This document shows, piece by piece, positions 1-64,000 of a stretch of DNA of 64,000 nucleotides. The first letter of the stretch is position 1. Every line of letters starts with the position of its first letter. A model generated the notes under the pieces. That model searched no databases and was not told where the DNA came from. It worked only from the letters and a program-made list of their open reading frames with translations. Origin of the DNA: Nitrospirota bacterium (GTDB lineage Bacteria; Nitrospirota; UBA9217); assembly GCA_963818475.1 (NCBI GenBank), contig CAWFSF010000002.1, forward strand, positions 128,001-192,000. Direction: 5' to 3'. Made by a program: the position numbers and the translations under genes.

Positions 1-402
1 CACGAACCTGGCCTTCATCTGGTCGGTTTTAACCCCCTCGGGCAGTTCGAAATGCCGCTCAAAGGAACCATAGGCGATCTCGCGATAGAGATAATCCTCG
101 TCCTTTGTGCCTTTTTCCGTTTTGCGTTCGCCTTTGATCGTGAGCCCCCGATCTGTCACCGTTACCTCCAGGTCCTTGGGATCGATCCCCGGAAGCTCAC
201 ACCGGAATACCAGGTTGTTGTCTTTGGTGAAATTCTCTACCCGAGGCATCCACGCATAGCCACGCCTTTCAGCTGAAGTAATATCCCTGCCCAGGAATCG
301 ATCAAAGATCCTGTCCATATCAAGCTGCATTTCACGAAGCTCCTCGAAAGGATCGATTTTCCTCATCAACCGGAACGGATCCAACCTCATCAGGCTTTTC
401 AT
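1..402 (-). CDS. Small heat-shock protein, Hsp20/alpha-crystallin family (3' end runs off the window)
   Basis: Manual translation from ATG at 402: MKSLMRLDPFRLMRKIDPFEELREMQ...WMPRVE...ELPGIDPKDLEVTV...IKGERK...REIAYGSFERHFELPEGVKTDQMKARF, typical Hsp20 motifs; SD AAGGAGG upstream. Absent from the ORF track because no stop lies in the window. Confidence 0.93.
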   Translation of the reverse strand, partial: MKSLMRLDPFRLMRKIDPFEELREMQLDMDRIFDRFLGRDITSAERRGYAWMPRVENFTKDNNLVFRCELPGIDPKDLEVTVTDRGLTIKGERKTEKGTKDEDYLYREIAYGSFERHFELPEGVKTDQMKARFV

Positions 403-549
403 ATCACTCCCTCCTTCCTTGCATATTTGCTGGTCTCCATTCAGGAGAAAAAGGCTCACGCAAGCAGGGGGATGGAAACTGAAAGCCTTTATCCTCCCGA
501 AATAAAATCCTGGAGACCATTTCGCATACGCAAACCTCTTTGTAATAAA

Positions 550-590
550 AATATAACACTCTGTTAGCACTCTGTCAAGTAGAGTGCCAG
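550..590 (-). promoter_or_regulatory. CIRCE operator (HrcA site) overlapping a sigma70 promoter for hsp20
   Basis: TTAGCACTC-N9-GAGTGCCAG at 564-590 (consensus TTAGCACTC-N9-GAGTGCTAA); on the minus strand TTGACA (578-573), 17 nt, TATATT (555-550). Confidence 0.92.
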
Positions 591-690
591 AGTATAAATC
601 ATTGATTTTAATCGGTTTTAATAAATTTCTTGGCTTGTTGAACGGAGAAGTCTCAGGCAGGTAAATATCTATTGTACGGATCGTATCACT

Positions 691-1164
691 CTACCGCTCG
701 AACGTGCCGCTTTTTCCGCCGCTTTTCTTCATAAGGCGAATATCAGTGATCGTCATGGACCGGTCCACGGCCTTGCACATATCGTAGATCGTCAGGCCCG
801 AAGCAGACACCGCGGTCAGCGCCTCCATTTCAACACCGGTCGGGCCTGTTGTCCTGGCCGTTGCCACGATGTCGATAAACGACCCTGCGACATCCGGTTC
901 GAAAGCGATCTCAACGGACGAAAGGATCACCGGATGGCAAAGGGGGATGATCTCCGCTGTCTTTTTTGCGGCCATGATGCCGGCGATGCGGGCAACACCG
1001 AAAACATCGCCCTTTGAAACATTGCGGTCCAGGATGAGCCGGAGCGTTTCAGGCATCATGGTCACGCGTCCGGCGGCCACAGCCTCGCGCAGGGTATCCG
1101 CCTTCCCGGAGACGTCAACCATGCGCGCCGCGCCGTCGTGATCAAAATGAGTCAGTTTTTCCAT
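691..1164 (-). CDS. moaC: Cyclic pyranopterin monophosphate synthase MoaC
   Basis: Motifs [36 protein letters not shown]. Confidence 0.97.
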
Positions 1165-1198
1165 GCGTCGTCCTCTTCATTCCCCTGGTAGAAGCATT

Positions 1199-2188
1199 CT
1201 ATCCGCCGATGCGGGACATGATCCGCTGGCTGCACGCTGCCGGATTTTCGTTCACCCGGTGTCGTTCCGGTTTGATCTCGAGAGAGAACCTGAGCAGACG
1301 CTCGAGCTCTTCGTCGCTGCAGCCGCCCCGCATGGGCGATTTAATGTCGATCTCCGTATCGGACAGCAGGCAGGGCCTGATCCTGCCGTCTGCGGTAAGG
1401 CGGAGGCGGCGGCAGGAGGCGCAAAAGTGCTTGCTGATGGGGCTGATGAACCCGATCACGCCGCGCGCGCCCGGGATCTGGTAATTGTCGGACGGGCCTG
1501 CCGAGCCCTTTGCCAGGAACGGCACCAGCGGGCCGAACTCACGTTCGATGATGCCACGAACACGGTCGGAGGTCACGCAGGCTTCGGTATGCCATCGGTC
1601 ATTGGCGCCGATCGGCATGAACTCAATGAACCGGATGTGGAGGCGCCGGTCGAGCGTAAGCCGGGCGAAAGCGGCGATCTCGTCGTCGTTCACCCCTTTG
1701 ACCGGGACCATGTTGATCTTGATCGGCGAGAACCCGGCTTCCTCGGCACTGGCGATGCCCTGCCACACAAGGTCCCAGGCATCGCTGCCCGTGATCTCCC
1801 GGAAGCGCTGCGGATTCAGCGAATCAAGGCTGATATTGAGCCGTTTGATCCCGGCATCACGCAATCCCCGCCACATTTCCCCGAGCAGCACGCCGTTGGT
1901 GGTGAGACTGATGTCCTCGATGCCTGCCACATCCCGCAGCTCTGCAATGAAACCGAGCACGCCGCGACGAACCAAAGGCTCACCGCCGGTGATGCGGACA
2001 TGGGAAATCCCCAGCGGCACGGCGATCCGCACGATCCTGAGCATTTCCTCATAGCGGAATATTTCCTGATGCCGGATCATCTGCACCTGGGTCCTCGGTT
2101 TACAGTAGACACAGGAAAGATTGCACCGGTCGGTGACCGATATGCGCAAATAGTCGATGGTCCGATTGCTGTGGTCTTTGAGAGACAT
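1199..2188 (-). CDS. moaA: GTP 3',8-cyclase MoaA (radical SAM)
   Basis: YLRISVTDRCNLSCVYC, ITGGEPL, C-terminal FCASCRRLRLTADG...PCL and terminal IGG. Confidence 0.97.
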   Translation of the reverse strand: MSLKDHSNRTIDYLRISVTDRCNLSCVYCKPRTQVQMIRHQEIFRYEEMLRIVRIAVPLGISHVRITGGEPLVRRGVLGFIAELRDVAGIEDISLTTNGVLLGEMWRGLRDAGIKRLNISLDSLNPQRFREITGSDAWDLVWQGIASAEEAGFSPIKINMVPVKGVNDDEIAAFARLTLDRRLHIRFIEFMPIGANDRWHTEACVTSDRVRGIIEREFGPLVPFLAKGSAGPSDNYQIPGARGVIGFISPISKHFCASCRRLRLTADGRIRPCLLSDTEIDIKSPMRGGCSDEELERLLRFSLEIKPERHRVNENPAACSQRIMSRIGG

Positions 2189-2338
2189 GTAAAAAATCTA
2201 CCACAGGGTCAGTACATCTGCAAGGCAAATTATAGCCTTGACCCACCTTTATTTTGACAGTATACTATTCTTATTATAGGGGAACATTGCAGTACACGCC
2301 ACACCGATAAGATCACACCGCATCACCGGCCACCTTCT

Positions 2339-2897
2339 ATGACAAAAATGGGAAAAAGGATAATCCTGGGCAGGGGAAAGGGGTACATCAGCGCGGCTGG
2401 TCCGCAGTACCGCTTCATCGTCTTCCTCATTTTCATCCTCGTTGCCTACACGCTGCTCCTGCGCGTGTTCCAAAAACTGGCCGAGATCCTGCAGCTGCCG
2501 ATCTTTCTGCCCATCTCCCTGATCACCTTGCTGATCTTCATCGGCATCATCGGCACCCTGTACTCACATAAGTTCGTCGGCCCCATGGCACGGATCCGGC
2601 GCGCGCTCGACCAGATGGCAGAGGGAGAGGAACGCCATCTGTTTGCGGCTCCGGGAGTCGGACGACCCCATGCTGAAGGACATCGTCGCGTCGATCAGCC
2701 GCCTCTGCGAACTTACCAGGAACGAGCATATCCTGATCCAGGACCAGGCTCGCGACCTTTTCAGCGCTGTTCAGGCGCTCCATGACGAGGCCAGGAAGAC
2801 CGGCGCCTGCGGCGAGCAGCTTGAGAAACACTTTGCAGACGTCTTGAAAAAACAGGAGCAGCTCGAGCAGACGATCAAATCCTTCCACAAGGGATAA
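2339..2897 (+). CDS. Two-TM membrane protein with HAMP-like domain and coiled coil; split by an indel near 2630-2640
   Basis: ORF 2339 gives two TM helices then SHKFVGPMARIRRALDQMAEGE; ORF 2643 continues LRESDD..LKDIVASISRL, the usual HAMP continuation in another frame. Confidence 0.7.
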
Positions 2898-2905
2898 CGG
2901 GGATT

Positions 2906-3187
2906 ATGGCTGAAATCGGATTCCGCGGAAAAAGCATGAAAGCGGTGGCCGTGGACGTGGCAGAAGCCTTCGTCTCGGTAAACCCGCTGTTCCTGAAAAA
3001 ATTCGACAAGGACATGCTGAAGGAACTCTATGAAACAATCAACAAGGCCATGACCTTAACGCGCAATGAAAAGCTGCTGCCGAACGATCCGGTTGCCCTG
3101 CGGACGCGCAATATGAAGCTCCAGCGTCTGCACTCCGCTCTCATCGTCATCCGGAACTCCGCACGCGAAAAGCGGATCCCCCTGTAA
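2906..3187 (+). CDS. Hypothetical protein (93 aa)
   Basis: Follows the upstream gene by 8 nt; natural-looking helical protein. Confidence 0.7.
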   Translation: MAEIGFRGKSMKAVAVDVAEAFVSVNPLFLKKFDKDMLKELYETINKAMTLTRNEKLLPNDPVALRTRNMKLQRLHSALIVIRNSAREKRIPL

Positions 3188-3224
3188 ACAAAAAGCGGTG
3201 AACACCCCTTGGCGGCTCACCGTG

Positions 3225-4496
3225 TCAAGCATACTGCCCTGCATTCTCCGCGTTGTTCCTGCTACTCAACGGCGACGAAAATTGATTTCTGAACTCCTCG
3301 GGACCCAGGTTCGTTACCGATGCAAGCTTCTTGAGCTCCTCCCCTGCCAGGTCTTCCTTCTCGAGCCGGATCATGTAGCGCCGCGCCATATGATAATCGT
3401 CGGAATCGATGTCCACGGTGCGGATCCGCGTTTTTCCCGTCTTGGGGTCCATGAGATCGGCGAACTTGATCGGGATGCACTTGCCGTCCTTCAGCATGAT
3501 CATGGCGCCGGTCCCGCCGCCCACCAGGAACTGCACCGCGCTGAAACCCAGGTAGCGGGTGTATTCCCGGTCGTAGGAGATGGGAGGATGGCACCGGAGC
3601 TCATACCCGATGTCCTTGGCAATGATCGTGGTCTTGACGCCCAGCGCGTCGAGCTCGGTGGCGACCCGCTGCTTCAGGATGTCGCCCAGCGGAAATTCGG
3701 CCAGGCGGATGTTGCCGTGCTCGTCGACCGGCACGTCCTTGAGGATCGTAAGCTCCTCGGGATCGAGGCGGATGGCGACGCCCTCGGCGATCACGGCCAC
3801 ACCGTGCCCCCTGCCAAGAGCAAGCCGCTTGATGATGGCGCCGGTCAGGATGGCAATGACCTTTTTGAAAGAGATCTTGTTCCCCAGTTCCTCGGGAATG
3901 AGGGTCAGCGTCGCGCCCGCGCCCATACCCATGCCGAGCGCCAGGTGCCCGGCGGACCGGCCCATGGCGATCACGAAATACCAGCGCCACGCGGTCTGCG
4001 CGTCCTCCATGAGGTTCTCAACGAGCTGGGCGCCGAGCTGGCGCGCAGTCTCGAATCCGAAGGTCGGAACACCGTGCGGAAGCGGCAGGTCGTTGTCGAT
4101 CGTCTTCGGCACGTGGCAGACCGCGATCTTGCCCGCCGCCTCCTGTTCCACGCGGGTGGAGGTGTAAGCAGTATCGTCGCCGCCGATGGTCACCAGGTAC
4201 TTGACACCCAGGCCTGTCAGTGCTTTGATCACATTTGCCATTTTCTCAGGGCTTTTCGTCGGATTCTCGCGTGACGTCCCGATGATGGACCCACCGCGCG
4301 TGTGAATGCGCGAGATCTCTTCGGGGTTCAGGTTCAGGATGTGCGACGTATCTCCCCTGGACAGCCATTTGAATCCGTCGCGGATACCGATCACTTCCAG
4401 CCCCTGTTTCCATGCCTCAAAGGTGACCGCACTGATCACGCCGTTAATTCCCGGGGCCGGTCCTCCGCCTACAACCACCGCAAGCTTTTCCGCCAT
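3225..4496 (-). CDS. pfp: Phosphofructokinase, probably pyrophosphate-dependent
   Basis: GGGPAPGIN, GGDDT and PKTIDND (Asp/Lys signature of PPi-type PFK), MGRSAG; start MAEKL at 4496 with SD CAGGAGG. Confidence 0.9.
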   Translation of the reverse strand: MAEKLAVVVGGGPAPGINGVISAVTFEAWKQGLEVIGIRDGFKWLSRGDTSHILNLNPEEISRIHTRGGSIIGTSRENPTKSPEKMANVIKALTGLGVKYLVTIGGDDTAYTSTRVEQEAAGKIAVCHVPKTIDNDLPLPHGVPTFGFETARQLGAQLVENLMEDAQTAWRWYFVIAMGRSAGHLALGMGMGAGATLTLIPEELGNKISFKKVIAILTGAIIKRLALGRGHGVAVIAEGVAIRLDPEELTILKDVPVDEHGNIRLAEFPLGDILKQRVATELDALGVKTTIIAKDIGYELRCHPPISYDREYTRYLGFSAVQFLVGGGTGAMIMLKDGKCIPIKFADLMDPKTGKTRIRTVDIDSDDYHMARRYMIRLEKEDLAGEELKKLASVTNLGPEEFRNQFSSPLSSRNNAENAGQYA

Positions 4497-4624
4497 AACT
4501 GCCTCCTGCTGTATAAGATATTGTTGCTGGAACCGGTGACGAACATGGACATCCTGAAGCGCGAGGCACTGCTGAAACGTTTCAAGTCTTCGGAAGGGCT
4601 CCTTCCACTGCCGTGTACCGCGCA

Positions 4625-4746
4625 ACTGTATCAAAACACGACGTGCTTGTCAATATGATTGAACCTGCCTGATTGAACCTGACGCATGTGCGGAAGAATG
4701 CATCGGTAAATTTCGGGTTGACACCTTTCATCCGAAACGCTATTAT
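4625..4746. promoter_or_regulatory. Divergent sigma70-type promoters for pfp and the ferritin-like gene
   Basis: Minus: TTGACA(4653-4648)-17-TACAGT(4630-4625). Plus: TTGACA(4718-4723)-17-TATTAT(4741-4746). Confidence 0.65.
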
Positions 4747-4802
4747 TTCAGGTAGTTTACCGGTAACAAGGCAAGGTACTTTTATCGAAAAAGGGAGAGT
4801 GC

Positions 4803-5279
4803 ATGAACAATTATTCGATCAATGAAGTAATCGAGATGGCGATCCAGACGGAAAAGCTCGGGTACCAGTTCTATACTTCGATCAGCGAGAAGTTCAAGAA
4901 GGACGACGGTTTGGTCAAGCTCTTTACCACGCTTGCAAAAAAGGAGCAGGTGCACGAGAAGACCTTCACCGACCTGAAGAGCATGGTCGCCAAGAGCGGC
5001 ACGGAAGCGGTGGAGTGGGGAGAGGTTTCCAATTATATGCGCGCATTTGTGGAGTCCCAGTTCTTCCTGGGAAAGGGCAAGTCGCTCCCGTCCATGGACC
5101 ATTTAAAGACCGTGGCCGATGCCGTCAACTTTGCGCTCGGATTCGAAAAAGAGACCCTGCTCTACTTCTTTGAACTGCGGTCCGTGGTGAAGGAAAAAGA
5201 GATGGTCGACGAGATCATCAATGAGGAAAAGAGCCATATCATGTGGCTCGATGCGTTCAGGAAAACGTTGGCGAAATAG
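4803..5279 (+). CDS. Ferritin-like/rubrerythrin-family protein
   Basis: MAIQTEKLGYQFY, EQVH, FEKETLLYF, EEKSH: repeated E...ExxH di-iron pattern. Confidence 0.88.
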   Translation: MNNYSINEVIEMAIQTEKLGYQFYTSISEKFKKDDGLVKLFTTLAKKEQVHEKTFTDLKSMVAKSGTEAVEWGEVSNYMRAFVESQFFLGKGKSLPSMDHLKTVADAVNFALGFEKETLLYFFELRSVVKEKEMVDEIINEEKSHIMWLDAFRKTLAK

Positions 5280-5283
5280 CACA

Positions 5284-5375
5284 GGACAGGATGCACGATG
5301 CAGGATGCAGGTAACCAGACTAAATCCGGTATCGTGTATCCTGCGTCATGTATCTTGCATCCTGTATCCTGCATC
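5284..5375. repeat. Heptamer-built inverted repeat between convergent genes
   Basis: CAGGATG/CACGATG units followed by complementary CATCCTG/TATCCTG units forming a long imperfect hairpin. Confidence 0.75.
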
Positions 5376-6069
5376 ATCTCTTCAGCAGCTCCCCCACCGT
5401 TACGAGCGTAAAACCCTTCTTGCGCAATCCTTCTATGATCTCCGGCAGGAATTCCGCCGTATGCACTCCATTGCGATTCATATGGAACACGATGATGCTC
5501 CCGCCCTGCGCGTCGCGCAAAAGGATGCGCACGATCCGCTTTGGCGACAGATCCGGGTCCGGATCGCCCGAGGCAATGTCGTACTGGATCGTCACCAGCC
5601 CCGCCTTTTTCGCCAGTTCCGCCACGTGCTCGTCGACCTCGCCAAAGGGCGGCCTGAAATAACGGGGCGTTTTGCCGGTCACCTTCTTGATCTCGGCCTG
5701 GGAGCGCTTGAACTCGCGGATGATGCGGTCGTCCGGCTTTTCCAGCAGGTGAGGATGGTAATAGGTGTGGTTCGCGATCTCGAACTGCGGCTGGCTTGCC
5801 AGGTATTTCGCCTTCTCCGCGTTTTTCTCTACCCATCTCCCGCTCATGAAGAGCGTGGCCGGCACCTGCTTTTGCATCAGGACTTCGATCACCTGACCGT
5901 CATACTCGTCGGGCTTTCCCGTGGGGCAGGAGTCAAAGGTGAGCGCGACTTTTTTGGTGTTCCGGGGACCGTGTTCGATGATGAGACTGGTGGGAGCTTC
6001 AGCAAAGGCCTGGGTTAGCGAGCAGAGTGTCAGGACCACGGAGATGAGCACGGCAGTGATAAAATTCAT
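5374..6069 (-). CDS. Secreted polysaccharide deacetylase (NodB/CE4 family)
   Basis: Signal peptide; VALTFD, NHTYYH, YFRPPFG, GSIIVFH motifs. Confidence 0.92.
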   Translation of the reverse strand: MNFITAVLISVVLTLCSLTQAFAEAPTSLIIEHGPRNTKKVALTFDSCPTGKPDEYDGQVIEVLMQKQVPATLFMSGRWVEKNAEKAKYLASQPQFEIANHTYYHPHLLEKPDDRIIREFKRSQAEIKKVTGKTPRYFRPPFGEVDEHVAELAKKAGLVTIQYDIASGDPDPDLSPKRIVRILLRDAQGGSIIVFHMNRNGVHTAEFLPEIIEGLRKKGFTLVTVGELLKR

Positions 6070-6130
6070 GGGATATTATAACATTGGTTCCAAAAAAATC
6101 AAATGCGACGTAAAACGATCAGTATAAACT

Positions 6131-6160
6131 GTCGGATTTCGTTGGCTCTATCCGACCTAC
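6131..6160 (-). repeat. GTAG-type REP-like palindrome
   Basis: Minus strand GTAG-GTCGGAT-agagccaacgaa-ATCCGAC. Confidence 0.65.
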
Positions 6161-6252
6161 CAGCCTATTTGTTTAACCTCTTGTCTTGTTTCAGTTTATG
6201 CATTGCATCGTACAGAATATGTGGCGGAAAATAGCAGTGGCCGTAATGTGGT

Positions 6253-7255
6253 TTACAAAGGGAAATGGCACGCCACCTGGTGACCGCCGCCCATGTCGCG
6301 CAGTTTGGGTTCCTGTTGCAGGATCAATGCACTCAGCAGGACGGCCCTTGGACTCGTACACCGGGCAGCGGGGAGCGAACCGGCAGCCGCTGATCGGACG
6401 CTCGAAATCAAAGACGCCCCATCTGCCTGTTTGGGCAGTGGCAGCTTCCTTGTTCTGCTTTTCGACGAGCGACGACCACAGGATATGCGTATAGGGGTGA
6501 TAGGACTTGTGCGCAATGCGTTCCGAGAGGCCCATCTCGACGATCTTGCCGAGATACATGACCGCCACCTTGTGGCTGAGCAGTTCCACGACCCGCAGAT
6601 CGTGGGAGATGAAGAGGTAGGAAAGGCCGAGATCTCTCTGGAGGTCGCGCATCAGGTTCACCACCTGGGCCTGGATCGACACATCCAGAGCGCTCGTAGG
6701 CTCGTCAGCGACAATGAAGCGCGCGCCCACGGAAAGCACCCGCGCAATGCCGACCCGCCGCTTTTCGCCTCCGGAAAGTTCGTGCGGAAAGTTGGAGAGC
6801 TTGCTCTTTTTAAGATTGACCTGCTCCAGCAGCTCGCCGATCTTCTTGTCCGCGCCGGCCTCGTCCATCTGATGATGGACCGTGATCGCCTCCCGCAGGA
6901 TCTCGCGGATGCGCATCTTCGGGTTCAATGCTGCGTCCAGGTCTTGAAAGATCATCTGCATCTGGCCCCGCAGCCGGCGCAGTTCCTCGGCCGGCATGGC
7001 AATGACGTCCTTGCCGTCAAAGAGGATCTTGCCCGAGGTCGCCGGCGTGAGCCGCAGGATGGTTCTGCCGATCGTGGTTTTGCCGCAGCCTGACTCGCCC
7101 ACGAGGCCGACGGTCTCGTTCTCCTTGAGGTAAAAGCTGACGCCGTCCACCGCAGGTATCGCCTGCTCCTGTCTTTCCTTGAATGCGGACAGGAGCCCCT
7201 TGCGCTGAGCAAAGTGTTTTTTGAGGTCTATGACTTCGAGGATTGTTTTCGGCAT
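6253..7255 (-). CDS. Oligopeptide/dipeptide ABC transporter ATPase (OppF/DppF-like); indel near 6320
   Basis: [32 protein letters not shown]; the expected end HQVACHFPL is in ORF 6253-6516. Confidence 0.9.
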
Positions 7256-7292
7256 AAGAAACCAGTTTTAACACATCGTAAAAAGCTTAATC

Positions 7293-7469
7293 TACCACGG
7301 AGACACGGAGGCACGGAGAAATGCCTTTTAAATAATAGGGATTTTCTCGCGTCTCTGCGCCTCAGCGGTTCAACTTGATTTATTGTTAGTTGTTAACCTA
7401 TCAATATCTACGTCCTTTGTATTGGGTTATACTGCAGCCTTCTCTCCGTGTCTCCGTGCCTCCGTGGTA
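7293..7469. mobile_element. MITE-like inverted-repeat element built of 9-bp CACGGAGAC/CACGGAGGC units
   Basis: TACCACGGAGACACGGAGGCACGGAGA at left and its near-perfect reverse complement at 7441-7469, AT-rich core; same family as the ends of the GxxExxY remnant at 24.8-25.1 kb. Confidence 0.7.
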
Positions 7470-7481
7470 AAAAGACCTGCT

Positions 7482-8582
7482 TTACTCAAAATACAACCAG
7501 CACCGGACCTTATGCCCCGGAGCGATCTCCCGCAGCTCGGGCTCGTGGCGTTCGCACTTCTCTTTGATGGCATCGGTCACGCGGTTGCAGCGGCCATAGA
7601 ACCGGCAGCCTGCCGGGATGTTGATGGTATCGAGCACGTCCCCCTCGATCGCGTGGAGATAGCCTTTTTCCCTGACGTTTTGCGCGCTCGGAATGGACGT
7701 GAGCAGCGCGGCGGTATAGGGATGCTTTGCCGCTGCATCGACGGCAAGAATGTCGCGTGCCGGGCCGTGCTCGAAGACCGTACCGCCGTACATCACTGCC
7801 ACGCGGTCCGACAGGCGCGAGATGATGCTGATGTCGTGGCTTATGAGCATGGTGGTCACGCCGAGCTCGGACTTGAGCTCCGCCAGCAGATCCACGATCT
7901 TGGACTGGATGGTGGCGTCGAGCCCTGTAGTCGGTTCGTCAGCGATCAAAAGCGACGGCTCGCTTGCAAGCGCCATGGCGATCATAGCACGCTGGCACAT
8001 GCCTCCTGACATCCCGAACGGATGATTCTCATACCGGAGCCGCGGCGAATCGATCTTCACCCGGTCCAGCCAGTAGATCGCCCGGTCTTTTGCTTCCTGT
8101 TCGCTCGTGATCGCTGTATGGAGCTGGATGGCCTCGGCGATCTGTTTGCCCACGGTGGTAAAGGGATTGAGCGAAGACTTGGGGTTCTGGAAGATCATGG
8201 CGATCTCCTTGCCGCGCACCTTGCTCATCATGCTCTCTGCCCGCTGCTCCCAACCCTTCACGTCCTTTTGCACGGACATGATCTTGTTGTCCTTTTTCGT
8301 GAGCGTAACATAATCTCCCAGGTCCTGGAGCAGGTTCTTCTGGATGCGGTCGGTCTTTAACCCGATCTTGCCGCTGATCACGCCCGGACCGTCGCTGATG
8401 AGCCCCAGGATCGACAACGCGGTGATGCTTTTGCCGCTGCCGCTCTCGCCGACCACGCCCAGGGTCTCGCCTTTTGCGATCTTGAGGCTTACGTTGTCCA
8501 CGGAGCGAATGAAAGCCTGCTTGCTGCGGGAATAGAAATAAGTGCGAAGATCCTCTATTTTGAGAAGCGGAGCAGTCGTCAT
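7482..8582 (-). CDS. Oligopeptide ABC transporter ATPase (OppD/DppD-like)
   Basis: [43 protein letters not shown]. Confidence 0.93.
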
Positions 8583-9472
8583 TTGCCTCTCCGTCCTTCG
8601 AGGATATTGTTCAGCCCGTCGCCGAGCAGATGGAACCCCAGGATCGTGAACAGGATGGCGAGCGCAGGCGCCGTTGACGGCCAGAACTGGCCCTTCATGA
8701 AATAGTTCGCCCCGGACTGGACCATGTTGCCCCAGGACGGCGTGGGCTCCTGCACGCCGAAGCCAAGATAGCTCAGGGAGGTTTCCATGAGAATAGCCTC
8801 TCCCATACCGAGCGTTGCCTGGATGATCAACAGCGACCGGCAGTTGTGCCAGAGAATGTGCTTCAGGATGATCGTCCTCGTGGGAAGACCCAGCGCCATA
8901 TCCGCCTCGATGAAATTCTTCTGTTTCAGAAACTGGATTTTGCCCTTGATGAGCGAGGCTACGACCGGCACGTTCGTAATGCCCACGACGATCATGATGA
9001 CATAGATGTCCGGCTTGAACGCCGCGATCACGAGCAGAATGAGCACGAGGCGAGGAAAAGAATCGACGAGGTTCGTGAAATAGGTAATGAGGGTCTCAAA
9101 CCTGTTGCCGCGATATCCGGCGAGCACGCCGAAGAGGGTGCCGAAAAGGAGTGCAATGGAGATCGCGAGGAGCCCGGGCAGAAAGTAGGCCTGGATGCCG
9201 ACGATCAGGCGGGAGAGCATGTCCCTTCCCATGAAGTCCGTGCCGAGCAAATGTCCGGCAGTGCCCGGCCCCGCCATCATCAGCTCCAGGTCTATGTCCT
9301 GCGGGTCCTGCGGCAGCAGGTTGAACGAACCCAGGAGATAGGACACCACCACGAGCATAACGATCAGCAGCCCGTATGCCACATAGGCCAGGTCCACGGT
9401 GTCCGCTTTTTTCCAGAAAGGCAGGTCCGAGAACTCGCCGATCTCGCCGGATATTTGGGAATAGGTTTTCAT
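8579..9472 (-). CDS. Oligopeptide ABC permease (OppC-like)
   Basis: HLLGTDFMGRD, ETSLSYLGFG, PSWGNM. Confidence 0.93.
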   Translation of the reverse strand: MKTYSQISGEIGEFSDLPFWKKADTVDLAYVAYGLLIVMLVVVSYLLGSFNLLPQDPQDIDLELMMAGPGTAGHLLGTDFMGRDMLSRLIVGIQAYFLPGLLAISIALLFGTLFGVLAGYRGNRFETLITYFTNLVDSFPRLVLILLVIAAFKPDIYVIMIVVGITNVPVVASLIKGKIQFLKQKNFIEADMALGLPTRTIILKHILWHNCRSLLIIQATLGMGEAILMETSLSYLGFGVQEPTPSWGNMVQSGANYFMKGQFWPSTAPALAILFTILGFHLLGDGLNNILEGRRGK

Positions 9473-9638
9473 AATGATTCAGGGACAGGGTCCAGGGGCC
9501 AGGCAAAATAAATGACAGACGCTAATCCTGGACTTTTTACTGGTTTAATCTACGAGCGTGAACCAGCGATGCGATATTATTGTCATGCTGCTCTGCACTT
9601 CACATTCCGCAATCCGAAATCCGCAATCCGCAATCGGA

Positions 9639-10604
9639 TCATTCCTTCGATACTCTCGGGTTCACCGCCACAAACACCACGCTCTGGAAGAGGCTTCCGA
9701 GCCGAACGAAAACGGCGGCCAGGATCGCGATGCCCATGATCACGGGATAGTCCCGGTCCTGGGCCGCCTGCCAGGCCATCCTGCCCATGCCCGGCCAATT
9801 GAACACTTGTTCGACGATGACGGCGCCGCCGAGAATGAAGGGGATCTTGGCCGCGACGATCTCGGTTACCGGGATGAGGAGGCCTTCCTTGAACGAGTGC
9901 CTCCAGACCGAAGCGCCCTTGGCTCGGGCCGTGCGGATGTAGTCCTCGGCCATGACCCTGCCCATTTCGTCGCGCAATGAGCGGATCACCTCACTGATCG
10001 TACCGTTGCCCACGCCGAGCACGAAGATCGGGAGCAGGGCATAGAGCCAGCCGAACGTTTGGGAGGTCGCCGCATAACCGAAGGCCAGGGGGAACAGGCC
10101 GAGCTTGTGTGTAAAGAAATAAATGACGATATAACCGAGCCAGAACACCGGCAGCGCCGATACCACGTAGGCGAACATGGTGAGGGGCCACGAGATCCTG
10201 TTGATGCCGCGCACCACAGAATAGAGCGCGATAGGAACGGCGATCAGGAGTGTGACCAGCATGGACCCGATAGTAAGAATGAGCGTGTTGATCCCGACGT
10301 GCAGGACCTCGCCCAGGACCGGCATGCCGGTCCGGATCGAGGTGCCGAAATTTCCCTTAAGCATATTGGCAAGCCAGGAAAGGTAGCGTGCATACCATGA
10401 TTGGGGAACACCCTGGACCTCGTGCACGCCTGCACGGGATTCACCGGACGACACCTGCCCTTCCAGCAGGGCGCTGAAGGGGTCACCGGGAGAAAGGTAC
10501 AGAATAATGAAGACCACGAAGCTCACCCCGAGCAGCAGGAGCAGCGTGATCGCCACCTCCCGGGAAAGCACCAGGGCTACGGGCCTGATTGCAGATAGTT
10601 TCAA
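9639..10604 (-). CDS. Oligopeptide ABC permease (OppB-like)
   Basis: PGDP, GNFGTS, DYIRTARAKG, EQVFNWPGMG, RDYPVI. Confidence 0.93.
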   Translation of the reverse strand: MKLSAIRPVALVLSREVAITLLLLLGVSFVVFIILYLSPGDPFSALLEGQVSSGESRAGVHEVQGVPQSWYARYLSWLANMLKGNFGTSIRTGMPVLGEVLHVGINTLILTIGSMLVTLLIAVPIALYSVVRGINRISWPLTMFAYVVSALPVFWLGYIVIYFFTHKLGLFPLAFGYAATSQTFGWLYALLPIFVLGVGNGTISEVIRSLRDEMGRVMAEDYIRTARAKGASVWRHSFKEGLLIPVTEIVAAKIPFILGGAVIVEQVFNWPGMGRMAWQAAQDRDYPVIMGIAILAAVFVRLGSLFQSVVFVAVNPRVSKE

Positions 10605-10650
10605 CGGCGGTTATCCTTGATATTCATTCCACATTCCGCATTTCAAAAAC

Positions 10651-10739
10651 CGTCATTGCGAGCGTAGCGAAGCAATCTCGCCGTTCGTATTTGACTGATA
10701 AATCGAGATTGCCGCGTCGCTCTGCTCCTCGCAATGACA
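10651..10739. repeat. CGTC-type palindromic repeat (REP-like dimer)
   Basis: CGTCATTGCGAG..GCAATCTCG / CGAGATTGC..CTCGCAATGAC nested inverted repeats. Confidence 0.8.
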
Positions 10740-10799
10740 GCATTAGGGCTGCGGTTGCAGTTTGCCGCCCTGCTTTTCATTCCGCAATCCGAAATTGAA

Positions 10800-12414
10800 T
10801 CACTTCTGGTTCTTCTCCTCCAAGAACCACTCATCGGCAAAGGAGAAGAACTTGTACGGATGGATCGCCACGCGGCGGATCTTCTTATGGTATGCCGCGT
10901 AGTTCGTGAGCGTCCAGAGGAAGGTATAAGGGTTCTCCTCTGCCAGAATGGCATGCAGTTTGCGGTTGATGGTCCGCCGCTTCTCGTGGTCCAGCGTGAG
11001 CTTGCTTTCGTTGATCAGGCCGTCCACCTCGGGGTTCGAGTAGCCGATGAAGTTGTTCTTATGCAGCCCGATCTCGGCCGAGTGGAACAAGGACGAGATA
11101 TCCGCCGAATCATCGAAGACCCAGGAGGCGAAGACGATATCAAAATCATGCTCCTGGAACACGTCCTCTTTCCAGGCATACCACTCCTTGAACTCGACCT
11201 TGACGTCCACGCCGACGTTCTTGAGATAGTTCTTGAACGCGAGCACCACGCGCTTCACCGCCTCGCTTTCCTTCTCGATCGGCACCTTGAGGGTCAAGGA
11301 CAGCCGCTTGCCCGACTTCTCCATGATGCCGTCGGCGCCCCGGGTGAAACCCGCTTCCTGCAGGAGCGCTTTCGACTTTTCAGGATCGAACGCGAGGGGC
11401 TGCACGTCGAGATTGTAGGCCCAGCTTCCCGGCGCGAAGGGTCCGGAAATGATCGTCCCCTGGCCGTTAAAGAAGGCGTCGAGCATCTCCTGCCGGTTCA
11501 CGGCATGGGTGAAGGCCCTGCGCACGCGCGCATCGGCAAGCAGCGGGTTCCGCAGGTTGTAGCCGAAGAACGAGTAGGAGAGCGCGTTGTAAGGCTGCAG
11601 GATGAAGCGCTTGTCTCCCTGGATCTCAGGGATGTCCCGCGGGTTCACGAGCACGATCATATCGATGGCGTTGAACATGAGCGCCTGCGTCATGATGTTC
11701 TGGTCCGCAAAGGGCTTTGCCGCCAGCTTGTCGATATGGGGCCGCCCCTTGAAATAGTCTTCGTTGGCAACCAGCACGATCTCCCGCTCGGCCGTAACGT
11801 CCTTCAGCATATAGGGGCCGGTGCCGATGGGATTCTGAACAAAGGGGTCTTCCCGGGTGAGGTACAGGGAATTGGTCGGGCCGTGCTTGGGGATGATCTT
11901 GAAGCTGAACTTTGCAAGGGCGTTCAGGATCGGCCGTTTGAGCGTGAACTTCACGGTCGCGTCGTCGATCTTTTCGACACGGGAGATGAACTCGTAGCGC
12001 ACCTTGAGCGGCGTGATGGTCCTGGGGTGCATCATGATATTGTACGTGAAGACCACATCGTCGGCCGTGAACGGCTTCGGCTGTTCGCCTTCGCGCGGGT
12101 GCCAGGTCACGTCCTTGCGCAGGTGGAAGATGTAGGTGTTCCGGTCCGGCGTCTCCCACTTCTCCGCCAGCTCCGGAACGATTTCCTGCTTTTCGTTGAT
12201 GCCCACGAGGCCGTTGAAAATCAGCTCCGTGAGCCGCAAGCGAGATCATCTCGTTGCTCGTGATGGGGTCAAGGGTCGCCGGCCGGCCGTATTCGCCGTA
12301 GCTGAGGCTGCCCCCGTCCGGCCGGTGGTCTTTCTTACTGGCTGCCCCTGCAGGGGCCACTGCGATTATGGCCATGGAAACGATCAAAAGTAGAACCACC
12401 AGTATACGTTTCAT
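10800..12414 (-). CDS. Family 5 solute-binding protein (OppA/DppA-like); indel near 12240
   Basis: Signal peptide and PATLDPITS in ORF 12414; continuation LIFNGLV..PELAEKW, FTADDVVFT, PIGTGPY in ORF 10800-12239. Confidence 0.92.
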
Positions 12415-12430
12415 ATGCTCCTCCTCAGAT

Positions 12431-12516
12431 TCGAATTCGGAATGCCGAATGCGGAATACGAAAACAAAAGGACATGCCTTCGTTCTTACCGCATTCCGAA
12501 TTTCGCATTCCGCATT
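12431..12516. repeat. Heptamer-built inverted repeat (GCGGAAT/ATTCCGC)
   Basis: TCGGAAT GCCGAAT GCGGAAT ... ATTCCGA ATTTCGC ATTCCGC; related units at 9603-9635 and 10625-10642. Confidence 0.75.
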
Positions 12517-12520
12517 AGGT

Positions 12521-14008
12521 TCAATTGATCTTCACATCCCCTGCGCTCTTGTGCTCCATGGCATACACTCCCTGCATGGCCTCCTGGAGCTGGCGCACTT
12601 CAGGAAACTGTTTGCTCATCTCGAAATAGATCTCAAGGGCTTCGGAGAATTTTTTGGTCCTGAAATAGGCATCAGCAAGACTTACGAGCATCTCTGGATC
12701 GTTCGATTCTATCTTGTTCTTGTTGCTCTTGTCGCGGCCTGCCTCAAGATAGGTGACCGCCCGCGCAGTATCCAGCCTGCCAAGATAGTATTTACCCAGC
12801 GCGATATTCAGGGTCGAGAATTTCCTGCCCTCACCTGCTTCAACCGCTGCCGCGCTCCGCCGGGCCGCATTCGAACATTCTGCTTTCAATCGTCTGCAGG
12901 AGAACAGTATCTCTGCGAGCACGTCAGGGTCCTGGGATGGTTTCCCGGCAAGCTCGTCCCAGACCTTCATGGCATCCGTTTTCCGATTCATAGAGTACAA
13001 ATTGGCAGCCTGCAGCACCCGTGCCTGATCCTTGAACTGCTGGGGCAGCTGGGCAGTTGCAAGGAACGAATCAGCAGTCTTCCTGGACCGGTCCGCTGAT
13101 CCGAACAAAGCGTAAGCCTGTCCGAGGTAGAACTCAGCGGAACCCTTGACCTTGGCGTCGGCAGCGGCCTTTTCGAGACAGGCAATGCTCGCCTGTCCAT
13201 AGAGCGAGGCCATGTCGTCCAGCAAAGAAAGATCGTAAAAATTGATGACCTTTGACTTGCCCAGCGTCTCCCGATAGGAGAAGGCTTTCAGGTCGGCACG
13301 CTTGAGCAGATCCAAGCCCTTCTCGGTCAAGCCGGCCCGCGCGTAGACCGCGAGGAGGTTCTTCACCATCCTTATGGAGAGCGGCTTTCCGCGCTTCGTC
13401 TGGCTGGCAAGGCTTTCCTCCGCCAGCGCCAGCGGATCCTTGTCCTTGAGCCCCGCCCTGCTGTACGCCGCTGCCAGCTCGGCTTTCACCTCGGGATCGG
13501 CGGAATCGATGGCCGCCCAGAGCGGCGCCGCCTTCGCCGCCTCATTGCCTGCCTGATAGCTCAGTCCGAGACGCACCTGGGCGATCGCCTGGTACTGCGG
13601 GTTCAGTCCTTCATTGGCAAGGAACTGCCTGAGATAGATCGCGGCAACATCGGCCTTGCCGGCCTCGATCAGTGCATCGCCCATGTACAGATCAACAAAA
13701 CGGCTCCGGCTGCTCCCCCGAAGGGCCGATAGCTTTTTCAGATAGTCCTGCGATGCCCATGCCGAGGCCAGGTAGAGCTCGCGGTGCAGCACCGCGTTCT
13801 TAAAATAGGTCATGCCGAGCGCAAGGTTCAGTGAACCCTGTTTGGCCTGGCCGAGCGATGCGGCATTGGAGCGAAGCAGACCGGCTGCTTCGTCATAGTG
13901 CCGCTTTTCATAGAGTTTCACCGCTTTGGTCACGATATCGTCGGCCCCAGAGGCTTGCGCCGCGATAATAAGGCTCATCGATACAAAAAATAACACGAAA
14001 CGTCCCAT
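12521..14008 (-). CDS. Secreted TPR-repeat protein
   Basis: Signal peptide (AQASGA); several TPR-like helices (LALGMTYFK, FYLGQAY, LADAYFRTKKFSEALEIY). Confidence 0.8.
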   Translation of the reverse strand: MGRFVLFFVSMSLIIAAQASGADDIVTKAVKLYEKRHYDEAAGLLRSNAASLGQAKQGSLNLALGMTYFKNAVLHRELYLASAWASQDYLKKLSALRGSSRSRFVDLYMGDALIEAGKADVAAIYLRQFLANEGLNPQYQAIAQVRLGLSYQAGNEAAKAAPLWAAIDSADPEVKAELAAAYSRAGLKDKDPLALAEESLASQTKRGKPLSIRMVKNLLAVYARAGLTEKGLDLLKRADLKAFSYRETLGKSKVINFYDLSLLDDMASLYGQASIACLEKAAADAKVKGSAEFYLGQAYALFGSADRSRKTADSFLATAQLPQQFKDQARVLQAANLYSMNRKTDAMKVWDELAGKPSQDPDVLAEILFSCRRLKAECSNAARRSAAAVEAGEGRKFSTLNIALGKYYLGRLDTARAVTYLEAGRDKSNKNKIESNDPEMLVSLADAYFRTKKFSEALEIYFEMSKQFPEVRQLQEAMQGVYAMEHKSAGDVKIN

Positions 14009-14026
14009 TCCAACTCCTATCCGTTC

Positions 14027-14054
14027 TGTGGGGGCGGTTTAGAACCCCCGCTAC
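14027..14054 (-). repeat. GTAG-type REP-like palindrome overlapping the stop codon
   Basis: Minus strand GTAG-CGGGGG-TTCTAAAC-CGCCCCC. Confidence 0.5.
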
Positions 14055-15355
14055 TTCAATTTCATGGTATAGATCTGGTCCCACTGATCGACCTGTGCTC
14101 GGAACGCGATGCTCCCGTCCGCTGAGCAGGCGACATCGTGGTTCATCTTCGTGTCTGTTTTGATCGGTGCGATCGTCTTCTGCACCACATCGGCAATATA
14201 GAGCGGATTGTATTCCTGCCGGTCGTTCTTCACGAAGACGATATGGCTGCTGTCGGGCATCCAGGCCGGCCCTGTTTCCACGTCGGGGATGATATCCGCT
14301 GCCACGACCTTTGCAGCAAGGCCTTCTCCTGCGGAAGGGTCCGTGCCGTCGGCTGCAACCACGAAGATCGACCAGATCTTCGGGTCTTCTGCCGCGTTGT
14401 GATTGGAATAGAACGCGATCTTTCGGCCATCGGGCGACCAGACCGGCCGCAGGTCGTCAGAGGCCCAGGTCGTGATGCGCATCTGCGACTCCGTTGGCCT
14501 TGCCACGTCATTAATTACGAGGATGTCATGGTTCTCGTTGCTGCCGTACATCGTGGCGATCTTTCCGCCGTCCGGCGACCACTTGGGGTAGAGGTATGCT
14601 TTCCCTCCCCGGGTCAGGCGCGTAAGCGCCCGGGACAACAGGTCCATTCTATAGAGGTCGCCGTTACCGGTGCGGCCCGACACGAACACCAAGCGATCGG
14701 CGGCAGGAGACCACTGCACCTGTCCGTCCTTCTCCTTATGCTCCGTAAGCCGCGTCGCGGCTTCCCCGCCGAGGTCCTGGAAGAAGAGGTCGTAGTTGCC
14801 CTCGCCGCCGTTGCTCATGAACACAAAGCCGTTCTCCCGGGGCGACCAGCTGATGCCGGCATTGTAGCTCGTCTCTTCCGATACCCCGGGGAAGAAGAAC
14901 TTGACGTTATTCCCGCCCGATGAAAGCAGGGAATAGACCGTCTGGACGGGCGTACCGTCAGGCAGCACGATATGGATCTCCCGTTTGTCACCCACGCTCC
15001 GTTCAAAGGTGATGAGCGTGCCTTGCGGCGACCACTGGGGGTTCGAATCGTTGCGTCCCTGCTCGATGGCCACCAGCGGCCTGACGAACAGGGGCACCAG
15101 TGCCTGGGGCTTTTTTTCTTCAGGTTGTGCTTCCGTCCCTGTCCCGGCAGATACAACTCCCGCAGGTGCACCAGGAAGCGGAACCGCAGCGCTGTTCGCT
15201 GCAGCTCCATGCTGTCCGGTTCCCGTGACAGTCGTAGTTGCCGCTGACGAGATGGGATCATCGGCCATCCCTGCACGCGGCTGGAGCAACAACATCAGAA
15301 CAACTCCCAAACCGCCAAAACACTTCCTTGCCTTCACGCCGTGAACCTCCTGCAC
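14051..15355 (-). CDS. TolB-like beta-propeller protein (PD40 repeats), exported
   Basis: Repeated PxWSPDG motifs (PQWSPQG, PKWSPDGG, PVWSPDGR, PAWMPDS); signal peptide then an Ala/Thr/Pro-rich linker. Confidence 0.88.
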   Translation of the reverse strand: MQEVHGVKARKCFGGLGVVLMLLLQPRAGMADDPISSAATTTVTGTGQHGAAANSAAVPLPGAPAGVVSAGTGTEAQPEEKKPQALVPLFVRPLVAIEQGRNDSNPQWSPQGTLITFERSVGDKREIHIVLPDGTPVQTVYSLLSSGGNNVKFFFPGVSEETSYNAGISWSPRENGFVFMSNGGEGNYDLFFQDLGGEAATRLTEHKEKDGQVQWSPAADRLVFVSGRTGNGDLYRMDLLSRALTRLTRGGKAYLYPKWSPDGGKIATMYGSNENHDILVINDVARPTESQMRITTWASDDLRPVWSPDGRKIAFYSNHNAAEDPKIWSIFVVAADGTDPSAGEGLAAKVVAADIIPDVETGPAWMPDSSHIVFVKNDRQEYNPLYIADVVQKTIAPIKTDTKMNHDVACSADGSIAFRAQVDQWDQIYTMKLK

Positions 15356-15358
15356 ATC

Positions 15359-17935
15359 CTAAAGGTTCTTGATCTGGTCCCAGTATTTCTCTGCTGTCTC
15401 GCGGGCCTGCTCAAAGGTGCTGTTCCCTTCGAGCTTTTTTGGGAAGAAGTCAAAGTACTCGCGCCACGCCAGGTTTGCGTCATTCAGGAGGTTGCCCTTC
15501 CGCGTGAGCTGATAGAGTTTGTGGTACGACAAAGCCGTGTAGTAGTAGGTGTCGTGCACGGCCTCGTCATAGCGGTCATTCGGGAAGAACCGGGTGTTCT
15601 GTTTTGCTTTCTGGAGGTTCTGGATGGCCCTGGCAAAGCTCACTGCAGCCGCGTCCTTGTCCTTCGGCACCAGAGCGCTGCCTTTTTCATAATAGGCGTG
15701 TCCCAGGTTCATGAAGGCCACGGAGAACTGCTTGAACACCAGCTGCTGGTTCTCGGGCAAAGACAGCACGTTCTCGAACTCGCGGATGGCGCTGTCGAAA
15801 TCGCCTTTGTCGTCCAGATAGACCTGCGCCAGCCGGTGATGGGTCTCCGAATAGTCCGGATGGCCCTTCTCGGTGCTCTGGTACGCATTGATCGCAGCGT
15901 CAAAGTCTCCCTTCTGCTCCGCCCGTGCGCCGATCTTCAGATAATCCTTCGGCAGGTTGATCTTCGCGCTGCCCGTGCGGTTCTCTTCCTTCTTTGAGAA
16001 CTCCATGACCTCTTCCCAGTCGCGGTAGTCGCCGCCGACCGAGACCCTGACGGTGTGGAAACCCAGGGTAACCGGCTTCCCCTCGCGGATCGGGGTGCTG
16101 CCGATCTTCTCTCCATCCACAAACACCTCTGCACCCGATGGCTCCGATTCGACCTTGAACACCGCATTATTGACCGCCAGCGTGAAATCCTTCGCGTCTT
16201 TGTTCTTTTCGATCTTCACTGTCTCGGTCAGTTGCTGGTAGCCGTGCCGGTAGAGCACGAGAGTGAGGTTCTTGTTCAGGCGCACCGGGACCTCGGCCTT
16301 GCCGTCGCTCCCGGTCGTACCGAGCCATTCGTTGTTCACGTAGATATTCACGCCTGCAAGCGGGGAAACGTCGGGAGGCAGGCCGCCCCTGGCGGAAAGG
16401 ATGAAAGTGTTGCGGGCGCTCTCTTCCTCTCCTTCATGATAGATGCGCCGCACCACCCGGTCGCCGATCTCGATCTTTGCGCCTTTTTTAAGATCCAGGA
16501 CCTCGGTCCAGGAGCCGTTCCCTTCGGTCTTCTTGACCTGCAGCCTGCCGGTCTCGCGGTAACCCGAGACCTTGCCGTCCGCATTGAGCTGCGGAGACAT
16601 GAGCGTGAAGTCCGTTCCCTTGCTGATCTTGTAGTCCGCCCTGCCGAGGTTGATGCGGTAGCGTTCATCGTCGACGGCGATCACCGTGCCTTCGAAGGGG
16701 AACCGTCCGAGCACCGCGGCGGCGATCTCCTTGGCCGCGCTGTTGATGTTGTCGGCGCTCTTGGCCCGCGTGAGCTGGCTCAGGATGAGCTTTCCGCCCG
16801 ATGTGTAGAACTTGGTCTCGATCAGGTAGCCTTTGTCGTCCTTGGCAACGCTGCCGAGGACGATCATGTCCACGGTCTTGCGCAGCGGCGTTTCGCGCCA
16901 TCCCTTCACGGTGATCTTGTCGATATTCAAGCGCGCGCGCTTCATGTCCGCCTGGAGCGTTTTGGAAGGCACTTCACGGAAGCAGGTGTTCTTGAAGAGC
17001 TGTGCTGCCAAAGCAGTCTCGGTCTGGGACACGATATCCTGAAGGTCGACGTTCGGCGTGTTGCCCGCGAACCGGTAGATGCCGGCCCGGATCTGCTTCG
17101 GCGTGCTGGGGTAGAAATAGTGCTCGATTGTGACCTCGCCCTCAAGCGTGATCGTGGTTTTCCACACCCCGGGGATTGAGCCGGGTGCCGAGAGCGACAA
17201 GGGCACTTTCTTGCCCGGTTCGCCGTCGTAGGTGTAGGTAAAGACGCCTTTGGCGTCGGTCTTGCCTTCGGTCTTTTTGTTGATGGCCACCACAACACCC
17301 GGGATGCCGCTCGTCTGCCCATACTCTTCCCTGAGCGCGCGGACCGTGACGATCACGCGCTTGGAAAGGGCGGCTTCGATCGTCTGGCCAGGCTCCACCG
17401 GGCCGGTCCTGCGCCAGGTGGCATAGCCGGACTTCGTCACCGCAAGGTCCAGGCCTGCCTTGGGCTGATCCTTGTACTCGTACACGAACAAACCCTGCGC
17501 ATCGGTCTTGCCGGCTTCCGTGCCCGCGGCCATGACGATTGCGTCCTGAATCGCCGTTCCCATTTCGGCGGCCTTGATCGTAATGTACCGTGTTGCTTCG
17601 AGCTCCGCGGAAAGGGGATAGGTTTCGACGCTGCCTGACTTGGGCAGTTTCATAAGAAACGTGCCCTTCCAGGGCTTGATGCGGTAGCCAGGCAACTCTC
17701 TGGCAGTGACGACCACCTCCACATCAGCGCCCGGCTTTTTCCTGATCGTCTTCGTAAAAATCCCGTCCGCACCGGTGAAGCCCTGCTCCTCGTTGTCCAC
17801 CGTTACTGTTGCCTGTGCCGCCGGTTGGCCATCAAGGCGGGCCATTACCTTCAGTTCGAGCTTCTCGCCCGCGCAGGCAAAGAGCAGGGATGACGCCGCC
17901 ATCACAAGAACTGTCCTGAATACACGCTTCATCAT
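15359..17935 (-). CDS. Large lipoprotein: repeated beta-sandwich domains, central alpha/beta + beta-barrel (CsgG/FlgT-like) module, PEGA domain, C-terminal TPRs
   Basis: Lipobox LFAC; repeated GKTDAxG motifs; VESEPSGAEVFVDGEKIGSTP (PEGA); TPR helices (HHRLAQVY, FMNLGHAYY). The FlgT-like call is my motif impression only. Confidence 0.78.
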   Translation of the reverse strand: MMKRVFRTVLVMAASSLLFACAGEKLELKVMARLDGQPAAQATVTVDNEEQGFTGADGIFTKTIRKKPGADVEVVVTARELPGYRIKPWKGTFLMKLPKSGSVETYPLSAELEATRYITIKAAEMGTAIQDAIVMAAGTEAGKTDAQGLFVYEYKDQPKAGLDLAVTKSGYATWRRTGPVEPGQTIEAALSKRVIVTVRALREEYGQTSGIPGVVVAINKKTEGKTDAKGVFTYTYDGEPGKKVPLSLSAPGSIPGVWKTTITLEGEVTIEHYFYPSTPKQIRAGIYRFAGNTPNVDLQDIVSQTETALAAQLFKNTCFREVPSKTLQADMKRARLNIDKITVKGWRETPLRKTVDMIVLGSVAKDDKGYLIETKFYTSGGKLILSQLTRAKSADNINSAAKEIAAAVLGRFPFEGTVIAVDDERYRINLGRADYKISKGTDFTLMSPQLNADGKVSGYRETGRLQVKKTEGNGSWTEVLDLKKGAKIEIGDRVVRRIYHEGEEESARNTFILSARGGLPPDVSPLAGVNIYVNNEWLGTTGSDGKAEVPVRLNKNLTLVLYRHGYQQLTETVKIEKNKDAKDFTLAVNNAVFKVESEPSGAEVFVDGEKIGSTPIREGKPVTLGFHTVRVSVGGDYRDWEEVMEFSKKEENRTGSAKINLPKDYLKIGARAEQKGDFDAAINAYQSTEKGHPDYSETHHRLAQVYLDDKGDFDSAIREFENVLSLPENQQLVFKQFSVAFMNLGHAYYEKGSALVPKDKDAAAVSFARAIQNLQKAKQNTRFFPNDRYDEAVHDTYYYTALSYHKLYQLTRKGNLLNDANLAWREYFDFFPKKLEGNSTFEQARETAEKYWDQIKNL

Positions 17936-18003
17936 ACGAGGCCTCCGTAGAGCTTAAATATTTGAAACATCACACGCTTATACACGTACGGAAAAGTCAT
18001 AAT

Positions 18004-18075
18004 TACCACAGCGACACAGAGGCACAGAGAGAAGCGATCTGAAATCCTAATTTTTTCCTCTGTGTCTCTGTGGTG
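18004..18075. repeat. Inverted repeat of the CACAGAG family
   Basis: ACCACAGCGACACAGAGGCACAGAG ... CTCTGTGTCTCTGTGGT. Confidence 0.7.
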
Positions 18076-18108
18076 AAATGTTTTTTTGTTCTTTTCCTTG
18101 CGAGGAGC

Positions 18109-18558
18109 CTACATGGTCGGCGGCTGGATATTGACCTCGCCGGGGTTTACGATCTTGTCCTCGTCGGACTTTGAGCCTTCGATGCTCCTGCGCGTGCTCT
18201 CGGGGATCTTCTTGATCCTGAAGTCAGCCTTCTTGCCGCCGAACTTCGAGACCTCCAGAGACTGCGTCTCGGTCATATAACCGATCCTGCTCACTTCCAC
18301 TTTATAGAGGCCGGGAACAATGGCGTCCTTGGCGGATTCGTATTTCCCTTCCTTGTTGACCACAACGGAGTGGGACGCTTTTTCCAGGCTCGTCGAGGTA
18401 TTGATCAAGTTCACCACGGTTCCCTCTGGGAGTTCTTTGGTCAATGGAACGGGCTGCAGGGCGGCATCCACCAGCTGCACCGTACCGTAGATGCGGGGCG
18501 AACAGGCCGGCAGCACGGCAATAAGACAGGCACACACGAACAGGATCGAACGATTCAT
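18109..18558 (-). CDS. Small lipoprotein with carboxypeptidase-regulatory-like beta-sandwich
   Basis: Lipobox LPAC; IYGTVQLV...EGKYES...PGLYKVEVSRIGY pattern; SD GGAGG. Confidence 0.8.
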   Translation of the reverse strand: MNRSILFVCACLIAVLPACSPRIYGTVQLVDAALQPVPLTKELPEGTVVNLINTSTSLEKASHSVVVNKEGKYESAKDAIVPGLYKVEVSRIGYMTETQSLEVSKFGGKKADFRIKKIPESTRRSIEGSKSDEDKIVNPGEVNIQPPTM

Positions 18559-18614
18559 GATCTTCTCCCTCCTGGAGCGTAAATTACAACAGCCGGCATC
18601 GAAGCGTTATCGTT

Positions 18615-18664
18615 TGAAAACAAAAAACCGCCAAAGAGCTCATGAGAAATGATATCTTTGGCGG
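18615..18664 (-). terminator. Intrinsic terminator forming the riboswitch expression platform
   Basis: CCGCCAAAGA...TCTTTGGCGG followed by TTTTTTGTTTT; its 5' arm is the 3' strand of aptamer P1. Confidence 0.85.
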
Positions 18665-18790
18665 CTCGACTGGCGTATAAAACAGCGACAGCTTCCCGGG
18701 TGAAATGGTACACTCGGATGCAAAGTCTGTTTTACGTAGCTTCGTGGCTCTGCGCCCCACGGTTTCCCGTGGTTTGCTCTGAGCAAAGTC
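18656..18790 (-). ncRNA. GEMM-I (c-di-GMP-I family) riboswitch, A20 variant
   Basis: CTTTG..AGAGCAAACCACGG-GAAA-CCGTGGGGCGCAGAGCCAC.. long P3 (TAAAACAG/CTGTTTTA) ..GCCGCCAAAG; P1 CTTTG/CAAAG. Confidence 0.88.
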
Positions 18791-18818
18791 ATAGGGTATG
18801 GCACAGCTTCGTAGAAAG

Positions 18819-18847
18819 AATTTAGCACGAGTGTTAGAGCTTGTCAA
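18819..18847 (-). promoter_or_regulatory. sigma70-type promoter of the riboswitch-led operon
   Basis: TTGACA-17-TAAATT with extended TG. Confidence 0.7.
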
Positions 18848-19098
18848 GGGAGCAACAACATTATGCAATTCCCCTGCAGCACGCTGTTGTCGCAATAAAG
18901 CGCATGTTTTGATGCCGCCATAAGACCGCGGACGCGTTGTTCCAAAGCGAATGATTCTGAACAGAAGCGACCTCTCCGCAGAACCTGTTAAATGATCGCT
19001 CGAAAAAATTATAAAAAACCATTGCCAGCGAGCCGCTGCTGATGTATTATGCGTGGTTGCGTCACCTGCCTCCCCGGACGGCGCTTGAAAGGAATATC

Positions 19099-20977
19099 AT
19101 GCTCCAGGTCGCGAATATAGAGAAATCCTACGGCAAGCAGACGCTGTTTGACGGCGTCAGCTTTACGGTAAATCCCGGAGAACGCGTGGGCCTCGTGGGC
19201 CGGAACGGCCACGGCAAGTCCACGCTCTTCCGCATGATCCTTGGGGAAGAGCACCAGGACGACGGCACGATCACGACGCCCTGCGGGCTACACCATCGGC
19301 CATTTGTCGCAGCACATCCACTTTACGGAAAAGACGGTCCTCGAGGAGGCCTGCCTCAGCCTGCCGCCGAACGAAGACCACATAGACGAGACCTATAAGG
19401 CCGAAGCGATCCTGCACGGCCTGGGCTTCACCAACAACGACTTCGACCGTTCTCCGGACGAGCTCTCAGGCGGCTACCAGGTGCGCCTGAACCTCGCCAA
19501 GGTCCTGGCCTCCATGCCGAACCTTTTACTGCTCGACGAACCCACGAACTACCTCGACATCCTCTCGGTCCGATGGCTCACGCAATTCCTCCGTGCCTGG
19601 CGCGGAGAGCTTGTCATCATCACCCATGACCGCGAGTTCATGGACAGCGTCTGCACCCACACCATGGCGATCCACCGCGCCAAGATGAAGAAGGTCGCGG
19701 GCAGCACGCGAAAGCTCTACGAGCAGATCCTGCTCGAAGAAGAGATCTACGAGAAGACCCGCCAGAACGACGAGAAAAAGCGGAAAGAAACAGAACAGTT
19801 CATCAACCGCTTTCGCGCCCAGGCCACCAAAGCCAGCGCGGTCCAGTCACGCGTCAAGGCGCTTGCACGGCATGAGCAGCTCGACAAGCTGGAGGCGATC
19901 AAGAACCTCGAGTTTTCGTTCCAGTCGGCGCCTTTTTCGGCCAAGTGGCTTCTGAACACCGAAGAGCTCTGCTTCTCCTTCACCGACGACGGGCCCAACC
20001 TCATCGACGGCCTGACCTTTGCCGTGGGGAAGAAGGACCGCATCGCCGTCATCGGAAAGAACGGCAAGGGCAAGACCACGCTGCTCAACCTGCTGGCCCG
20101 GGAACTGCCGCCCTCCTGCGGCGAGATCAAACACCATCCGAACATGAGGCTCGCCTACTTCGGCCAGACGAACATCAACCGGCTGAACCCGGCCAAGACG
20201 GCGCTCCAGGAAATCATGGACTCCCACCCGGACCACGCCCACGGCATTTCGCGCTCCATCTGCGGCGTCATGATGTTCGAAGGGGACAATGCGCTCAAGA
20301 AAGTGAGCGTGCTGTCGGGCGGCGAGAAGAGCCGCGTGCTGCTCGGCAAGCTCCTTGTCTCGCCGGCGAACCTGCTCATGCTCGACGAGCCCACGAACCA
20401 TCTGGATATGGAGTCCATCGACTCGCTCATCGAAGCGATCGACGTGTTCGACGGCGCGGTCATCATCGTGACGCACAGCGAACTGATGCTGCACGCCCTG
20501 GCAACCCGACTCATCGTGTACGACAACGACACCATCAGCCTCTTTGAAGGGACCTACAGCGACTTCCTCGAACGGGTGGGCTGGGGCGAAGAGGGCGGGC
20601 CCAAAAAGAAGAAACAGAAAAAGAACGCGGACACGAGCGCGAACACCAAAGGCAACGGTGCCAAGGACGCCAAACGTCAGCGCACCACGCTCATGAACGA
20701 CCGCTCAAAAGCGCTGGGGCCGATGGCTGCTCAGATTGCTTCCCTAGAAGCGACCATAACGGGGCTCGAGCAAGCTGTGGAAAAGGACACGCAGGCGCTT
20801 GCGGCTGCTTCCTCCAGGGGCGAAGCCCTCGCGATCAGGACGCTCTCGCATTCCTTGCGCGAGAATCAGCAGAAGATCGATACGCTCTTTGCGGAGCTTG
20901 AAGCGCTCACCGCGAAACATGACGCGAAAGCGCAGGAGTATGACAAGCAGTTGGCTGAACTGGCAGAGGTATCGTAG
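19099..20977 (+). CDS. ABC-F family ATPase; indel near 19280
   Basis: GRNGHGKST in the first ORF; [29 protein letters not shown] and a coiled-coil tail in the second; no TM segments. Confidence 0.9.
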
Positions 20978-21081
20978 TTGCTGAAGAAAAATTCAGGTGG
21001 ACAGGTCGGGGCTGAAGGTGGAATTTTCTTTTACCTCAGCCTTCAGCCCAGGCACCTTAGTTTCCGCTTGCCCGTGGTGCG

Positions 21082-22176
21082 TTATTCCTTAAACGTCCAG
21101 TAGGAATTCAGAAAATAATTGATGAACGTGGCAGGCAGAATGCCCGCGGCCTGATGGACCTGAGGAATTCCAGCCGGATCGATCCGGCTGAGCGCCACAA
21201 AGGTGGCGTAGCTGACGCCGAGCGAAAGAACGGATACAACGTTAAACTTTACCCCCCGGATATGGATCTTGTCCTCATTGTCCCTGCTTCTGAAGGTCCA
21301 GAAATTATTCAGCAGAAAATTCGTGACAATGGATAGTTCGATCGCCAGGGGAGAAGCAATGAACTTGCTCAAACCCATACTCATTAATTTCGTAAAAGAG
21401 ACCAGATTGACAGCCACGCCGATCGATCCGACGGCCGAAAACCGCAAAAAGGTCTTGCTCCGCTCGAACCGGATCCACCAGGCATTGAGCATGAACTCGA
21501 CAATATCGGAAAGCCCCAGTTTCGTCTCCCCTCTCTTCCGGTCAACGAACTCGACAGGGATTTCCCGCACCTTCGCATGATTCAGGATCGCCTCATGAAG
21601 CAGCGATATCTGAAAGGCATAACCCCGGACCTTGAGCGCATCGAGATCGATCTTTTTGACGACCGATGCCCGGATCGCCCGAAAACCCGCTGTGCAGTCC
21701 CGGACCGTATACATGCCAGCTACGTACCGGGCAAATACGTTTCCCCACCGGGAGTTCATCCTTCGTAAAAAACTCCAGTCTTTGGGAATTTTACCGCCTG
21801 GCACATATCTGCTGCCGATCGCAAAATCCGCCCCCCCCGCGACAGCCTCGATCAGCCGCGGCACATCCTCGGGTTTGTGGGAAAAGTCCGCATCCATTTC
21901 CATAACAACATCGGCCTGCAGCTCGGTGATCGCGACTTTCATGCCCCGCACGTAGGCCGCGCCCAACCCCTGTTTTTCACCGGTCATTAAATGAAGGTTC
22001 GGCCATGCAGTGCGCGCAGCCCTGACGATCTCCGCGGTGCCGTCCGGCGAATTATCATCAACGACCAATATATGCATGTCGTGCGGGATCTTCCTGAATT
22101 GTTCCTGCAGCGCGTGCATGATGAGTCCGATATTGTCTTTTTCATTATAGGTGGGCAAAATAACGACGATCTTCAT
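21082..22176 (-). CDS. Polyprenol-phosphate glycosyltransferase (GT2, Dpm1/Ppm1-like) fused to GtrA flippase-like domain
   Basis: PTYNEKDN, VDDNSPDGT, MDADFSH, GSRYVPGG; C-terminal NFLLNNFWTF ... NYFLNSYWTF. Confidence 0.92.
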   Translation of the reverse strand: MKIVVILPTYNEKDNIGLIMHALQEQFRKIPHDMHILVVDDNSPDGTAEIVRAARTAWPNLHLMTGEKQGLGAAYVRGMKVAITELQADVVMEMDADFSHKPEDVPRLIEAVAGGADFAIGSRYVPGGKIPKDWSFLRRMNSRWGNVFARYVAGMYTVRDCTAGFRAIRASVVKKIDLDALKVRGYAFQISLLHEAILNHAKVREIPVEFVDRKRGETKLGLSDIVEFMLNAWWIRFERSKTFLRFSAVGSIGVAVNLVSFTKLMSMGLSKFIASPLAIELSIVTNFLLNNFWTFRSRDNEDKIHIRGVKFNVVSVLSLGVSYATFVALSRIDPAGIPQVHQAAGILPATFINYFLNSYWTFKE

Positions 22177-22250
22177 ATGTATCACCTGTGATGCGTTAAT
22201 TTCTGACGGCAGATCAGCGAAGAGCATGGGGCCGCCCATTTTGCGTGCAT

Positions 22251-23513
22251 TCAGACGCCGGTCGTGTCGCTCGCGGCTGCCGTCATGGCAATTGCTTGAC
22301 TTTCGCTCCCCTGCGCGGGCTCTGTATAGAGCCGGAAGAACAGGTATGCCGCAAAGCAGGTCGCTATCAGCGGGGACACCCAGAATGCTTCCGCGTGCGG
22401 CGTAAGCGCCTTGTCGATGGGGCGGCTGCCTATCAGGACCGCCACCATGCCCGCCAGGAAGAGGCCCTGGCCGAGCCGTTTCTCCGCCAAAAATGCGAGG
22501 GAGAGAAAAACGGCGATTGACGGGCCGAGCATGGCGTACGTATTATTCTCTGTTCGCGGGCTGAACAGGATCAGGTAGAGAGCGGCCATAGAATAAACAT
22601 AGATCGCCGAACGGTTCGCATCGTACCGACGCCGGGCCAGGAAACAGAGCGCCAGCGTCCCGAAGGCGGCGGCGATGCGGACCGCCATCTGGACCTGCTC
22701 CGTCAGCTCCACGCCCACAAGCCGCAGTGCGCTGAACGGCGACGTCCACCCCTGGACCACCACACCCACGTGTGCAGCCGTGGTTGAGTTGTGCAGAAAT
22801 GCCGCATACTGCTGCAGGACGTATGCGGGACTCTGCGTTAAAAAAGGTGCAAGTGCGAGAGCCGCCATGCCCAGAACCAGGCGCCAGGTCATGGGACGAT
22901 CGATCGCCATGACCAGCAGCACCAGCACGATCGCGAGCGGTTTCATCGCCACGCTGAGCGACAGCCACAGCACGGCGCGCCACCAGCGGCAGCGTGCAAT
23001 ATCAGCGATTGCCAGGAGCATGAAGCCGGCCATGATGAGCGTGGCCTGTCCGTTCTTGGCGCAGTCCCACGCCAGGGGGATCGCAACAAGCGTCATCAGC
23101 GGAAAAAAGGTCTTGCCCGAGCGCTCATGCCCGAGCCAGGCAAAGCTGCGCAGTCCCAGTGCGAACACGCCGGTGTTCACGAGACGCCAGAGCACCTCGG
23201 CCATTGCCTGGGGGATCATCGCAAAGGGCGCGAAGAGAATGGCCGCCTGGGGGAAATAGACAAATCCCCCAACTCCTGAGCCGTCGTACAGACCATGACC
23301 GGCGAACCAATTCACCGCTGCGGTCCGGTAAGCGGAAACGACCGACCGGTTGCTTCCGGCTATGATCAGCGCAGCGGTCACGAGAAACAGCGCCATCCAG
23401 CCGAGCCACGCGTTTTTGTCAGACTGTTTATCGCTTGCCGGCACCCTCATGCCCTCCCTCAAAATTCTGCAGACCTGTTCGTTCGTCGCATCGATCTCAG
23501 CTCTCTGCGGCAT
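22251..23513 (-). CDS. Membrane GT-C glycosyltransferase (GT87/DUF2029-like)
   Basis: Multi-TM; GFVYFPQAAILFAPF, NGQ, MKP motifs; adjacent to the polyprenol-P-sugar synthase. Start uncertain. Confidence 0.78.
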   Translation of the reverse strand: MPQRAEIDATNEQVCRILREGMRVPASDKQSDKNAWLGWMALFLVTAALIIAGSNRSVVSAYRTAAVNWFAGHGLYDGSGVGGFVYFPQAAILFAPFAMIPQAMAEVLWRLVNTGVFALGLRSFAWLGHERSGKTFFPLMTLVAIPLAWDCAKNGQATLIMAGFMLLAIADIARCRWWRAVLWLSLSVAMKPLAIVLVLLVMAIDRPMTWRLVLGMAALALAPFLTQSPAYVLQQYAAFLHNSTTAAHVGVVVQGWTSPFSALRLVGVELTEQVQMAVRIAAAFGTLALCFLARRRYDANRSAIYVYSMAALYLILFSPRTENNTYAMLGPSIAVFLSLAFLAEKRLGQGLFLAGMVAVLIGSRPIDKALTPHAEAFWVSPLIATCFAAYLFFRLYTEPAQGSESQAIAMTAAASDTTGV

Positions 23514-23758
23514 GCTCCGGAAAAACGGTCTTTTTTCAGTTAAAACTGCCAGACTTTATCAGAATTAAATATCCTTATCAAGCCAATTTTTTCCACGTGC
23601 GACAGGCCAAAACAACATTTTCGCTGCTTTCTCCAGATGGCGCAATTTATCCACGGCATATCCCTGAAATCGGAAGCTCAGGCCACCGGTGGAGTTCGGA
23701 AAAAAAGAAACGTCACGATTTTGGCAGCCGTTCCTGGCACCTTCAGCAAGCTGACCAT

Positions 23759-23782
23759 AAAAAAGGGAGCCTTTCGGCTCCC
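23759..23782 (-). terminator. Intrinsic terminator
   Basis: GGGAGCC-GAAA-GGCTCCC-TTTTTT. Confidence 0.8.
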
Positions 23783-23833
23783 GGAAATATACAACGCAAA
23801 TTAGTTCCTGTCCTGATAGCCGCTGCGAAGAAC

Positions 23834-24361
23834 CTACTTCCCGGCCTGCTGCAACTGCGCGATCACATCCTTGATCTGCGCTGCATCACGCGCGTTCGGT
23901 GAAAGTTCAAGGTACGTCTTGAACTCCTTGATGGCTCCCTCGCTGTCCTTGAGATCGAAACCAAGAACGACCCCGAGGTTCCGGTGGGCGTTCGCGTGGC
24001 TGGGCGTTATCTTGATTGCCTTGCGGAACTCGGCAACTGCCGCCTCGAACTTGCCCATACCACGCATACAGGTCCCCATATCGACCCTGACGTTCGCGTT
24101 CTTCGGATCCAGTGCAAGGGCCTTCTGATAGGAGTCAATAGCCTCGTTGAACTGCTGCGTATCCATCAGCGCGTTGCCCAGGGCGATCCATCCGTCCGCT
24201 TTGCCTGGATTCATTTTCGCCAGCGACCGCAGGTTGTCGATCTGCTGGGCCGTGATCATGGCCTGCGGAGGAGCGACCACCTGTTTATTAGACGCTTCCT
24301 TCTGCTGACAGCCAGCCACTCCGAACAGCATCACCAGTACTGCACAAAACAGTATTCTCAT
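23834..24361 (-). CDS. TPR lipoprotein
   Basis: Lipobox VAGC; three TPRs. Confidence 0.88.
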   Translation of the reverse strand: MRILFCAVLVMLFGVAGCQQKEASNKQVVAPPQAMITAQQIDNLRSLAKMNPGKADGWIALGNALMDTQQFNEAIDSYQKALALDPKNANVRVDMGTCMRGMGKFEAAVAEFRKAIKITPSHANAHRNLGVVLGFDLKDSEGAIKEFKTYLELSPNARDAAQIKDVIAQLQQAGK

Positions 24362-24451
24362 AGTTACCTCCCCTAAGATAATGGTTTTTTGAGAGCATGG
24401 CTCTCCAACATTCCGGAAGCCGTCTCATGCATTCTATCAGCAGATACCCGC

Positions 24452-24769
24452 TTACGTCTTGATGAAGGAACAACAATAATCGGACAGTTTGGAAACCTTG
24501 AGCTTGAACTTTGAGTTGGCCGCGACCTCGAACGCTTCCCCGCCCTTCACGGCCTTCCAGGCGGCCTGTCCCGGCAGCAGCACCTCGAGCTCGCCGGAGA
24601 GGATCTCCATAAGTTCCTTGTCAGCGGTCCCGAACTCGTATTCGCCCGGCAGCATCACGCCGAGGGTCTTCTTCGATCCGTCGGCGAACAGCACGGTCCT
24701 GCTCACGACCTTGCCGTCAAAGTAGACATTCGCTTCACGGACAACGGTTACATTCTTGAATTCAGACAT
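24452..24769 (-). CDS. ppnP: Pyrimidine/purine nucleoside phosphorylase PpnP
   Basis: [33 protein letters not shown]. Confidence 0.93.
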
Positions 24770-24794
24770 AAGAGCACCTCCGCAAATCTTTTTT

Positions 24795-25109
24795 TACCGC
24801 AGAGGACGCAGAGGAAGGCCAAATCCTTCACAATCCATTGACCATCCTCTTAATCCCTTCTTTCACATGCACGACATTGGAATTAGTGACGCAAACCGAG
24901 TGACTTCTTGCTCAGCTTAAGATATGAAAGGAGCTGTGCCTCGTGGATCGGTAGAATTCTTTCTACTTCTTTCAGTTCCACGCTCACAACATCTTCGACA
25001 ATACAACCAGCATCGATCTTCAAGCCATTTATTTTCCCCTGCATCCTCCGCAGTACTATGCCTTATTTCTCCTGCATATCTCTGTTTTCCTCTGTATCCT
25101 CTGCGGTGA
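24795..25109 (-). pseudogene. Decayed GxxExxY (PD-(D/E)XK-type) gene remnant inside terminal inverted repeats
   Basis: 25029->24828 translates ..IVEDVVSVELKEVERILPIHEAQLLSYLKLSKKSLGL / (frameshift) NSNVVHVKEGIKRMVNGL*; flanked by ACCGCAGAGGACGCAGAGGA and TCCTCTGTATCCTCTGCGGT. Confidence 0.82.
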
Positions 25110-25121
25110 GCAGATTTGGAC

Positions 25122-26802
25122 TTACCTCGTCAGGTGCCGGTACTTGATCCGGTGCGGCTGGTCAGCCTCGGCGCCGAGCCGCTTTTTCCGGTCTTCCTCG
25201 TACTCGGAATAGTTCCCGTCAAAGAAGACCACCTTGCTGTCGCCTTCGAAGGCGAGGATGTGCGTGGCAATGCGGTCCAGGAACCAGCGGTCGTGGCTGA
25301 TGACCACGGCGCAGCCCGCGAAGTTCTCGAGCCCTTCTTCGAGCGCCCGCATGGTGTTCACATCGATGTCGTTCGTGGGCTCGTCCAGGAGCAGCACGTT
25401 CGCCTCTTCCTTCAGGATCCGCGCGAGGTGCACCCGGTTCCGCTCTCCGCCCGACAGCACGCCGACCTTCTTCTGCTGGTCCGTGCCGCCGAAATTGAAG
25501 CGCGACACGTAGGCGCGGGAGTTCATCAGGAGCTTGCCGAGCTGGACCTGCTCCTGGCCGCCGGTGATCACCTCCCAGATGGTCTTGTTCGGGTCGAGCA
25601 CGTCGCGGCTCTGGTCCACATAGCCCGAGCTTCACGGTCTCGCCGACCCTGATCGTGCCTTTGTCCGGCTTGTCCTGGCCCGTGATCATGCGGAAGAGCG
25701 TGGTCTTGCCCGCGCCGTTCGGGCCGATGACGCCCACGATGCCGCCAGGCGGGAGCATGAAGGACATACCCTCGACGAGGATGTTGTCGCCGTAGGCCTT
25801 GGTCACGTTGTCGGCCTCGATCACGACCTTGCCGAGCCGGGGTCCCGGCGGAATGTAGATCTCCAGTTCCTTGCCGCGCGCCTCGGTCTGCTGCCGGAGC
25901 AGTTCTTCGTAGGAGCTGATGCGCGCCTTGGATTTCGCATGCCTGCCCTTGGGCGACATCCTGATCCATTCGAGTTCGCGCGCCAGCGTCCTCTGACGGT
26001 CGCTTTCGGTCTTCTCCTCCTGCTTCAGCCGGTTGCCCTTCTGCTCGAGCCAGGACGAGTAGTTCCCCTTCCAGGGAATGCCCTGGCCGCGGTCGAGCTC
26101 CAGGATCCAGCCCGCGACATTGTCGAGGAAGTAGCGGTCATGGGTCACGGCGATGACCGTGCCCTCGTATCGCTGGAGGTGGTGTTCGAGCCAGGCAACG
26201 GACTCGGCATCGAGATGGTTCGTGGGCTCGTCGAGCAGCAGGATGTCGGGCGTCTGGAGGAGCAGCCGGCAGAGCGCCACGCGCCGCTTCTCTCCGCCCG
26301 AGAGGTTCTTCACCTGCGCGTCGCCTGGCGGACAGCGCAGCGCGTCCATGGCCATTTCAAGCCTGCTGTCGAGCTCCCAGGCGTTCAGGTGGTCGAGCTT
26401 CTCCTGCACCGTGCCCTGGCGCTCGATGAGCTTGTTCATCTCGTCGTCGGTCATGGGATTGGCGAAGCTCTCGTTGATCTTGTTGTACTCGGCAAGAAGG
26501 TCGACGGTCTCCTGCACGCCCTCTTCCACGAACTGGCGCACGGTCTTCTTCTCGTCGAGCTTCGGCTCCTGTTCGAGAAAGCCCACGCTATAGCCGGCTG
26601 AGAGCACTGCCTCGCCTACAAATTCTTTATCAACGCCTGCCATGATGCGGAGCAGCGAGCTCTTGCCCGAGCCGTTCAGGCCGAGCACGCCGATCTTGGC
26701 GCCGTAGAAGTAGGACAAATAAATGTCCTTCAGTACCGGTTTTTTGTCGTGGAGCTTTCCCACGCCGACCATGGAATAGATGATCTTGTTCGGTTCTGCC
26801 AT
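25122..26802 (-). CDS. ettA: Energy-dependent translational throttle EttA (ABC-F); indel near 25625
   Basis: [42 protein letters not shown]-terminal [11 protein letters not shown]. Confidence 0.95.
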
Positions 26803-26983
26803 AGAATGCTCTTGCGACCTCCTCAAAAATATAGGCTCTTTTGTACACTGTAATGAGGTAATGTGTCAACTGCTATTTCTGGGCGCGCATTGCCCGGCCA
26901 TAGGTTTTCTGCCGTATGATGCGCGTCATAGCAGGTTCCGGCGTCCAGGGTGTACACTGTTGCAATTACTCAGGAGGTGTGCT

Positions 26984-27205
26984 ATGAAAGAACTGAACGT
27001 TACGACTATAGAACCGAGGAACAGACATCCGCTTATATTCAGCACGTTCGACGGGCTGCAGAAGGGCGAGGCATTGGTCCTGACCAACGACCACGACCCC
27101 AAACCGCTTTATTATTCGCTGCTCCATGAGCGGGAAGGCCAGTTCGAGTGGGAATATCTTGCTCAGGGACCTGAGGAATGGAAGGTGAAAATTGCCAAAA
27201 AATAA
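26984..27205 (+). CDS. DUF2249-family protein
   Basis: RHPLIF..F..L..GE...NDHDPKPLYY...GPEEWKV; SD CAGGAGG. Confidence 0.85.
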   Translation: MKELNVTTIEPRNRHPLIFSTFDGLQKGEALVLTNDHDPKPLYYSLLHEREGQFEWEYLAQGPEEWKVKIAKK

Positions 27206-27410
27206 GCCGGAGACGAAGAAAAAGGTCCAGCTGCTGTTGAATATCGATTACGCACTGTGTCAGGGCTGCGGCGGGTGCGCCGAGGCCTTTCCGCAGTATT
27301 TCGAGATTCGGGACGACAAAGCCTGGATCATCAACGCTGACAAGTTCGCCCCCGAAGACAAGGACGGCGTGCTTCATGTCTGCCCGTATTACGCGATCGC
27401 GGTGGAGTAA
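27192..27410 (+). CDS. Ferredoxin (single cluster)
   Basis: CQGCGGC...CPYYAI. Confidence 0.85.
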   Translation: MPKNKPETKKKVQLLLNIDYALCQGCGGCAEAFPQYFEIRDDKAWIINADKFAPEDKDGVLHVCPYYAIAVE

Positions 27411-27544
27411 GACCGCGCCGATTCATGAGGATCGGCATGATCGGCAGCAGGTCTTTCCCGTGCACTTTCCTTGCCCGGTCGGGAAAAAAGGCGCTAAGAG
27501 ACGCCTTCCCTGTTCCTCCTGCTACGCAGCGGGTTGAAGACGGG

Positions 27545-30352
<2,808 letters not shown>

Positions 30353-30405
30353 GACGGTTCTCCCATAGTAATTAAAAATAAACTTCTTAAATGAAAGAAA
30401 AAATC

Positions 30406-30503
30406 TGCCACAAAGTCACCAAGACACGAAGAAGGACTAAATTAGAGTTAATTAATCTACAAAGTTTGTATGAATTTCTTAGTGCCTTCGTGTCTTCGTG
30501 GCA
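30406..30503. repeat. Inverted repeat of the CACGAAG family between atpA and atpG
   Basis: TGCCACAAAGTCACCAAGACACGAAG ... CTTAGTGCCTTCGTGTCTTCGTGGCA with AT-rich core. Confidence 0.7.
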
Positions 30504-30526
30504 CATTCAGTTTCCGCTTGTCGGCG

Positions 30527-32376
30527 TTACGTGACCGGCGCCAATGCGGGCGATTCCGTCCTTTGCCGGAGAAAGTCCCGGGTAAACAGGCTCACGGCCT
30601 GCACCAATATTTTTTCCGTGTCCTCGGACAGATCCTTCAGCTCGCCGATGCTTGGAAGCACGGCCGGGTACTGGGATGCCATGAAGGTGAAGAGCGCCTG
30701 TTCATACGCCTTGACCTGCTCCACCGGCACCGCATCGAGATACCCGTTGACCGCTGCATAGAGGAGGACGATCTGCTTCTCCAGCGGCAGCGGGTTATGC
30801 TGGTCCTGTTTTAGCACCTCCCGCTCCCGCTCGCCCCTGGTCAGCTGGTCCAGCGTTGCCTGGTCGACTTCCGCGCCGAACTTGACGAACTGCGCCATCT
30901 CGTGGTACTGGGCAAGGTCAATGCGCAGGCGGCCGGCCACTTTTTTCATCACCCGCGTCTGGGCCATGCCGCCGACCCGGGATACGGACAGCCCCACATC
31001 CATCGCCGGCCTGGAGCCCTCGTTAAACAGGCCGGCATCGAGAAAGATCTGCCCGTCGCATATGGAAATGACATTGGTGGGGATAAAGGCGGAGATATCT
31101 CCTCCCAGGGTCTCGACGATCGGGAGCGCGGTAAGGGAGCCGCCGCCAAGGTCGTCCCGCAGACAGGCGGCCCGTTCGAGCAAGCGGGAATGGACATAGA
31201 AGATGTCGCCGGGATAGGCTTCGCGTCCGATCGGCCGCTTTAGCAGCGCCGAGATCTCCCGGTACGTGACCGCATGCTTGCTCAGGTCATCGTAAATGAC
31301 CAGGGCATGACCGCCGCTGTCCATGAATTCCTCTCCCATGGCGCAGGCCGCATAGGGAACGAGGTAGCGGAATGCAGGCTCTTCGTTGGAAAAGGCAACG
31401 ACAATGATGGTGTACTCCATCGCACCACGCTCCTGGAGCGTATGGACCACGCGGGCCACCGTCGACGCCTTCTGGCCGATCGCCGCATAGATGCAGATGA
31501 CGCCCGCGCCCCTCTGGCTCAAAATGGTGTCAACGGCGATCGTGGTCTTGCCGATCTTCCGGTCGCCGAGAATCAGCTCGCGCTGGCCACGCCCCAGGGG
31601 AACGAGCGCATCGATGATCTTGATCCCCGAGTGCAGCGGCCCGATCACCGGATGACGCTTGACCACGCCGGGCGCCACCCGCTCCACCGGCTTAAACTTT
31701 TCCGTTTCTATCGGTCCTTTTCCATCGATCGGCTGGCCCAGGGCGTTTACGAGCCGGCCAACGAGCGCCTCGCCCACCGGGACCTGCAACAGACGGCCGG
31801 TCCTTTCCACGACACTTCCCTCTTCAATCTCCTCCTCGCGTCCGATCAGGAGGCACCCCACGGAGTCTTGCAGCAGATTGAAGGCGATGCCGTAAACATC
31901 GTGCCGAAAACGGACGATCTCCTGAGAACCAACACCCCGCAAGCCGGAAACGATCGCAATGCCATCGCCGACCTGAAGGACTTCTCCGATGTCGGTCAGT
32001 TCTTCGACACGGAGCCGCGGCTCCGTCTTCTCGATGACCCTCGACAGGTGCGCGGCCGTCTCTTCGACCGTCGTCAGCCCCTCTCGTCTTACCGCCGCAA
32101 ATTGTGATTCCAGGTCTTCCAGGAGTTTCCGACGGAGATCGAGGTCGAGCTTTTCTCTCCCCCGAAAATCAGCCTGGCGCCGACATCCAGACGCGGGTTC
32201 ACTTTCACGTCGATCGAGAGCTCTCTTCCCGCAGCAACCGACAGCTTTGCCTTGAGTTGATTCACGAGGAGAGGATCAAGGGGTATCTGGGTCTCCAGGA
32301 CCACAACGGGCTCGCGCAGGCCTTTCAAGAGGGGGCCCAGGGCAGACTCTTCACGCTTATTTCGGTTCTCTTCCAT
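30527..32376 (-). CDS. atpA: ATP synthase alpha subunit, apparently N-terminally fused to a delta C-terminal-like domain; indel near 32160
   Basis: GDRKIGKT, REAYPGD, DGQIFL; the alpha frame stays open upstream through IGEVLQVGDG to KLDLDLRRKLLEDL and meets ORF 32089-32376 (..DVKVNPRLDVGARLIFG) at a G5 run. Confidence 0.9.
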
Positions 32377-32434
32377 GGTTAACGCCGATATCAGCAGGGC
32401 GGTTTACCGCATCCGCTGTATTGACAGGTTATGC
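32377..32434 (-). mobile_element. attC-like integron recombination site (58 bp)
   Basis: GCATAAC-ctgtc-AATACAGCGG-atGCGGtaaaCCGCcc-TGCTGATATC-ggc-GTTAACC: AAC/GTT ends, paired L boxes, central hairpin, just downstream of the ALDH stop. Confidence 0.8.
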
Positions 32435-32460
32435 AAGCTTCATTTGCTCTATTGATGAAT

Positions 32461-33861
32461 TTATAAATATTTCTTAAAGTGTTCCAACTTGTCCTTGTAA
32501 GGAGGATAGCGCAGTTTAATATCAGCCAAGAAAGGTTTCCTCATCACCCCTTTTAAATTAGAAAAAGTATCAAAACTGAACCTGCCATGATATTTGCCGA
32601 TTCCGCTGTCACCTACGCCACCAAAAGGGAGGGTATAGTTTAGTTGATGAACAAAGGTTTCATTGATACAAGCACCTCCTGATGTGGTCTCTTTTAAAAC
32701 TTTTTCCTGTTTACTTTTGCTTCTCGAGAAAAAAAATAGGGCGAGTGGCTTTGGCCGTCCATTGACAATTGAAATAGCCTCTTCCAAATCTTGGTACTCA
32801 AGTACCGGGAGGATAGGGCCAAATATTTCTTCCTCCATAATCTTATGATCTAACGATACATTGTCGACGACTGTTGGAGCAATGTAACAATCATCTGCAT
32901 TTGTCTCACCGCCTATGATGATGTCTCCTCCGTGAAGCAGTTCTGCAAGACGATTAAAGTGTTTTTTATTTATAATTCGTGCATAATCAGAACTCTTAGA
33001 TGGATCGTTGCCATAAAATTCATTAATCCATTTTTTTATGCTTTCTAGCAGTATCTCTTTTATAGTTTTGTTAACTAACAGATAATCTGTCGTCATGCAG
33101 GTCTGACCGGCATTAAAAAACTTTCCCCACGCTATCCTTTTAGCTGTTTTCTCCACATGGACATCATTATCGACAATACACGGGTTCTTTCCGCCAAGTT
33201 CCAGGGTAACAGGTGTAAGGTGTTTTGCCGCAGCCTCCATAATTATTTTACCAACTCGAGTTCCCCCTGTGAAAAAAATGTAATCAAATTTCTCGGCGAG
33301 AAGAGATCGAGCAGTTTCTATACCCCCCTCGACGACAGAGATAAAATCGGGATCAAAATATTCTCTGATTATCGTTGCAATGACGCTGGACGAATGAGGG
33401 GCTATCTCGGAAGGTTTTAAAACAGAACAATTTCCGGCCGCGACCGCCCCCACGAGAGGGTTGAGGGTAAGTTGAAATGGATAATTCCATGGCCCCATGA
33501 TTAATACAACTCCATAGGGTTCTGAATAAATATAACTTGTGGCTAAAAAGTGTTGCGCTACACCGTAAAAATGAGAATGTCTTAATGGGGTTTTTACTTT
33601 TTTGGGTTTTGACCATGACTTTATATTCGTTACTGCATAATCGATTTCGTTTAAAATCATACCTCGTTCGCTCGTGTAAGCTTCAAGCGGAGGTTTGTTC
33701 ATATCTGACTTACACGCTCTTAAGATAGCTTCTGTATTTTCTGAAATTGCTTTCTTTAAAATATTCAGTTGATGGATACGAAAAGAAACGTCTCTGGTCT
33801 TGCCAGAAAAAAATAATTTCCTTTGATTTCGAATAATTTCAGTATATGTAGATTTAGGCAT
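32461..33861 (-). CDS. Aldehyde dehydrogenase (ALDH3-like), AT-rich cassette gene
   Basis: PWNYP, LKPSE, FFTGG, LELGGK, NAGQTC, EEIFGP, PFGGVGDSG. Confidence 0.96.
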   Translation of the reverse strand: MPKSTYTEIIRNQRKLFFSGKTRDVSFRIHQLNILKKAISENTEAILRACKSDMNKPPLEAYTSERGMILNEIDYAVTNIKSWSKPKKVKTPLRHSHFYGVAQHFLATSYIYSEPYGVVLIMGPWNYPFQLTLNPLVGAVAAGNCSVLKPSEIAPHSSSVIATIIREYFDPDFISVVEGGIETARSLLAEKFDYIFFTGGTRVGKIIMEAAAKHLTPVTLELGGKNPCIVDNDVHVEKTAKRIAWGKFFNAGQTCMTTDYLLVNKTIKEILLESIKKWINEFYGNDPSKSSDYARIINKKHFNRLAELLHGGDIIIGGETNADDCYIAPTVVDNVSLDHKIMEEEIFGPILPVLEYQDLEEAISIVNGRPKPLALFFFSRSKSKQEKVLKETTSGGACINETFVHQLNYTLPFGGVGDSGIGKYHGRFSFDTFSNLKGVMRKPFLADIKLRYPPYKDKLEHFKKYL

Positions 33862-33955
33862 AGGTCTGCTCAGATGGATCTGTTTTACGTATCCGATCTA
33901 TTTAATAAGCATGCCGTTGCAGCGTGAACCTCTCCCATACCCTATCGTACGCCGC

Positions 33956-34495
33956 TCACTGACGGGATGCGGTGCCTTCCATGTCGTCCATGCTGGCGAG
34001 AATGAGTTTTTGCGTCACTGCCCGGCGCTCGCTTTCCGTCAGTGATTCTTCGATAAAGCGACGGGTGACGAGCGTGATGAGTGTGACCAGCTGTTCGGAC
34101 GCCTCGCTGGCCACCCTTTCTTTTTCGGTCTTGATGGCCTGTCTGGCCTGGTGAAGGATCGCGTTGGCCTCCTGTTCCACCTGGTCCAGGCCGGCCCGGC
34201 GCTCTTCCTGCGCGGCGGCCCTCGCTGCCTCGATGGTCCTCTGGGCTTCCGCGCGGGCCGCAGCGGCCAGTGCAGCGGACTGTTGTTGGGCTTTCGCATA
34301 CGCCGCATCCGCTTGATCGGCCTTTTCCACATCAGCGGCAATGCGCTTGCGCCTCTCTTTCAGACCGCGGCCCACGATCCGGGGAAGGAGAAACCGGATG
34401 ATGAGGACGAGCAGGAGAAATTGCACGATCTCGACCGTAAAAATCAATGGTTCCCCGGTAATCTGGTGGAGCACTTCTTGAATCAGTTCTTTCAT
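33956..34495 (-). CDS. atpF: ATP synthase b subunit
   Basis: N-terminal TM then LKERRKRIAAD and an Ala/Glu-rich coiled coil. Confidence 0.88.
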   Translation of the reverse strand: MKELIQEVLHQITGEPLIFTVEIVQFLLLVLIIRFLLPRIVGRGLKERRKRIAADVEKADQADAAYAKAQQQSAALAAAARAEAQRTIEAARAAAQEERRAGLDQVEQEANAILHQARQAIKTEKERVASEASEQLVTLITLVTRRFIEESLTESERRAVTQKLILASMDDMEGTASRQ

Positions 34496-34998
34496 GGCTG
34501 CTTTGCCGCTCCTCTGGCCGTCAGAACCCGGTTGACCACCAGCCGGAGAGCCTCCTCATCCACAGTGGTGATCATCTTGACCAGTGTCTGCTTGCTGCAC
34601 GTCAGGAGATGCTCTTTCAATCGGGCCTGTTCTGTTCCCTTGAGACGCGCCACCTCTGCCCGTCCGCTGGCAAGGATTTTTTCCGCCTCGGTGACGGCCA
34701 GAGCGCGCTTTGATTCCCGTATTCCGGCGAGCTCTTTTCTGATGTCCTCGGAAAAGCGCTCTGCCACTTCGCCTGCTTCGGCAGCGATCCTCGCAGCTTC
34801 TTCCCGCGCCTGCTCGATCAATACGTCGGCTTCCTGATACCGCGCGCGCGAGCTCTCCAGCTTGCCGGCTCTCTTTTCCATCACGTCGATCAGTGGCGTG
34901 AAGAACACTTTTTTCAGGATAAAGAAGGTCACCAGAAAGATGGCCGCTATCGCCGCCATGGTAATCGGATTCAGTTGCTCCAAAGGATTGAGATTCAT
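34492..34998 (-). CDS. ATP synthase b' subunit
   Basis: N-terminal TM, FFTPLIDVMEKR, coiled coil; second b-type gene. Confidence 0.85.
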   Translation of the reverse strand: MNLNPLEQLNPITMAAIAAIFLVTFFILKKVFFTPLIDVMEKRAGKLESSRARYQEADVLIEQAREEAARIAAEAGEVAERFSEDIRKELAGIRESKRALAVTEAEKILASGRAEVARLKGTEQARLKEHLLTCSKQTLVKMITTVDEEALRLVVNRVLTARGAAKQP

Positions 34999-35025
34999 AT
35001 ACTGACTCCTTCGGTCCCGGGCAGA

Positions 35026-35253
35026 TTAGATCTTTGCCGCCACCATCAGCGCGATGACCAGGCAGTAGATCACCAGTGCTTCGACCAGCGCCATAGCGAC
35101 AAGCATGGCGGTAAAAAGCTGTGGAGCAATTTCCGGCTGCCTGGTCATGCCCTCGATGGCCGCATGAGATATTTTTCTCATGGCAAAAGCAGCGGCGATG
35201 GCTACTGGTACGATGGTCAGTGTTGGGATGAACACCAAGAAGATCGCTTGCAT
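35026..35253 (-). CDS. atpE: ATP synthase c subunit
   Basis: Helical hairpin with RQPE loop and ion-binding Glu in ALVEALVIY. Confidence 0.92.
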   Translation of the reverse strand: MQAIFLVFIPTLTIVPVAIAAAFAMRKISHAAIEGMTRQPEIAPQLFTAMLVAMALVEALVIYCLVIALMVAAKI

Positions 35254-35331
35254 TGATATTCCCCTTTCTGAAGCTCAGGTTCACTCCGTTCGAGAAGGCC
35301 TCCGGCTATGAGCGATGGAAAACTTTGTTCT

Positions 35332-36039
35332 TTAACGGACCGGCTCTGATGATGGTTGTTCGATTGACGAAACCCCTCGACGCTTTTCCTTTCGTGGTCG
35401 TTTCTCTTCGGTATGAATGGCCTCGGCAAGAAAATTCGTCGTCAGCAGCGTGAATACCAACGGCTGAATAAAGGCCGGTATTAACCCCAGAGCATGAATA
35501 ATCAGGGGTATCCCGTAGGGGGCCGCTTTGGCAACCAGCAGGGCGACCATGAATTCACCTCCGATATTGCCGAACAACCGCAGAGAGAGAGAAAGGGTAT
35601 GGCCGACCTCGGAAATGATCTGGAGTGGATTGGGCCAGAAGAGGTGTTTCATGGCTCCGGAAACGCCTTTGAATCTGGCGCTGATGATCGTGATTCCGAG
35701 AATGGCGATAAGGGCCAGTGTCAGCGTTCCGCTATAGTACGAGGTCGGAGGGATGTTGATGACGGGAAACGAGAGAACAGACAAAAGATTGCAGCATAAA
35801 ATGAACAGAAAGAGACTTGCAAGGAACGGCGCGATCACCGATACTCCGTCGGGGCGGATCTCCCGGGCCTGCCGCACAAACCACTCCAGGACATACTCAG
35901 CGACGTTCTGGATCGTATCGGGCACTTCCGCCAGTTTCCGCCGGGTCGCCACGAAGGCCAGCGCGATCAAGACCAGCGCCACCAGAGCGAAATTGAAGAT
36001 GACGATATAGGGCGTCAAGTGCCGCATGGTCTCAGACAT
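35332..36039 (-). CDS. atpB: ATP synthase a subunit
   Basis: IQNVAE, LFILCCNLL, LSLSLRLFGNI (essential Arg), IQPLVFTLL; start MSETM with SD GGAGG. Confidence 0.92.
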   Translation of the reverse strand: MSETMRHLTPYIVIFNFALVALVLIALAFVATRRKLAEVPDTIQNVAEYVLEWFVRQAREIRPDGVSVIAPFLASLFLFILCCNLLSVLSFPVINIPPTSYYSGTLTLALIAILGITIISARFKGVSGAMKHLFWPNPLQIISEVGHTLSLSLRLFGNIGGEFMVALLVAKAAPYGIPLIIHALGLIPAFIQPLVFTLLTTNFLAEAIHTEEKRPRKEKRRGVSSIEQPSSEPVR

Positions 36040-36060
36040 GGATCCGCCTCCGGCCCCCAA

Positions 36061-36270
36061 TTACCATTCTTTCTTAAGCCTCATCATGTCACGGACAGCA
36101 AAACTAAAGGCGACCAGGATGCCGGCTCCGGTAAGATATGGAAAGGTGGTGAGCCATTTGTCCAGACCATATCCGATGGCGCCACCGGCCGCAATGTAAC
36201 TGGGGATCAACGACCAAATGGCGACGATCTTAAGCAGCTTTGTCGAGATCAGACCCTTCATGGCTCGCAT
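36061..36270 (-). CDS. AtpZ/AtpI-family (ATPase gene 1) membrane protein
   Basis: GGAIGYGLDKWLTTFP motif upstream of atpB. Confidence 0.82.
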   Translation of the reverse strand: MRAMKGLISTKLLKIVAIWSLIPSYIAAGGAIGYGLDKWLTTFPYLTGAGILVAFSFAVRDMMRLKKEW

Positions 36271-36757
36271 GCTCCTTCTTTGCCGGCGTCAAAACCGAGA
36301 CCGGTTCTTTTTCCTCATTTTTATTTCTTTCCCCGATCGGCATGTTCTGCCAGATCTTCACGATGATGAGACCTCCGATGAGAGCGGCCAACGCATAGGC
36401 CACAAACGGCATCAGCGCCGAACTCGAAGCCTCATATGCCTGAGGGCTGCTGCCGGCCATGAAGCTTAAGTAAACGGCTAAGCCGGGCAGCGTCAGCATG
36501 CCCAGCAAGCGCGAGATCCGCGCCCTGTTCTGGAGTGAGGACAAGAACCCGATGGCAAGGGAGACGCCCGCGAGGAGCCCGAGCATACAGGGAAGGATGA
36601 ATGTCGACCATCCGAGGAAGATGGTCAAGGGAATCAGCAGGCCGAGCAGCGCCCCGAGAGTCAGCGACGTCCACAGCAGCTTCAGGAAGAAGGCCAGAAG
36701 ATATCGGTTCCGCGCTTTTTCTCTGGCTTCATCGTCGAAAAAAGTGGTGCCTTCCAT
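36230..36757 (-). CDS. Four-TM membrane protein heading the atp operon
   Basis: About four hydrophobic segments; overlaps the atpZ-like gene. Confidence 0.7.
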   Translation of the reverse strand: MEGTTFFDDEAREKARNRYLLAFFLKLLWTSLTLGALLGLLIPLTIFLGWSTFILPCMLGLLAGVSLAIGFLSSLQNRARISRLLGMLTLPGLAVYLSFMAGSSPQAYEASSSALMPFVAYALAALIGGLIIVKIWQNMPIGERNKNEEKEPVSVLTPAKKEHASHEGSDLDKAA

Positions 36758-36865
36758 TGTGCGCCTCAGGCCCGACTACTTTTTGACAAGCAAAAAACGC
36801 TTTCGATTATAGACACTCCGATATACTGTTTTACTGTGAACCTTGTTCATTTACTTTTTAATACA

Positions 36866-36894
36866 AGTATATCAATCGTCTTACGGTCGGTCAA
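36866..36894 (-). promoter_or_regulatory. sigma70-type promoter of the atp operon
   Basis: TTGACC-17-TATACT with extended TG. Confidence 0.65.
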
Positions 36895-37266
36895 TGCAAC
36901 GTTAGTCGTACTGCTCAGCGTGTTATGGAGCAAGGCCGCATTAGTGATTTTTTAACCGATGGAGGCGTTCGATGGTCTTGCCATTGGACTCGAGTGCATT
37001 GTAAGCAACGCCCGGTGATGGCATGGAACCCTGGCGCAGATGTCAAATCGCACCTGTTCCGTGATTGATTTTACGGAGAATATGGCTATAATCGATACCA
37101 GAGAGGTGAGGGACCGTGATCTGACCGTGTGGGGAGCATGATTTCGAAATGATCTGCACGGTCATCAACGACGCGGCGCGTGCATACCAAGGCGCGATCC
37201 CCGCGGATATCGTTTGCGTGTTCTTGCATCATCACTTCTTCTCATCGGTGAAGGGAGCGTACGGAC

Positions 37267-37587
37267 ATGACCGGCATACAGCGTATCCTGCAGGCAGTGA
37301 CTATGGCTATCAGCATTATGGGCGCGGCGATCGTAATCTGGGGCATTGCTGAGTCTGTCTACGCTTTTTTTGTGATGAAGATCACTCGGTCTCTTCTTAA
37401 AGACGCGATCCATGAGAGCGAGGCGATCCGGCAACGGTTGGGGGCGCATCTGCTGCTGGGGCTCGAAATCTTTATTGCCGCCAATATCATCAGTTCAGTT
37501 GCAAATCCCACGTGGGAACGCGTAGGCATCCTGGCATCTATTGTCGGCGTTCGTACGGTCCTGAGCTTTTTTTGCGGATGGAGATGA
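37267..37587 (+). CDS. DUF1622-family membrane protein (likely indel in T run near 37570)
   Basis: IRQRLGAHLLLGLEIFIAANII..PTW..LASIVGVRTVLSFF. Confidence 0.85.
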   Translation: MTGIQRILQAVTMAISIMGAAIVIWGIAESVYAFFVMKITRSLLKDAIHESEAIRQRLGAHLLLGLEIFIAANIISSVANPTWERVGILASIVGVRTVLSFFCGWR

Positions 37588-37669
37588 GAGCAGAGAGTCC
37601 GGCAGCACAACGACAGCAAAGAAGAAAACTCCTCAGGGTTATTGCTTACCTTTCTTCTCGATCACGCGC

Positions 37670-38587
37670 TTACTCCTTCAGCATCTCCTCGATCGTGATC
37701 TGCACCGATTCGCCAAGCGAAGGAAGATCGTATCCTCCTTCGAGCACAAAGACCATCGGGCAGGCAGAGGATCTCAGGATGCCCGAGACGATGCCGTGAA
37801 TCCCCTCGTGCGAGACCCGGATGTTCGCGTGGGGATCGTTGACATGGATGTCATAGCCGGCCGAGACCAGGACGAGGTCCGGGCCGAAGCGGCTGATGAC
37901 GCCGGGCAGGATGTCCTGGTACACGGCGAGGTATTCCTTATTCCCCGAGCCGGCCAGGATGGGGACGTTGTACGTGCAACCGAGGCCCTTGCCTGTGCCG
38001 CGCTCCCAGTCCTTGCCCGTTTCAGGATAGTAAGGATGCTGATGCGTGCTGAAGTAGAAGACCGAGTCGTCTTCCTCGAAGATGTGCTGCGTGCCGTTCC
38101 CGTGATGTGCGTCGAAGTCGATGATGAAGACCTTGTTGTAGCCCAGGGACCGGGCGTACCGGGCTCCGACGGCAACGTTGTTGAACAGGCAGAAACCCAT
38201 GGCCCGGTCGGCTTCGGCATGGTGACCGGGCGGCCGCACCAGACAGAAGGCGCGCTCGATCCCGCCTGACCTGCATTGTCCCACGGCTTCCATGACCGCG
38301 CCGGCAGCATGGACAGCGGCCTCGTAGCTGTCCTCGGAACAGTAAGTGTCGGGGTCGAGCTCTCCGGCATGGTGATGCATGATCCGTTCGATATGCGCGC
38401 GTGTGTGCACCATCGCGAGATCGTCGAGACCGGCCTTGCGCGGTTTAATCTGGATGAGCTTCGGCCAGAGACCCGATGCCTTGAGCGCGTTGATAATGCT
38501 GAGCAGCCGGGCCGGGGAATCGGGATGCCAGGCCGGCGGCTCATGGCGGAGGAATACCTCATCGAATACGAAGCCCACAGTACGCAT
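37670..38587 (-). CDS. Histone deacetylase-family Zn amidohydrolase
   Basis: RPPGHHA, GFCLFNN, DFDAHHGNGTQ, SAGYD, LEGGY; start MRTVGF. Confidence 0.95.
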   Translation of the reverse strand: MRTVGFVFDEVFLRHEPPAWHPDSPARLLSIINALKASGLWPKLIQIKPRKAGLDDLAMVHTRAHIERIMHHHAGELDPDTYCSEDSYEAAVHAAGAVMEAVGQCRSGGIERAFCLVRPPGHHAEADRAMGFCLFNNVAVGARYARSLGYNKVFIIDFDAHHGNGTQHIFEEDDSVFYFSTHQHPYYPETGKDWERGTGKGLGCTYNVPILAGSGNKEYLAVYQDILPGVISRFGPDLVLVSAGYDIHVNDPHANIRVSHEGIHGIVSGILRSSACPMVFVLEGGYDLPSLGESVQITIEEMLKE

Positions 38588-38870
38588 GGATGGATTATAC
38601 CCCACGATCAGGTTCGCTTCAAGAAGCAGGTTCTTCCCTGGGAATGGCATGAACGACGGTGTCAGGCAGCATCTGCCGTAACAGGCTCGGGAAAGCCGGA
38701 TGGGCATGATCGCATTCGGGCAGGACAATGAGGTGTTTGGGCAGATGCAAAGAGTTCGAGGATAGCGGTAGGAATGTTCAGTTCGATAGTGTTCCGATTC
38801 GGGGTTCCCTCATGGTACGACGTCGGCACGTCCTGCAACTCCGCCCTCTTCGTTTGATACCCCCGGGAGC

Positions 38871-39776
38871 CTATTCAGCGATCAAATAAACCTGGACGCG
38901 GTTATTATTACGGTCTGCCACAAGAAGTTCGCCCTTTTCATTGATACAGGCTTGCGCCGGATATCGCAGGAGCCCTTCTGCCCATCCCATGGCCAGCTGC
39001 CGCCCCTGGAACGAACCATCCTGACCGACGATGATAATGTCGCCTCCATTCTGGTCGATCAGATAGATGGTCCCTTTCTTGTCAGTCGTGATGTTCGTCG
39101 GGAAGTTAACGCTGTCTTTCAGGCTCGTTGTTAAGGGAGAAAATTTCTTTGAATCTTTTGATGCAGAATAGATAATAGATTCAACACTGTCGACCAATAA
39201 AACCGTTTCTTTAAAATCCACCGAAAGATCGGAGATAAACCCGTAGTGTTCCGGGAAAGCAATGGTTTTCAGAAATTTTCCTTCAGCATCCAGCACCACG
39301 ACATTCTTCGAGAAAATGTCCAGAATGTAGATAGTGCCATTACCGTCGATCTTAAAGCTCCGCGGGACAAGGGTCGTAGTACCAGGCAGCCCGGCCGGCT
39401 CCAGGTATCCCTGGAACTCTCCTGCAGGACTCAGGCGTACGATACGCCGTTGTTTTTCATCGAGGGCAAAGATATTTCCGCGGGCGCCGATCTGCACTCT
39501 CACCGGATACGTAAGCTGCGGCACCTTGATCTCCTGCAGGGCTTGCGCTGTTTTGCCCTGGAACGTGTAAAGCACGAGCCTGCCGTTCCCGGTGTCCGCG
39601 ACGACAAACAATGCGTCCTTGCTGCAAGCGACCCCTTCCGGCTGCTTGAGCTGCTTTTCCTGCACATCCCGATACACAGACACGATATGCCGCAATTTCA
39701 ACGCTGCAAAGCTGTGAGTGCTCAAAGCAGAGAGAACAAACAGCGTTGTCAGAACAATTCTTATGAACATTCTCAT
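38871..39776 (-). CDS. Exported NHL-repeat beta-propeller protein
   Basis: Signal peptide; QPEGVA..VADTGNGR, FPTNIT, YPAQA..VADRNNNRVQVY. Confidence 0.9.
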   Translation of the reverse strand: MRMFIRIVLTTLFVLSALSTHSFAALKLRHIVSVYRDVQEKQLKQPEGVACSKDALFVVADTGNGRLVLYTFQGKTAQALQEIKVPQLTYPVRVQIGARGNIFALDEKQRRIVRLSPAGEFQGYLEPAGLPGTTTLVPRSFKIDGNGTIYILDIFSKNVVVLDAEGKFLKTIAFPEHYGFISDLSVDFKETVLLVDSVESIIYSASKDSKKFSPLTTSLKDSVNFPTNITTDKKGTIYLIDQNGGDIIIVGQDGSFQGRQLAMGWAEGLLRYPAQACINEKGELLVADRNNNRVQVYLIAE

Positions 39777-39783
39777 GCGTGCG

Positions 39784-41079
39784 TTACCTCTTCATCTCTT
39801 GGTGGCATTGGACGCAAAGGTCCGTACCGAATTGAAAATGCATCAGGCGTTTCTGGTCCGACCCGTGAGACTTGTGGCAGCTCAGGCAATCCAGGGTGAG
39901 GTTTTTATTCCTCGGATCTGTCGCCTTTTCTCCTATCGGGTGTGACGAATGGTGCGTAAAGTCATGGCAGGTGCTGCAGAGATCAATGATCTTCGCCTCC
40001 TTCATCAGGAGGACATTATCGGATGCATGGGGAGAATGGCAGGTCGTGCACATCCCTTCCTGTACAGGATTGTGCTTGGAAAGTGCCTTTTCCTGCCTTG
40101 TGATCGTGTCCTTGTGGCAACTGCCACAGAGGCTCGTCATCGAGTCCTGTTTCAGGAGGGCCGCCCGCTTTGAGGCATGAGGGCTATGACAGTTCAGGCA
40201 GCCCCGATGATCGATCAGGGGCCAATGAATCCGGTTTTTGGACAATGCGGCATTGACCATTTCATAGTGGCATCCGCGGCAGAGCTCAAAACCGGTCTTC
40301 TTGGTCTTGAATGGCGTCGATGATGTCGGGTCTTCATGACACTGATTGCACATCTTGTTGGCGACCGGAACGTGAACGGTGTCATAAAGAAGGGCGCTTC
40401 TCATGGAACCGTGGGGATTATGGCACGAAGTGCAGTTGGAATCAGCAACAGGATAATTCTGATGGACCTTCACAAAGAACGGCTTGTCGGTCTGATGGCA
40501 GTCCTTGCAGAGACCAGGAACGTCCTTCTTGAGAAGATGGAGCGCCGTGGCCGACCCATGGGGATTGTGGCAATTCAAACATCCCGAGGTCACCGGCTTA
40601 TGCTTGCGTTTCGCCTTATCGAGGGAGTCACCCAGTTCCTTGTGGCAATCCAGGCAGAGTTTGTTGCCGGAAAGCTTAAGATTGAACTTGTTGGCCGCTG
40701 CATGGGGATCATGGCATTTGACGCAATTGCCCTCTGTAACGACCTTGTGGCTGCTCTTCGCCTTATCAGGGATCACCGACGCATGGCACGTGCTGCATAT
40801 CGCGCCGGTATCGGTCGCAAGAAGTTTGCCGTGTGAAGACGTATGCGGGCTGTGGCATCCGATACATTCTCCCTGCCTGAGCGGAGTATGCACAAATGTG
40901 TTTTTCAGCTTTTCGGAGAACGTCGAGTGACAGCCGAGGCAGATTTTACCCTCTGCTCCAGGCTTCAGCCTGAACTTGTTCTGCGCATCTGAGCGGTCAA
41001 CGGCGATCGTGAGAAAACAGGTGCTGATCAGCACGGTCAAACAGATCCAGAATTTCATATATGACATTATCCTTTTCAT
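39784..41079 (-). CDS. Multiheme cytochrome c, 16 CxxCH
   Basis: 16 CxxCH motifs counted, paired CxxCHxPH pattern; start overlaps the upstream stop (ATGA). Confidence 0.95.
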   Translation of the reverse strand: MKRIMSYMKFWICLTVLISTCFLTIAVDRSDAQNKFRLKPGAEGKICLGCHSTFSEKLKNTFVHTPLRQGECIGCHSPHTSSHGKLLATDTGAICSTCHASVIPDKAKSSHKVVTEGNCVKCHDPHAAANKFNLKLSGNKLCLDCHKELGDSLDKAKRKHKPVTSGCLNCHNPHGSATALHLLKKDVPGLCKDCHQTDKPFFVKVHQNYPVADSNCTSCHNPHGSMRSALLYDTVHVPVANKMCNQCHEDPTSSTPFKTKKTGFELCRGCHYEMVNAALSKNRIHWPLIDHRGCLNCHSPHASKRAALLKQDSMTSLCGSCHKDTITRQEKALSKHNPVQEGMCTTCHSPHASDNVLLMKEAKIIDLCSTCHDFTHHSSHPIGEKATDPRNKNLTLDCLSCHKSHGSDQKRLMHFQFGTDLCVQCHQEMKR

Positions 41080-43040
41080 TGCTTTTCCCCGATATGGCAT
41101 GCCTCACAGGACCGTGCCGCAAAGGGCGGGTGCATCACTTCCTTGAAGAATTTGGGGTCCTTGGACATATGGGGATCATGGCAACGCCTGCAATTCATCT
41201 GCTTCGCGTCGATCCCAATGTGGGCCTTCGCGAACGATGGACGGGTAAAATCGTGACAGTTGCCGCACAGATCCGGAACCGGCTGAGAGACCAGAGAAGC
41301 CTGGGGCGAGAAATGGGGCATATGGCACGTCAGACAGTTCCCTTCTACCGGAGAATGCACGTTTTCCTTTGCCATCCGTTCCTTCATGTCCTTATGGCAG
41401 GTCAGGCAGAGGTCCGGGCTCGATGCGAGCAGAAGGCTTTTCAACTTCGACTTGTGCGGGCTGTGGCACTTCGAGCACTCACCGTTCGTGACCGGGGTAT
41501 GCCTGCTCTTGCCGTCCTGGACGGCCTTCTTCAGGTCAGGGTGGCAGGTAAAGCAGATCTCCTCCTGTTTTTTCACGATCATCCCCTTGATATTGCTTCC
41601 ATGGGCATCGTGGCACGTGAGGCAATCGCCCCCGGTGAACGGTATATGGTTGGTCCCTCCAACTTCCTCTTTCATGAATTCTCCGTGGCACTGCTTGCAG
41701 AGATCGGAACCCGAGGCTTTCAGGATCCTCGGGATGTCGGAACCGTGGGGATTGTGGCATGCGTTGCACTGGGCATTTACCACCGGCTGATGGACATAGT
41801 TCCTTGCAAATCCAATTTCCGCGTCTGAATGACAGGAGTAGCAGACCTTGTCCATCCTGTCTTTCATCATATTCTGGAAATTCGAGCCGTGGGGATTATG
41901 ACAGGAGGAACACATCTCCGCGTCGAACGGCATATGGGCATTCTTGCTTTTCTTTGCGTCTTTCGTCTTTGCATGGCAGGAAAAACAAAGCTCGCCGTCC
42001 TTTGCCCGAAGCATTTTCTGGTTCTTGGCGGCATGGGGGGCATGGCAGGACAGGCAGCCGTTTCCGGTGGTAACTGCGGCATGGGAGACAGCGGTCTTTT
42101 CGCCCTTGTCGGGATGGCAGCTGAAACACAGCTTGTTGCCGGCATCGGCGAGAAGCTTCATGTTCTCCGAATCATGGGGGTTGTGGCAGGAAAGACACAT
42201 GCCGCCCTGGAAAGGCGCGTGCACGATCTCGCCGCCGGCCTTGAGCCCGGCCTGATCATGGCATTGATAACAAAGCTCCCCTCCGCTCAGGATGGTGCCG
42301 AACGGCTTATCGGATGTTGCGGGATTGTGGCACATGTTGCAGGCAGCGGAAACGAGAGGATTGTGAGCGCTTGTCTTGAGGAGCTTGGCCTGCGCTGAGG
42401 AGTGGGGATTATGACATTTTGTACAGGTCCTGTCCTTGACAGGATACCCGCCGTGCGCTTTTTTGAAAGAAGAATTCTCGCTGTCATGACACGTCATGCA
42501 CAGGGTGGCGGCTGGATTTCGCAGCAGATTGACTTCGTCTGAACCATGCGAAAAATGGCACCCTTTGCAGCCGTCGGTCTGAAGTGGCTTATGTACCACT
42601 TTCTTTTCGAACTGCTCCTTCGCGTGGCACTGATAACAAAGATCGCTCCCTTCGGATTTAAGCAGGTGATCCGACTGAGATGCGTGCGGGTTATGGCAGA
42701 GAGAACATTGCCCATTTTTCAGCGCTGTGTGAACATGAGCCTTGTCGGCCCCGATCTTCTCCTTGCTGTGACAGGCATAGCAGGTTTGATTCCCGATATC
42801 CTTCAGAATGAGCTTGGGGATGATGCCGTGGCGGAGATGGCAATCCTCGCATTTTTTTTCTTTGACGACAACGTGCACATTTTTCATCGAAAAATATTTT
42901 TGCTCGAATTTAGTATGGCAGTCTAAACACTCTTTCCGCTGAAACGTCTGCATTCTTATCTGCGGCTCGCATGCCATCAGAACGAGAGTTCCTGCCAGAA
43001 CAAGCAGCAGCGTCTGTATGAAATATTTTTTATTTTTCAT
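41076..43040 (-). CDS. Multiheme cytochrome c lipoprotein, 26 CxxCH
   Basis: 26 CxxCH motifs counted; lipobox-like LMAC; start MKNKK. Confidence 0.95.
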   Translation of the reverse strand: MKNKKYFIQTLLLVLAGTLVLMACEPQIRMQTFQRKECLDCHTKFEQKYFSMKNVHVVVKEKKCEDCHLRHGIIPKLILKDIGNQTCYACHSKEKIGADKAHVHTALKNGQCSLCHNPHASQSDHLLKSEGSDLCYQCHAKEQFEKKVVHKPLQTDGCKGCHFSHGSDEVNLLRNPAATLCMTCHDSENSSFKKAHGGYPVKDRTCTKCHNPHSSAQAKLLKTSAHNPLVSAACNMCHNPATSDKPFGTILSGGELCYQCHDQAGLKAGGEIVHAPFQGGMCLSCHNPHDSENMKLLADAGNKLCFSCHPDKGEKTAVSHAAVTTGNGCLSCHAPHAAKNQKMLRAKDGELCFSCHAKTKDAKKSKNAHMPFDAEMCSSCHNPHGSNFQNMMKDRMDKVCYSCHSDAEIGFARNYVHQPVVNAQCNACHNPHGSDIPRILKASGSDLCKQCHGEFMKEEVGGTNHIPFTGGDCLTCHDAHGSNIKGMIVKKQEEICFTCHPDLKKAVQDGKSRHTPVTNGECSKCHSPHKSKLKSLLLASSPDLCLTCHKDMKERMAKENVHSPVEGNCLTCHMPHFSPQASLVSQPVPDLCGNCHDFTRPSFAKAHIGIDAKQMNCRRCHDPHMSKDPKFFKEVMHPPFAARSCEACHIGEKQ

Positions 43041-43074
43041 GGGTAGTATCATAGTGAAGTATAGACTGTAATTG

Positions 43075-44775
43075 CTATATGTCAATCCCTTCTATATAGA
43101 CCCTGATATCCGCTCCTGCTCTGAGTTTATCGGCCCAACCCTCCACTCCCTGCTTAATGCGTTCATCGAACAATTGTTTCGCTATCGGAGCCCTGACCGA
43201 CACATAGTCCTGGGTCTGCGATGGGTATACGGCCACTACGGAGATAATGTAAAAATAGCCTTCAGGCCCTGCATAAAGCCTCGAATCTCCCGAACTCACA
43301 CCCGAAAGCGTTGTCTTGAGGTCGTCCGGCAATTCCGGGGTGGTGAAAACATTCCCCGCTAATTTCATAAGGTCTTCAGCATCCTTCTCGACCTGTCCCT
43401 GGGCATGTTCCTTTAACCAGGAAAGCTGGTCTCCGTTTTTGAGTTTCCGCAAAGCCGTTTCCGCACCGCTCCTCTTTTTAAAAGCAATGCTGTCCAGCCT
43501 CATCAGCTCGGATGTAGTATATTCCGCGAAATGCTGTGTGTAATATGCTTTAACTTCGGATTCCATTACGTTTATTTCCGGGAGAACGACCTTCTCAACG
43601 AACACACCGAAGACAACGGAGTTCTCATAATTCTTGACCACCTTTTGATACGAAGCAGCCTTCTTAATATCTTCGACAGCAGCCTCCTTCAAAAGCACTC
43701 TTTTTTCGAGCACCTCGTCAAGAACCATGTGTTTTTTCTCATTCAAGTTCGTTTTTCCGATCGCCCGGTCGATGCCATGAAAGTATTTCTGTCGCAACTC
43801 GTCAGTCAGATCAGACACTTTTACCGGGTCTTCCCCTGCTATTTCAGCGACGACACGCTCGTCTGTCATAAGTTTCTCGAACTTCTCCGGCGAAGACCCG
43901 TAATCAAGACCGTCGAAAACCTCTTTATTGATCTTTACATACTTATTTTTTAAGGACTCGATAAATTCCTGCCTTGCCACGCTCTTCTGCTGCTGCAGTG
44001 CTTCCGTTATTGCCGATTCTTTTTTCTCCGGGGATTCCTCGCGGCGGGCATCGTCCAGTTTTACGAGCGCAAACCCCGCAGGGATATTGATAATCTGGCT
44101 GACCGAGCCTGTCGTCATTGTCAAAAGCGCCTCGCTCAGCCCAGGGAGGATCTCGTCGTTTTTTAAATATCCTTCAGCCTTCCCTCCCTTTGCCTTCCCT
44201 GCGGCAATCGCCTTTTCTGCAAGCTCTTCAAAATTCTTGCCTGTTCTGAGTTCCGCCTCCATCTTCCGCGCGTCATCTTCCTTGGCAAACATGACCGATG
44301 CAAATTTCCATTCCATTATGTTCCTTTTGTAGAGTTTATCAACCATGGCATCATCAGGCTTTATACCCTTTTCATGCTCCTTGATCAGGGCTGTTCTGAG
44401 AGTCTCTCTGGAGTAGCCCTCTACCGATCCTTTGACTTCCGGCAGTTCGTTCAGCCCGATATTTTTTGCTTCCTGCAGAATAAGCCTCGTGTTAACCAAA
44501 CGCTTTACGAGGCCGGCATAATCCACCTTTCCCGGCGTCTTCCCCCCGGCCTTCTGCTCACCGGCTCTTTCCTCTTCAGACATGATGCTGAAGTGCATCG
44601 CTGAAATTTCCTGTTCATATTCTTCCCGGGAGATCGGCTCGCCATTGACGAGCGCCACAGCTTCTTTCCCTTCAAAAAGGGGAAGTTTCGCTGTTGATGT
44701 TGATACACACGCCGTTGTTCCCGTCATCAACACGGCCGCCAAAACAATGACCAAAAGTGCTGGGATTCGTCTCAT
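43075..44775 (-). CDS. SurA/PpiC-type chaperone/peptidyl-prolyl isomerase lipoprotein (duplicated architecture)
   Basis: VALVNGEPIS, LILQEAKNIGL, GKNFEELA, GSVSQII..GFALVK; second half repeats the pattern. Confidence 0.85.
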   Translation of the reverse strand: MRRIPALLVIVLAAVLMTGTTACVSTSTAKLPLFEGKEAVALVNGEPISREEYEQEISAMHFSIMSEEERAGEQKAGGKTPGKVDYAGLVKRLVNTRLILQEAKNIGLNELPEVKGSVEGYSRETLRTALIKEHEKGIKPDDAMVDKLYKRNIMEWKFASVMFAKEDDARKMEAELRTGKNFEELAEKAIAAGKAKGGKAEGYLKNDEILPGLSEALLTMTTGSVSQIINIPAGFALVKLDDARREESPEKKESAITEALQQQKSVARQEFIESLKNKYVKINKEVFDGLDYGSSPEKFEKLMTDERVVAEIAGEDPVKVSDLTDELRQKYFHGIDRAIGKTNLNEKKHMVLDEVLEKRVLLKEAAVEDIKKAASYQKVVKNYENSVVFGVFVEKVVLPEINVMESEVKAYYTQHFAEYTTSELMRLDSIAFKKRSGAETALRKLKNGDQLSWLKEHAQGQVEKDAEDLMKLAGNVFTTPELPDDLKTTLSGVSSGDSRLYAGPEGYFYIISVVAVYPSQTQDYVSVRAPIAKQLFDERIKQGVEGWADKLRAGADIRVYIEGIDI

Positions 44776-45074
44776 GGTAACTCCTTTGTAATTGCAGTCA
44801 TGGCTGATGCAGATTTTCTTTAGACAATTCTTTAGACAAGAGCTTGATATACTAAAGTCATAAGATAGCAATTAATGTACCATTTGCGGCTTCCTCTTAA
44901 ATAAACCCACAACTGATTAATTTTAAAGAAATATCGACACTGGTATGATTATCATCGAAGTATATTAACGGGATATGCCCGGTAAAATGACCACATTTTC
45001 GCCGTCATTTTACCAGACGGGAGCTGAGGATCTGATCTGATCAATATGTCCCATACCATGCTTCCGAGTTAATT

Positions 45075-48000
45075 TTATTTCTGTTTAGCCATTTTTTCAA
45101 CGGCACGTGCCATTTCAGCCGCCAGTGCATGGGCGGTATTGATGCGGCCCCAGTCAAACAAGTAAACAGCATCATCTCCTTCATTGCGACTGCTGGATGA
45201 CCATACCACCTCACGAGTATTCCTGTTGATAAGCAGCAGAGAAAACCCAACCTTTGGCTTGCCAAAAACCCCAGTATGGTCTTGATAATCCAGAACTTTT
45301 CCGCTAAGAATAAGATCAGCTTTCAGTTCGTCTGCAATAAGATCGGCATCAGTGAGGGATATCCCGTCGTACATAATTATCCTGTAATCGAGTAATTTTT
45401 CTTTTATAAGGCCGGGTTCAATGACGCTGAAATGTTTTCCGTTAAAAAGCTCCCGCAAAAAATGCTGCGCCATGATCTCTCCTGCATATTTTCTGTCAGT
45501 GCTATTCGTAAAAGGCATTATTGCAATTCGACGCGGAGCATCATCGTCAATCACCGTAACGGTATGCGACCCGACCTCCCCCGGGGTCGCGTTCACCGAA
45601 GTTCCCAGGGTCGCCACGATCGTCTTATTGTCCTCTTGCAGCGTATTGTTCATGAGGACACTACTGACGCCGGCCGTGGTCGCGCCTGCCTTGATGGTCA
45701 CGGGGTTCGGGGTCATGACCCGGTAGTGCTTCCCGTCAACAGCGGTCCCGCTCACGGTAAAGGGCACGACCACGTCCTTGCCCGATGCGCTGGAGAGCTG
45801 CATGGTCACGGTTGCCGACCCGCCGTTCTCCTGCACGTCCTGTCCCGCCGAGGTGAAGGTGATCGCGGGCGCGGGGTCGTTGTCGATGATCGTACAGGTA
45901 TGGACCGTCTGTTTGCCCAGGACGGCGTTGACGGGGTTTATGAGCGTCGCTTCGATGGTCTCACTGTCTTCGTGGAGGTTGTCGTCGATGATCCCGAGGT
46001 CGATGCTCTTGGCAGTCTCACCGGGCTCGAAAGCGAGGGTGGTGGTTTTCAGGGTATGGTCCCTGCCGGTCTCTGCCGTGCCGCCGGTGACGGCGTATTC
46101 CACGGTCGCTGGTTTGCCGCTGGCCGCGCTTAATGATACTTCGATCTTCGCAGGGCTCTTTCCTTCAGCTTCCTGGGAGCCCTGCAGCATAAAGGAGACA
46201 AGGGGCGCCGGGTCGTTGTCCGTGACGGTTACGGTATGGACCGGGCGTTCGCCCAAAGCTGCATTTTCCGGTTTCCCCAGGGCCACGACGGTCGTCTTGC
46301 TGTCTTCGTAGAGGTTGTTGTCCAGCAGGGCAAGGGTGATGCCGGCCGTGGTCGCGCCTGCCTTGATGGTCACGGGGTTCGGGGTCATGACCCGGTAGTG
46401 CTTCCCGTCAACAGCGGTCCCGCTCACGGTAAAGGGCACGATCACGTCCTTGCCCGATGCGCTGGAGAGCTGCATGGTCACGGTTGCCGACCCGCCGTTC
46501 TCCTGCACGTCCTGTCCCGCCGAGGTGAAGGTGATCGCGGGCGCGGGGTCGTTGTCGATGATCGTATAGGTATGGACCGTCTGTTTGCCCAGGACGGCGT
46601 TGACGGGGTTTATGAGCGTCGCTTCGATGGTCTCGCTGTCTTCGTGGAGGTTGTCGTCGATGATCCCGAGGTCGATGCTCTTGGCAGTCTCACCGGGCTC
46701 GAAAGCGAGGGTGGTGGTTTTCAGGGTATGGTCCCTGCCGGTCTCTGCCGTGCCGCCGGTGACGGCGTATTCCACGGTCGCTGGTTTGCCGCTGGCCGCG
46801 CTTAATGATACTTCGATCTTCGCAGGGCCCTTTCCTTCAGCTTCCTGGGAGCCCTGCAGCACGAAGGAGACAAGGGGCGCCGGGTCGTTGTCCGTGACGG
46901 TTACGGTATGGACCGGGCGTTCGCCTAAAGCTGCATTTTCCGGCGTCCCCAGGGCCACGACGGTCGTCTTGCTGTCTTCGTAGAGGTTGTTGTCCAGCAG
47001 GGCAAGGGTGATGCCGGCCGTGGTCGCGCCTGCCTTGATGGTCACGGGGTTCGGGGTCATGACCCGGTAGTGCTTCCCGTCAACAGCGGTCCCGCTCACG
47101 GTAAAGGGCACGACCACGTCCTTGCCCGATGCGCTGGAGAGCTGCATGGTCACGGTTGCCGACCCGCCGTTCTCCTGCACGTCCTGTCCTGCCGAGGTGA
47201 AGGTGATCGTGGGCGCGGGGTCGTTGTCGATGATCGTACAGGTATGGACCGTCTGTTTGCCCAGGACGGCGTTGACGGGGTTTACGAGCGTCGCTTCGAT
47301 GGTCTCACTGTCTTCGTGGAGGTTGTCGTCGATGATCCCGAGGTCGATGCTCTTGGCAGTCTCACCGGGCTCGAAAGCGAGGGTGGTGGTTTTCAGGGTA
47401 TGGTCCCTGCCGGTCTCTGCCGTGCCGCCGGTGACGGCGTATTCCACGGTCGCTGGTTTGCCGCTGGCCGCGCTTAATGATACTTCGATCTTCGCAGGGC
47501 TCTTTCCTTCAGCTTCCTGGGAGCCCTGCAGCACGAAGGAGACAAGGGGCGCCGGGTCGTTGTCCGTGACGGTTACGGTATGGACCGGGCGTTCGCCCAA
47601 AGCTGCATTTTCCGGTTTCCCCAGGGTCACGACCGCTGTTTCTGTGTTCTCGGAGAGATGATCGTCCTTCGGCTTGATAATGATCGTTCCGCTTGTTTCG
47701 CCTGCCTTGATGAAGAGCGGGGCCGGCGTGATGCTGTAATCGGCACCTTCTTGCGCGGTCCCGCTCACGGTAAAGGGCACGACCACGTCCTTGCCCGATG
47801 CGCTGGAGAGCTGCATGGTCACTGTTGCCGACCCGCCGTTCTCCTGCACGTCCTGTCCCGCCGAGGTGAAGGTGATCGCGGGCGCGGGGTCGTTGTCGAT
47901 GATCGTATAGGTATGGACCGTCTGTTTGCCCAGGACGGCGTTGACGGGGTTCGAGAGCGTCACCTCGATGGTTTTGTTATCATTATATTTCCTGTCGTCG

Positions 48001-51000
48001 ATGATCCTTATATTGATAGTCTTAAATGTCTCGCCTGGGTTAAAGACCACAACGCCGTTCTTCAGCGTGTAATCCCTGTCGCTTGCAGCGCTGCCTCCCG
48101 TGACCGCGTACTCGACCGCGACTTTCTTCCTGCTGGCCAAGCTCAACGAGAGGGATATCTTTGCAGGGTTTTTTCTCTCATAACCTTCAGATCCCGCCAT
48201 GGAGAAGTTTACCGCAGGTTCAGGTTCTTCCATTAAATTTACGTTCGATGGGGTGTTGGTCTTTTTTGCAATCACCCTGTGGCGATGCACAATAAGGCTG
48301 CCCAGGACCGCGTTGACAGGGTTCGAGAGCGTTACCTCGATGGTCCTGTCATTGCCGTACATCCTGTCATCGAAGCCCCCGATGTCGATGACCTTGGACC
48401 TCTCCCCGGGGTCGAAGACAAGCATGCCTTTTTTCAGGGTATCGTCCCGGCCGTTTGCTGCAGTGCCGCCGCCCCTGACCGCATACTCCACCGTGGACCT
48501 CCTGCCGCTCGCCGCGCTCAACGACACTTCGATCTTCGCAGATCTCGCGCCTTCATCTTCTGTGGAGTCCTTCAAGCCAAAGCCGACGGCAGGCGGAGGA
48601 TCGCTTTCTACAACGGTCACCCGGTGCACGGCGCGCGCGCCCGGCGTCGCATTTACCGCCGTCCCTATCGACACCGATATCACGTTGTTATTTTCGTACA
48701 GCTTATTATCTACGAGAACTACGGTGATAATGCCGGTCCTTTCCCCGGCCCTGATGATCAAGGGGTTCGGGGTGCTGACCCGATAGTTCTTCCCGTCAAC
48801 CGCTGTCCCGCTCACGGTAAAGGGCACGAGCACGTCCTTCCCTGAGATTGCAGAGAGCTTTACGGTTACGGCCACCTCTCCGCTGTCCTCTCTGACCTCC
48901 TGTGCCTGCAAAGCGAAGGTCACGGATGGGGTCGGGTCGTTCTCGACAATGGTATAGGTATGGACCGTCTGTTTGCCCAGGACCGCGTTGACCGGGTTCG
49001 CGAGCGTCACTTCGATCGTCTCGCTGTCTTCGTGGAGATTGTCATCAATGATCCCGATGTCGATGTTCTTGGCAGTCTCGCCGGGCTTGAAGTCGAGCGT
49101 GCCGTTTTTCAGGGCATAATCCCTGCCGCTTACAGCCGTGCCGCCCGTGACCGCGTACTCCACCCTGATATTTTTACTGCTCACTGTGCTTAACGATGCG
49201 GTAAGACGAGCGCGCCCAACCGATTCCTTTCCACGGGAAACGGTTGCAGCAAACGAAACGGCAGGGGGGACGTCGTTTTCAATAATGGTATAGGTATGGA
49301 CCGACTGTTTGCCAAGGACCGTGTTAACAGGGTTCGCCAGCGTCACTTCGATGGTCTCGCTGTCTTCGTGGAGGTTGTCGTCGATGATCCCGAGGTCGAT
49401 GCTCTTGGCAGTCTCACCGGGCTCGAAGAGCGAGCGTGCCGTTTCTTTGGGCATAGTCGCTGCTGTTCGCTGCGGTGCCGCCCGTTACCGCATACTGTAC
49501 CGTGGTCCTTCTGCCGACTACTGAGCTCAGCGCGACGTCGAGCCTCGCAGGTGTTACACCTTCATCTCCACCGGATTCCTTCATCGAGAAGGCTACAACG
49601 GGAGGCGGACTGCTCTCAAAAATGGTCAGGCGGTGCACCGGGCGTTCGCCCAAAGCTGCATTTTCCGGTTTCCCCAGGGCCACGACGGTCGTCTTGCTGT
49701 CTTCGTAGAGGTTGTTGTCCAGCAGGGCAAGGGTGATGCCGGCCGTGGTCGCGCCTGCCTTGATGGTCACGGGGTTCGGGGTCATGACCCGGTAGTGCTT
49801 CCCGTCAACAGCGGTCCCGCTCACGGTAAAGGGCACGATCACGTCCTTGCCCGATGCGCTGGAGAGCTGCATGGTCACGGTTGCCGACCCGTCGTTCTCC
49901 TGCACGTCCTGTCCCGCCGAGGTGAAGGTGATCGCAGGCGCGGGGTCGTTGTCGATGATCGTATAGGTATGGACCGTCTGTTTGCCCAGGACGGCGTTGA
50001 CGGGGTTTACGAGCGTCGCTTCGATGGTCTCGCTGTCTTCGTGGAGGTTGTCGTCGATGATCCCGAGGTCGATGCTCTTGGCAGTCTCACCGGGCTCGAA
50101 AGCGAGGGTGGTGGTTTTCAGGGTATGGTCCCTGCCGGTCTCTGCCGTGCCGCCGGTGACGGCGTATTCCACGGTCGCTGGTTTGCCGCTGGCCGCGCTT
50201 AATGATACTTCGATCTTCGCAGGGCTCTTTCCTTCAGCTTCCTGGGAGCCCTGCAGCATAAAGGAGACAAGGGGCGCCGGGTCGTTGTCCGTGACGGTTA
50301 CGGTATGGACCGGGCGTTCTCCCAACGCTGCATTTTCCGGTTTCCCCAGGGCCACGACGGTCGTCTTGCTGTCTTCGTAGAGGTTGTTGTCCAGCAGGGC
50401 AAGGGTGATGCCGGCCGTGGTCGCGCCTGCCTTGATGGTCACGGGGTTCGGGGTCATGACCCGGTAGTGCTTCCCGTCAACAGCGGTCCCGCTCACGGTA
50501 AAGGGCACGATCACGTCCTTGCCCGATGCGCTGGAGAGCTGCATGGTCACGGTTGCCGACCCGTCGTTCTCCTGCACGTCCTGTCCCGCCGAGGTGAAGG
50601 TGATCGCAGGCGCGGGGTCGTTGTCGATGATCGTATAGGTATGGACCGTCTGTTTGCCCAGGACGGCGTTGACGGGGTTTACGAGCGTCGCTTCGATGGT
50701 CTCGCTGTCTTCGTGGAGGTTGTCGTCGATGATCCCGAGGTCGATGCTCTTGGCAGTCTCACCGGGCTCGAAAGCGAGGGTGGTGGTTTTCAGGGTATGG
50801 TCCCTGCCGGTCTCTGCCGTGCCGCCGGTGACGGCGTATTCCACGGTCGTTGGTTTGCCGCTGGCCGCGCTTAATGATACTTCGATCTTCGCAGGGCTCT
50901 TTCCTTCAGCTTCCTGGGAGTCCTGCAGCATGAAGGAGACAAGGGGCGCCGGGTCGTTGTCCGTGACGGTTACGGTATGGACCGGGCGTTCGCCCAAAGC

Positions 51001-52950
51001 TGCATTTTCCGGTTTCCCCAGGGCCACGACGGTCGTCTTGCTGTCTTCGTAGAGGTTGTTGTCCAGCAGGGCAAGGGTGATGCCGGCCGTGGTCGCGCCT
51101 GCCTTGATGGTCACGGGGTTCGGGGTCATGACCCGGTAGTGCTTCCCGTCAACAGCGGTCCCGCTCACGGTAAAGGGCACGATCACGTCCTTGCCCGATG
51201 CGCTGGAGAGCTGCATGGTCACGGTTGCCGACCCGCCGTTCTCCTGCACGTCCTGTCCCGCCGAGGTGAAGGTGATCGTGGGCGCGGGGTCGTTGTCGAT
51301 GATCGTATAGGTATGGACCGTCTGTTTGCCCAGGACGGCGTTGACGGGGTTTACGAGCGTCGCTTCGATGGTCTCGCTGTCTTCGTGGAGGTTGTCGTCG
51401 ATGATCCCGAGGTCGATGCTCTTGGCAGTCTCACCGGGCTCGAAAGCGAGGGTGGTGGTTTTCAGGGTATGGTCCCTGCCGGTCTCTGCCGTGCCGCCGG
51501 TGACGGCGTATTCCACGGTCGCTGGTTTGCCGCTGGCCGCGCTTAATGATACTTCGATCTTCGCAGGGCTCTTTCCTTCAGCTTCCTGGGAGCCCTGCAG
51601 CACGAAGGAGACAAGGGGCGCCGGGTCGTTGTCCGTGACGGTTACGGTATGGACCGGGCGTTCGCCCAAAGCTGCATTTTCCGGTTTCCCCAGGGTCACG
51701 ACCGCTGTTTCTGTGTTCTCGGAGAGATGATCGTCCTTCGGCTTGATAATGATCGTTCCGCTTGTTTCGCCTGCCTTGATGAAGAGCGGGGCCGGCGTGA
51801 TGCTGTAATCGGCACCTTCTTGCGCGGTCCCGCTCACGGTAAAGGGCACGACCACGTCCTTGCCCGATGCGCTGGAGAGCTGCATGGTCACTGTTGCCGA
51901 CCCGCCGTTCTCCTGCACGTCCTGTCCCGCCGAGGTGAAGGTGATCGCGGGCGCGGGGTCGTTGTCGGTGATCGTATAAGTATGGACCGTCTGTTTGCCC
52001 AGGACGGCGTTGACGGGTTTCGAGAGCGTCACCGCAATGGTCCTGTCGCCGCGGTAGAGCTTATCATCGAGGACCCTGATATCGATTTCTTTGGATAACT
52101 CCCCTGGCCCAAAGATCAGGGTGCCGCTTTTCAGGCTATAGTCCCTGCCGGTCTCTGCCGTGCCGCCGGTGACGGCGTATTCCACCGTTACCTTCCTCGG
52201 ACTGGGCGCGCTCAGCGATACATCGATCTTTGCGGGGGACACGCTTTCCTCCCTGCCCAACCTCCGCAACGCAAAATTAACGACAACTTCCCGAAAGCCG
52301 ACTCCGGTCACCGTTGAAACATAGTCGGCCTTGGGTTTGAATTTTCCGTTGTTCTCGTCATAATCTCTCTCGCGGCCGGAGACGAAGCCCGCCAGAGAAC
52401 CTGCAAGCGCGGCCGTAGCCCTGTCAAGAAGGACTTTCTGATCTTCGATCAGGCCAAGGCCGAGAAGACCCGGCGCATCATCGCCGGCCGAGCCGATGCT
52501 GTCAATCCATACAATTTCGGGGCGCTCTCCGGTTGAGACCAGACGCGCTGAGAGGGCGATCTGCGGAGGGTTGTTGTCGTGGTAAAGTTCGAGAGAGGTA
52601 ATGAGCACACCGGCAACTCCGGCCTCCTCCTTGAACGCGCGGGCCATGTCACTGTTGAGTCCGCCGGTATCGCGCATTCTCCGCCGTTCCATGAACTGCG
52701 CAAGCCCGTCCTCTTCCAGGAGATCGAAGCCCTGGCCCTTCAGTTTTTCCGAGAATGACCGCGCTATTTCATCAAGCGGCGCAGGCGAACTGCTGCGGTT
52801 TTCAATGGGCAAAAGCGCAATCCGGCCTAGCCGGTGGAAACCGGTATCACTTGTCAGCCGCCCGTTCACGGACGCGCACCCCGCAAGAAGCGCCAGACCC
52901 GCACAGAGGACCGTGAGGTGCTTATGCAATGTCTTTCCTGAAAGGTTCAT
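45075..52950 (-). CDS. Giant lipoprotein (about 2,624 aa if joined): CsgG/GNA1162-like domain, 20 Calx-beta-like domains, second CsgG/GNA1162-like domain; one extra base near 49428
   Basis: Lipobox LAGC; N-terminal RIALLPIEN and C-terminal RIAIMPFTN domains; repeats VEYAVTGGTA..GxD..L.F.PGET.K.I...IIDD.L.E..ET; GCTCTTCGAG at the junction versus GCTTTCGAG in sister repeats. Confidence 0.88.
45660..47960. repeat. Intragenic tandem repeat, about 672-bp unit (block 2)
   Basis: Near-identical shadow ORFs end at 46133, 46805, 47477 (672-bp spacing). Confidence 0.9.
49637..52187. repeat. Intragenic tandem repeat, about 672-bp unit (block 1)
   Basis: Near-identical shadow ORFs start at 49633, 50305, 50977, 51649. 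Confidence 0.9.
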
Positions 52951-53315
52951 GGCTTTTTCTGTAACGCCCGCCTGTCTCTTTGCTCGTCAAATTATAGGGC
53001 AGCTGCCTGCATGGCCGGAACAGCCTGCGAATCCGTCATTGTCAGGGAAAGGACCTTGTCGGGTGCGTGCTTTGGGGGGTGGCGAAATGTCCCCGGAAAG
53101 AGGATGATTTCACCTTGTCTGCAGCATGTTGTCCGAATAGTCATGCGTGCCGAATCCTGCGGAAACAAAATACGGGCGGCATTTCCCTGCCGCTTCTCTG
53201 GAACAACGGCAAGCTCTTTCCTCGACACGGGAAGGGTCCTTTTCCGCTGTTGACCTTCCCTCAGCAGGCCGGGAAGAGCGTCCGCTAACGGAGAACAGGA
53301 CCGCAGATCGCCTGG

Positions 53316-53894
53316 TCAAAAAAGCTCATTGACCAGCTCTATGACAGCCTCCCGCGTGACATCGTTCATCGGCCGTCCCCCGCCGCCCAGGAGACGGTCC
53401 CCGGCGGTTATGCCGCCCCGCGTGGAAGATGCGGTCCATACCACCCTGCCCGTCTGGGCCTCGATCATCTGAAGACTGAGGGAGATGACATTGGAAGACG
53501 TCGTCCCTGACCGGACCTCTCCATATTCCCTGAGCACGCCCGTGATAACGGCATCGGCCTTGACAATGCCCCCCAGTTTGGTGATCTCTTCCGCAGAGGG
53601 TACGGTCGCTTTCTCGATCCCTGCCCGTGTAATGCCTCGCGCAACCTCTCCAGCAGGGAGCACGTAGATGGCGCCTGTCGACAGAAGCATGTTCATGAAG
53701 ACGTCCCTTACCCTGTTTGCAGCCTGATTGTCTTTCGTGAGGTTCTCAAAAGGCATTACCGCAACGGTCCGCACCGACCCGAGGTCGAAATTCGGGTCAT
53801 GGTAAACCGAGCGTTTGGAGGAGGCAGCACAGGCCGGCAGGGAAATCAGAACAAGTGAAAGCAGGACCGTTATGAGATTTTTAATCACGTTCAT
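53316..53894 (-). CDS. CsgG/GNA1162-like lipoprotein
   Basis: Lipobox LPAC; TVAVMPFENLT, ADAVITGVLREY, MIEAQTGRVVW; SD GAGGTG. Confidence 0.82.
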   Translation of the reverse strand: MNVIKNLITVLLSLVLISLPACAASSKRSVYHDPNFDLGSVRTVAVMPFENLTKDNQAANRVRDVFMNMLLSTGAIYVLPAGEVARGITRAGIEKATVPSAEEITKLGGIVKADAVITGVLREYGEVRSGTTSSNVISLSLQMIEAQTGRVVWTASSTRGGITAGDRLLGGGGRPMNDVTREAVIELVNELF

Positions 53895-53951
53895 CACCTC
53901 AATGGTATTATTTTTTATTATGACATGCAATAAAAATTCAGGTGGCGGCGA

Positions 53952-56189
53952 TCAAAAAAACACCATCAGGCTTGTACTGAATGCCCTTGCATCTGATTTG
54001 TCAAGATCCGATTCACCATGGGACACCTGATACGATGCCGCGAGATAGGAAGTGCGGCTGAGATTCAATCGAACGGACGGAGTGATGACCCTGGTCATCG
54101 CGTTGTTTTCGGACGCCAGACTCTCATTATACGCTAAAGAGAACTGGAATGCACCGTCGGGGAACGGCGACCAATTGAGCGAATAATTGTGGAACGTCCT
54201 GTCTCTCTCCTGGTCGGTTATCTTGCTCAGCGTAGCAACGAGGTAGAGCGTCCGAAACGGAATATAGGACGCGCTCACCTCTGTTCTCCTGGTAAAGTCC
54301 GATGAGCCCGGCCCGCCCCCTCCCGACCTGTCCGTTTTCGTTGAGGAAAAAAAATAGCTCAGGTTCAGGTCAGGGTGAGGCATCAGGTTGGAGAGAACGC
54401 TCCAGATCGTGCTTTTCACGTTTTCTCCCGTCTCCCGGTTCTGAAAGCTTTCCCCTCCAGAGACCACAATGTTTATGCCTTTGTAAAGGTCCGCATAATT
54501 GTTCAGGAAGAGGGATTTCGTGTCAGTTCGCCCGCCGTCTCTCTCCTCGTCCCGCCCGCTATAGGTAAGGCTGTGGCGGAGCGTCCGCAGGGGAACCGCC
54601 ATAAGGGAGGCGTTCGTGACATACGCAACACCGTTGCCTGCAGGATCGGAAAAGTCCTCCCGGGCGACTCGCGCGCTTCCTGAAAAAACTTTGCTGAACC
54701 TCTGGCTCACCAAGAGGCCGTTCGAAAGGTTCCATCTCTCCTGGGAAGAAGGCTCTGTCTTTGTGTAAAAATAGGAAAGTTCGTAATTGAGGTTCGGGAT
54801 GTCCAGAAGCTGCGCTCTCCCGTCAAAATTATAGGCATGGATGGTGCTGGTCGTTTCGCCTCTTACTTCCTCGGCGGGCTTTCTCGCAAACGCCTGGAGC
54901 TCCGTCACAAAGATGTCGGGAAACCCTGTTGCTCCCGTCACCACCGGAGACAGGGGTTTCACCACGACCTTTATGTATCTCGTCGTCACCGGTGAAAAAG
55001 CGATCTCAAAACGGTTATCAAAAGGCCCGAACTGTGCGGGGAATACGGTTGTGTGAAAATTCCAGACCAGGTTGTCCGAGCTTGTATAAATATCCCAGGA
55101 GAACGAGCTGGCGATTGCAGCCGGGAGCTCCCGGTCCACCCAGACAAAAAGCGTGTTCATCTCCCCCGGGAGAGACAGATCGAGACCGAGGTTCCGTTCC
55201 CTTCCGTCGCCCGTGATGGGCGGAAGCCCGATATTGACCCCCGTGCTTGCTGCCAGGGCGCCGTCTATCAAGGAGGCATTCGGCGTGAGGGCGCCGTCAG
55301 CAGGGGTGTCGTCGATGGATGACAGCCCTGAAAAGGGGACCAGCCCAATGTCCACCAACCCCGCCCCGGTGACAGAAGTTTTCATGGTGCTGTGGACAAC
55401 GTTGTAGCTCGTGTTGAACGAGATCCGCTCCTGGGCAATGCGATCGGAGTAATCCACCCTTCCAACCTGGTTCAGCTGCTTCGTTTCAAGGGACGTCAGC
55501 TGGTTTTTGGTGTTTATGTATGACGGCCGGTATCGTATTGCAAGATTGTCCGACGGCACATATTCCGCGGTGAGCCCGATGAAATCCCTGACCATGTCCT
55601 GGTAAGCCCGCTCCTTGTCAAAGAGATGGGTTCTTTCGGCCCGCATCTCGATATGGGGAAAGTCCTCCGGTCTCCAGCCAAGGATGGCGGTGCTGGTCTC
55701 ATTGATATTCGTTATCGAGGGCCCACTGGAGGAAGACGCCGTCTCCTCCCGTCTGAGGTATCTGACGCCGGCCGTGTAGATCGGCGTCCTCAAGGTAAGG
55801 TCAGCGTACGGCTGTATCCTGGTCAAGGTCGATTCTGTTTCCATGCCGTTGGTAGTCGATTCGCTGTCTGTTTTATCAAAAAGGCCGCTCGCAGAGAACC
55901 TGAGATAGGGGTAGAGGGTCCGGGAGAACGTCAGGTTGTAGCGTTGATTGAAGCTGTTGGCTTCCGTCCGGCTGACATTTCCCGAAGCATCTTCGGACCT
56001 GGAGTCCAGATTGCTGTATCCGAAGTTCAGATAACCACTGACCCCTTCCGCCACGACAGCATCGGGGCAGGATACCGCTCCCAGACAAAACAATGCCAGA
56101 AACACAGCGGCAGTGCCGGTTCCCCTGCAGCGGGATACCCACCATCGGCCTCCCTCTTTATCACGAGCGGCTGACAGCACAGAACGCAC
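53952..56189 (-). CDS. Putative outer-membrane beta-barrel with inserted discoidin-like domain
   Basis: Amphipathic beta-strand pattern, terminal Phe; central IYTSSDNLVW...TTRYIKVVV motif. Confidence 0.78.
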   Translation of the reverse strand: MRSVLSAARDKEGGRWWVSRCRGTGTAAVFLALFCLGAVSCPDAVVAEGVSGYLNFGYSNLDSRSEDASGNVSRTEANSFNQRYNLTFSRTLYPYLRFSASGLFDKTDSESTTNGMETESTLTRIQPYADLTLRTPIYTAGVRYLRREETASSSSGPSITNINETSTAILGWRPEDFPHIEMRAERTHLFDKERAYQDMVRDFIGLTAEYVPSDNLAIRYRPSYINTKNQLTSLETKQLNQVGRVDYSDRIAQERISFNTSYNVVHSTMKTSVTGAGLVDIGLVPFSGLSSIDDTPADGALTPNASLIDGALAASTGVNIGLPPITGDGRERNLGLDLSLPGEMNTLFVWVDRELPAAIASSFSWDIYTSSDNLVWNFHTTVFPAQFGPFDNRFEIAFSPVTTRYIKVVVKPLSPVVTGATGFPDIFVTELQAFARKPAEEVRGETTSTIHAYNFDGRAQLLDIPNLNYELSYFYTKTEPSSQERWNLSNGLLVSQRFSKVFSGSARVAREDFSDPAGNGVAYVTNASLMAVPLRTLRHSLTYSGRDEERDGGRTDTKSLFLNNYADLYKGINIVVSGGESFQNRETGENVKSTIWSVLSNLMPHPDLNLSYFFSSTKTDRSGGGGPGSSDFTRRTEVSASYIPFRTLYLVATLSKITDQERDRTFHNYSLNWSPFPDGAFQFSLAYNESLASENNAMTRVITPSVRLNLSRTSYLAASYQVSHGESDLDKSDARAFSTSLMVFF

Positions 56190-56194
56190 AAGAC

Positions 56195-57595
56195 CTACCT
56201 CTCTCCCATCAGGGTCACCCAGTACGCGCCTTCGCCGACATCCAGCTCGGCGACCGTTTGGTTGCTGATGATATTGATGCCCAGAAGGGTCTTTTTTCGA
56301 GGCAGGACAAGATACAGGTTATTTTCGTCACCATCGATCGCCATGCAGGAGATGCCCCCTCCTGCCAGGATCGTATCAGTCGGCATTTCCAGTGCCGGCT
56401 CGTATACCGAAACCACAGGGTCATTGCGCTTACCGAGAAAAATACGGTCGGTCCTGGTATCCACCTTGAGAGCGCTCATTGCCGTCCCCGCGGAGATCCG
56501 CTGGAGCGCGGACAGGGTCGTTGTATCGATGACCATAAGGTATGAGGAGAGCGCATGGATGACATAGAGCCGGTCACCCTTCCGGTTCATCTGCCCCCGC
56601 AGCGGCCCCGCATCCGTGGAGATCGTCGCGGATACCTGCCTGGCTGCGAGATCGATGATCGAAATCGTATCGGAGAGGGTATTGAAGACATAGGCCCTCC
56701 TTCCGGCTGGATCGAAGAGGACCGCGTTGGGCGCTTTGCCCACGCTGATCCTCTCCAGCTCGATCAGGGAAACAGGGTCGATGATGCTTACCGTGTCCGA
56801 ACCCTTGTTCGCCGTCAGCAGGAAGCGGCCGTCGGGCGAGAGAGCCGGCTCTTGCGGACGGTCGCCGGTCGAGAGCGGTATCCTGTGCACAATATCGCCT
56901 GCGGCAACATCAATAACATCAACAGCATCATCCCCTGCAAGCGCTACATAGGCCCTCTGCCGTCCCTTGTCAAGGGCGATGCCCCGGGGGCCCATGCCTG
57001 TTGCGATAACGCTTACGACCTGTCCGGACTTTTTGTTGAAGACCGTGATGTTGTTCGACCCGTAATTTGCCACGTATCCCGCAAGGGCCGGGATCGGCTG
57101 GTCGGGATGAACGAGTAAAAAAGACGGGCTGAAACCGGACCGCTCTATTACTGCTTCGGCAGGACGGAACGTTCCTGCTATGACGGAGGACTTGCCCCTT
57201 CGCACCTCAAAGGGGAACCCGGCAAGCAGCGGATTTTCAGGCACGACGAGTGCACTCTCTCCCTCGGCCCCTCTGAAAAAGGGGTTAACGGCACGGAACG
57301 AAAGACCGGTATAGGACCCGGGCGGCAAGGTGCCGGAAGCTACGAGGCGCTGTCTGCTCATCACGCTGATACTGAAATCAGAGACCGCAAGCGAGAGGGG
57401 GAATTCCCTGCCGTCATCCCTCAGGGCAGCGACCTCGCTGAGGCCGAATCTGATCCGCTCCGCCTCTCCGGGAAAGGGCTGGACATAGAGAAAGACCTCG
57501 CCTTCCTCGTCGAGAGGAGGTTTCAGAGAAGCTGAGGTTGCGTAGCATCCGGAAAAAAAGACAACCCCGATAAGAAAAAGACTTATCTTACTCAT
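56195..57595 (-). CDS. YVTN/YncE-type beta-propeller lipoprotein
   Basis: Lipobox FSGC; YVANYGSNNITV, TANKGSDTVSIID, YVFNTLSDTISIID. Confidence 0.88.
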   Translation of the reverse strand: MSKISLFLIGVVFFSGCYATSASLKPPLDEEGEVFLYVQPFPGEAERIRFGLSEVAALRDDGREFPLSLAVSDFSISVMSRQRLVASGTLPPGSYTGLSFRAVNPFFRGAEGESALVVPENPLLAGFPFEVRRGKSSVIAGTFRPAEAVIERSGFSPSFLLVHPDQPIPALAGYVANYGSNNITVFNKKSGQVVSVIATGMGPRGIALDKGRQRAYVALAGDDAVDVIDVAAGDIVHRIPLSTGDRPQEPALSPDGRFLLTANKGSDTVSIIDPVSLIELERISVGKAPNAVLFDPAGRRAYVFNTLSDTISIIDLAARQVSATISTDAGPLRGQMNRKGDRLYVIHALSSYLMVIDTTTLSALQRISAGTAMSALKVDTRTDRIFLGKRNDPVVSVYEPALEMPTDTILAGGGISCMAIDGDENNLYLVLPRKKTLLGINIISNQTVAELDVGEGAYWVTLMGER

Positions 57596-57934
57596 TGGAT
57601 TCCTTGCCCCACGGTTCACTTTCGTATCCGCTCCATCCTTCTCAGTGCGTGGATTCGATGAGTAGTATTAACAAGTCCCTCGCCTGCGTGCATTACAAAC
57701 CGTATTAATAGCGATGCGGGTCGTGGCCCCGCACCGCGTTTTTTTCTCTGTAATCTCCCTGTCCGGCTGTTGAATGTTCTTTTCGAACAACCAAAACAGT
57801 GTATCATGCTCCCCGCTGTTTTTATTATTTGTTCGTAGCAATCGTTCAGTCCTCTGCATGAAAAGAACTTTATCGATGAATCCTATACCTGGTCTGAGGC
57901 AAATGGTAGATGAAACGCGCTGTAAATTCAAGAG

Positions 57935-57963
57935 AAAAGGCTGGGTTTCCCCAGCCTTTTTTT
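57935..57963 (-). terminator. Intrinsic terminator after omcS
   Basis: AAAAGGCTGGG-GAAA-CCCAGCCTTTT, 30 nt after the stop. Confidence 0.82.
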
Positions 57964-57991
57964 GCTACGGAATTCATGCCAGTGCTGTAAA

Positions 57992-59239
57992 TTAGTCTTT
58001 TGCGTGGCACTTGTTGCAGAGAGACCGCTGATAAGAACCGTAATGCATCGTGGTGTCATTGTATGCTTTTGTGGTCTCTGCTACGGTACGGCCTTGTGCG
58101 TACTTCGGCTGGTTGGCAACGAGGCTCGGAGAATCGGTGCCCGGCCATACGCCGTCAACAGCGATGAACTCGCCTGCATTGTTCCACCGACCCATGAATT
58201 CCCATCCGCTTGCATGCGACTTGTGGCAGGAGAGGCACATGACCCGGTCACTCGTTGCAGGTCCTTCCGGTTTGGTGCCGTCGTTCACGGCCAGGGCCTT
58301 AAGAACGGCATAGTCTGTCGTATTGTCGGTCTGGAACGGAGCGAGTGAATCGAATGCAGTTGCGAGCGTTCCTGCCAGGTTGCCGCTGCCAATATATGAG
58401 TTGTAGATGCCCGCAACAGTGGTGCCCAGCGTCTGATTAACCGGGTGGGTCATCTTTGAGCTCGTGCCGGAATGCATATCCGGGTGGCAGGTTGCACACC
58501 AGTCGGTAATCCCGGCTCCATAGGCTACACGGGTAGGAGTTGCTGCCTCTGTTCTGTTATACGTGCTCGGAACAACCGCATTAAATACTGCATTGAAGGT
58601 CTTGCCGCCGGAACCGGCAGAAGAACCCGTTCCGCGAAGGATACGGTATGCGCCGACTGCCTGGCCAGCTAACGGGGTAACACTGTTGTTGTAGGAACCG
58701 GAAGCGATGATCGGGGCGCCGGTAGTGGCAAAGGTCCCGTCAGAAAGCCTTCTCAGTACGCCGTGGTTGTCATGGCAGCTATTGCAGCCGAGCTGTGTTG
58801 CATCCATGTCGCCGCCGGGAGCTACCGTGTTTTTTGCATCAGCGGTATAACCAAAGTCAGCGGCTACGATATTGTGGCCGTGGCCATCGCCAAGGTCAAC
58901 ACTGGTGGTGCCGGTTCTCGGGACATACGTGTAGGTCTTCTTGAGCCAGCCGAAGTCTCCGCCCGGGGTCCTGTTTCCCGGAGGGGTGCCTGCGGGCATA
59001 TCCGCATCAGGAGTGACAATGTGGTAGCTGGATGCGCCTGTTGCGCCGTGGCAACTGATACAGGTGGAGCTGATGTCCGTATTATTCAGAAGGGCAGAGG
59101 TGCTTTTTGCATCGTGAATATTGTGGCAGCCCATGCACTCTGCAACGCCGCCGCTATGGAACGCGAAACTCGTGCTGCTGAGCCCGAAAGAGAAAAGGCC
59201 AACAGCGACAATGATAAGGCTTAATTTGACGATCTTCAT
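57992..59239 (-). CDS. omcS: Hexaheme outer-surface cytochrome, OmcS family (nanowire subunit homolog)
   Basis: Mature N-terminus FHSGGVAECxGCH, TPGGDFGWxKKTY, GHNIVA, STYNRTEA..TRVAYG, terminal YQRSLCNKCHAKD; six CxxCH; matches Geobacter OmcS motifs as I recall them. Confidence 0.93.
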   Translation of the reverse strand: MKIVKLSLIIVAVGLFSFGLSSTSFAFHSGGVAECMGCHNIHDAKSTSALLNNTDISSTCISCHGATGASSYHIVTPDADMPAGTPPGNRTPGGDFGWLKKTYTYVPRTGTTSVDLGDGHGHNIVAADFGYTADAKNTVAPGGDMDATQLGCNSCHDNHGVLRRLSDGTFATTGAPIIASGSYNNSVTPLAGQAVGAYRILRGTGSSAGSGGKTFNAVFNAVVPSTYNRTEAATPTRVAYGAGITDWCATCHPDMHSGTSSKMTHPVNQTLGTTVAGIYNSYIGSGNLAGTLATAFDSLAPFQTDNTTDYAVLKALAVNDGTKPEGPATSDRVMCLSCHKSHASGWEFMGRWNNAGEFIAVDGVWPGTDSPSLVANQPKYAQGRTVAETTKAYNDTTMHYGSYQRSLCNKCHAKD

Positions 59240-59259
59240 TCACATCCTCCTAAAATTGG

Positions 59260-59337
59260 CTCCGGCAGACCAGCCATCCCGTTTCCGGGATCTGTGACTT
59301 TGTGCCCCCACCTTGCGGTGAGTTTACCCGTTCGGAG
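59260..59337 (-). ncRNA. GEMM-I (c-di-GMP-I family) riboswitch upstream of omcS, G20 variant
   Basis: CTCCG-AACGGGTAAACTCACC-GCAA-GGTGGGGGCACAAAGTCACAGATCCC..GGGATGGCTGGTCTGC-CGGAG; P1 CTCCG/CGGAG; ends about 10 nt before SD AGGAGG. Confidence 0.88.
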
Positions 59338-59368
59338 GATCGATTGTTGCCGGCAATGCCGACAGATT

Positions 59369-59435
59369 TTACTTCTTCTTTCTTACTTCTTACTTCCTAC
59401 TTCTTACTTCTTACTTCCAGCTTCTTACTTCTTAC
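59369..59435. repeat. Heptamer tandem repeat (TTACTTC)n
   Basis: About nine imperfect copies. Confidence 0.85.
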
Positions 59436-59518
59436 GGCTTGCTTCCTATTGACTTCCTTCATTATGTATCTCGCGATCACCTCCTTCTTGAGCCCATAAC
59501 TGGCTGGCATGTTCCAGG

Positions 59519-60460
59519 TCAGTCGTAGGCAATCCGAAAGACGCTGACGCCGCGTCTTCTTGCCTGGTTTACAAAGACCTTGTCATTGAGGACCGCCAGC
59601 CGTTGTGGAGCAGTCAGGTTGTCCCTGGCTTCTCCACGCGAGCCGAACTGCATCTGGAATTTGAATTCCTTGTCGTAAACCATGACAACGCTTTTCAAGG
59701 TGTCTACCACATAGATGAATCCCCTGTCATCGGATGCGATATCTGCCACAATATTGAACTTCCCTGCCACGTTGCCCGCACTGCCGAAGGATTGCACCTG
59801 GTGGTCGCGGGACATTCTGAAGGCCGTAAAGAGCGTTGGGACCGTGAAAAGCATGTTCCCCTCCCTGTCCACGCTGAAGCCGACGATATTGTTCTCCGAA
59901 CCCGTCTTTTCTTCCTTTGCCAGGTAAGCTCCGACATCATAGCCGTCCACAAAAGAACCCGTTGAATCAATGACAACGATCTTCCTTGTATAAAGGTCGG
60001 CAAGATAGAGATATCCCTTCCAAGAGACCAACCGTCGCGGTAAGATCTTCGAAAACTCCTGCGGAAGACCCCTCAGCTCCAGCGCCTCCTTCAATTCTCC
60101 CCGAAAATTGCAGCGCAAAATTGAATAGCTGTCCCCGTTGTGGGAGAGCACCATGATTTTCCCGTCCTGCTCAACAGCGACATCGACAATTGTGCCAAGG
60201 GCGCTGTCGTCGCCGAAATGGTAGATTTCCATCCCAACGTTATTAAATATACTGACGATCCCATCGTTGATGACAAGCACCTCGCTATGCTCTCTGTCGC
60301 TGGACAACCCTGTCCAGCTGTAGGGTATGGCGCCGTTAAAGTCGGAAAGGGTGTAGAGATAGGAAGCCTTGATGTCTGCCGTAGCGATCGTTGAGCAGAG
60401 CAACAGCGAGAGTGCTGTTGCGGTTGCGAGGGATGGCAGGTTTAAATGAAGGTATTTCAT
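59519..60460 (-). CDS. Exported NHL-like beta-propeller protein preceding omcS
   Basis: Signal peptide; FGSAGNVAGKF..DIASDDRGFIYVVD, FGSRGE..L.APQRL. Confidence 0.85.
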   Translation of the reverse strand: MKYLHLNLPSLATATALSLLLCSTIATADIKASYLYTLSDFNGAIPYSWTGLSSDREHSEVLVINDGIVSIFNNVGMEIYHFGDDSALGTIVDVAVEQDGKIMVLSHNGDSYSILRCNFRGELKEALELRGLPQEFSKILPRRLVSWKGYLYLADLYTRKIVVIDSTGSFVDGYDVGAYLAKEEKTGSENNIVGFSVDREGNMLFTVPTLFTAFRMSRDHQVQSFGSAGNVAGKFNIVADIASDDRGFIYVVDTLKSVVMVYDKEFKFQMQFGSRGEARDNLTAPQRLAVLNDKVFVNQARRRGVSVFRIAYD

Positions 60461-60524
60461 CTCTTCTCTTTCCTCTGCACGTTCAAACTTCCTCTGCTCC
60501 TTTGAGCGTAGTTGTCATTGTTAC

Positions 60525-60540
60525 TGCAATGCCTGTGCCA
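60525..60540 (-). promoter_or_regulatory. sigma54 (-24/-12) promoter
   Basis: TGGCAC-AGGCA-TTGCA with exact consensus spacing, 65 nt upstream of the first gene of the omcS locus. Confidence 0.82.
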
Positions 60541-60905
60541 TGAGATTCCGGTGACATACCGACTTGAAAAAACAAGGTTTGCACAATTGTCAAAAAAAAT
60601 ATCAAACATGCATCCGGGAAAATCCCCATTTATGGCTGGCAATTTAACGGAAAACGTTCACCCCTTTGACTGAGAGTTACATAAAATTGCGGCACGCCGC
60701 CAGCAGCCGCGAAGGGTCGGCTGAAGGAGCATCATCAAAGGGCGATGTTTCCTGAGCAAACGGTCGCTGTCGGGTCTTTTTGCAGTTGTGTTTTTCCGGA
60801 GAGGGGAACAAGAGATGCAAGAGAGAATGTGAAGTTAAGAAAGAGGGACCCGAGGTTGCGGGCAGAGATCGACGATGATGACGTTTGATGACGGACTGTC
60901 GTTTG

Positions 60906-62761
60906 TTACCGGGATTTTTTCTTCAGGCGCATGGCCTCATCGAGGCTCAGACGGGCCTCTGCAAAGTCCGGTTTCAGCCGCAGGGCTTCGGTAAAATGCA
61001 GGATGCTTTCATCGACGTTTCCGCGCCGTAATACCGCAACTCCCAACCCGTAGTGTCCCTTTGCAGAGCCTGGCTCAATCCGCAAGGCTTCGGAAAAATG
61101 CCTGATGCTTTCATCAAGTTTACCCTGCGAACCCAGGGTAACACCCATGATAAAGTGTATCTCCGCATGGTCGGGCTCGTTCGGAGTCCCTCGGTATAAT
61201 GATACAGCGCTTCCCCATCCCTACCTTGCTTCATGAGCGCAAAGCCCATGTTAAAATGCGCCTCTGCGGAGCCGGGTTTGACGAGCAGCGCTTTGTTTGT
61301 GTACGAAATGGCCTCTGCAATCTTTCCCTGTTTGATCAGGACATTGCCCATTCCCGTAAGTGCGCGCTCATATTCGGGCGAGATCCGCAAAGCTTCGGCA
61401 TACCGGGGAATCGCTTCTTCCAGCCTGCCTTTCTGAGCAAGAGCATACCCAAGGCTTTCATGAGCAATATAATTGTCACCTACTGCCTCGGCAGCATGAC
61501 GGAAAAGGGTGATGCTGTCTTTCCAATAGCCTACTTGCTGCCAGGTGACCGCCGCGGAAGCCAGAAGAAGAATACCTGCCGCGGCGGACAGGACGATATG
61601 GCGATTGCGGTTGCCGCCTGCCCAGATCCCCACGCCCCATGCCAGCATGATAAAGATCCCGATGAGCGGCAGGTAGGTATAACGGTCCGCCATTGCCTGA
61701 CTCCCGACCTGCACCAGACCGATGACCGGCACGAGCGTCACGAGATACCACAGCCAGCCGACCAGAAAATAGGGATGCCGTTTTGCCGAGCGGACCACCA
61801 GCACCGATATCCCCACCAGGAGTAGACCGGCAAACAGCACCTGTGCTGTTGTCAGGGTGGGTGGGAGTGGGTATATTACGGCGAGGTTGACCGGCCAGGC
61901 CGTCTTGGCCAGGTAAAGAACGTAAGCCCACAGCGCGTTGGCGGAACGGAAAGCAATTGGCACCGCCTTCAGGGAAGAGACCGCCCCGCCCTGGTGTTGC
62001 GCATAGAGGGTTACCATGCTGGAAGCCGCGGCAAGAGCAACGAAGGGGGCCTTTTCCCACAAAAGGCGCCCAAGGAGCGGTTTGCGTGCGGCCGGATCAG
62101 GGTCTTGCCGCATCAGCAGGCCTGCCTGCCCGAACTGAAACCGCCCAAGAGGCCAATAATCCATCAATAGGAGAACGACCGGCACGGTAACCAGCATGGG
62201 CTTGGACATGAGTCCGAGTGCGAATGCGCACAGTACCAACAGGTATCTCGTGAACACCGGGCGTTTGACATACCAGGCATATGACAACAGGGTGAGCATC
62301 CAGAAAAAAGCGCTCAGGACGTCTTTGCGCTCCGCTGCCCATGCGACAGACTCCACGTGAAGGGGATGGAGCGCAAACAGGGCTGCGACAAATGCGCTTT
62401 GCCAGTATGCCCCGGTCATCCGTACCAGCAGCAGGAAGAGGAGGACGGTGTTGATCACATGGAAGAGGACATTCACCAGATGGTGAGGCCCCGGATCGAA
62501 TCCGAACAATTGGATATCCAGCATATGTGACAGCCACGTCAACGGATGCCAGTTTGATGCGTAGGCAGAGGTGAACGCCCAGATGAAACCTTTTCCGGTC
62601 AGGCCTGTTCTTACGTGGTGATTTTCCAGGAGGTACTCGCCGTCGTCAAAATTCACAAATTGATTATTGCCTGCCTGCCAGTACACGGCACAGGTAACGG
62701 CAGCCAGGAACAGGCACATCAAAGTTTTACTCTTCAGAGTCACTGTTAAGCCTCGCCGCAA
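60906..62761 (-). CDS. TMTC-like multi-TM GT-C protein with C-terminal TPRs; indel near 61170
   Basis: FVNFDD, NWHPLTWLSH, LFALHPLHVESVAW..ERKD, ADRYTYLP then TPRs continuing in ORF 60906-61148. Confidence 0.85.
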
Positions 62762-63093
62762 GGTTTTTTTTCCGCGATAACGTCGTCAAGCGGTGTATTC
62801 CGGAGGCGCGGACCGCCTCTTGTCGCCTGCTCTCGCTTCGTGCTGCGCCGCTGGGGCGGGAAAAGATATCACATTCTGTTGCACTTCATGTTGCTGCTCG
62901 AAAACAATGACACTTCGGATCGAACGCTGAATCATTTCCCGTTCTGCATATGGTGAATTAACCGTCTGATTGATTTTTTTTCCGATATGCATGAGCGGCT
63001 TTTCTGCATGAAATTTTGTAAAGGCTCATTAAACAAGGCATCCGGTCGTCTGCTCTCCGTGGTACGTTTATTGCTTTCTACGGATGAAGGAGC

Positions 63094-63570
63094 ATGGAAT
63101 GGGCAGCCTTTTTTGACTGTTTGCAGCGAACAGGTGTCTCAGGTGACCCTATGGAAAAGATCATAGCGCCGGTCAAAACAGCAGCCGATCGGGTCATGAC
63201 ACATGGCAGCCTGAACTGCTGTGAGAGGCGTGAACCGCCGAATGATCAGGATACGGGCATGCAATGGACCGGTGGTAACGTCCGAAAACATATGCGAATG
63301 CCGGCCGACGAGCGCATTGCCTATCTGGCGATCCCTTCGCCTCATGAAATATGTGCGGAAGTGGTCACCGGCCATGTTTTCGATATCAGCGATGACGGAT
63401 TAGGCCTCCTGACCGAATGTCCTCTCGCACCCGGCAGCGTCATCAGGTTTGTGAGCGGTGCGGTGTGGTATACCGGCATCGTTCGATGGAGCGCAGGCAC
63501 CGGGGACGACGAGCACCGTGCAGGGATCCAATTCATCCTATCAGAGAACGCTTCTGATGATAGGCTCTGA
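63094..63570 (+). CDS. PilZ-domain protein (start uncertain)
   Basis: RKHMR (RxxxR), DISDDG (DxSxxG), GIVRW, AGIQF. Confidence 0.8.
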   Translation: MEWAAFFDCLQRTGVSGDPMEKIIAPVKTAADRVMTHGSLNCCERREPPNDQDTGMQWTGGNVRKHMRMPADERIAYLAIPSPHEICAEVVTGHVFDISDDGLGLLTECPLAPGSVIRFVSGAVWYTGIVRWSAGTGDDEHRAGIQFILSENASDDRL

Positions 63571-63738
63571 CGCGCGACACGGCAACGGGTATCCATGTGC
63601 CGCTGAAGCGCTGTGCAGCCGGCAAAGGGCCTGGTCGGGCATGGGTTCCCGGCAATGCATCCTGGCGAGCGGAAGACCGTACTGCTCGGAAGAAGCTGCT
63701 CGAACCAACGCCAATCGCTCTGATCACGGAGGACACGA

Positions 63739-64000
63739 ATGAAGAAGGCCTTACTGGTTGTCGATGACGAAAAACTGATACGCTATGCGATGTCCGCCAT
63801 GCTCGGGAGTGAGGACCGGGAGATCGTGTGCGCAGCCACGGGAACGGAAGCACTGCAGGAGCTCGCGGCGCGGTCCTTCGATCTCTGTTTTTTAGATCTC
63901 CATCTGCCCGATATGAGCGGGATCGACATCATGCATGCGGTTGCGAAGACTGCTGCGGGAACAAAGATCGTCATCATGACCGGCGCCGAAGTCGACGAGG
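63739..64000 (+). CDS. Response regulator receiver domain (runs off the window)
   Basis: Manual translation MKKALLVVDDEKLIR...FDLCFLDLHLPDMSGID...IVIMTG; SD GGAGG. Confidence 0.9.
   Translation, partial: MKKALLVVDDEKLIRYAMSAMLGSEDREIVCAATGTEALQELAARSFDLCFLDLHLPDMSGIDIMHAVAKTAAGTKIVIMTGAEVDE

Follow-up and report, generated by a model that had tools for sequence, protein, structure and literature searches.

Introduction

Opp-type importers are usually treated as self-contained five-protein machines. Members of the PepT family (Opp, App, Dpp, and Nik) combine a binding protein (SBP_bac_5) with two permeases (BPD_transp_1) and two ATPases (oligo_HPY), in the order A-B-C-D-F, and in DppA, residue D408 binds the α-amino group of the ligand (PMC8566422, in part). 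In the TPAT of Treponema pallidum (TatT-TatP-TatQM), the TPR-type protein TatT binds the binding protein, and a relay of cargo from the outer membrane has been proposed (PMC5812351, in part). GEMM-I riboswitches respond to second messengers, and an A in place of G20 defines the GEMM-Ib (cGAMP) variant, although several natural A20 aptamers bind cGAMP and c-di-GMP alike (PMC6140456, in part). The Hypr cyclases GacA and GSU1937 come from Geobacter (PMC6140456, PMC6456294, and PMC8835794, each in part), and GSU1937 is a tested cGAMP synthase (PMC8835794, in part). In the literature we found, cGAMP signaling has so far been described mainly from Geobacter, Myxococcus, and Bdellovibrio.

Here, we describe a locus from a Nitrospirota genome that joins elements of these systems. 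The window is the whole 64,000-nucleotide stretch of DNA that was analyzed. Like the PepT importers, the locus encodes all five subunit types in A-B-C-D-F order, and its OppA has an Asp equivalent to D408. It differs in the four exported accessory genes fixed in front, an OppA that is the best-conserved member, and a cyclic-dinucleotide riboswitch. A literature search, with the supplements and gene lists of the 2015 cGAMP-riboswitch papers outside its reach, found no description of the nine-gene set. This agrees with the original prediction that the system is undescribed, and on sequence grounds we regard the set as a candidate undescribed variant of the Opp importers.

Layout of the locus

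Nine open reading frames (ORFs), all on the minus strand, lie between positions 6253 and 18558 of the window and are preceded by a GEMM-I aptamer:

18819..18847, minus strand: sigma70-like promoter, TTGACA-17-TAAATT, 10/12 consensus, TG preceding the -10
18657..18788, minus strand: GEMM-I aptamer, RF01051, 49.2 bits
18617..18664, minus strand: intrinsic terminator, its 5' arm being the 3' P1 strand of the aptamer
18109..18558, minus strand: g1, 149-aa lipoprotein with one Ig-like (CarboxypepD_reg) domain, Pfam below cut-off
15359..17935, minus strand: g2, 858-aa lipoprotein, Pfam PEGA, CarboxypepD_reg, and TPR
14051..15355, minus strand: g3, secreted TolB-like beta-propeller, Pfam PD40
12521..14008, minus strand: g4, secreted 495-aa TPR protein, Pfam TPR
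10800..12414, minus strand: oppA-like family-5 binding protein, ~537 aa, Pfam SBP_bac_5
9639..10604, minus strand: oppB-like permease, Pfam BPD_transp_1
8579..9472, minus strand: oppC-like permease, Pfam BPD_transp_1
7482..8582, minus strand: oppD-like ATPase, Pfam ABC_tran and oligo_HPY
6253..7255, minus strand: oppF-like ATPase, Pfam ABC_tran and oligo_HPY

The ORFs, the Pfam assignments, and the RF01051 match thus bear out the expected nine co-oriented genes behind an aptamer. A full oppABCDF set had also been claimed. All five importer subunits score above the Pfam cut-off, in the order A-B-C-D-F, and the oppD sequence contains Walker A, signature, Walker B, and H-loop motifs. However, oppA (1615 nt) and oppF (1003 nt) are each one base over an open frame: in the assembly, an extra base near 12238 splits oppA and another near 6316 puts the final ~20 codons of oppF out of frame. 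Since related contigs lack both extra bases and the ORFs are whole in relatives, these insertions are probably assembly errors.

Intergenic spacers range from -4 to 226 nt, with 106-226 nt between several genes, and we infer that the nine genes are transcribed together from one promoter. With 7 sites found by the promoter scan and 4.6 ± 2.5 expected from shuffled sequence, the TTGACA-17-TAAATT site is weak by itself; a TTGACA/TGnTA-like pattern is also found upstream of many relatives. A search of sequencing runs returned only small shares (0.05-0.12), and no run, RNA runs included, was listed as holding the strain.

Riboswitch and cyclic-dinucleotide signaling

The aptamer exceeds the RF01051 gathering score of 35 (E 1.3e-6) and has a long insertion in its P3 loop. 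Base 18778, at Vc2 position 20 (model position 11), is an A, the cGAMP-type variant, and A20 is shared by 25/25 aptamer-bearing related loci and by L141. The aptamer is consequently predicted to respond to cGAMP. An overlapping terminator had been proposed, and a stem (18664-18628) with a U-run does overlap the 3' end of the aptamer and shares the P1 strand. While this terminator is absent from the list of the scanner used for promoter sites, the stem and U-run are present in all 25 relatives, in 21 by folding and in 4 by reading the sequence. The computed fold was -71.6 kcal/mol for the terminator vs -51.6 kcal/mol with P1 forced. By computed folding and conservation, terminator and P1 are mutually exclusive, a predicted transcriptional ON switch.

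As for the second-messenger riboswitch of the original prediction, the element itself stands, but its place in the conserved core does not. A motif search found the riboswitch in 25 of the 60 loci with upstream DNA and not in the other 35, and Rfam found the aptamer in 1 of 15 further loci and not in 14. Second-messenger control is therefore lineage-limited, and judged by this distribution the riboswitch is an add-on rather than the core of the system. G20 is found in the window's second aptamer, which lies upstream of a multiheme cytochrome. The genome has three other A20 aptamers: two stand ahead of adhesin-type genes (Big_2 or DUF11) and one ahead of a lipoprotein without a Pfam match; these surface-protein genes lend support to the suggested link with a surface lifestyle.

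Outside the window, at C6:1078227-1079606, the genome encodes a candidate Hypr cyclase (TM-CHASE3-HAMP) with Ser348 and the motif GGDDY. Its Ser aligns to the canonical Asp (GacA position 348), and the central motif position is an Asp. The protein resembles GSU1937 and is, by residue and motif, a putative cGAMP synthase. Ser is kept in 12/12 related cyclase loci, with GGDDF in 8 and GGDDY in 4. The DNA pattern of the Ser/GGDD[FY] cyclase occurs in 47/63 family genomes and does not track the operon, being found in 32 of the 43 genomes with it and 15 of the 20 without. A regex search, with a DNA pattern present in 1/61 genomes, had suggested that this genome has no cGAMP synthase, which is wrong for the GGDD[FY] type. 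Motif searches of this genome found no Ser348/GGDE[FY] (GacA-type) cyclase, and there was no SMODS/CD-NTase match in the genome (91% complete). In seven loci, a canonical-Asp GGDEF gene lies just upstream of the operon; an HD-GYP assignment for the upstream gene was rejected, the common domain being canonical GGDEF.

The locus thus shares with the GEMM-Ib systems of Geobacter the RF01051 fold with A20, terminator control, and a membrane-anchored Ser348 GGDD[F/Y] cyclase in the genome. It differs in having an importer operon as target, in the G20 of the cytochrome aptamer, and in that no GacA-type cyclase was found. The A20 riboswitch and the GSU1937-like cyclase suggest that cGAMP signaling also operates in a large uncultured Nitrospirota family.

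Exported accessory proteins

Lipoboxes are present in g1 and g2, and signal peptides in g3, g4, and OppA. In g1, Cys19 is invariant (20/20 sequences) and the C-terminal tail is strongly conserved. The order of domains in g2 is three Ig-like domains, a FlgT/TolB-N-like alpha/beta domain with a FlgT-C-like barrel (~residues 275-500), a further Ig-like domain, PEGA, and a C-terminal TPR. Residues 275-502 match FlgT (Foldseek E 2.7e-12; Z 11.8, 202 aligned, rmsd 8.0), and the alpha/beta part matches the N-domain of TolB (Z 12.1, 114 aligned, rmsd 2.5), tied with FlgT. Consequently, g2 has the middle and C-terminal arrangement of FlgT, the protein of the Vibrio H-ring; the ring is known for FlgT, and g2 is likened to it by predicted fold. 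Identity to FlgT/TolB is ~12-16%, the module is embedded in an Ig/PEGA/TPR lipoprotein, and there are no flagellar genes in the operon. The alpha/beta fold is also common to LpoB, PelC, and CsgG, Atlas leads for residues 275-505 were CsgG, LpoB, and FlgO at 0.85-0.90, and a wide fold search with the whole of g2 returned almost only TPR matches. A fold shared with FlgT and TolB shows no function.

In the CsgG pore, the alpha/beta domain is interrupted by long beta-hairpins that cross the membrane. In the g2 model, this domain has ~135 residues and strands of at most 10 residues, which does not fit a CsgG-type pore.

The propeller of g3 sits behind a variable linker and scores 133 of 343 bits against the TolB model TIGR02800, below cut-off. 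The resemblance to TolB is thus divided between g2, in its alpha/beta part, and g3. Unlike in Tol-Pal, separate genes encode the N-domain and the propeller, and no TolQRA, Pal, or OmpA domain is found among the nine genes. In g4, the C-terminal 100 residues are conserved, with a patch kept across distant forms, and Atlas matches were generic TPR clusters. Domain searches found no catalytic domain in g1-g4, and family searches found no outer-membrane channel or enzyme domain in the operon. Complex prediction for OppA (L007) with g4 residues 200-470 (alignment A8) gave 0.00, 0.64, and 0.00 (mark 0.32), which speaks neither for nor against contact.

The binding protein

OppA is the best-conserved protein of the operon, with a mean identity of 82.8% vs 73-76% for the ATPases (25 loci). 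Its closest solved structures are B. subtilis AppA (1xoc) and then E. coli DppA. It falls under every named NCBIfam equivalog cut-off (OppA, DppA, AppA/Opp4A, NikA, SapA, and GsiB), the best being Opp4A at 208.5/650 bits for the 479-aa piece scanned. The Asp matching DppA D408 is kept in 44/44 OppA sequences, and a nearby Trp of peptide-binding proteins is conserved too. At the position of the carboxylate-binding DppA R355, a loop aligned with low confidence, the residue is ambiguous, with a Lys nearby in 33/44. The pocket looks peptide-type, not lipid-type. The two other family-5 binding proteins of the genome have no g4 homologue upstream.

Conservation across genomes

To survey the operon, we used 99 related loci from four phyla found through g2, duplicates and kin included, and counted gene pairs only where contigs reach. 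The accessory part was constant (g1-g2, 68/68; g2-g3, 86/86; g3-g4, 67/67; g4-oppA, 53/53), and the importer part nearly so (oppA-B, 47/47; B-C, 39/41; C-D, 37/37; D-F, 34/34), with unrelated ORFs between oppB and oppC in L017/L030 and L018. The synteny of the four accessory genes with this OppA clade therefore extends across phyla, and the nine-gene order recurs in many uncultured bacteria. Flanks vary, each flank family being confined to 9 loci at most. A polysaccharide deacetylase gene, which has its own promoter-like site in the window, comes after oppF in the window and L005; among 19 GTDB loci, it was found downstream in 1.

A second survey, started from OppA, covered relatives down to ~40% identity in the four phyla sampled and gave 16 loci (OppA 39-79% identical to that of L007). 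A g4 homologue lies directly upstream of oppA in all 16; in the most distant group, the homology has an hhalign probability of 98.4 (E 7e-15). By contrast, distant forms have lost, exchanged, or relocated g1, g2, and g3. The four gammaproteobacterial loci (OppA 51-55%) yielded no g1 or g2, one of them also no g3. The FlgT-like module was not detectable in 8 distant loci, and a search with its profile gave no match to the 'X' protein encoded upstream in the distant form (probability 12%). The idea that all four accessory genes are fixed partners thus needs to be narrowed to g4. Since distant forms retain the TPR gene directly before oppA, TPR and Opp make up the core, and the outer-membrane scaffold is dispensable given the gammaproteobacterial loci and the 8 loci with no detectable module.

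Discussion

Our preferred reading, to which we give a probability of roughly 0.4, is that this conserved-order nine-gene operon encodes an Opp-type importer and, in the four exported proteins, a periplasmic scaffold dedicated to it, all under an A20 switch turned on by high cGAMP. Given the aptamer and terminator, cGAMP (possibly c-di-GMP too) would hold P1 and block the terminator, allowing read-through. With their lipoboxes, g1 and g2 may be anchored at the periplasmic side of the outer membrane, where g2 could form a ring through its FlgT-like module. Gene order and conservation suggest that g4, with g3, could dock OppA to this scaffold, as TatT docks TatP. The ligand suggested by the pocket is a short peptide, or something like it, carrying a free α-amino group; it would probably come from the cell surface or envelope during surface-attached growth and then be brought into the cell by OppBCDF. 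The likeness to TPAT, by gene position and TPR type, is a TPR-type gene beside the binding-protein gene of an importer (here in 53/53 and 16/16 loci). However, the transporter is ABC rather than TRAP (DctP/DctQM), there are three more accessory proteins, and the pocket looks peptide-type.

A bolder and unlikely version is a new importer class, the ABC counterpart of TPAT. Here, an outer-membrane-anchored, ring-forming FlgT-like lipoprotein, the propeller, and the TPR adaptor would bridge the periplasm and load a near-invariant OppA with one specific peptide signal from the surface. In Nitrospirota, this would be a direct cGAMP output. It might be part of a feedback loop, as cGAMP levels in Geobacter go up with amino acids (PMC8835794, section 2.4, in part).

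A TPR partner gene fixed beside oppA across phyla, with an optional scaffold of propeller and outer-membrane lipoproteins, points to an unstudied loading or positioning of a periplasmic binding protein. The short leader and the soluble OppA, g3, and g4 are open to direct in vitro study.

Cargo-binding proteins usually diverge fastest. An OppA more conserved than the ATPases could instead be a fixed subunit or sensor of an ABC unit repurposed for envelope building or upkeep, whose ATP hydrolysis would power or signal to a Tol-like scaffold instead of nourishing the cell. The TolB-N-like domain of g2 and the propeller in the next gene fit this reading, as does the reduced locus L133, where an OmpA-domain lipoprotein precedes the propeller gene. 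However, OppA keeps the amine-binding Asp and the nearby Trp, and the nine genes include no TolQRA or Pal-like gene. The operon is probably not essential either, since it was not found in 20/63 genomes of the family, some of which are almost complete. We consider this explanation improbable.

The importer might also recycle peptidoglycan or surface-protein fragments, with the scaffold placing OppA at a site of wall remodeling, a cargo-specific form of our preferred reading. Some family-5 proteins bind murein peptides (3o9p, 4toz), the fold of g2 is shared with LpoB, PelC, and CsgG, and the deacetylase gene is next to the operon, on its downstream side, in the window and L005. This form is rather more doubtful: AppA and DppA (E 1e-61) rank far above the murein-peptide binders (E 4e-29), the recurring flank clusters contained no recognizable amidase or peptidase gene, and the deacetylase has its own promoter-like site and was found downstream in 1/19 GTDB loci. 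Just as doubtful is mere co-regulation, the accessory proteins and importer serving the same process without touching. The wide spacers in the window and the ORFs between oppB and oppC would allow it, but g4 stays directly before oppA when g1-g3 do not, and its C-terminal patch is conserved across distant forms.

Import of nickel or another metal-chelate, like NikABCDE and CntABCDF, is very improbable: the superfamily is the same, nickel-type NCBIfam models, although under their cut-offs, are among the top matches for OppA, B, and C, and at a distance of ~5 kb, 2/8 distant loci (L137, L138) have genes that, identified by eye, we take to be NiFe-hydrogenase genes, yet no metal-enzyme gene was recognised in recurring flanks of the 99 core loci, AppA and DppA outrank every NikA structure, and the sole regulatory element found is a cyclic-dinucleotide aptamer.

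A conserved nine-gene unit

The nine-gene set described in the original prediction was borne out, with every gene on the minus strand and the Pfam domains as expected.

Genes of the operon
18109-18558, minus strand: g1, lipoprotein of 149 aa
15359-17935, minus strand: g2, lipoprotein of 858 aa
14051-15355, minus strand: g3, PD40 propeller of 434 aa, plain signal peptide
12521-14008, minus strand: g4, TPR protein of 495 aa, plain signal peptide
10800-12414, minus strand: oppA, plain signal peptide, one surplus base
downstream of oppA to 6253, minus strand: oppB, oppC, oppD and oppF

A lipobox with an invariant Cys is found in g1 and in g2, while the signal peptides of g3, g4 and OppA were read from the sequence as plain. 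Both oppA and oppF are one base over length. Relatives' contigs have one base fewer at 12238 and at 6316, their corresponding ORFs are intact, and another region of the same assembly is heavily broken, all of which makes an assembly error likely. The nearest relatives by g2 (86-92%) are labelled Nitrospirota. The divergent ABC-F gene (19009-20977, plus strand) is also split close to its start and is intact in relatives (e.g., locus L066); this is likely another assembly error. Downstream of the operon, a secreted polysaccharide deacetylase gene (5374-6069, minus strand) has its own promoter-like site (6102-6075), and such a gene follows the operon in locus L005 too. Short palindromic repeat-like sequences fill several operon spacers (12415-12520, 17990-18075, 7290-7370), and the spacers of relatives show similar text.

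Across 99 loci retrieved via g2 (duplicates and close kin counted in), gene order was invariant wherever adjacent genes were available: g1-g2 in 68/68, g2-g3 in 86/86, g3-g4 in 67/67, g4-oppA in 53/53, oppA-oppB in 47/47, oppB-oppC in 39/41, oppC-oppD in 37/37, and oppD-oppF in 34/34. In the two oppB-oppC exceptions, the sequence ends 1.0 and 1.6 kb beyond oppB. All nine genes are present in 28 loci. The neighbourhood search proposed earlier for the accessory genes and this OppA clade thus found them syntenic in hosts from several phyla, labelled Nitrospirota, Thermodesulfobacteriota/Desulfobacterales, Rokuibacteriota, and Gammaproteobacteria, and the flanks of the operon vary from lineage to lineage. 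The OppA clade occurs in 48 of 301 genomes of its own phylum and 42 of 63 of its own family; elsewhere, it was found in 15/401 and 7/101 genomes of two other phyla and in 11/16 of one further order. There is good support for the nine genes acting as one unit, which we consider highly probable.

Core and variable parts

We read 16 neighbourhoods starting from OppA matches, and four (L105, L135, L141, L144) hold the full form or a portion of it. Four gammaproteobacterial loci (OppA 51-55%) are missing g1 and g2; three have g3-g4-oppA-B-C, two of these reaching oppD or oppF by the end of the contig, and the fourth has g4-oppABCDF. Of 11 OppA matches at 40-44%, eight were read, and these have a distant form of the operon. 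In all eight, oppA is preceded by an uncharacterised secreted protein, a PEGA-TPR protein matching g2 (profile probability 98.4), and a TPR lipoprotein resembling g4 (98.4); in seven, another uncharacterised protein and a g3-like propeller (99.9) lie downstream. The first uncharacterised protein (L140:5830-7146; also L131, L136-L138, L142, L143; 8/8 loci) is conserved, has 400-460 aa, and ends in a CarboxypepD_reg domain. The second (L140:16052-17893; 7/8 loci) is a conserved secreted protein of ~590 aa; neither of the two copies scanned gave a Pfam match.

A g4 homologue stands immediately upstream of oppA in 16/16 neighbourhoods. At the level of gene content, TPR plus Opp is therefore the constant core, nearly always joined by a propeller, whereas lipoprotein scaffold and riboswitch differ between loci. 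No g4 homologue accompanies either of the other two family-5 binding proteins of the genome.

Protein anatomy and proposed mechanism

The predicted model of g2 (pLDDT 83.8) comprises three Ig-like domains, an alpha/beta domain, a small barrel, an Ig-like domain, PEGA, and TPR. When residues 275-502 were modelled alone (pLDDT 92.9), the best Foldseek match was FlgT (E 2.7e-12). In VIA-align, the TolB N-domain (Z 12.1; 114 aligned, rmsd 2.5) and FlgT (Z 11.8; 202 aligned, rmsd 8.0) tied at the top, followed by CsgG (10.3) and PelC (10.1), which also build outer-membrane rings. FlgT is a component of the Vibrio H-ring (PMC6814793). By analogy, g2 may form a ring. Conservation is concentrated in the last 100 residues of g4 and in the tail of g1. 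Both tails (g1, 18109-18170; g4, 12521-12550) are short and strongly conserved, carry a similar G-[DE]-V-x-I motif, and could be docking strands or ligands.

The nearest solved relative of OppA is AppA (E 9.5e-62). The equivalent of DppA D408, which binds the amino group of the peptide (PMC8566422), is retained in 44/44 OppA sequences. The loop matching DppA R355 aligns ambiguously, with a Lys close by in 33/44. Among 25 whole loci (three others, frameshifted, were set aside), mean identity was highest for OppA (82.8%), followed by OppC (77.8), OppF (75.9), OppB (73.9), and OppD (73.1), with the accessory proteins at 67.2 (g1), 66.6 (g3), 64.8 (g2), and 55.1 (g4). Binding proteins are usually the most variable subunit. 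The constraint on OppA, compared within the operon only, fits extra partners or one fixed ligand.

Our preferred reading, to which we give a probability of roughly 0.4, is a peptide-type importer whose binding protein, OppA, would be docked by g4 and g3 and, in the full form, tied to outer-membrane lipoproteins, with cGAMP inducing the operon together with other surface genes. Physical contact is an inference, as are the cargo and the ring. A role in building the envelope is the best placed alternative, albeit an unlikely one. Recycling of wall fragments is somewhat less probable still, level with the view that the accessory genes and the importer are co-regulated and nothing more. Metal uptake is improbable.

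If OppA is docked as we propose, the system would work similarly to a TPAT (PMC5812351), but it is not one because its transporter is an ABC. TolB-like and FlgT-like folds are borrowed, whereas the system itself is neither Tol-Pal nor flagellar. The five transporter genes belong to the PepT family, yet fall in no named orthologue group, and none of g1, g2, g3, g4, or OppA reached an equivalog cut-off in the NCBIfam scan. The suggestion that the system is undescribed held up in full-text literature searches, which covered few subscription papers and returned no description of it.

Riboswitch and source of the signal

The predicted GEMM-I aptamer with an overlapping terminator is present (RF01051, 18657-18788, 49.2 bits), but as a variable part: an aptamer with A at Vc2 position 20 (A20) lies ahead of g1 in only 25 of the 60 related loci whose upstream sequence spans 420 nt or more. 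Among 18 of the 19 GTDB loci, Rfam scans gave nine matches, all labelled Nitrospirota; among 15 further loci they gave one (L141). The window's aptamer has A at model position 11 (Vc2 G20), and G20-to-A marks cGAMP-binding GEMM-Ib aptamers, several of them bispecific (PMC6140456). In 25/25 aptamers (21 folded, four read by eye), a hairpin starts in the aptamer 3' strand and is followed by a U-run; for the window leader, computed folding gave -71.6 kcal/mol for the terminator and -51.6 with P1 forced. From this overlap and these energies, ligand binding should turn transcription on.

Four of the genome's eight GEMM-I matches are A20: the operon's own, one ahead of a Big_2-repeat protein, one ahead of a DUF11/OmpA/beta-barrel cluster, and one ahead of a 570-aa lipoprotein without a Pfam match. 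The large cluster (L102, G000:C6:1564000-1578500, minus strand) is in many fragments in this assembly. Whereas these A20 aptamers precede surface and uptake genes, a second aptamer in the window (59261-59338, minus strand; 55.3 bits) is G20, the c-di-GMP type, and sits before a multiheme cytochrome gene (Paired_CXXCH; ORF ending near 57995).

No GacA-type cyclase (Ser348 with GGDE[FY]) was found in the genome. Scanning it with Pfam (27 matches, 26 of them translated) brought out a TM-CHASE3-HAMP cyclase (L160, G000:C6:1078227-1079606, plus strand) that has Ser348 and GGDDY. GSU1937 (Ser348, GGDDF, N-terminal membrane domain) produces cGAMP (PMC8835794), and, judged by their described features, the two are alike in Ser348, the GGDD motif, and the membrane part. 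We regard the L160 protein as a candidate cGAMP synthase. Given this cyclase and the GSU1937 precedent, cGAMP is a plausible signal for the operon, with c-di-GMP possible as well. The cyclase's sequence pattern is present in 47/63 family genomes, with Ser at position 348 in 12/12 loci read, and does not follow the distribution of the operon within the family (32/43 genomes with it, 15/20 without).

A paralogue (C6:940893-942272) has GGDDF, with Asn in place of Ser348. A GAF-GGDEF protein (L145, G000:C6:2265717-2266814, minus strand) combines Ser348 with GGEEF and is kept in 15/15 family genomes (Ser in 14/14 loci), even though section 12 of PMC6456294 reports that this pairing is inactive in GacA and does not occur in natural enzymes. 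Finally, a canonical, co-oriented GGDEF gene lies 0.3-0.5 kb upstream of g1 in seven loci (L024, L026, L027, L043, L052, L069, L074), three of which are missing the aptamer motif.

Follow-up and report, generated by a model that had tools for sequence, protein, structure and literature searches.

A Calx-beta array marks a possible variable arm on the OmcS filament export machine in a Nitrospirota bacterium

The available parts of two recent papers describe the secretion and anchoring of OmcS filaments as an unresolved matter (PMC13712944, PMC12307469). The 64,000-nucleotide stretch of Nitrospirota DNA analysed here (the window) contains, close to omcS, a lipoprotein gene in which two related domains are held apart by a long series of Calx-beta domains, and the question it raises is what such an array is doing on a protein of this kind. 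We propose that the array marks a variable arm on the OmcS filament export machine, which may act as a tether, ruler or scaffold.

Gene order and gene sizes, from which its name is taken, put the gene in the place of OscG within a complete omcS-companion (osc) cluster, made up as follows.

59519..60460, minus strand: NHL-like propeller protein upstream of omcS (weak NCBIfam NHL match; conserved in the loci)
57992..59239, minus strand: OmcS hexaheme cytochrome, single copy in the genome (E 2e-106 to PDB 6ef8)
56195..57619, minus strand: 474-aa YVTN beta-propeller protein, OscD position (Pfam/NCBIfam)
53952..56189, minus strand: 745-aa conserved protein, OscE position, presumed outer-membrane beta-barrel (conserved in the loci)
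53316..53930, minus strand: single-domain PelC/GNA1162-like lipoprotein, OscF position (Pfam GNA1162-like, 1.7e-9)
45075..52950, minus strand: the OscG-position gene, assembled as two ORFs
43075..44871, minus strand: SurA/PPIase-type chaperone, OscH position (Pfam, NCBIfam)
41076..43085, minus strand: large multiheme cytochrome with 12 paired-CxxCH stretches (26 CxxCH in orthologs)
39784..41100, minus strand: multiheme cytochrome with 8 paired-CxxCH stretches (16 CxxCH in orthologs)
38871..39776, minus strand: NHL-repeat protein, last of the cluster (Pfam)

The order propeller, barrel gene, small lipoprotein, OscG-position gene, PPIase and two multiheme cytochromes is repeated in orthologous loci, including those of Geobacteraceae. 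The osc cluster of Geobacter sulfurreducens is reportedly the subject of Shen et al. 2025 in Cell Chem Biol (32:239). In the accessible portion of another paper, OscD is aligned over 473 aa and a secretion role is proposed for OscE, F and G (PMC13194489). The 745-aa protein gave no Pfam or NCBIfam match and its single-sequence model reached a pLDDT of only 31. The best PDB sequence match of the 53316 protein was PelC (E 1.8e-4). Across 33 loci the sizes of the partner proteins do not track array length, except where a frame break or the end of the locus truncates an ORF.

The two assembled ORFs, both on the minus strand, span 49414-52950 (1178 aa) and 45075-49454 (1459 aa). We regard it as very likely that 45075-52950 is one gene encoding the OscG-position lipoprotein of the OmcS export complex. 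Read through, with an X at the break, the product has 2,625 aa: a lipobox at Cys25, a core at aa 43-212, the array at aa 221-2471 and a 154-aa C-terminal core. Its parts are listed below.

52876..52950, minus strand: lipoprotein signal peptide, lipobox ending at Cys25, +2 residue Ala (sequence, motif scan)
52315..52824, minus strand: first PelC-like core domain, aa 43-212 (alignment, compact-ortholog model, fold searches)
52315-52341, minus strand: conserved F-x-P-K-x-x-Y-x-S arm at the end of the first core, structurally the start of the second protomer
45540..52290, minus strand: 20 Calx-beta domains of types A and B, 2,251 aa (Pfam, genome search, typing)
49734..52041, minus strand: 2,308-base block, first copy, 98.8% identical to the second without gaps
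49426..49432, minus strand: frame break, one extra base within Calx domain 9, near 49428 (repeat-copy comparison)
45665..47972, minus strand: 2,308-base block, second copy
45075..45539, minus strand: second PelC-like core domain, 154 aa (alignments, fold and profile searches)

From the lipobox motif the product is predicted to be lipidated at the N-terminal Cys25, and with Ala at +2 we presume, from the general Lol rules, that it is sorted to the outer membrane. As an osc-cluster lipoprotein, the product agrees with its description as a nanowire-assembly lipoprotein in a first-pass annotation of this DNA.

By hhalign the terminal domains are homologues of one another (94%, E 1.4e-7) and of the product of the 53316 gene (96.7% and 87.1%), which had indeed been placed in the same fold family. 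Profile searches gave a weak GNA1162 match for the first core and no match to Pfam CsgG (PF03783) in either core of the window protein, although one compact ortholog scored 26.8 against this family's cut-off of 20.8. A model of the compact ortholog L092, whose cores are 74% identical to those of the window protein, reached pLDDT 93 and pTM 0.91, indicating that the two domains pack. The second domain of this model matched PelC with Z 16.2 (rmsd 3.0, 150 residues aligned) and another PelC entry with Z 16.0, and the model matched PelBC (9h80) with Z 15.1 over 152 residues and PelC in Foldseek with E 1.4e-9. Weaker matches were to CsgG (about 12), the curli complex (Z 11.6), LpoB (11.1), TraT (10.3) and HpaA (9.3). 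A profile of the second domain also found four PelC sequences (E 0.0025-0.019). As modelled, the closest solved fold of the core domains is therefore that of PelC and not that of CsgG or GNA1162. The original label of CsgG/GNA1162-like domains was right as to the alpha/beta fold, which is shared, but not as to the nearest relative, PelC being closer (Z 16 versus 12) and neither terminal domain reaching a Pfam cut-off on its own. An Atlas search gave no usable match for the window protein and led from a compact ortholog to unnamed lipoprotein clusters only.

Both cores have been well kept in the presence of the array. Across 144 compact orthologs 99 columns are conserved, and 91 of these are kept in at least 60% of the Calx-bearing orthologs; measured against the compact consensus, each of the two Calx-bearing cores has an identity of 0.55. 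The second core has a conserved hydrophobic loop adjoining the position of PelC Trp149 (Phe in 100% and Gly in 94% of 18 Calx forms). Covariation, which was noisy (mean-field, 187 sequences), gave a weak signal pairing the arm strand with the first domain rather than the second, and so looping back of the chain does not follow from the kept arm.

The array consists of 20 domains, a count taken from one assembly, in the order ABABABAB-AABA-ABABABAB, and it passes the Pfam gathering score for Calx-beta (PF03160). Pfam gave E 3.8e-103 and 2e-130 on the two ORFs in 9 and 12 stretches, the broken domain being counted twice, and a genome search gave 19 whole matches above cut-off with two half matches meeting at the break. 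Tandem Repeats Finder missed the array, its period of 672 being above the limit of 500. The initial count of 20 domains over about 2,250 aa between two related domains is thus confirmed. An A-B pair aligns with the CBD1-CBD2 tandem of NCX1 (E 2.6e-16). At the columns of the NCX1 residues that we take to be Ca2+ ligands, the 19 whole domains have E in 19/19, D in 18/19, D or N in 19/19, E in 16/19, D or E in 18/19 and D in 17/19, and two ligand positions are mostly Asn; the ligands are also kept, less strictly, in 125 domains of other orthologs. With acidic ligand motifs like those of NCX1 CBD1, the array is predicted to bind Ca2+, in agreement with its first reading as a Ca2+-type array.

Between 2 and 25 Calx-beta domains are present at the same site in 13 of the 21 family genomes that have the gene, and 15 of 150 library representatives have Calx arrays there. 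The scan of genome contigs that found these relatives was alignment-based; a single-sequence scan gave nothing. Most orthologs elsewhere are compact, this being the commonest form; the earlier idea of a compact ancestral form is upheld. No description of the architecture had been known to the first annotation; it sets the protein apart from most orthologs, but it is lineage-wide and variable in length, relatives carrying anything from no domains to 25. The array is not a feature of orthologs everywhere.

Comparison of the repeat units indicates that the array is expanded separately in each lineage. Repeats within a genome are mostly 94-100% alike, the best matches between genomes are 40-76%, and at least four genomes grew to 14-25 domains, each from its own units. 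We found no donor for the array in the source genome, which has one other Calx match and no DNA match outside the gene. All 22 arrays examined have A as their first domain, and 20 of them as typed, or 21 on a recount, have B as their last; the shortest arrays are AB, and that of G063 ends in a domain typed A; merging of frame-split pieces gave 20 domains for G082 and 19 for G061. The bias to even numbers follows from duplication of A-B pairs and is no evidence for a hairpin. The nearest relatives by core sequence are compact, and the arm is therefore dispensable in kin. In these closest relatives the array was apparently lost. L092 and L093 still have its lead-in and exit residues. In trees whose deep branches are weak, a single clade of Calx forms plus L092/L093, picked after the tree was seen, was not rejected (p-AU 0.55), whereas a clade of the Calx forms alone was (p-AU 0.002). 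Other lineages have MBG_3 or PKD-like arrays between the lipobox and the first domain, the equivalent position of that domain, so that three unrelated Ig-like families occur at the equivalent position. A count of 21 changes for the PKD-like extensions was inflated by N-terminally cut proteins and was set aside.

Since two lipoproteins of the cluster resemble PelC, the complex may be built like PelBC. The reading we favour, though tentatively, is that a PelBC-like export ring has the array as an optional arm of variable length, stiffened by Ca2+, which would serve as accessory spacer or scaffold around the filament base. The two OscG-position cores and the single-domain 53316 protein would assemble into a ring of PelC type, seated on the 745-aa barrel in the way that PelC is on PelB. 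Insertion of an A-B pair would have happened once, in a Nitrospirota lineage, between the first short strand of the second domain and its core; unequal recombination would then have let the array grow and shrink, from 2 to 25 domains, with loss again in near relatives. A Calx-beta domain is about 4 nm long, and Ca2+ at the domain junctions would give a stiff arm of roughly 80-90 nm. As the second domain keeps all its constraints we think that it still docks in a ring, at the same membrane, and the arm would loop from its own ring or bridge to another. Export itself would need no arm.

On which side of the membrane the ring would sit is finely balanced: we lean slightly towards the periplasmic face, and a place on the cell surface falls just short of probable. 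An 80-nm rod is too long to stand across the periplasm, which counts against a periplasmic arm, as does the fact that arrays of Calx-beta, MBG or PKD domains typically belong to surface proteins. TraT (Z 10.3) and HpaA (Z 9.3), which share the fold, are surface-exposed, a further point against a periplasmic arm. A rigid two-domain insert of about 8 nm with about 10 spare residues cannot close onto the adjacent slot, which speaks against a loop, and the shortest forms would therefore need a bend or a swap.

A different geometry, which we consider unlikely, is a linear stalk with the first domain at the anchor and the second borne on the far end of a rod 80-90 nm long, much as LpoB spans the periplasm from its anchor or the extender of an adhesin holds out its head; that such a tip guides or grips the growing OmcS filament, or reaches a partner past surface layers, is likewise a doubtful proposition. 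Each of the three array types increases the distance between the lipid anchor and the second domain, in P0091 Calx domains flank a first-type domain on both sides, LpoB has the same fold (Z 11.1), the weak covariation would allow packing of the arm strand on the first domain, and Ca2+-stiffened adhesin extenders are described in the available text of one paper (PMC12153261). However, the second domain retains its conserved surface and the hydrophobic loop by the Trp149 position, has acquired no ligand-binding tip, and packs tightly against the first in the compact form (pTM 0.91). Closed at both ends, the array is not a classic adhesin stalk. The coupling of export to surface attachment that had been proposed is thus without direct support, as there is no tip domain and the second core is as conserved as in compact orthologs.

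Somewhat less probable again is that the site is merely permissive, an ancestral A-B insert having been amplified and trimmed under little selection on length to give an arm with no specific role. This would suit the range from 0 to 25 domains among relatives, the compact form of the nearest cores, the differences between near-identical copies, which show no synonymous bias (2 of 8 variable sites in A units are at third positions), and the Calx-bearing copies that lack osc neighbours in the available DNA of three genomes of one genus. It fits poorly with the independent growth to 14-25 domains in at least four genomes, the Ca2+ ligands kept, if less strictly, in 125 domains of other orthologs, the three unrelated Ig-like families found at the equivalent position with partner sizes unchanged, and the cost of a 2,250-residue insert.

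The arm could also be a ruler reaching from one export pore to the next, but this we find improbable. Its second PelC-like domain would be swapped to the ring of an adjacent barrel, and Ca2+-stiffened arms of 8 to about 100 nm would space or bundle the nanowires. If true, OmcS pores would be linked in a lattice, arm length would be lineage-specific, and the repeated capture of three unrelated Ig-like arrays would reflect selection on envelope-scale architecture.

More doubtful still is that the frame break is real, leaving a truncated lipoprotein of 1,178 aa that consists of the first domain and 8.5 Calx domains and whose arm is free, or a gene that is decaying or phase-variable. The assembly does show two ORFs, the contig search found no near-identical contig across the join, and four other long forms have frame changes (one in G014, two in G082, one in G084 and eight in G061). 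Nevertheless, in the intact repeat copies the frame runs unbroken across the site of the extra base, and a 241-base contig of a related strain, assembled in a different study (27 substitutions, depth 3.1), crosses the join with exactly one base fewer at 49428. One 2,625-aa lipoprotein is therefore most likely, as had been supposed from the outset, and the extra base at 49426..49432 is probably an assembly error. Frame breaks affect 5 of 55 testable loci of the source genome, and 17 of the 22 arrays have no frame change. The breaks of relatives lie at other positions, that of G014 being one extra G in one of four matching copies, and the second ORF has neither a signal peptide nor signs of decay. 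An ABC-F gene within the window is also frame-broken. A programmed frameshift was rejected because the break positions vary among relatives, and an argument from ribosome-binding sites was dropped, neither ORF having a clear one.

That the array itself is an assembly artefact is scarcely credible: identity is 98.8% between the 2.3-kb blocks and complete in one pair of 333-base units, and the count comes from a single assembly, but six near-identical A units differ in every pair (2-6 of 336 bases) in a mosaic pattern, short-read contigs, which may derive from the source sample, match the four unique middle domains with 0-3 differences, and 12 other family genomes as well as the library representatives have arrays at this site, so that the repeats are real, as first assumed.

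For work on OmcS export, the likeness to PelC offers a structural template for the complex. The natural insertions show where 2,000-3,000 residues can be accommodated, a ready place for tags in cryo-ET, and the membrane side on which the arm lies would fix the orientation of the ring. If length matters, nanowire export is tied to envelope architecture in uncultured Nitrospirota of sediment and soil; if it does not, a known system offers an instructive case of repeat expansion. Our search found no literature linking Calx-beta with OmcS, or PelC with OmcS in Geobacter; the primary osc paper, which lay outside it, may mention a long OscG or the likeness to PelC.

Among known systems, the osc cluster of Geobacter sulfurreducens, as far as the available part of its description goes, has the same gene order around omcS, from the propeller through to the NHL protein. 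The Geobacteraceae orthologs L049 and L084 share both cores in 375-378 aa with a gap of 11 residues, in place of which the window gene has 2,251 aa of Calx-beta, so that the comparison of linker lengths across loci that had been suggested gives a clear contrast. PelC (PDB 5t0z, 5t10, 9h80) is like the window cores in fold (Z 15-16), in being an outer-membrane lipoprotein, here a predicted one, in having a partner barrel gene and in the loop at the Trp149 position, whereas CsgG, GNA1162, LpoB, TraT and HpaA have the same alpha/beta fold at Z 9-12.5, below PelC. According to the accessible text of one paper, PelC forms a 12-mer periplasmic ring on the barrel (PMC12141448). PelC is a single domain in a homo-12-mer, whereas the window has two fused copies and a single-domain paralog, which suggests a mixed ring. 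PelC exports Pel polysaccharide, while the cargo here would be a cytochrome; identity is about 17-22%, no pel genes are adjacent, and with omcS, a PPIase and cytochromes as neighbours the protein is not a member of PelC proper. The A-B pair aligns with CBD1-CBD2 of NCX and most acidic ligands are kept, but the window protein has no exchanger domain. With the adhesins LapA and BapP it shares a long arm of Calx-beta repeats, predicted here to bind Ca2+; these adhesins have a terminal ligand-binding domain, whereas the array here ends in a PelC-like domain, and no RTX or type I secretion signal was seen. In contrast to Calx-beta exchangers and adhesins, the protein is a lipoprotein with a PelC-like domain on either side of the array.

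The gene at 45075-52950 (-) is represented in the assembly by two ORFs, of 1178 aa and 1459 aa, which meet inside one Calx-beta domain at a point where there is 1 base extra relative to the intact repeat copies. When this frame break was bridged with X, a product of 2,625 aa with the following layout was obtained.

Cys25 (-): signal peptide with lipobox, read-through translation
aa 43-212 (-): first core domain, read-through translation
aa 221-2471 (-): array of 20 domains, each of 111-126 aa, Pfam Calx-beta
after the array (-): second core domain, 154 aa, read-through translation

The first-pass annotation had described about 2,250 aa of 20 Calx-beta-like domains between two terminal domains, and Pfam bears this out. 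The repeats are of two types, A and B, in the order ABABABAB-AABA-ABABABAB; the NCX1 CBD1-CBD2 tandem aligns with an A-B pair (E 2.6e-16), and column counts over the 19 whole domains show the acidic ligand columns retained in most. The only other Calx-beta match of this genome lies in a 2,302-aa open frame (G000:C2, ~546000-553161 (-)), near the start of which is what we take to be a probable metalloprotease-like motif.

It had also been proposed that this is a lipoprotein of an omcS locus, in agreement with the lipobox and with the osc gene order around it: NHL-like protein, OmcS (E 2e-106 to 6ef8), 474-aa YVTN propeller, 745-aa protein without family, 204-aa lipoprotein and this gene, followed by a SurA/PPIase protein, two multiheme cytochromes and an NHL protein. 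Each cluster neighbour tested is single-copy in the genome. As summarised in PMC13194489, Shen et al. 2025 assign OscH to folding, OscE, OscF and OscG to secretion and OscD to morphology; the same source gives an alignment of OscD over 473 aa. Judged by gene order and size, we identify 45075-52950 as oscG. A gap of 365 bases (52951-53315) separates it from the 204-aa lipoprotein gene, several orthologous pairs overlapping instead, and it is possible that this gap holds a promoter of its own or is an insertion scar. A PMT_2 + TPR gene (60974-62761 (-), frame break near 61180) adjoins the cluster, and TPR genes of similar kind, with a possible role in glycosylation of the filament or of its partners, flank many osc loci.

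Elsewhere in the window, the operon at 27545-36757 (-), which from its sequences we take to be that of an F-type ATP synthase, has an aldehyde dehydrogenase-like gene (32461-33861) with a lower GC content between the b-type subunits and alpha; its alpha ORF appears cut at the start. Three co-oriented genes at 12521-17935 (-) encode an 858-aa product with PEGA and carboxypeptidase-regulatory-like domains, a 434-aa PD40 propeller and a 495-aa product for which a Pfam search gave no match.

The array is not confined to this genome, nor is it carried by all orthologs, as had been considered: of 61 genome-contig loci, 41 were compact, 11 showed N-terminal extensions of >110 aa and 7 carried Calx-beta between the two cores, with 2 not classed; the Calx-beta loci are 7 of the 16 labelled Nitrospirota and 0 of the other 45. 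In the top-ranked 80 of 362 metagenome matches no Calx-bearing form was found (72 compact, 1 extended, 7 not classed), but this set is biased by short contigs and by ranking on similarity. In 125 loci without Calx the median inter-core gap is 10 aa. Matches were obtained in 21 of the 64 genomes of the window's family, comprising 13 with Calx inserts, 3 with MBG-type N-terminal arrays (by Pfam for G036, by motif likeness for G069 and G078) and 5 compact. Complete inserts hold 2, 4, 5, 6, 7, 8, 10, 14, 19, 20 or 25 Calx-beta domains. Among the library representatives listed (150 of 1,194), 15 carry Calx and 37 have >100 aa ahead of the first core. The N-terminal extensions consist either of MBG_3 arrays or of 1-10 copies of a ~97-aa PKD/Y_Y_Y-like repeat and, where the protein start is available, lie between lipobox and first core. 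Three loci of the same family (L018, L172, L180) have N-terminal MBG-type arrays of up to ~1,250 aa in place of Calx-beta at the OscG position, and two compact representatives (P0077, P0107) show a fourth extension kind, a C-terminal Cds6_C NTF2-like domain. Three genomes of one genus (L037, L039, L045) have Calx-bearing copies that lack osc neighbours in the available DNA; two of these genomes have a second copy within an osc locus.

All 22 arrays that were typed begin with A and 21 finish with B, the shortest being AB, and a lead-in motif behind the conserved arm strand at the end of the first core domain is common to most. Within a genome most repeats are 94-100% alike, but across the four genomes compared similarity reaches 40-76% at best, which indicates that long arrays arose or were homogenised independently. 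In the tree, the window protein falls in a fully supported group together with two Calx-bearing proteins and the compact relatives L092 and L093, whose linker retains the lead-in and exit residues of the array. A clade made up solely of the 19 Calx rows was rejected (p-AU 0.002), and one including L092/L093 was not (p-AU 0.55); the latter test used 67 of 215 rows and a group picked after the tree had been seen. This is explained most simply by a single gain of an A-B pair, which then expanded repeatedly and was cleanly lost at least once. In L093 (3380-4612) the arm segment is tandemly duplicated ahead of the second core.

An AlphaFold2 model of L092, whose cores are 74% identical to those of the window protein, was made from 104 sequences (pLDDT 93, pTM 0.91). 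PelC heads its structural matches (three structures, Z 16.2, 16.0 and 15.1), followed by CT253 (13.0), GNA1162 (12.5), the LPHT ring (12.4), TolB (11.8), the curli complex (11.6), LpoB (11.1) and TraT (10.3); Foldseek agrees with this ranking of PelC, which is also the first match by sequence profile. The proposed kinship of the terminal domains with the 53316 product stands, homology being common to both cores and this 204-aa neighbour, whereas PelC replaces CsgG/GNA1162 as the closest fold. The PelC match spans model residues 178-351, which makes the arm strand the opening element of the second protomer; the Calx array lies between this strand and the one that begins the core. In the first protomer, MBG and PKD-like arrays occupy the equivalent position, directly ahead of the strand that begins the core, and P0091, a representative cut at both ends, has Calx-beta domains at both positions, before and after a first-type core.

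The 204-aa protein and the OscG cores might form a mixed ring on the presumed barrel, the 745-aa protein at the OscE position. The arm would be ~80-90 nm long, at ~4 nm per Calx-beta domain, and may be stiffened by Ca2+ by analogy with adhesin extenders (PMC12153261). We tentatively prefer a reading in which both array ends are docked at a ring and the arm loops out or bridges as an accessory scaffold, because the second core keeps its constraints and a hydrophobic loop beside the Trp149 position; conservation of both cores is unrelaxed in Calx forms (91 of 99 columns kept). However, two points count against docking at both ends: a weak covariation signal links the arm strand with the first core, and a rigid insert of only two domains would seem not long enough to fold back. 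A linear stalk is a less probable arrangement, for which the weak covariation speaks and against which the conserved second core does. Slightly less probable again is that the expansion is simply tolerated, in keeping with the wide variation in insert size. Partner proteins are of constant size in 33 loci, cut ORFs excepted.

That the frame break is genuine we regard as improbable. As to the join at 49428, which the first-pass annotation had wished confirmed, a 241-base contig spanning it lacks one base there (27 substitutions, depth 3.1; 1 of 4 runs compared over 47950-49640), this contig being from a low-depth relative, not the same strain, and from a study other than that of the remaining three runs. 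Frame breaks are common in the assembly, affecting 5 of the 55 loci for which proteins of ortholog loci permitted a test, and frame changes occur in 5 of 22 arrays examined, at differing places. The ABC-F gene of the window (25122-26826 (-), presumably EttA-like) is likewise split near 25620 and serves as assembly-error background. We conclude that 45075-52950 is very probably one gene. An artefactual array, duplicated by the assembler, can be dismissed almost entirely: two blocks of 2,308 bases match gap-free at 98.8% identity and one unit pair is identical, but among the six near-identical A units every pair differs, by 2-6 bases in 336 and in mosaic fashion, so that the array looks recombined.

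The osc cluster itself is already published, and nanowire secretion and anchoring are called unresolved in PMC13712944 and PMC12307469. A literature search, with the primary osc paper and its supplements outside its scope, found no paper on extended OscG forms or PelC likeness, and databases name these proteins 'hypothetical' or 'TolB-like'. We conclude that the Calx-stretched oscG form is a real variant within a known system. In PelBC, as described in PMC12141448, a ring of 12 PelC lipoproteins sits on a 16-stranded barrel at its periplasmic face, and PelC Trp149 dips into the membrane; it is beside the position of this residue that the second core carries its hydrophobic loop.
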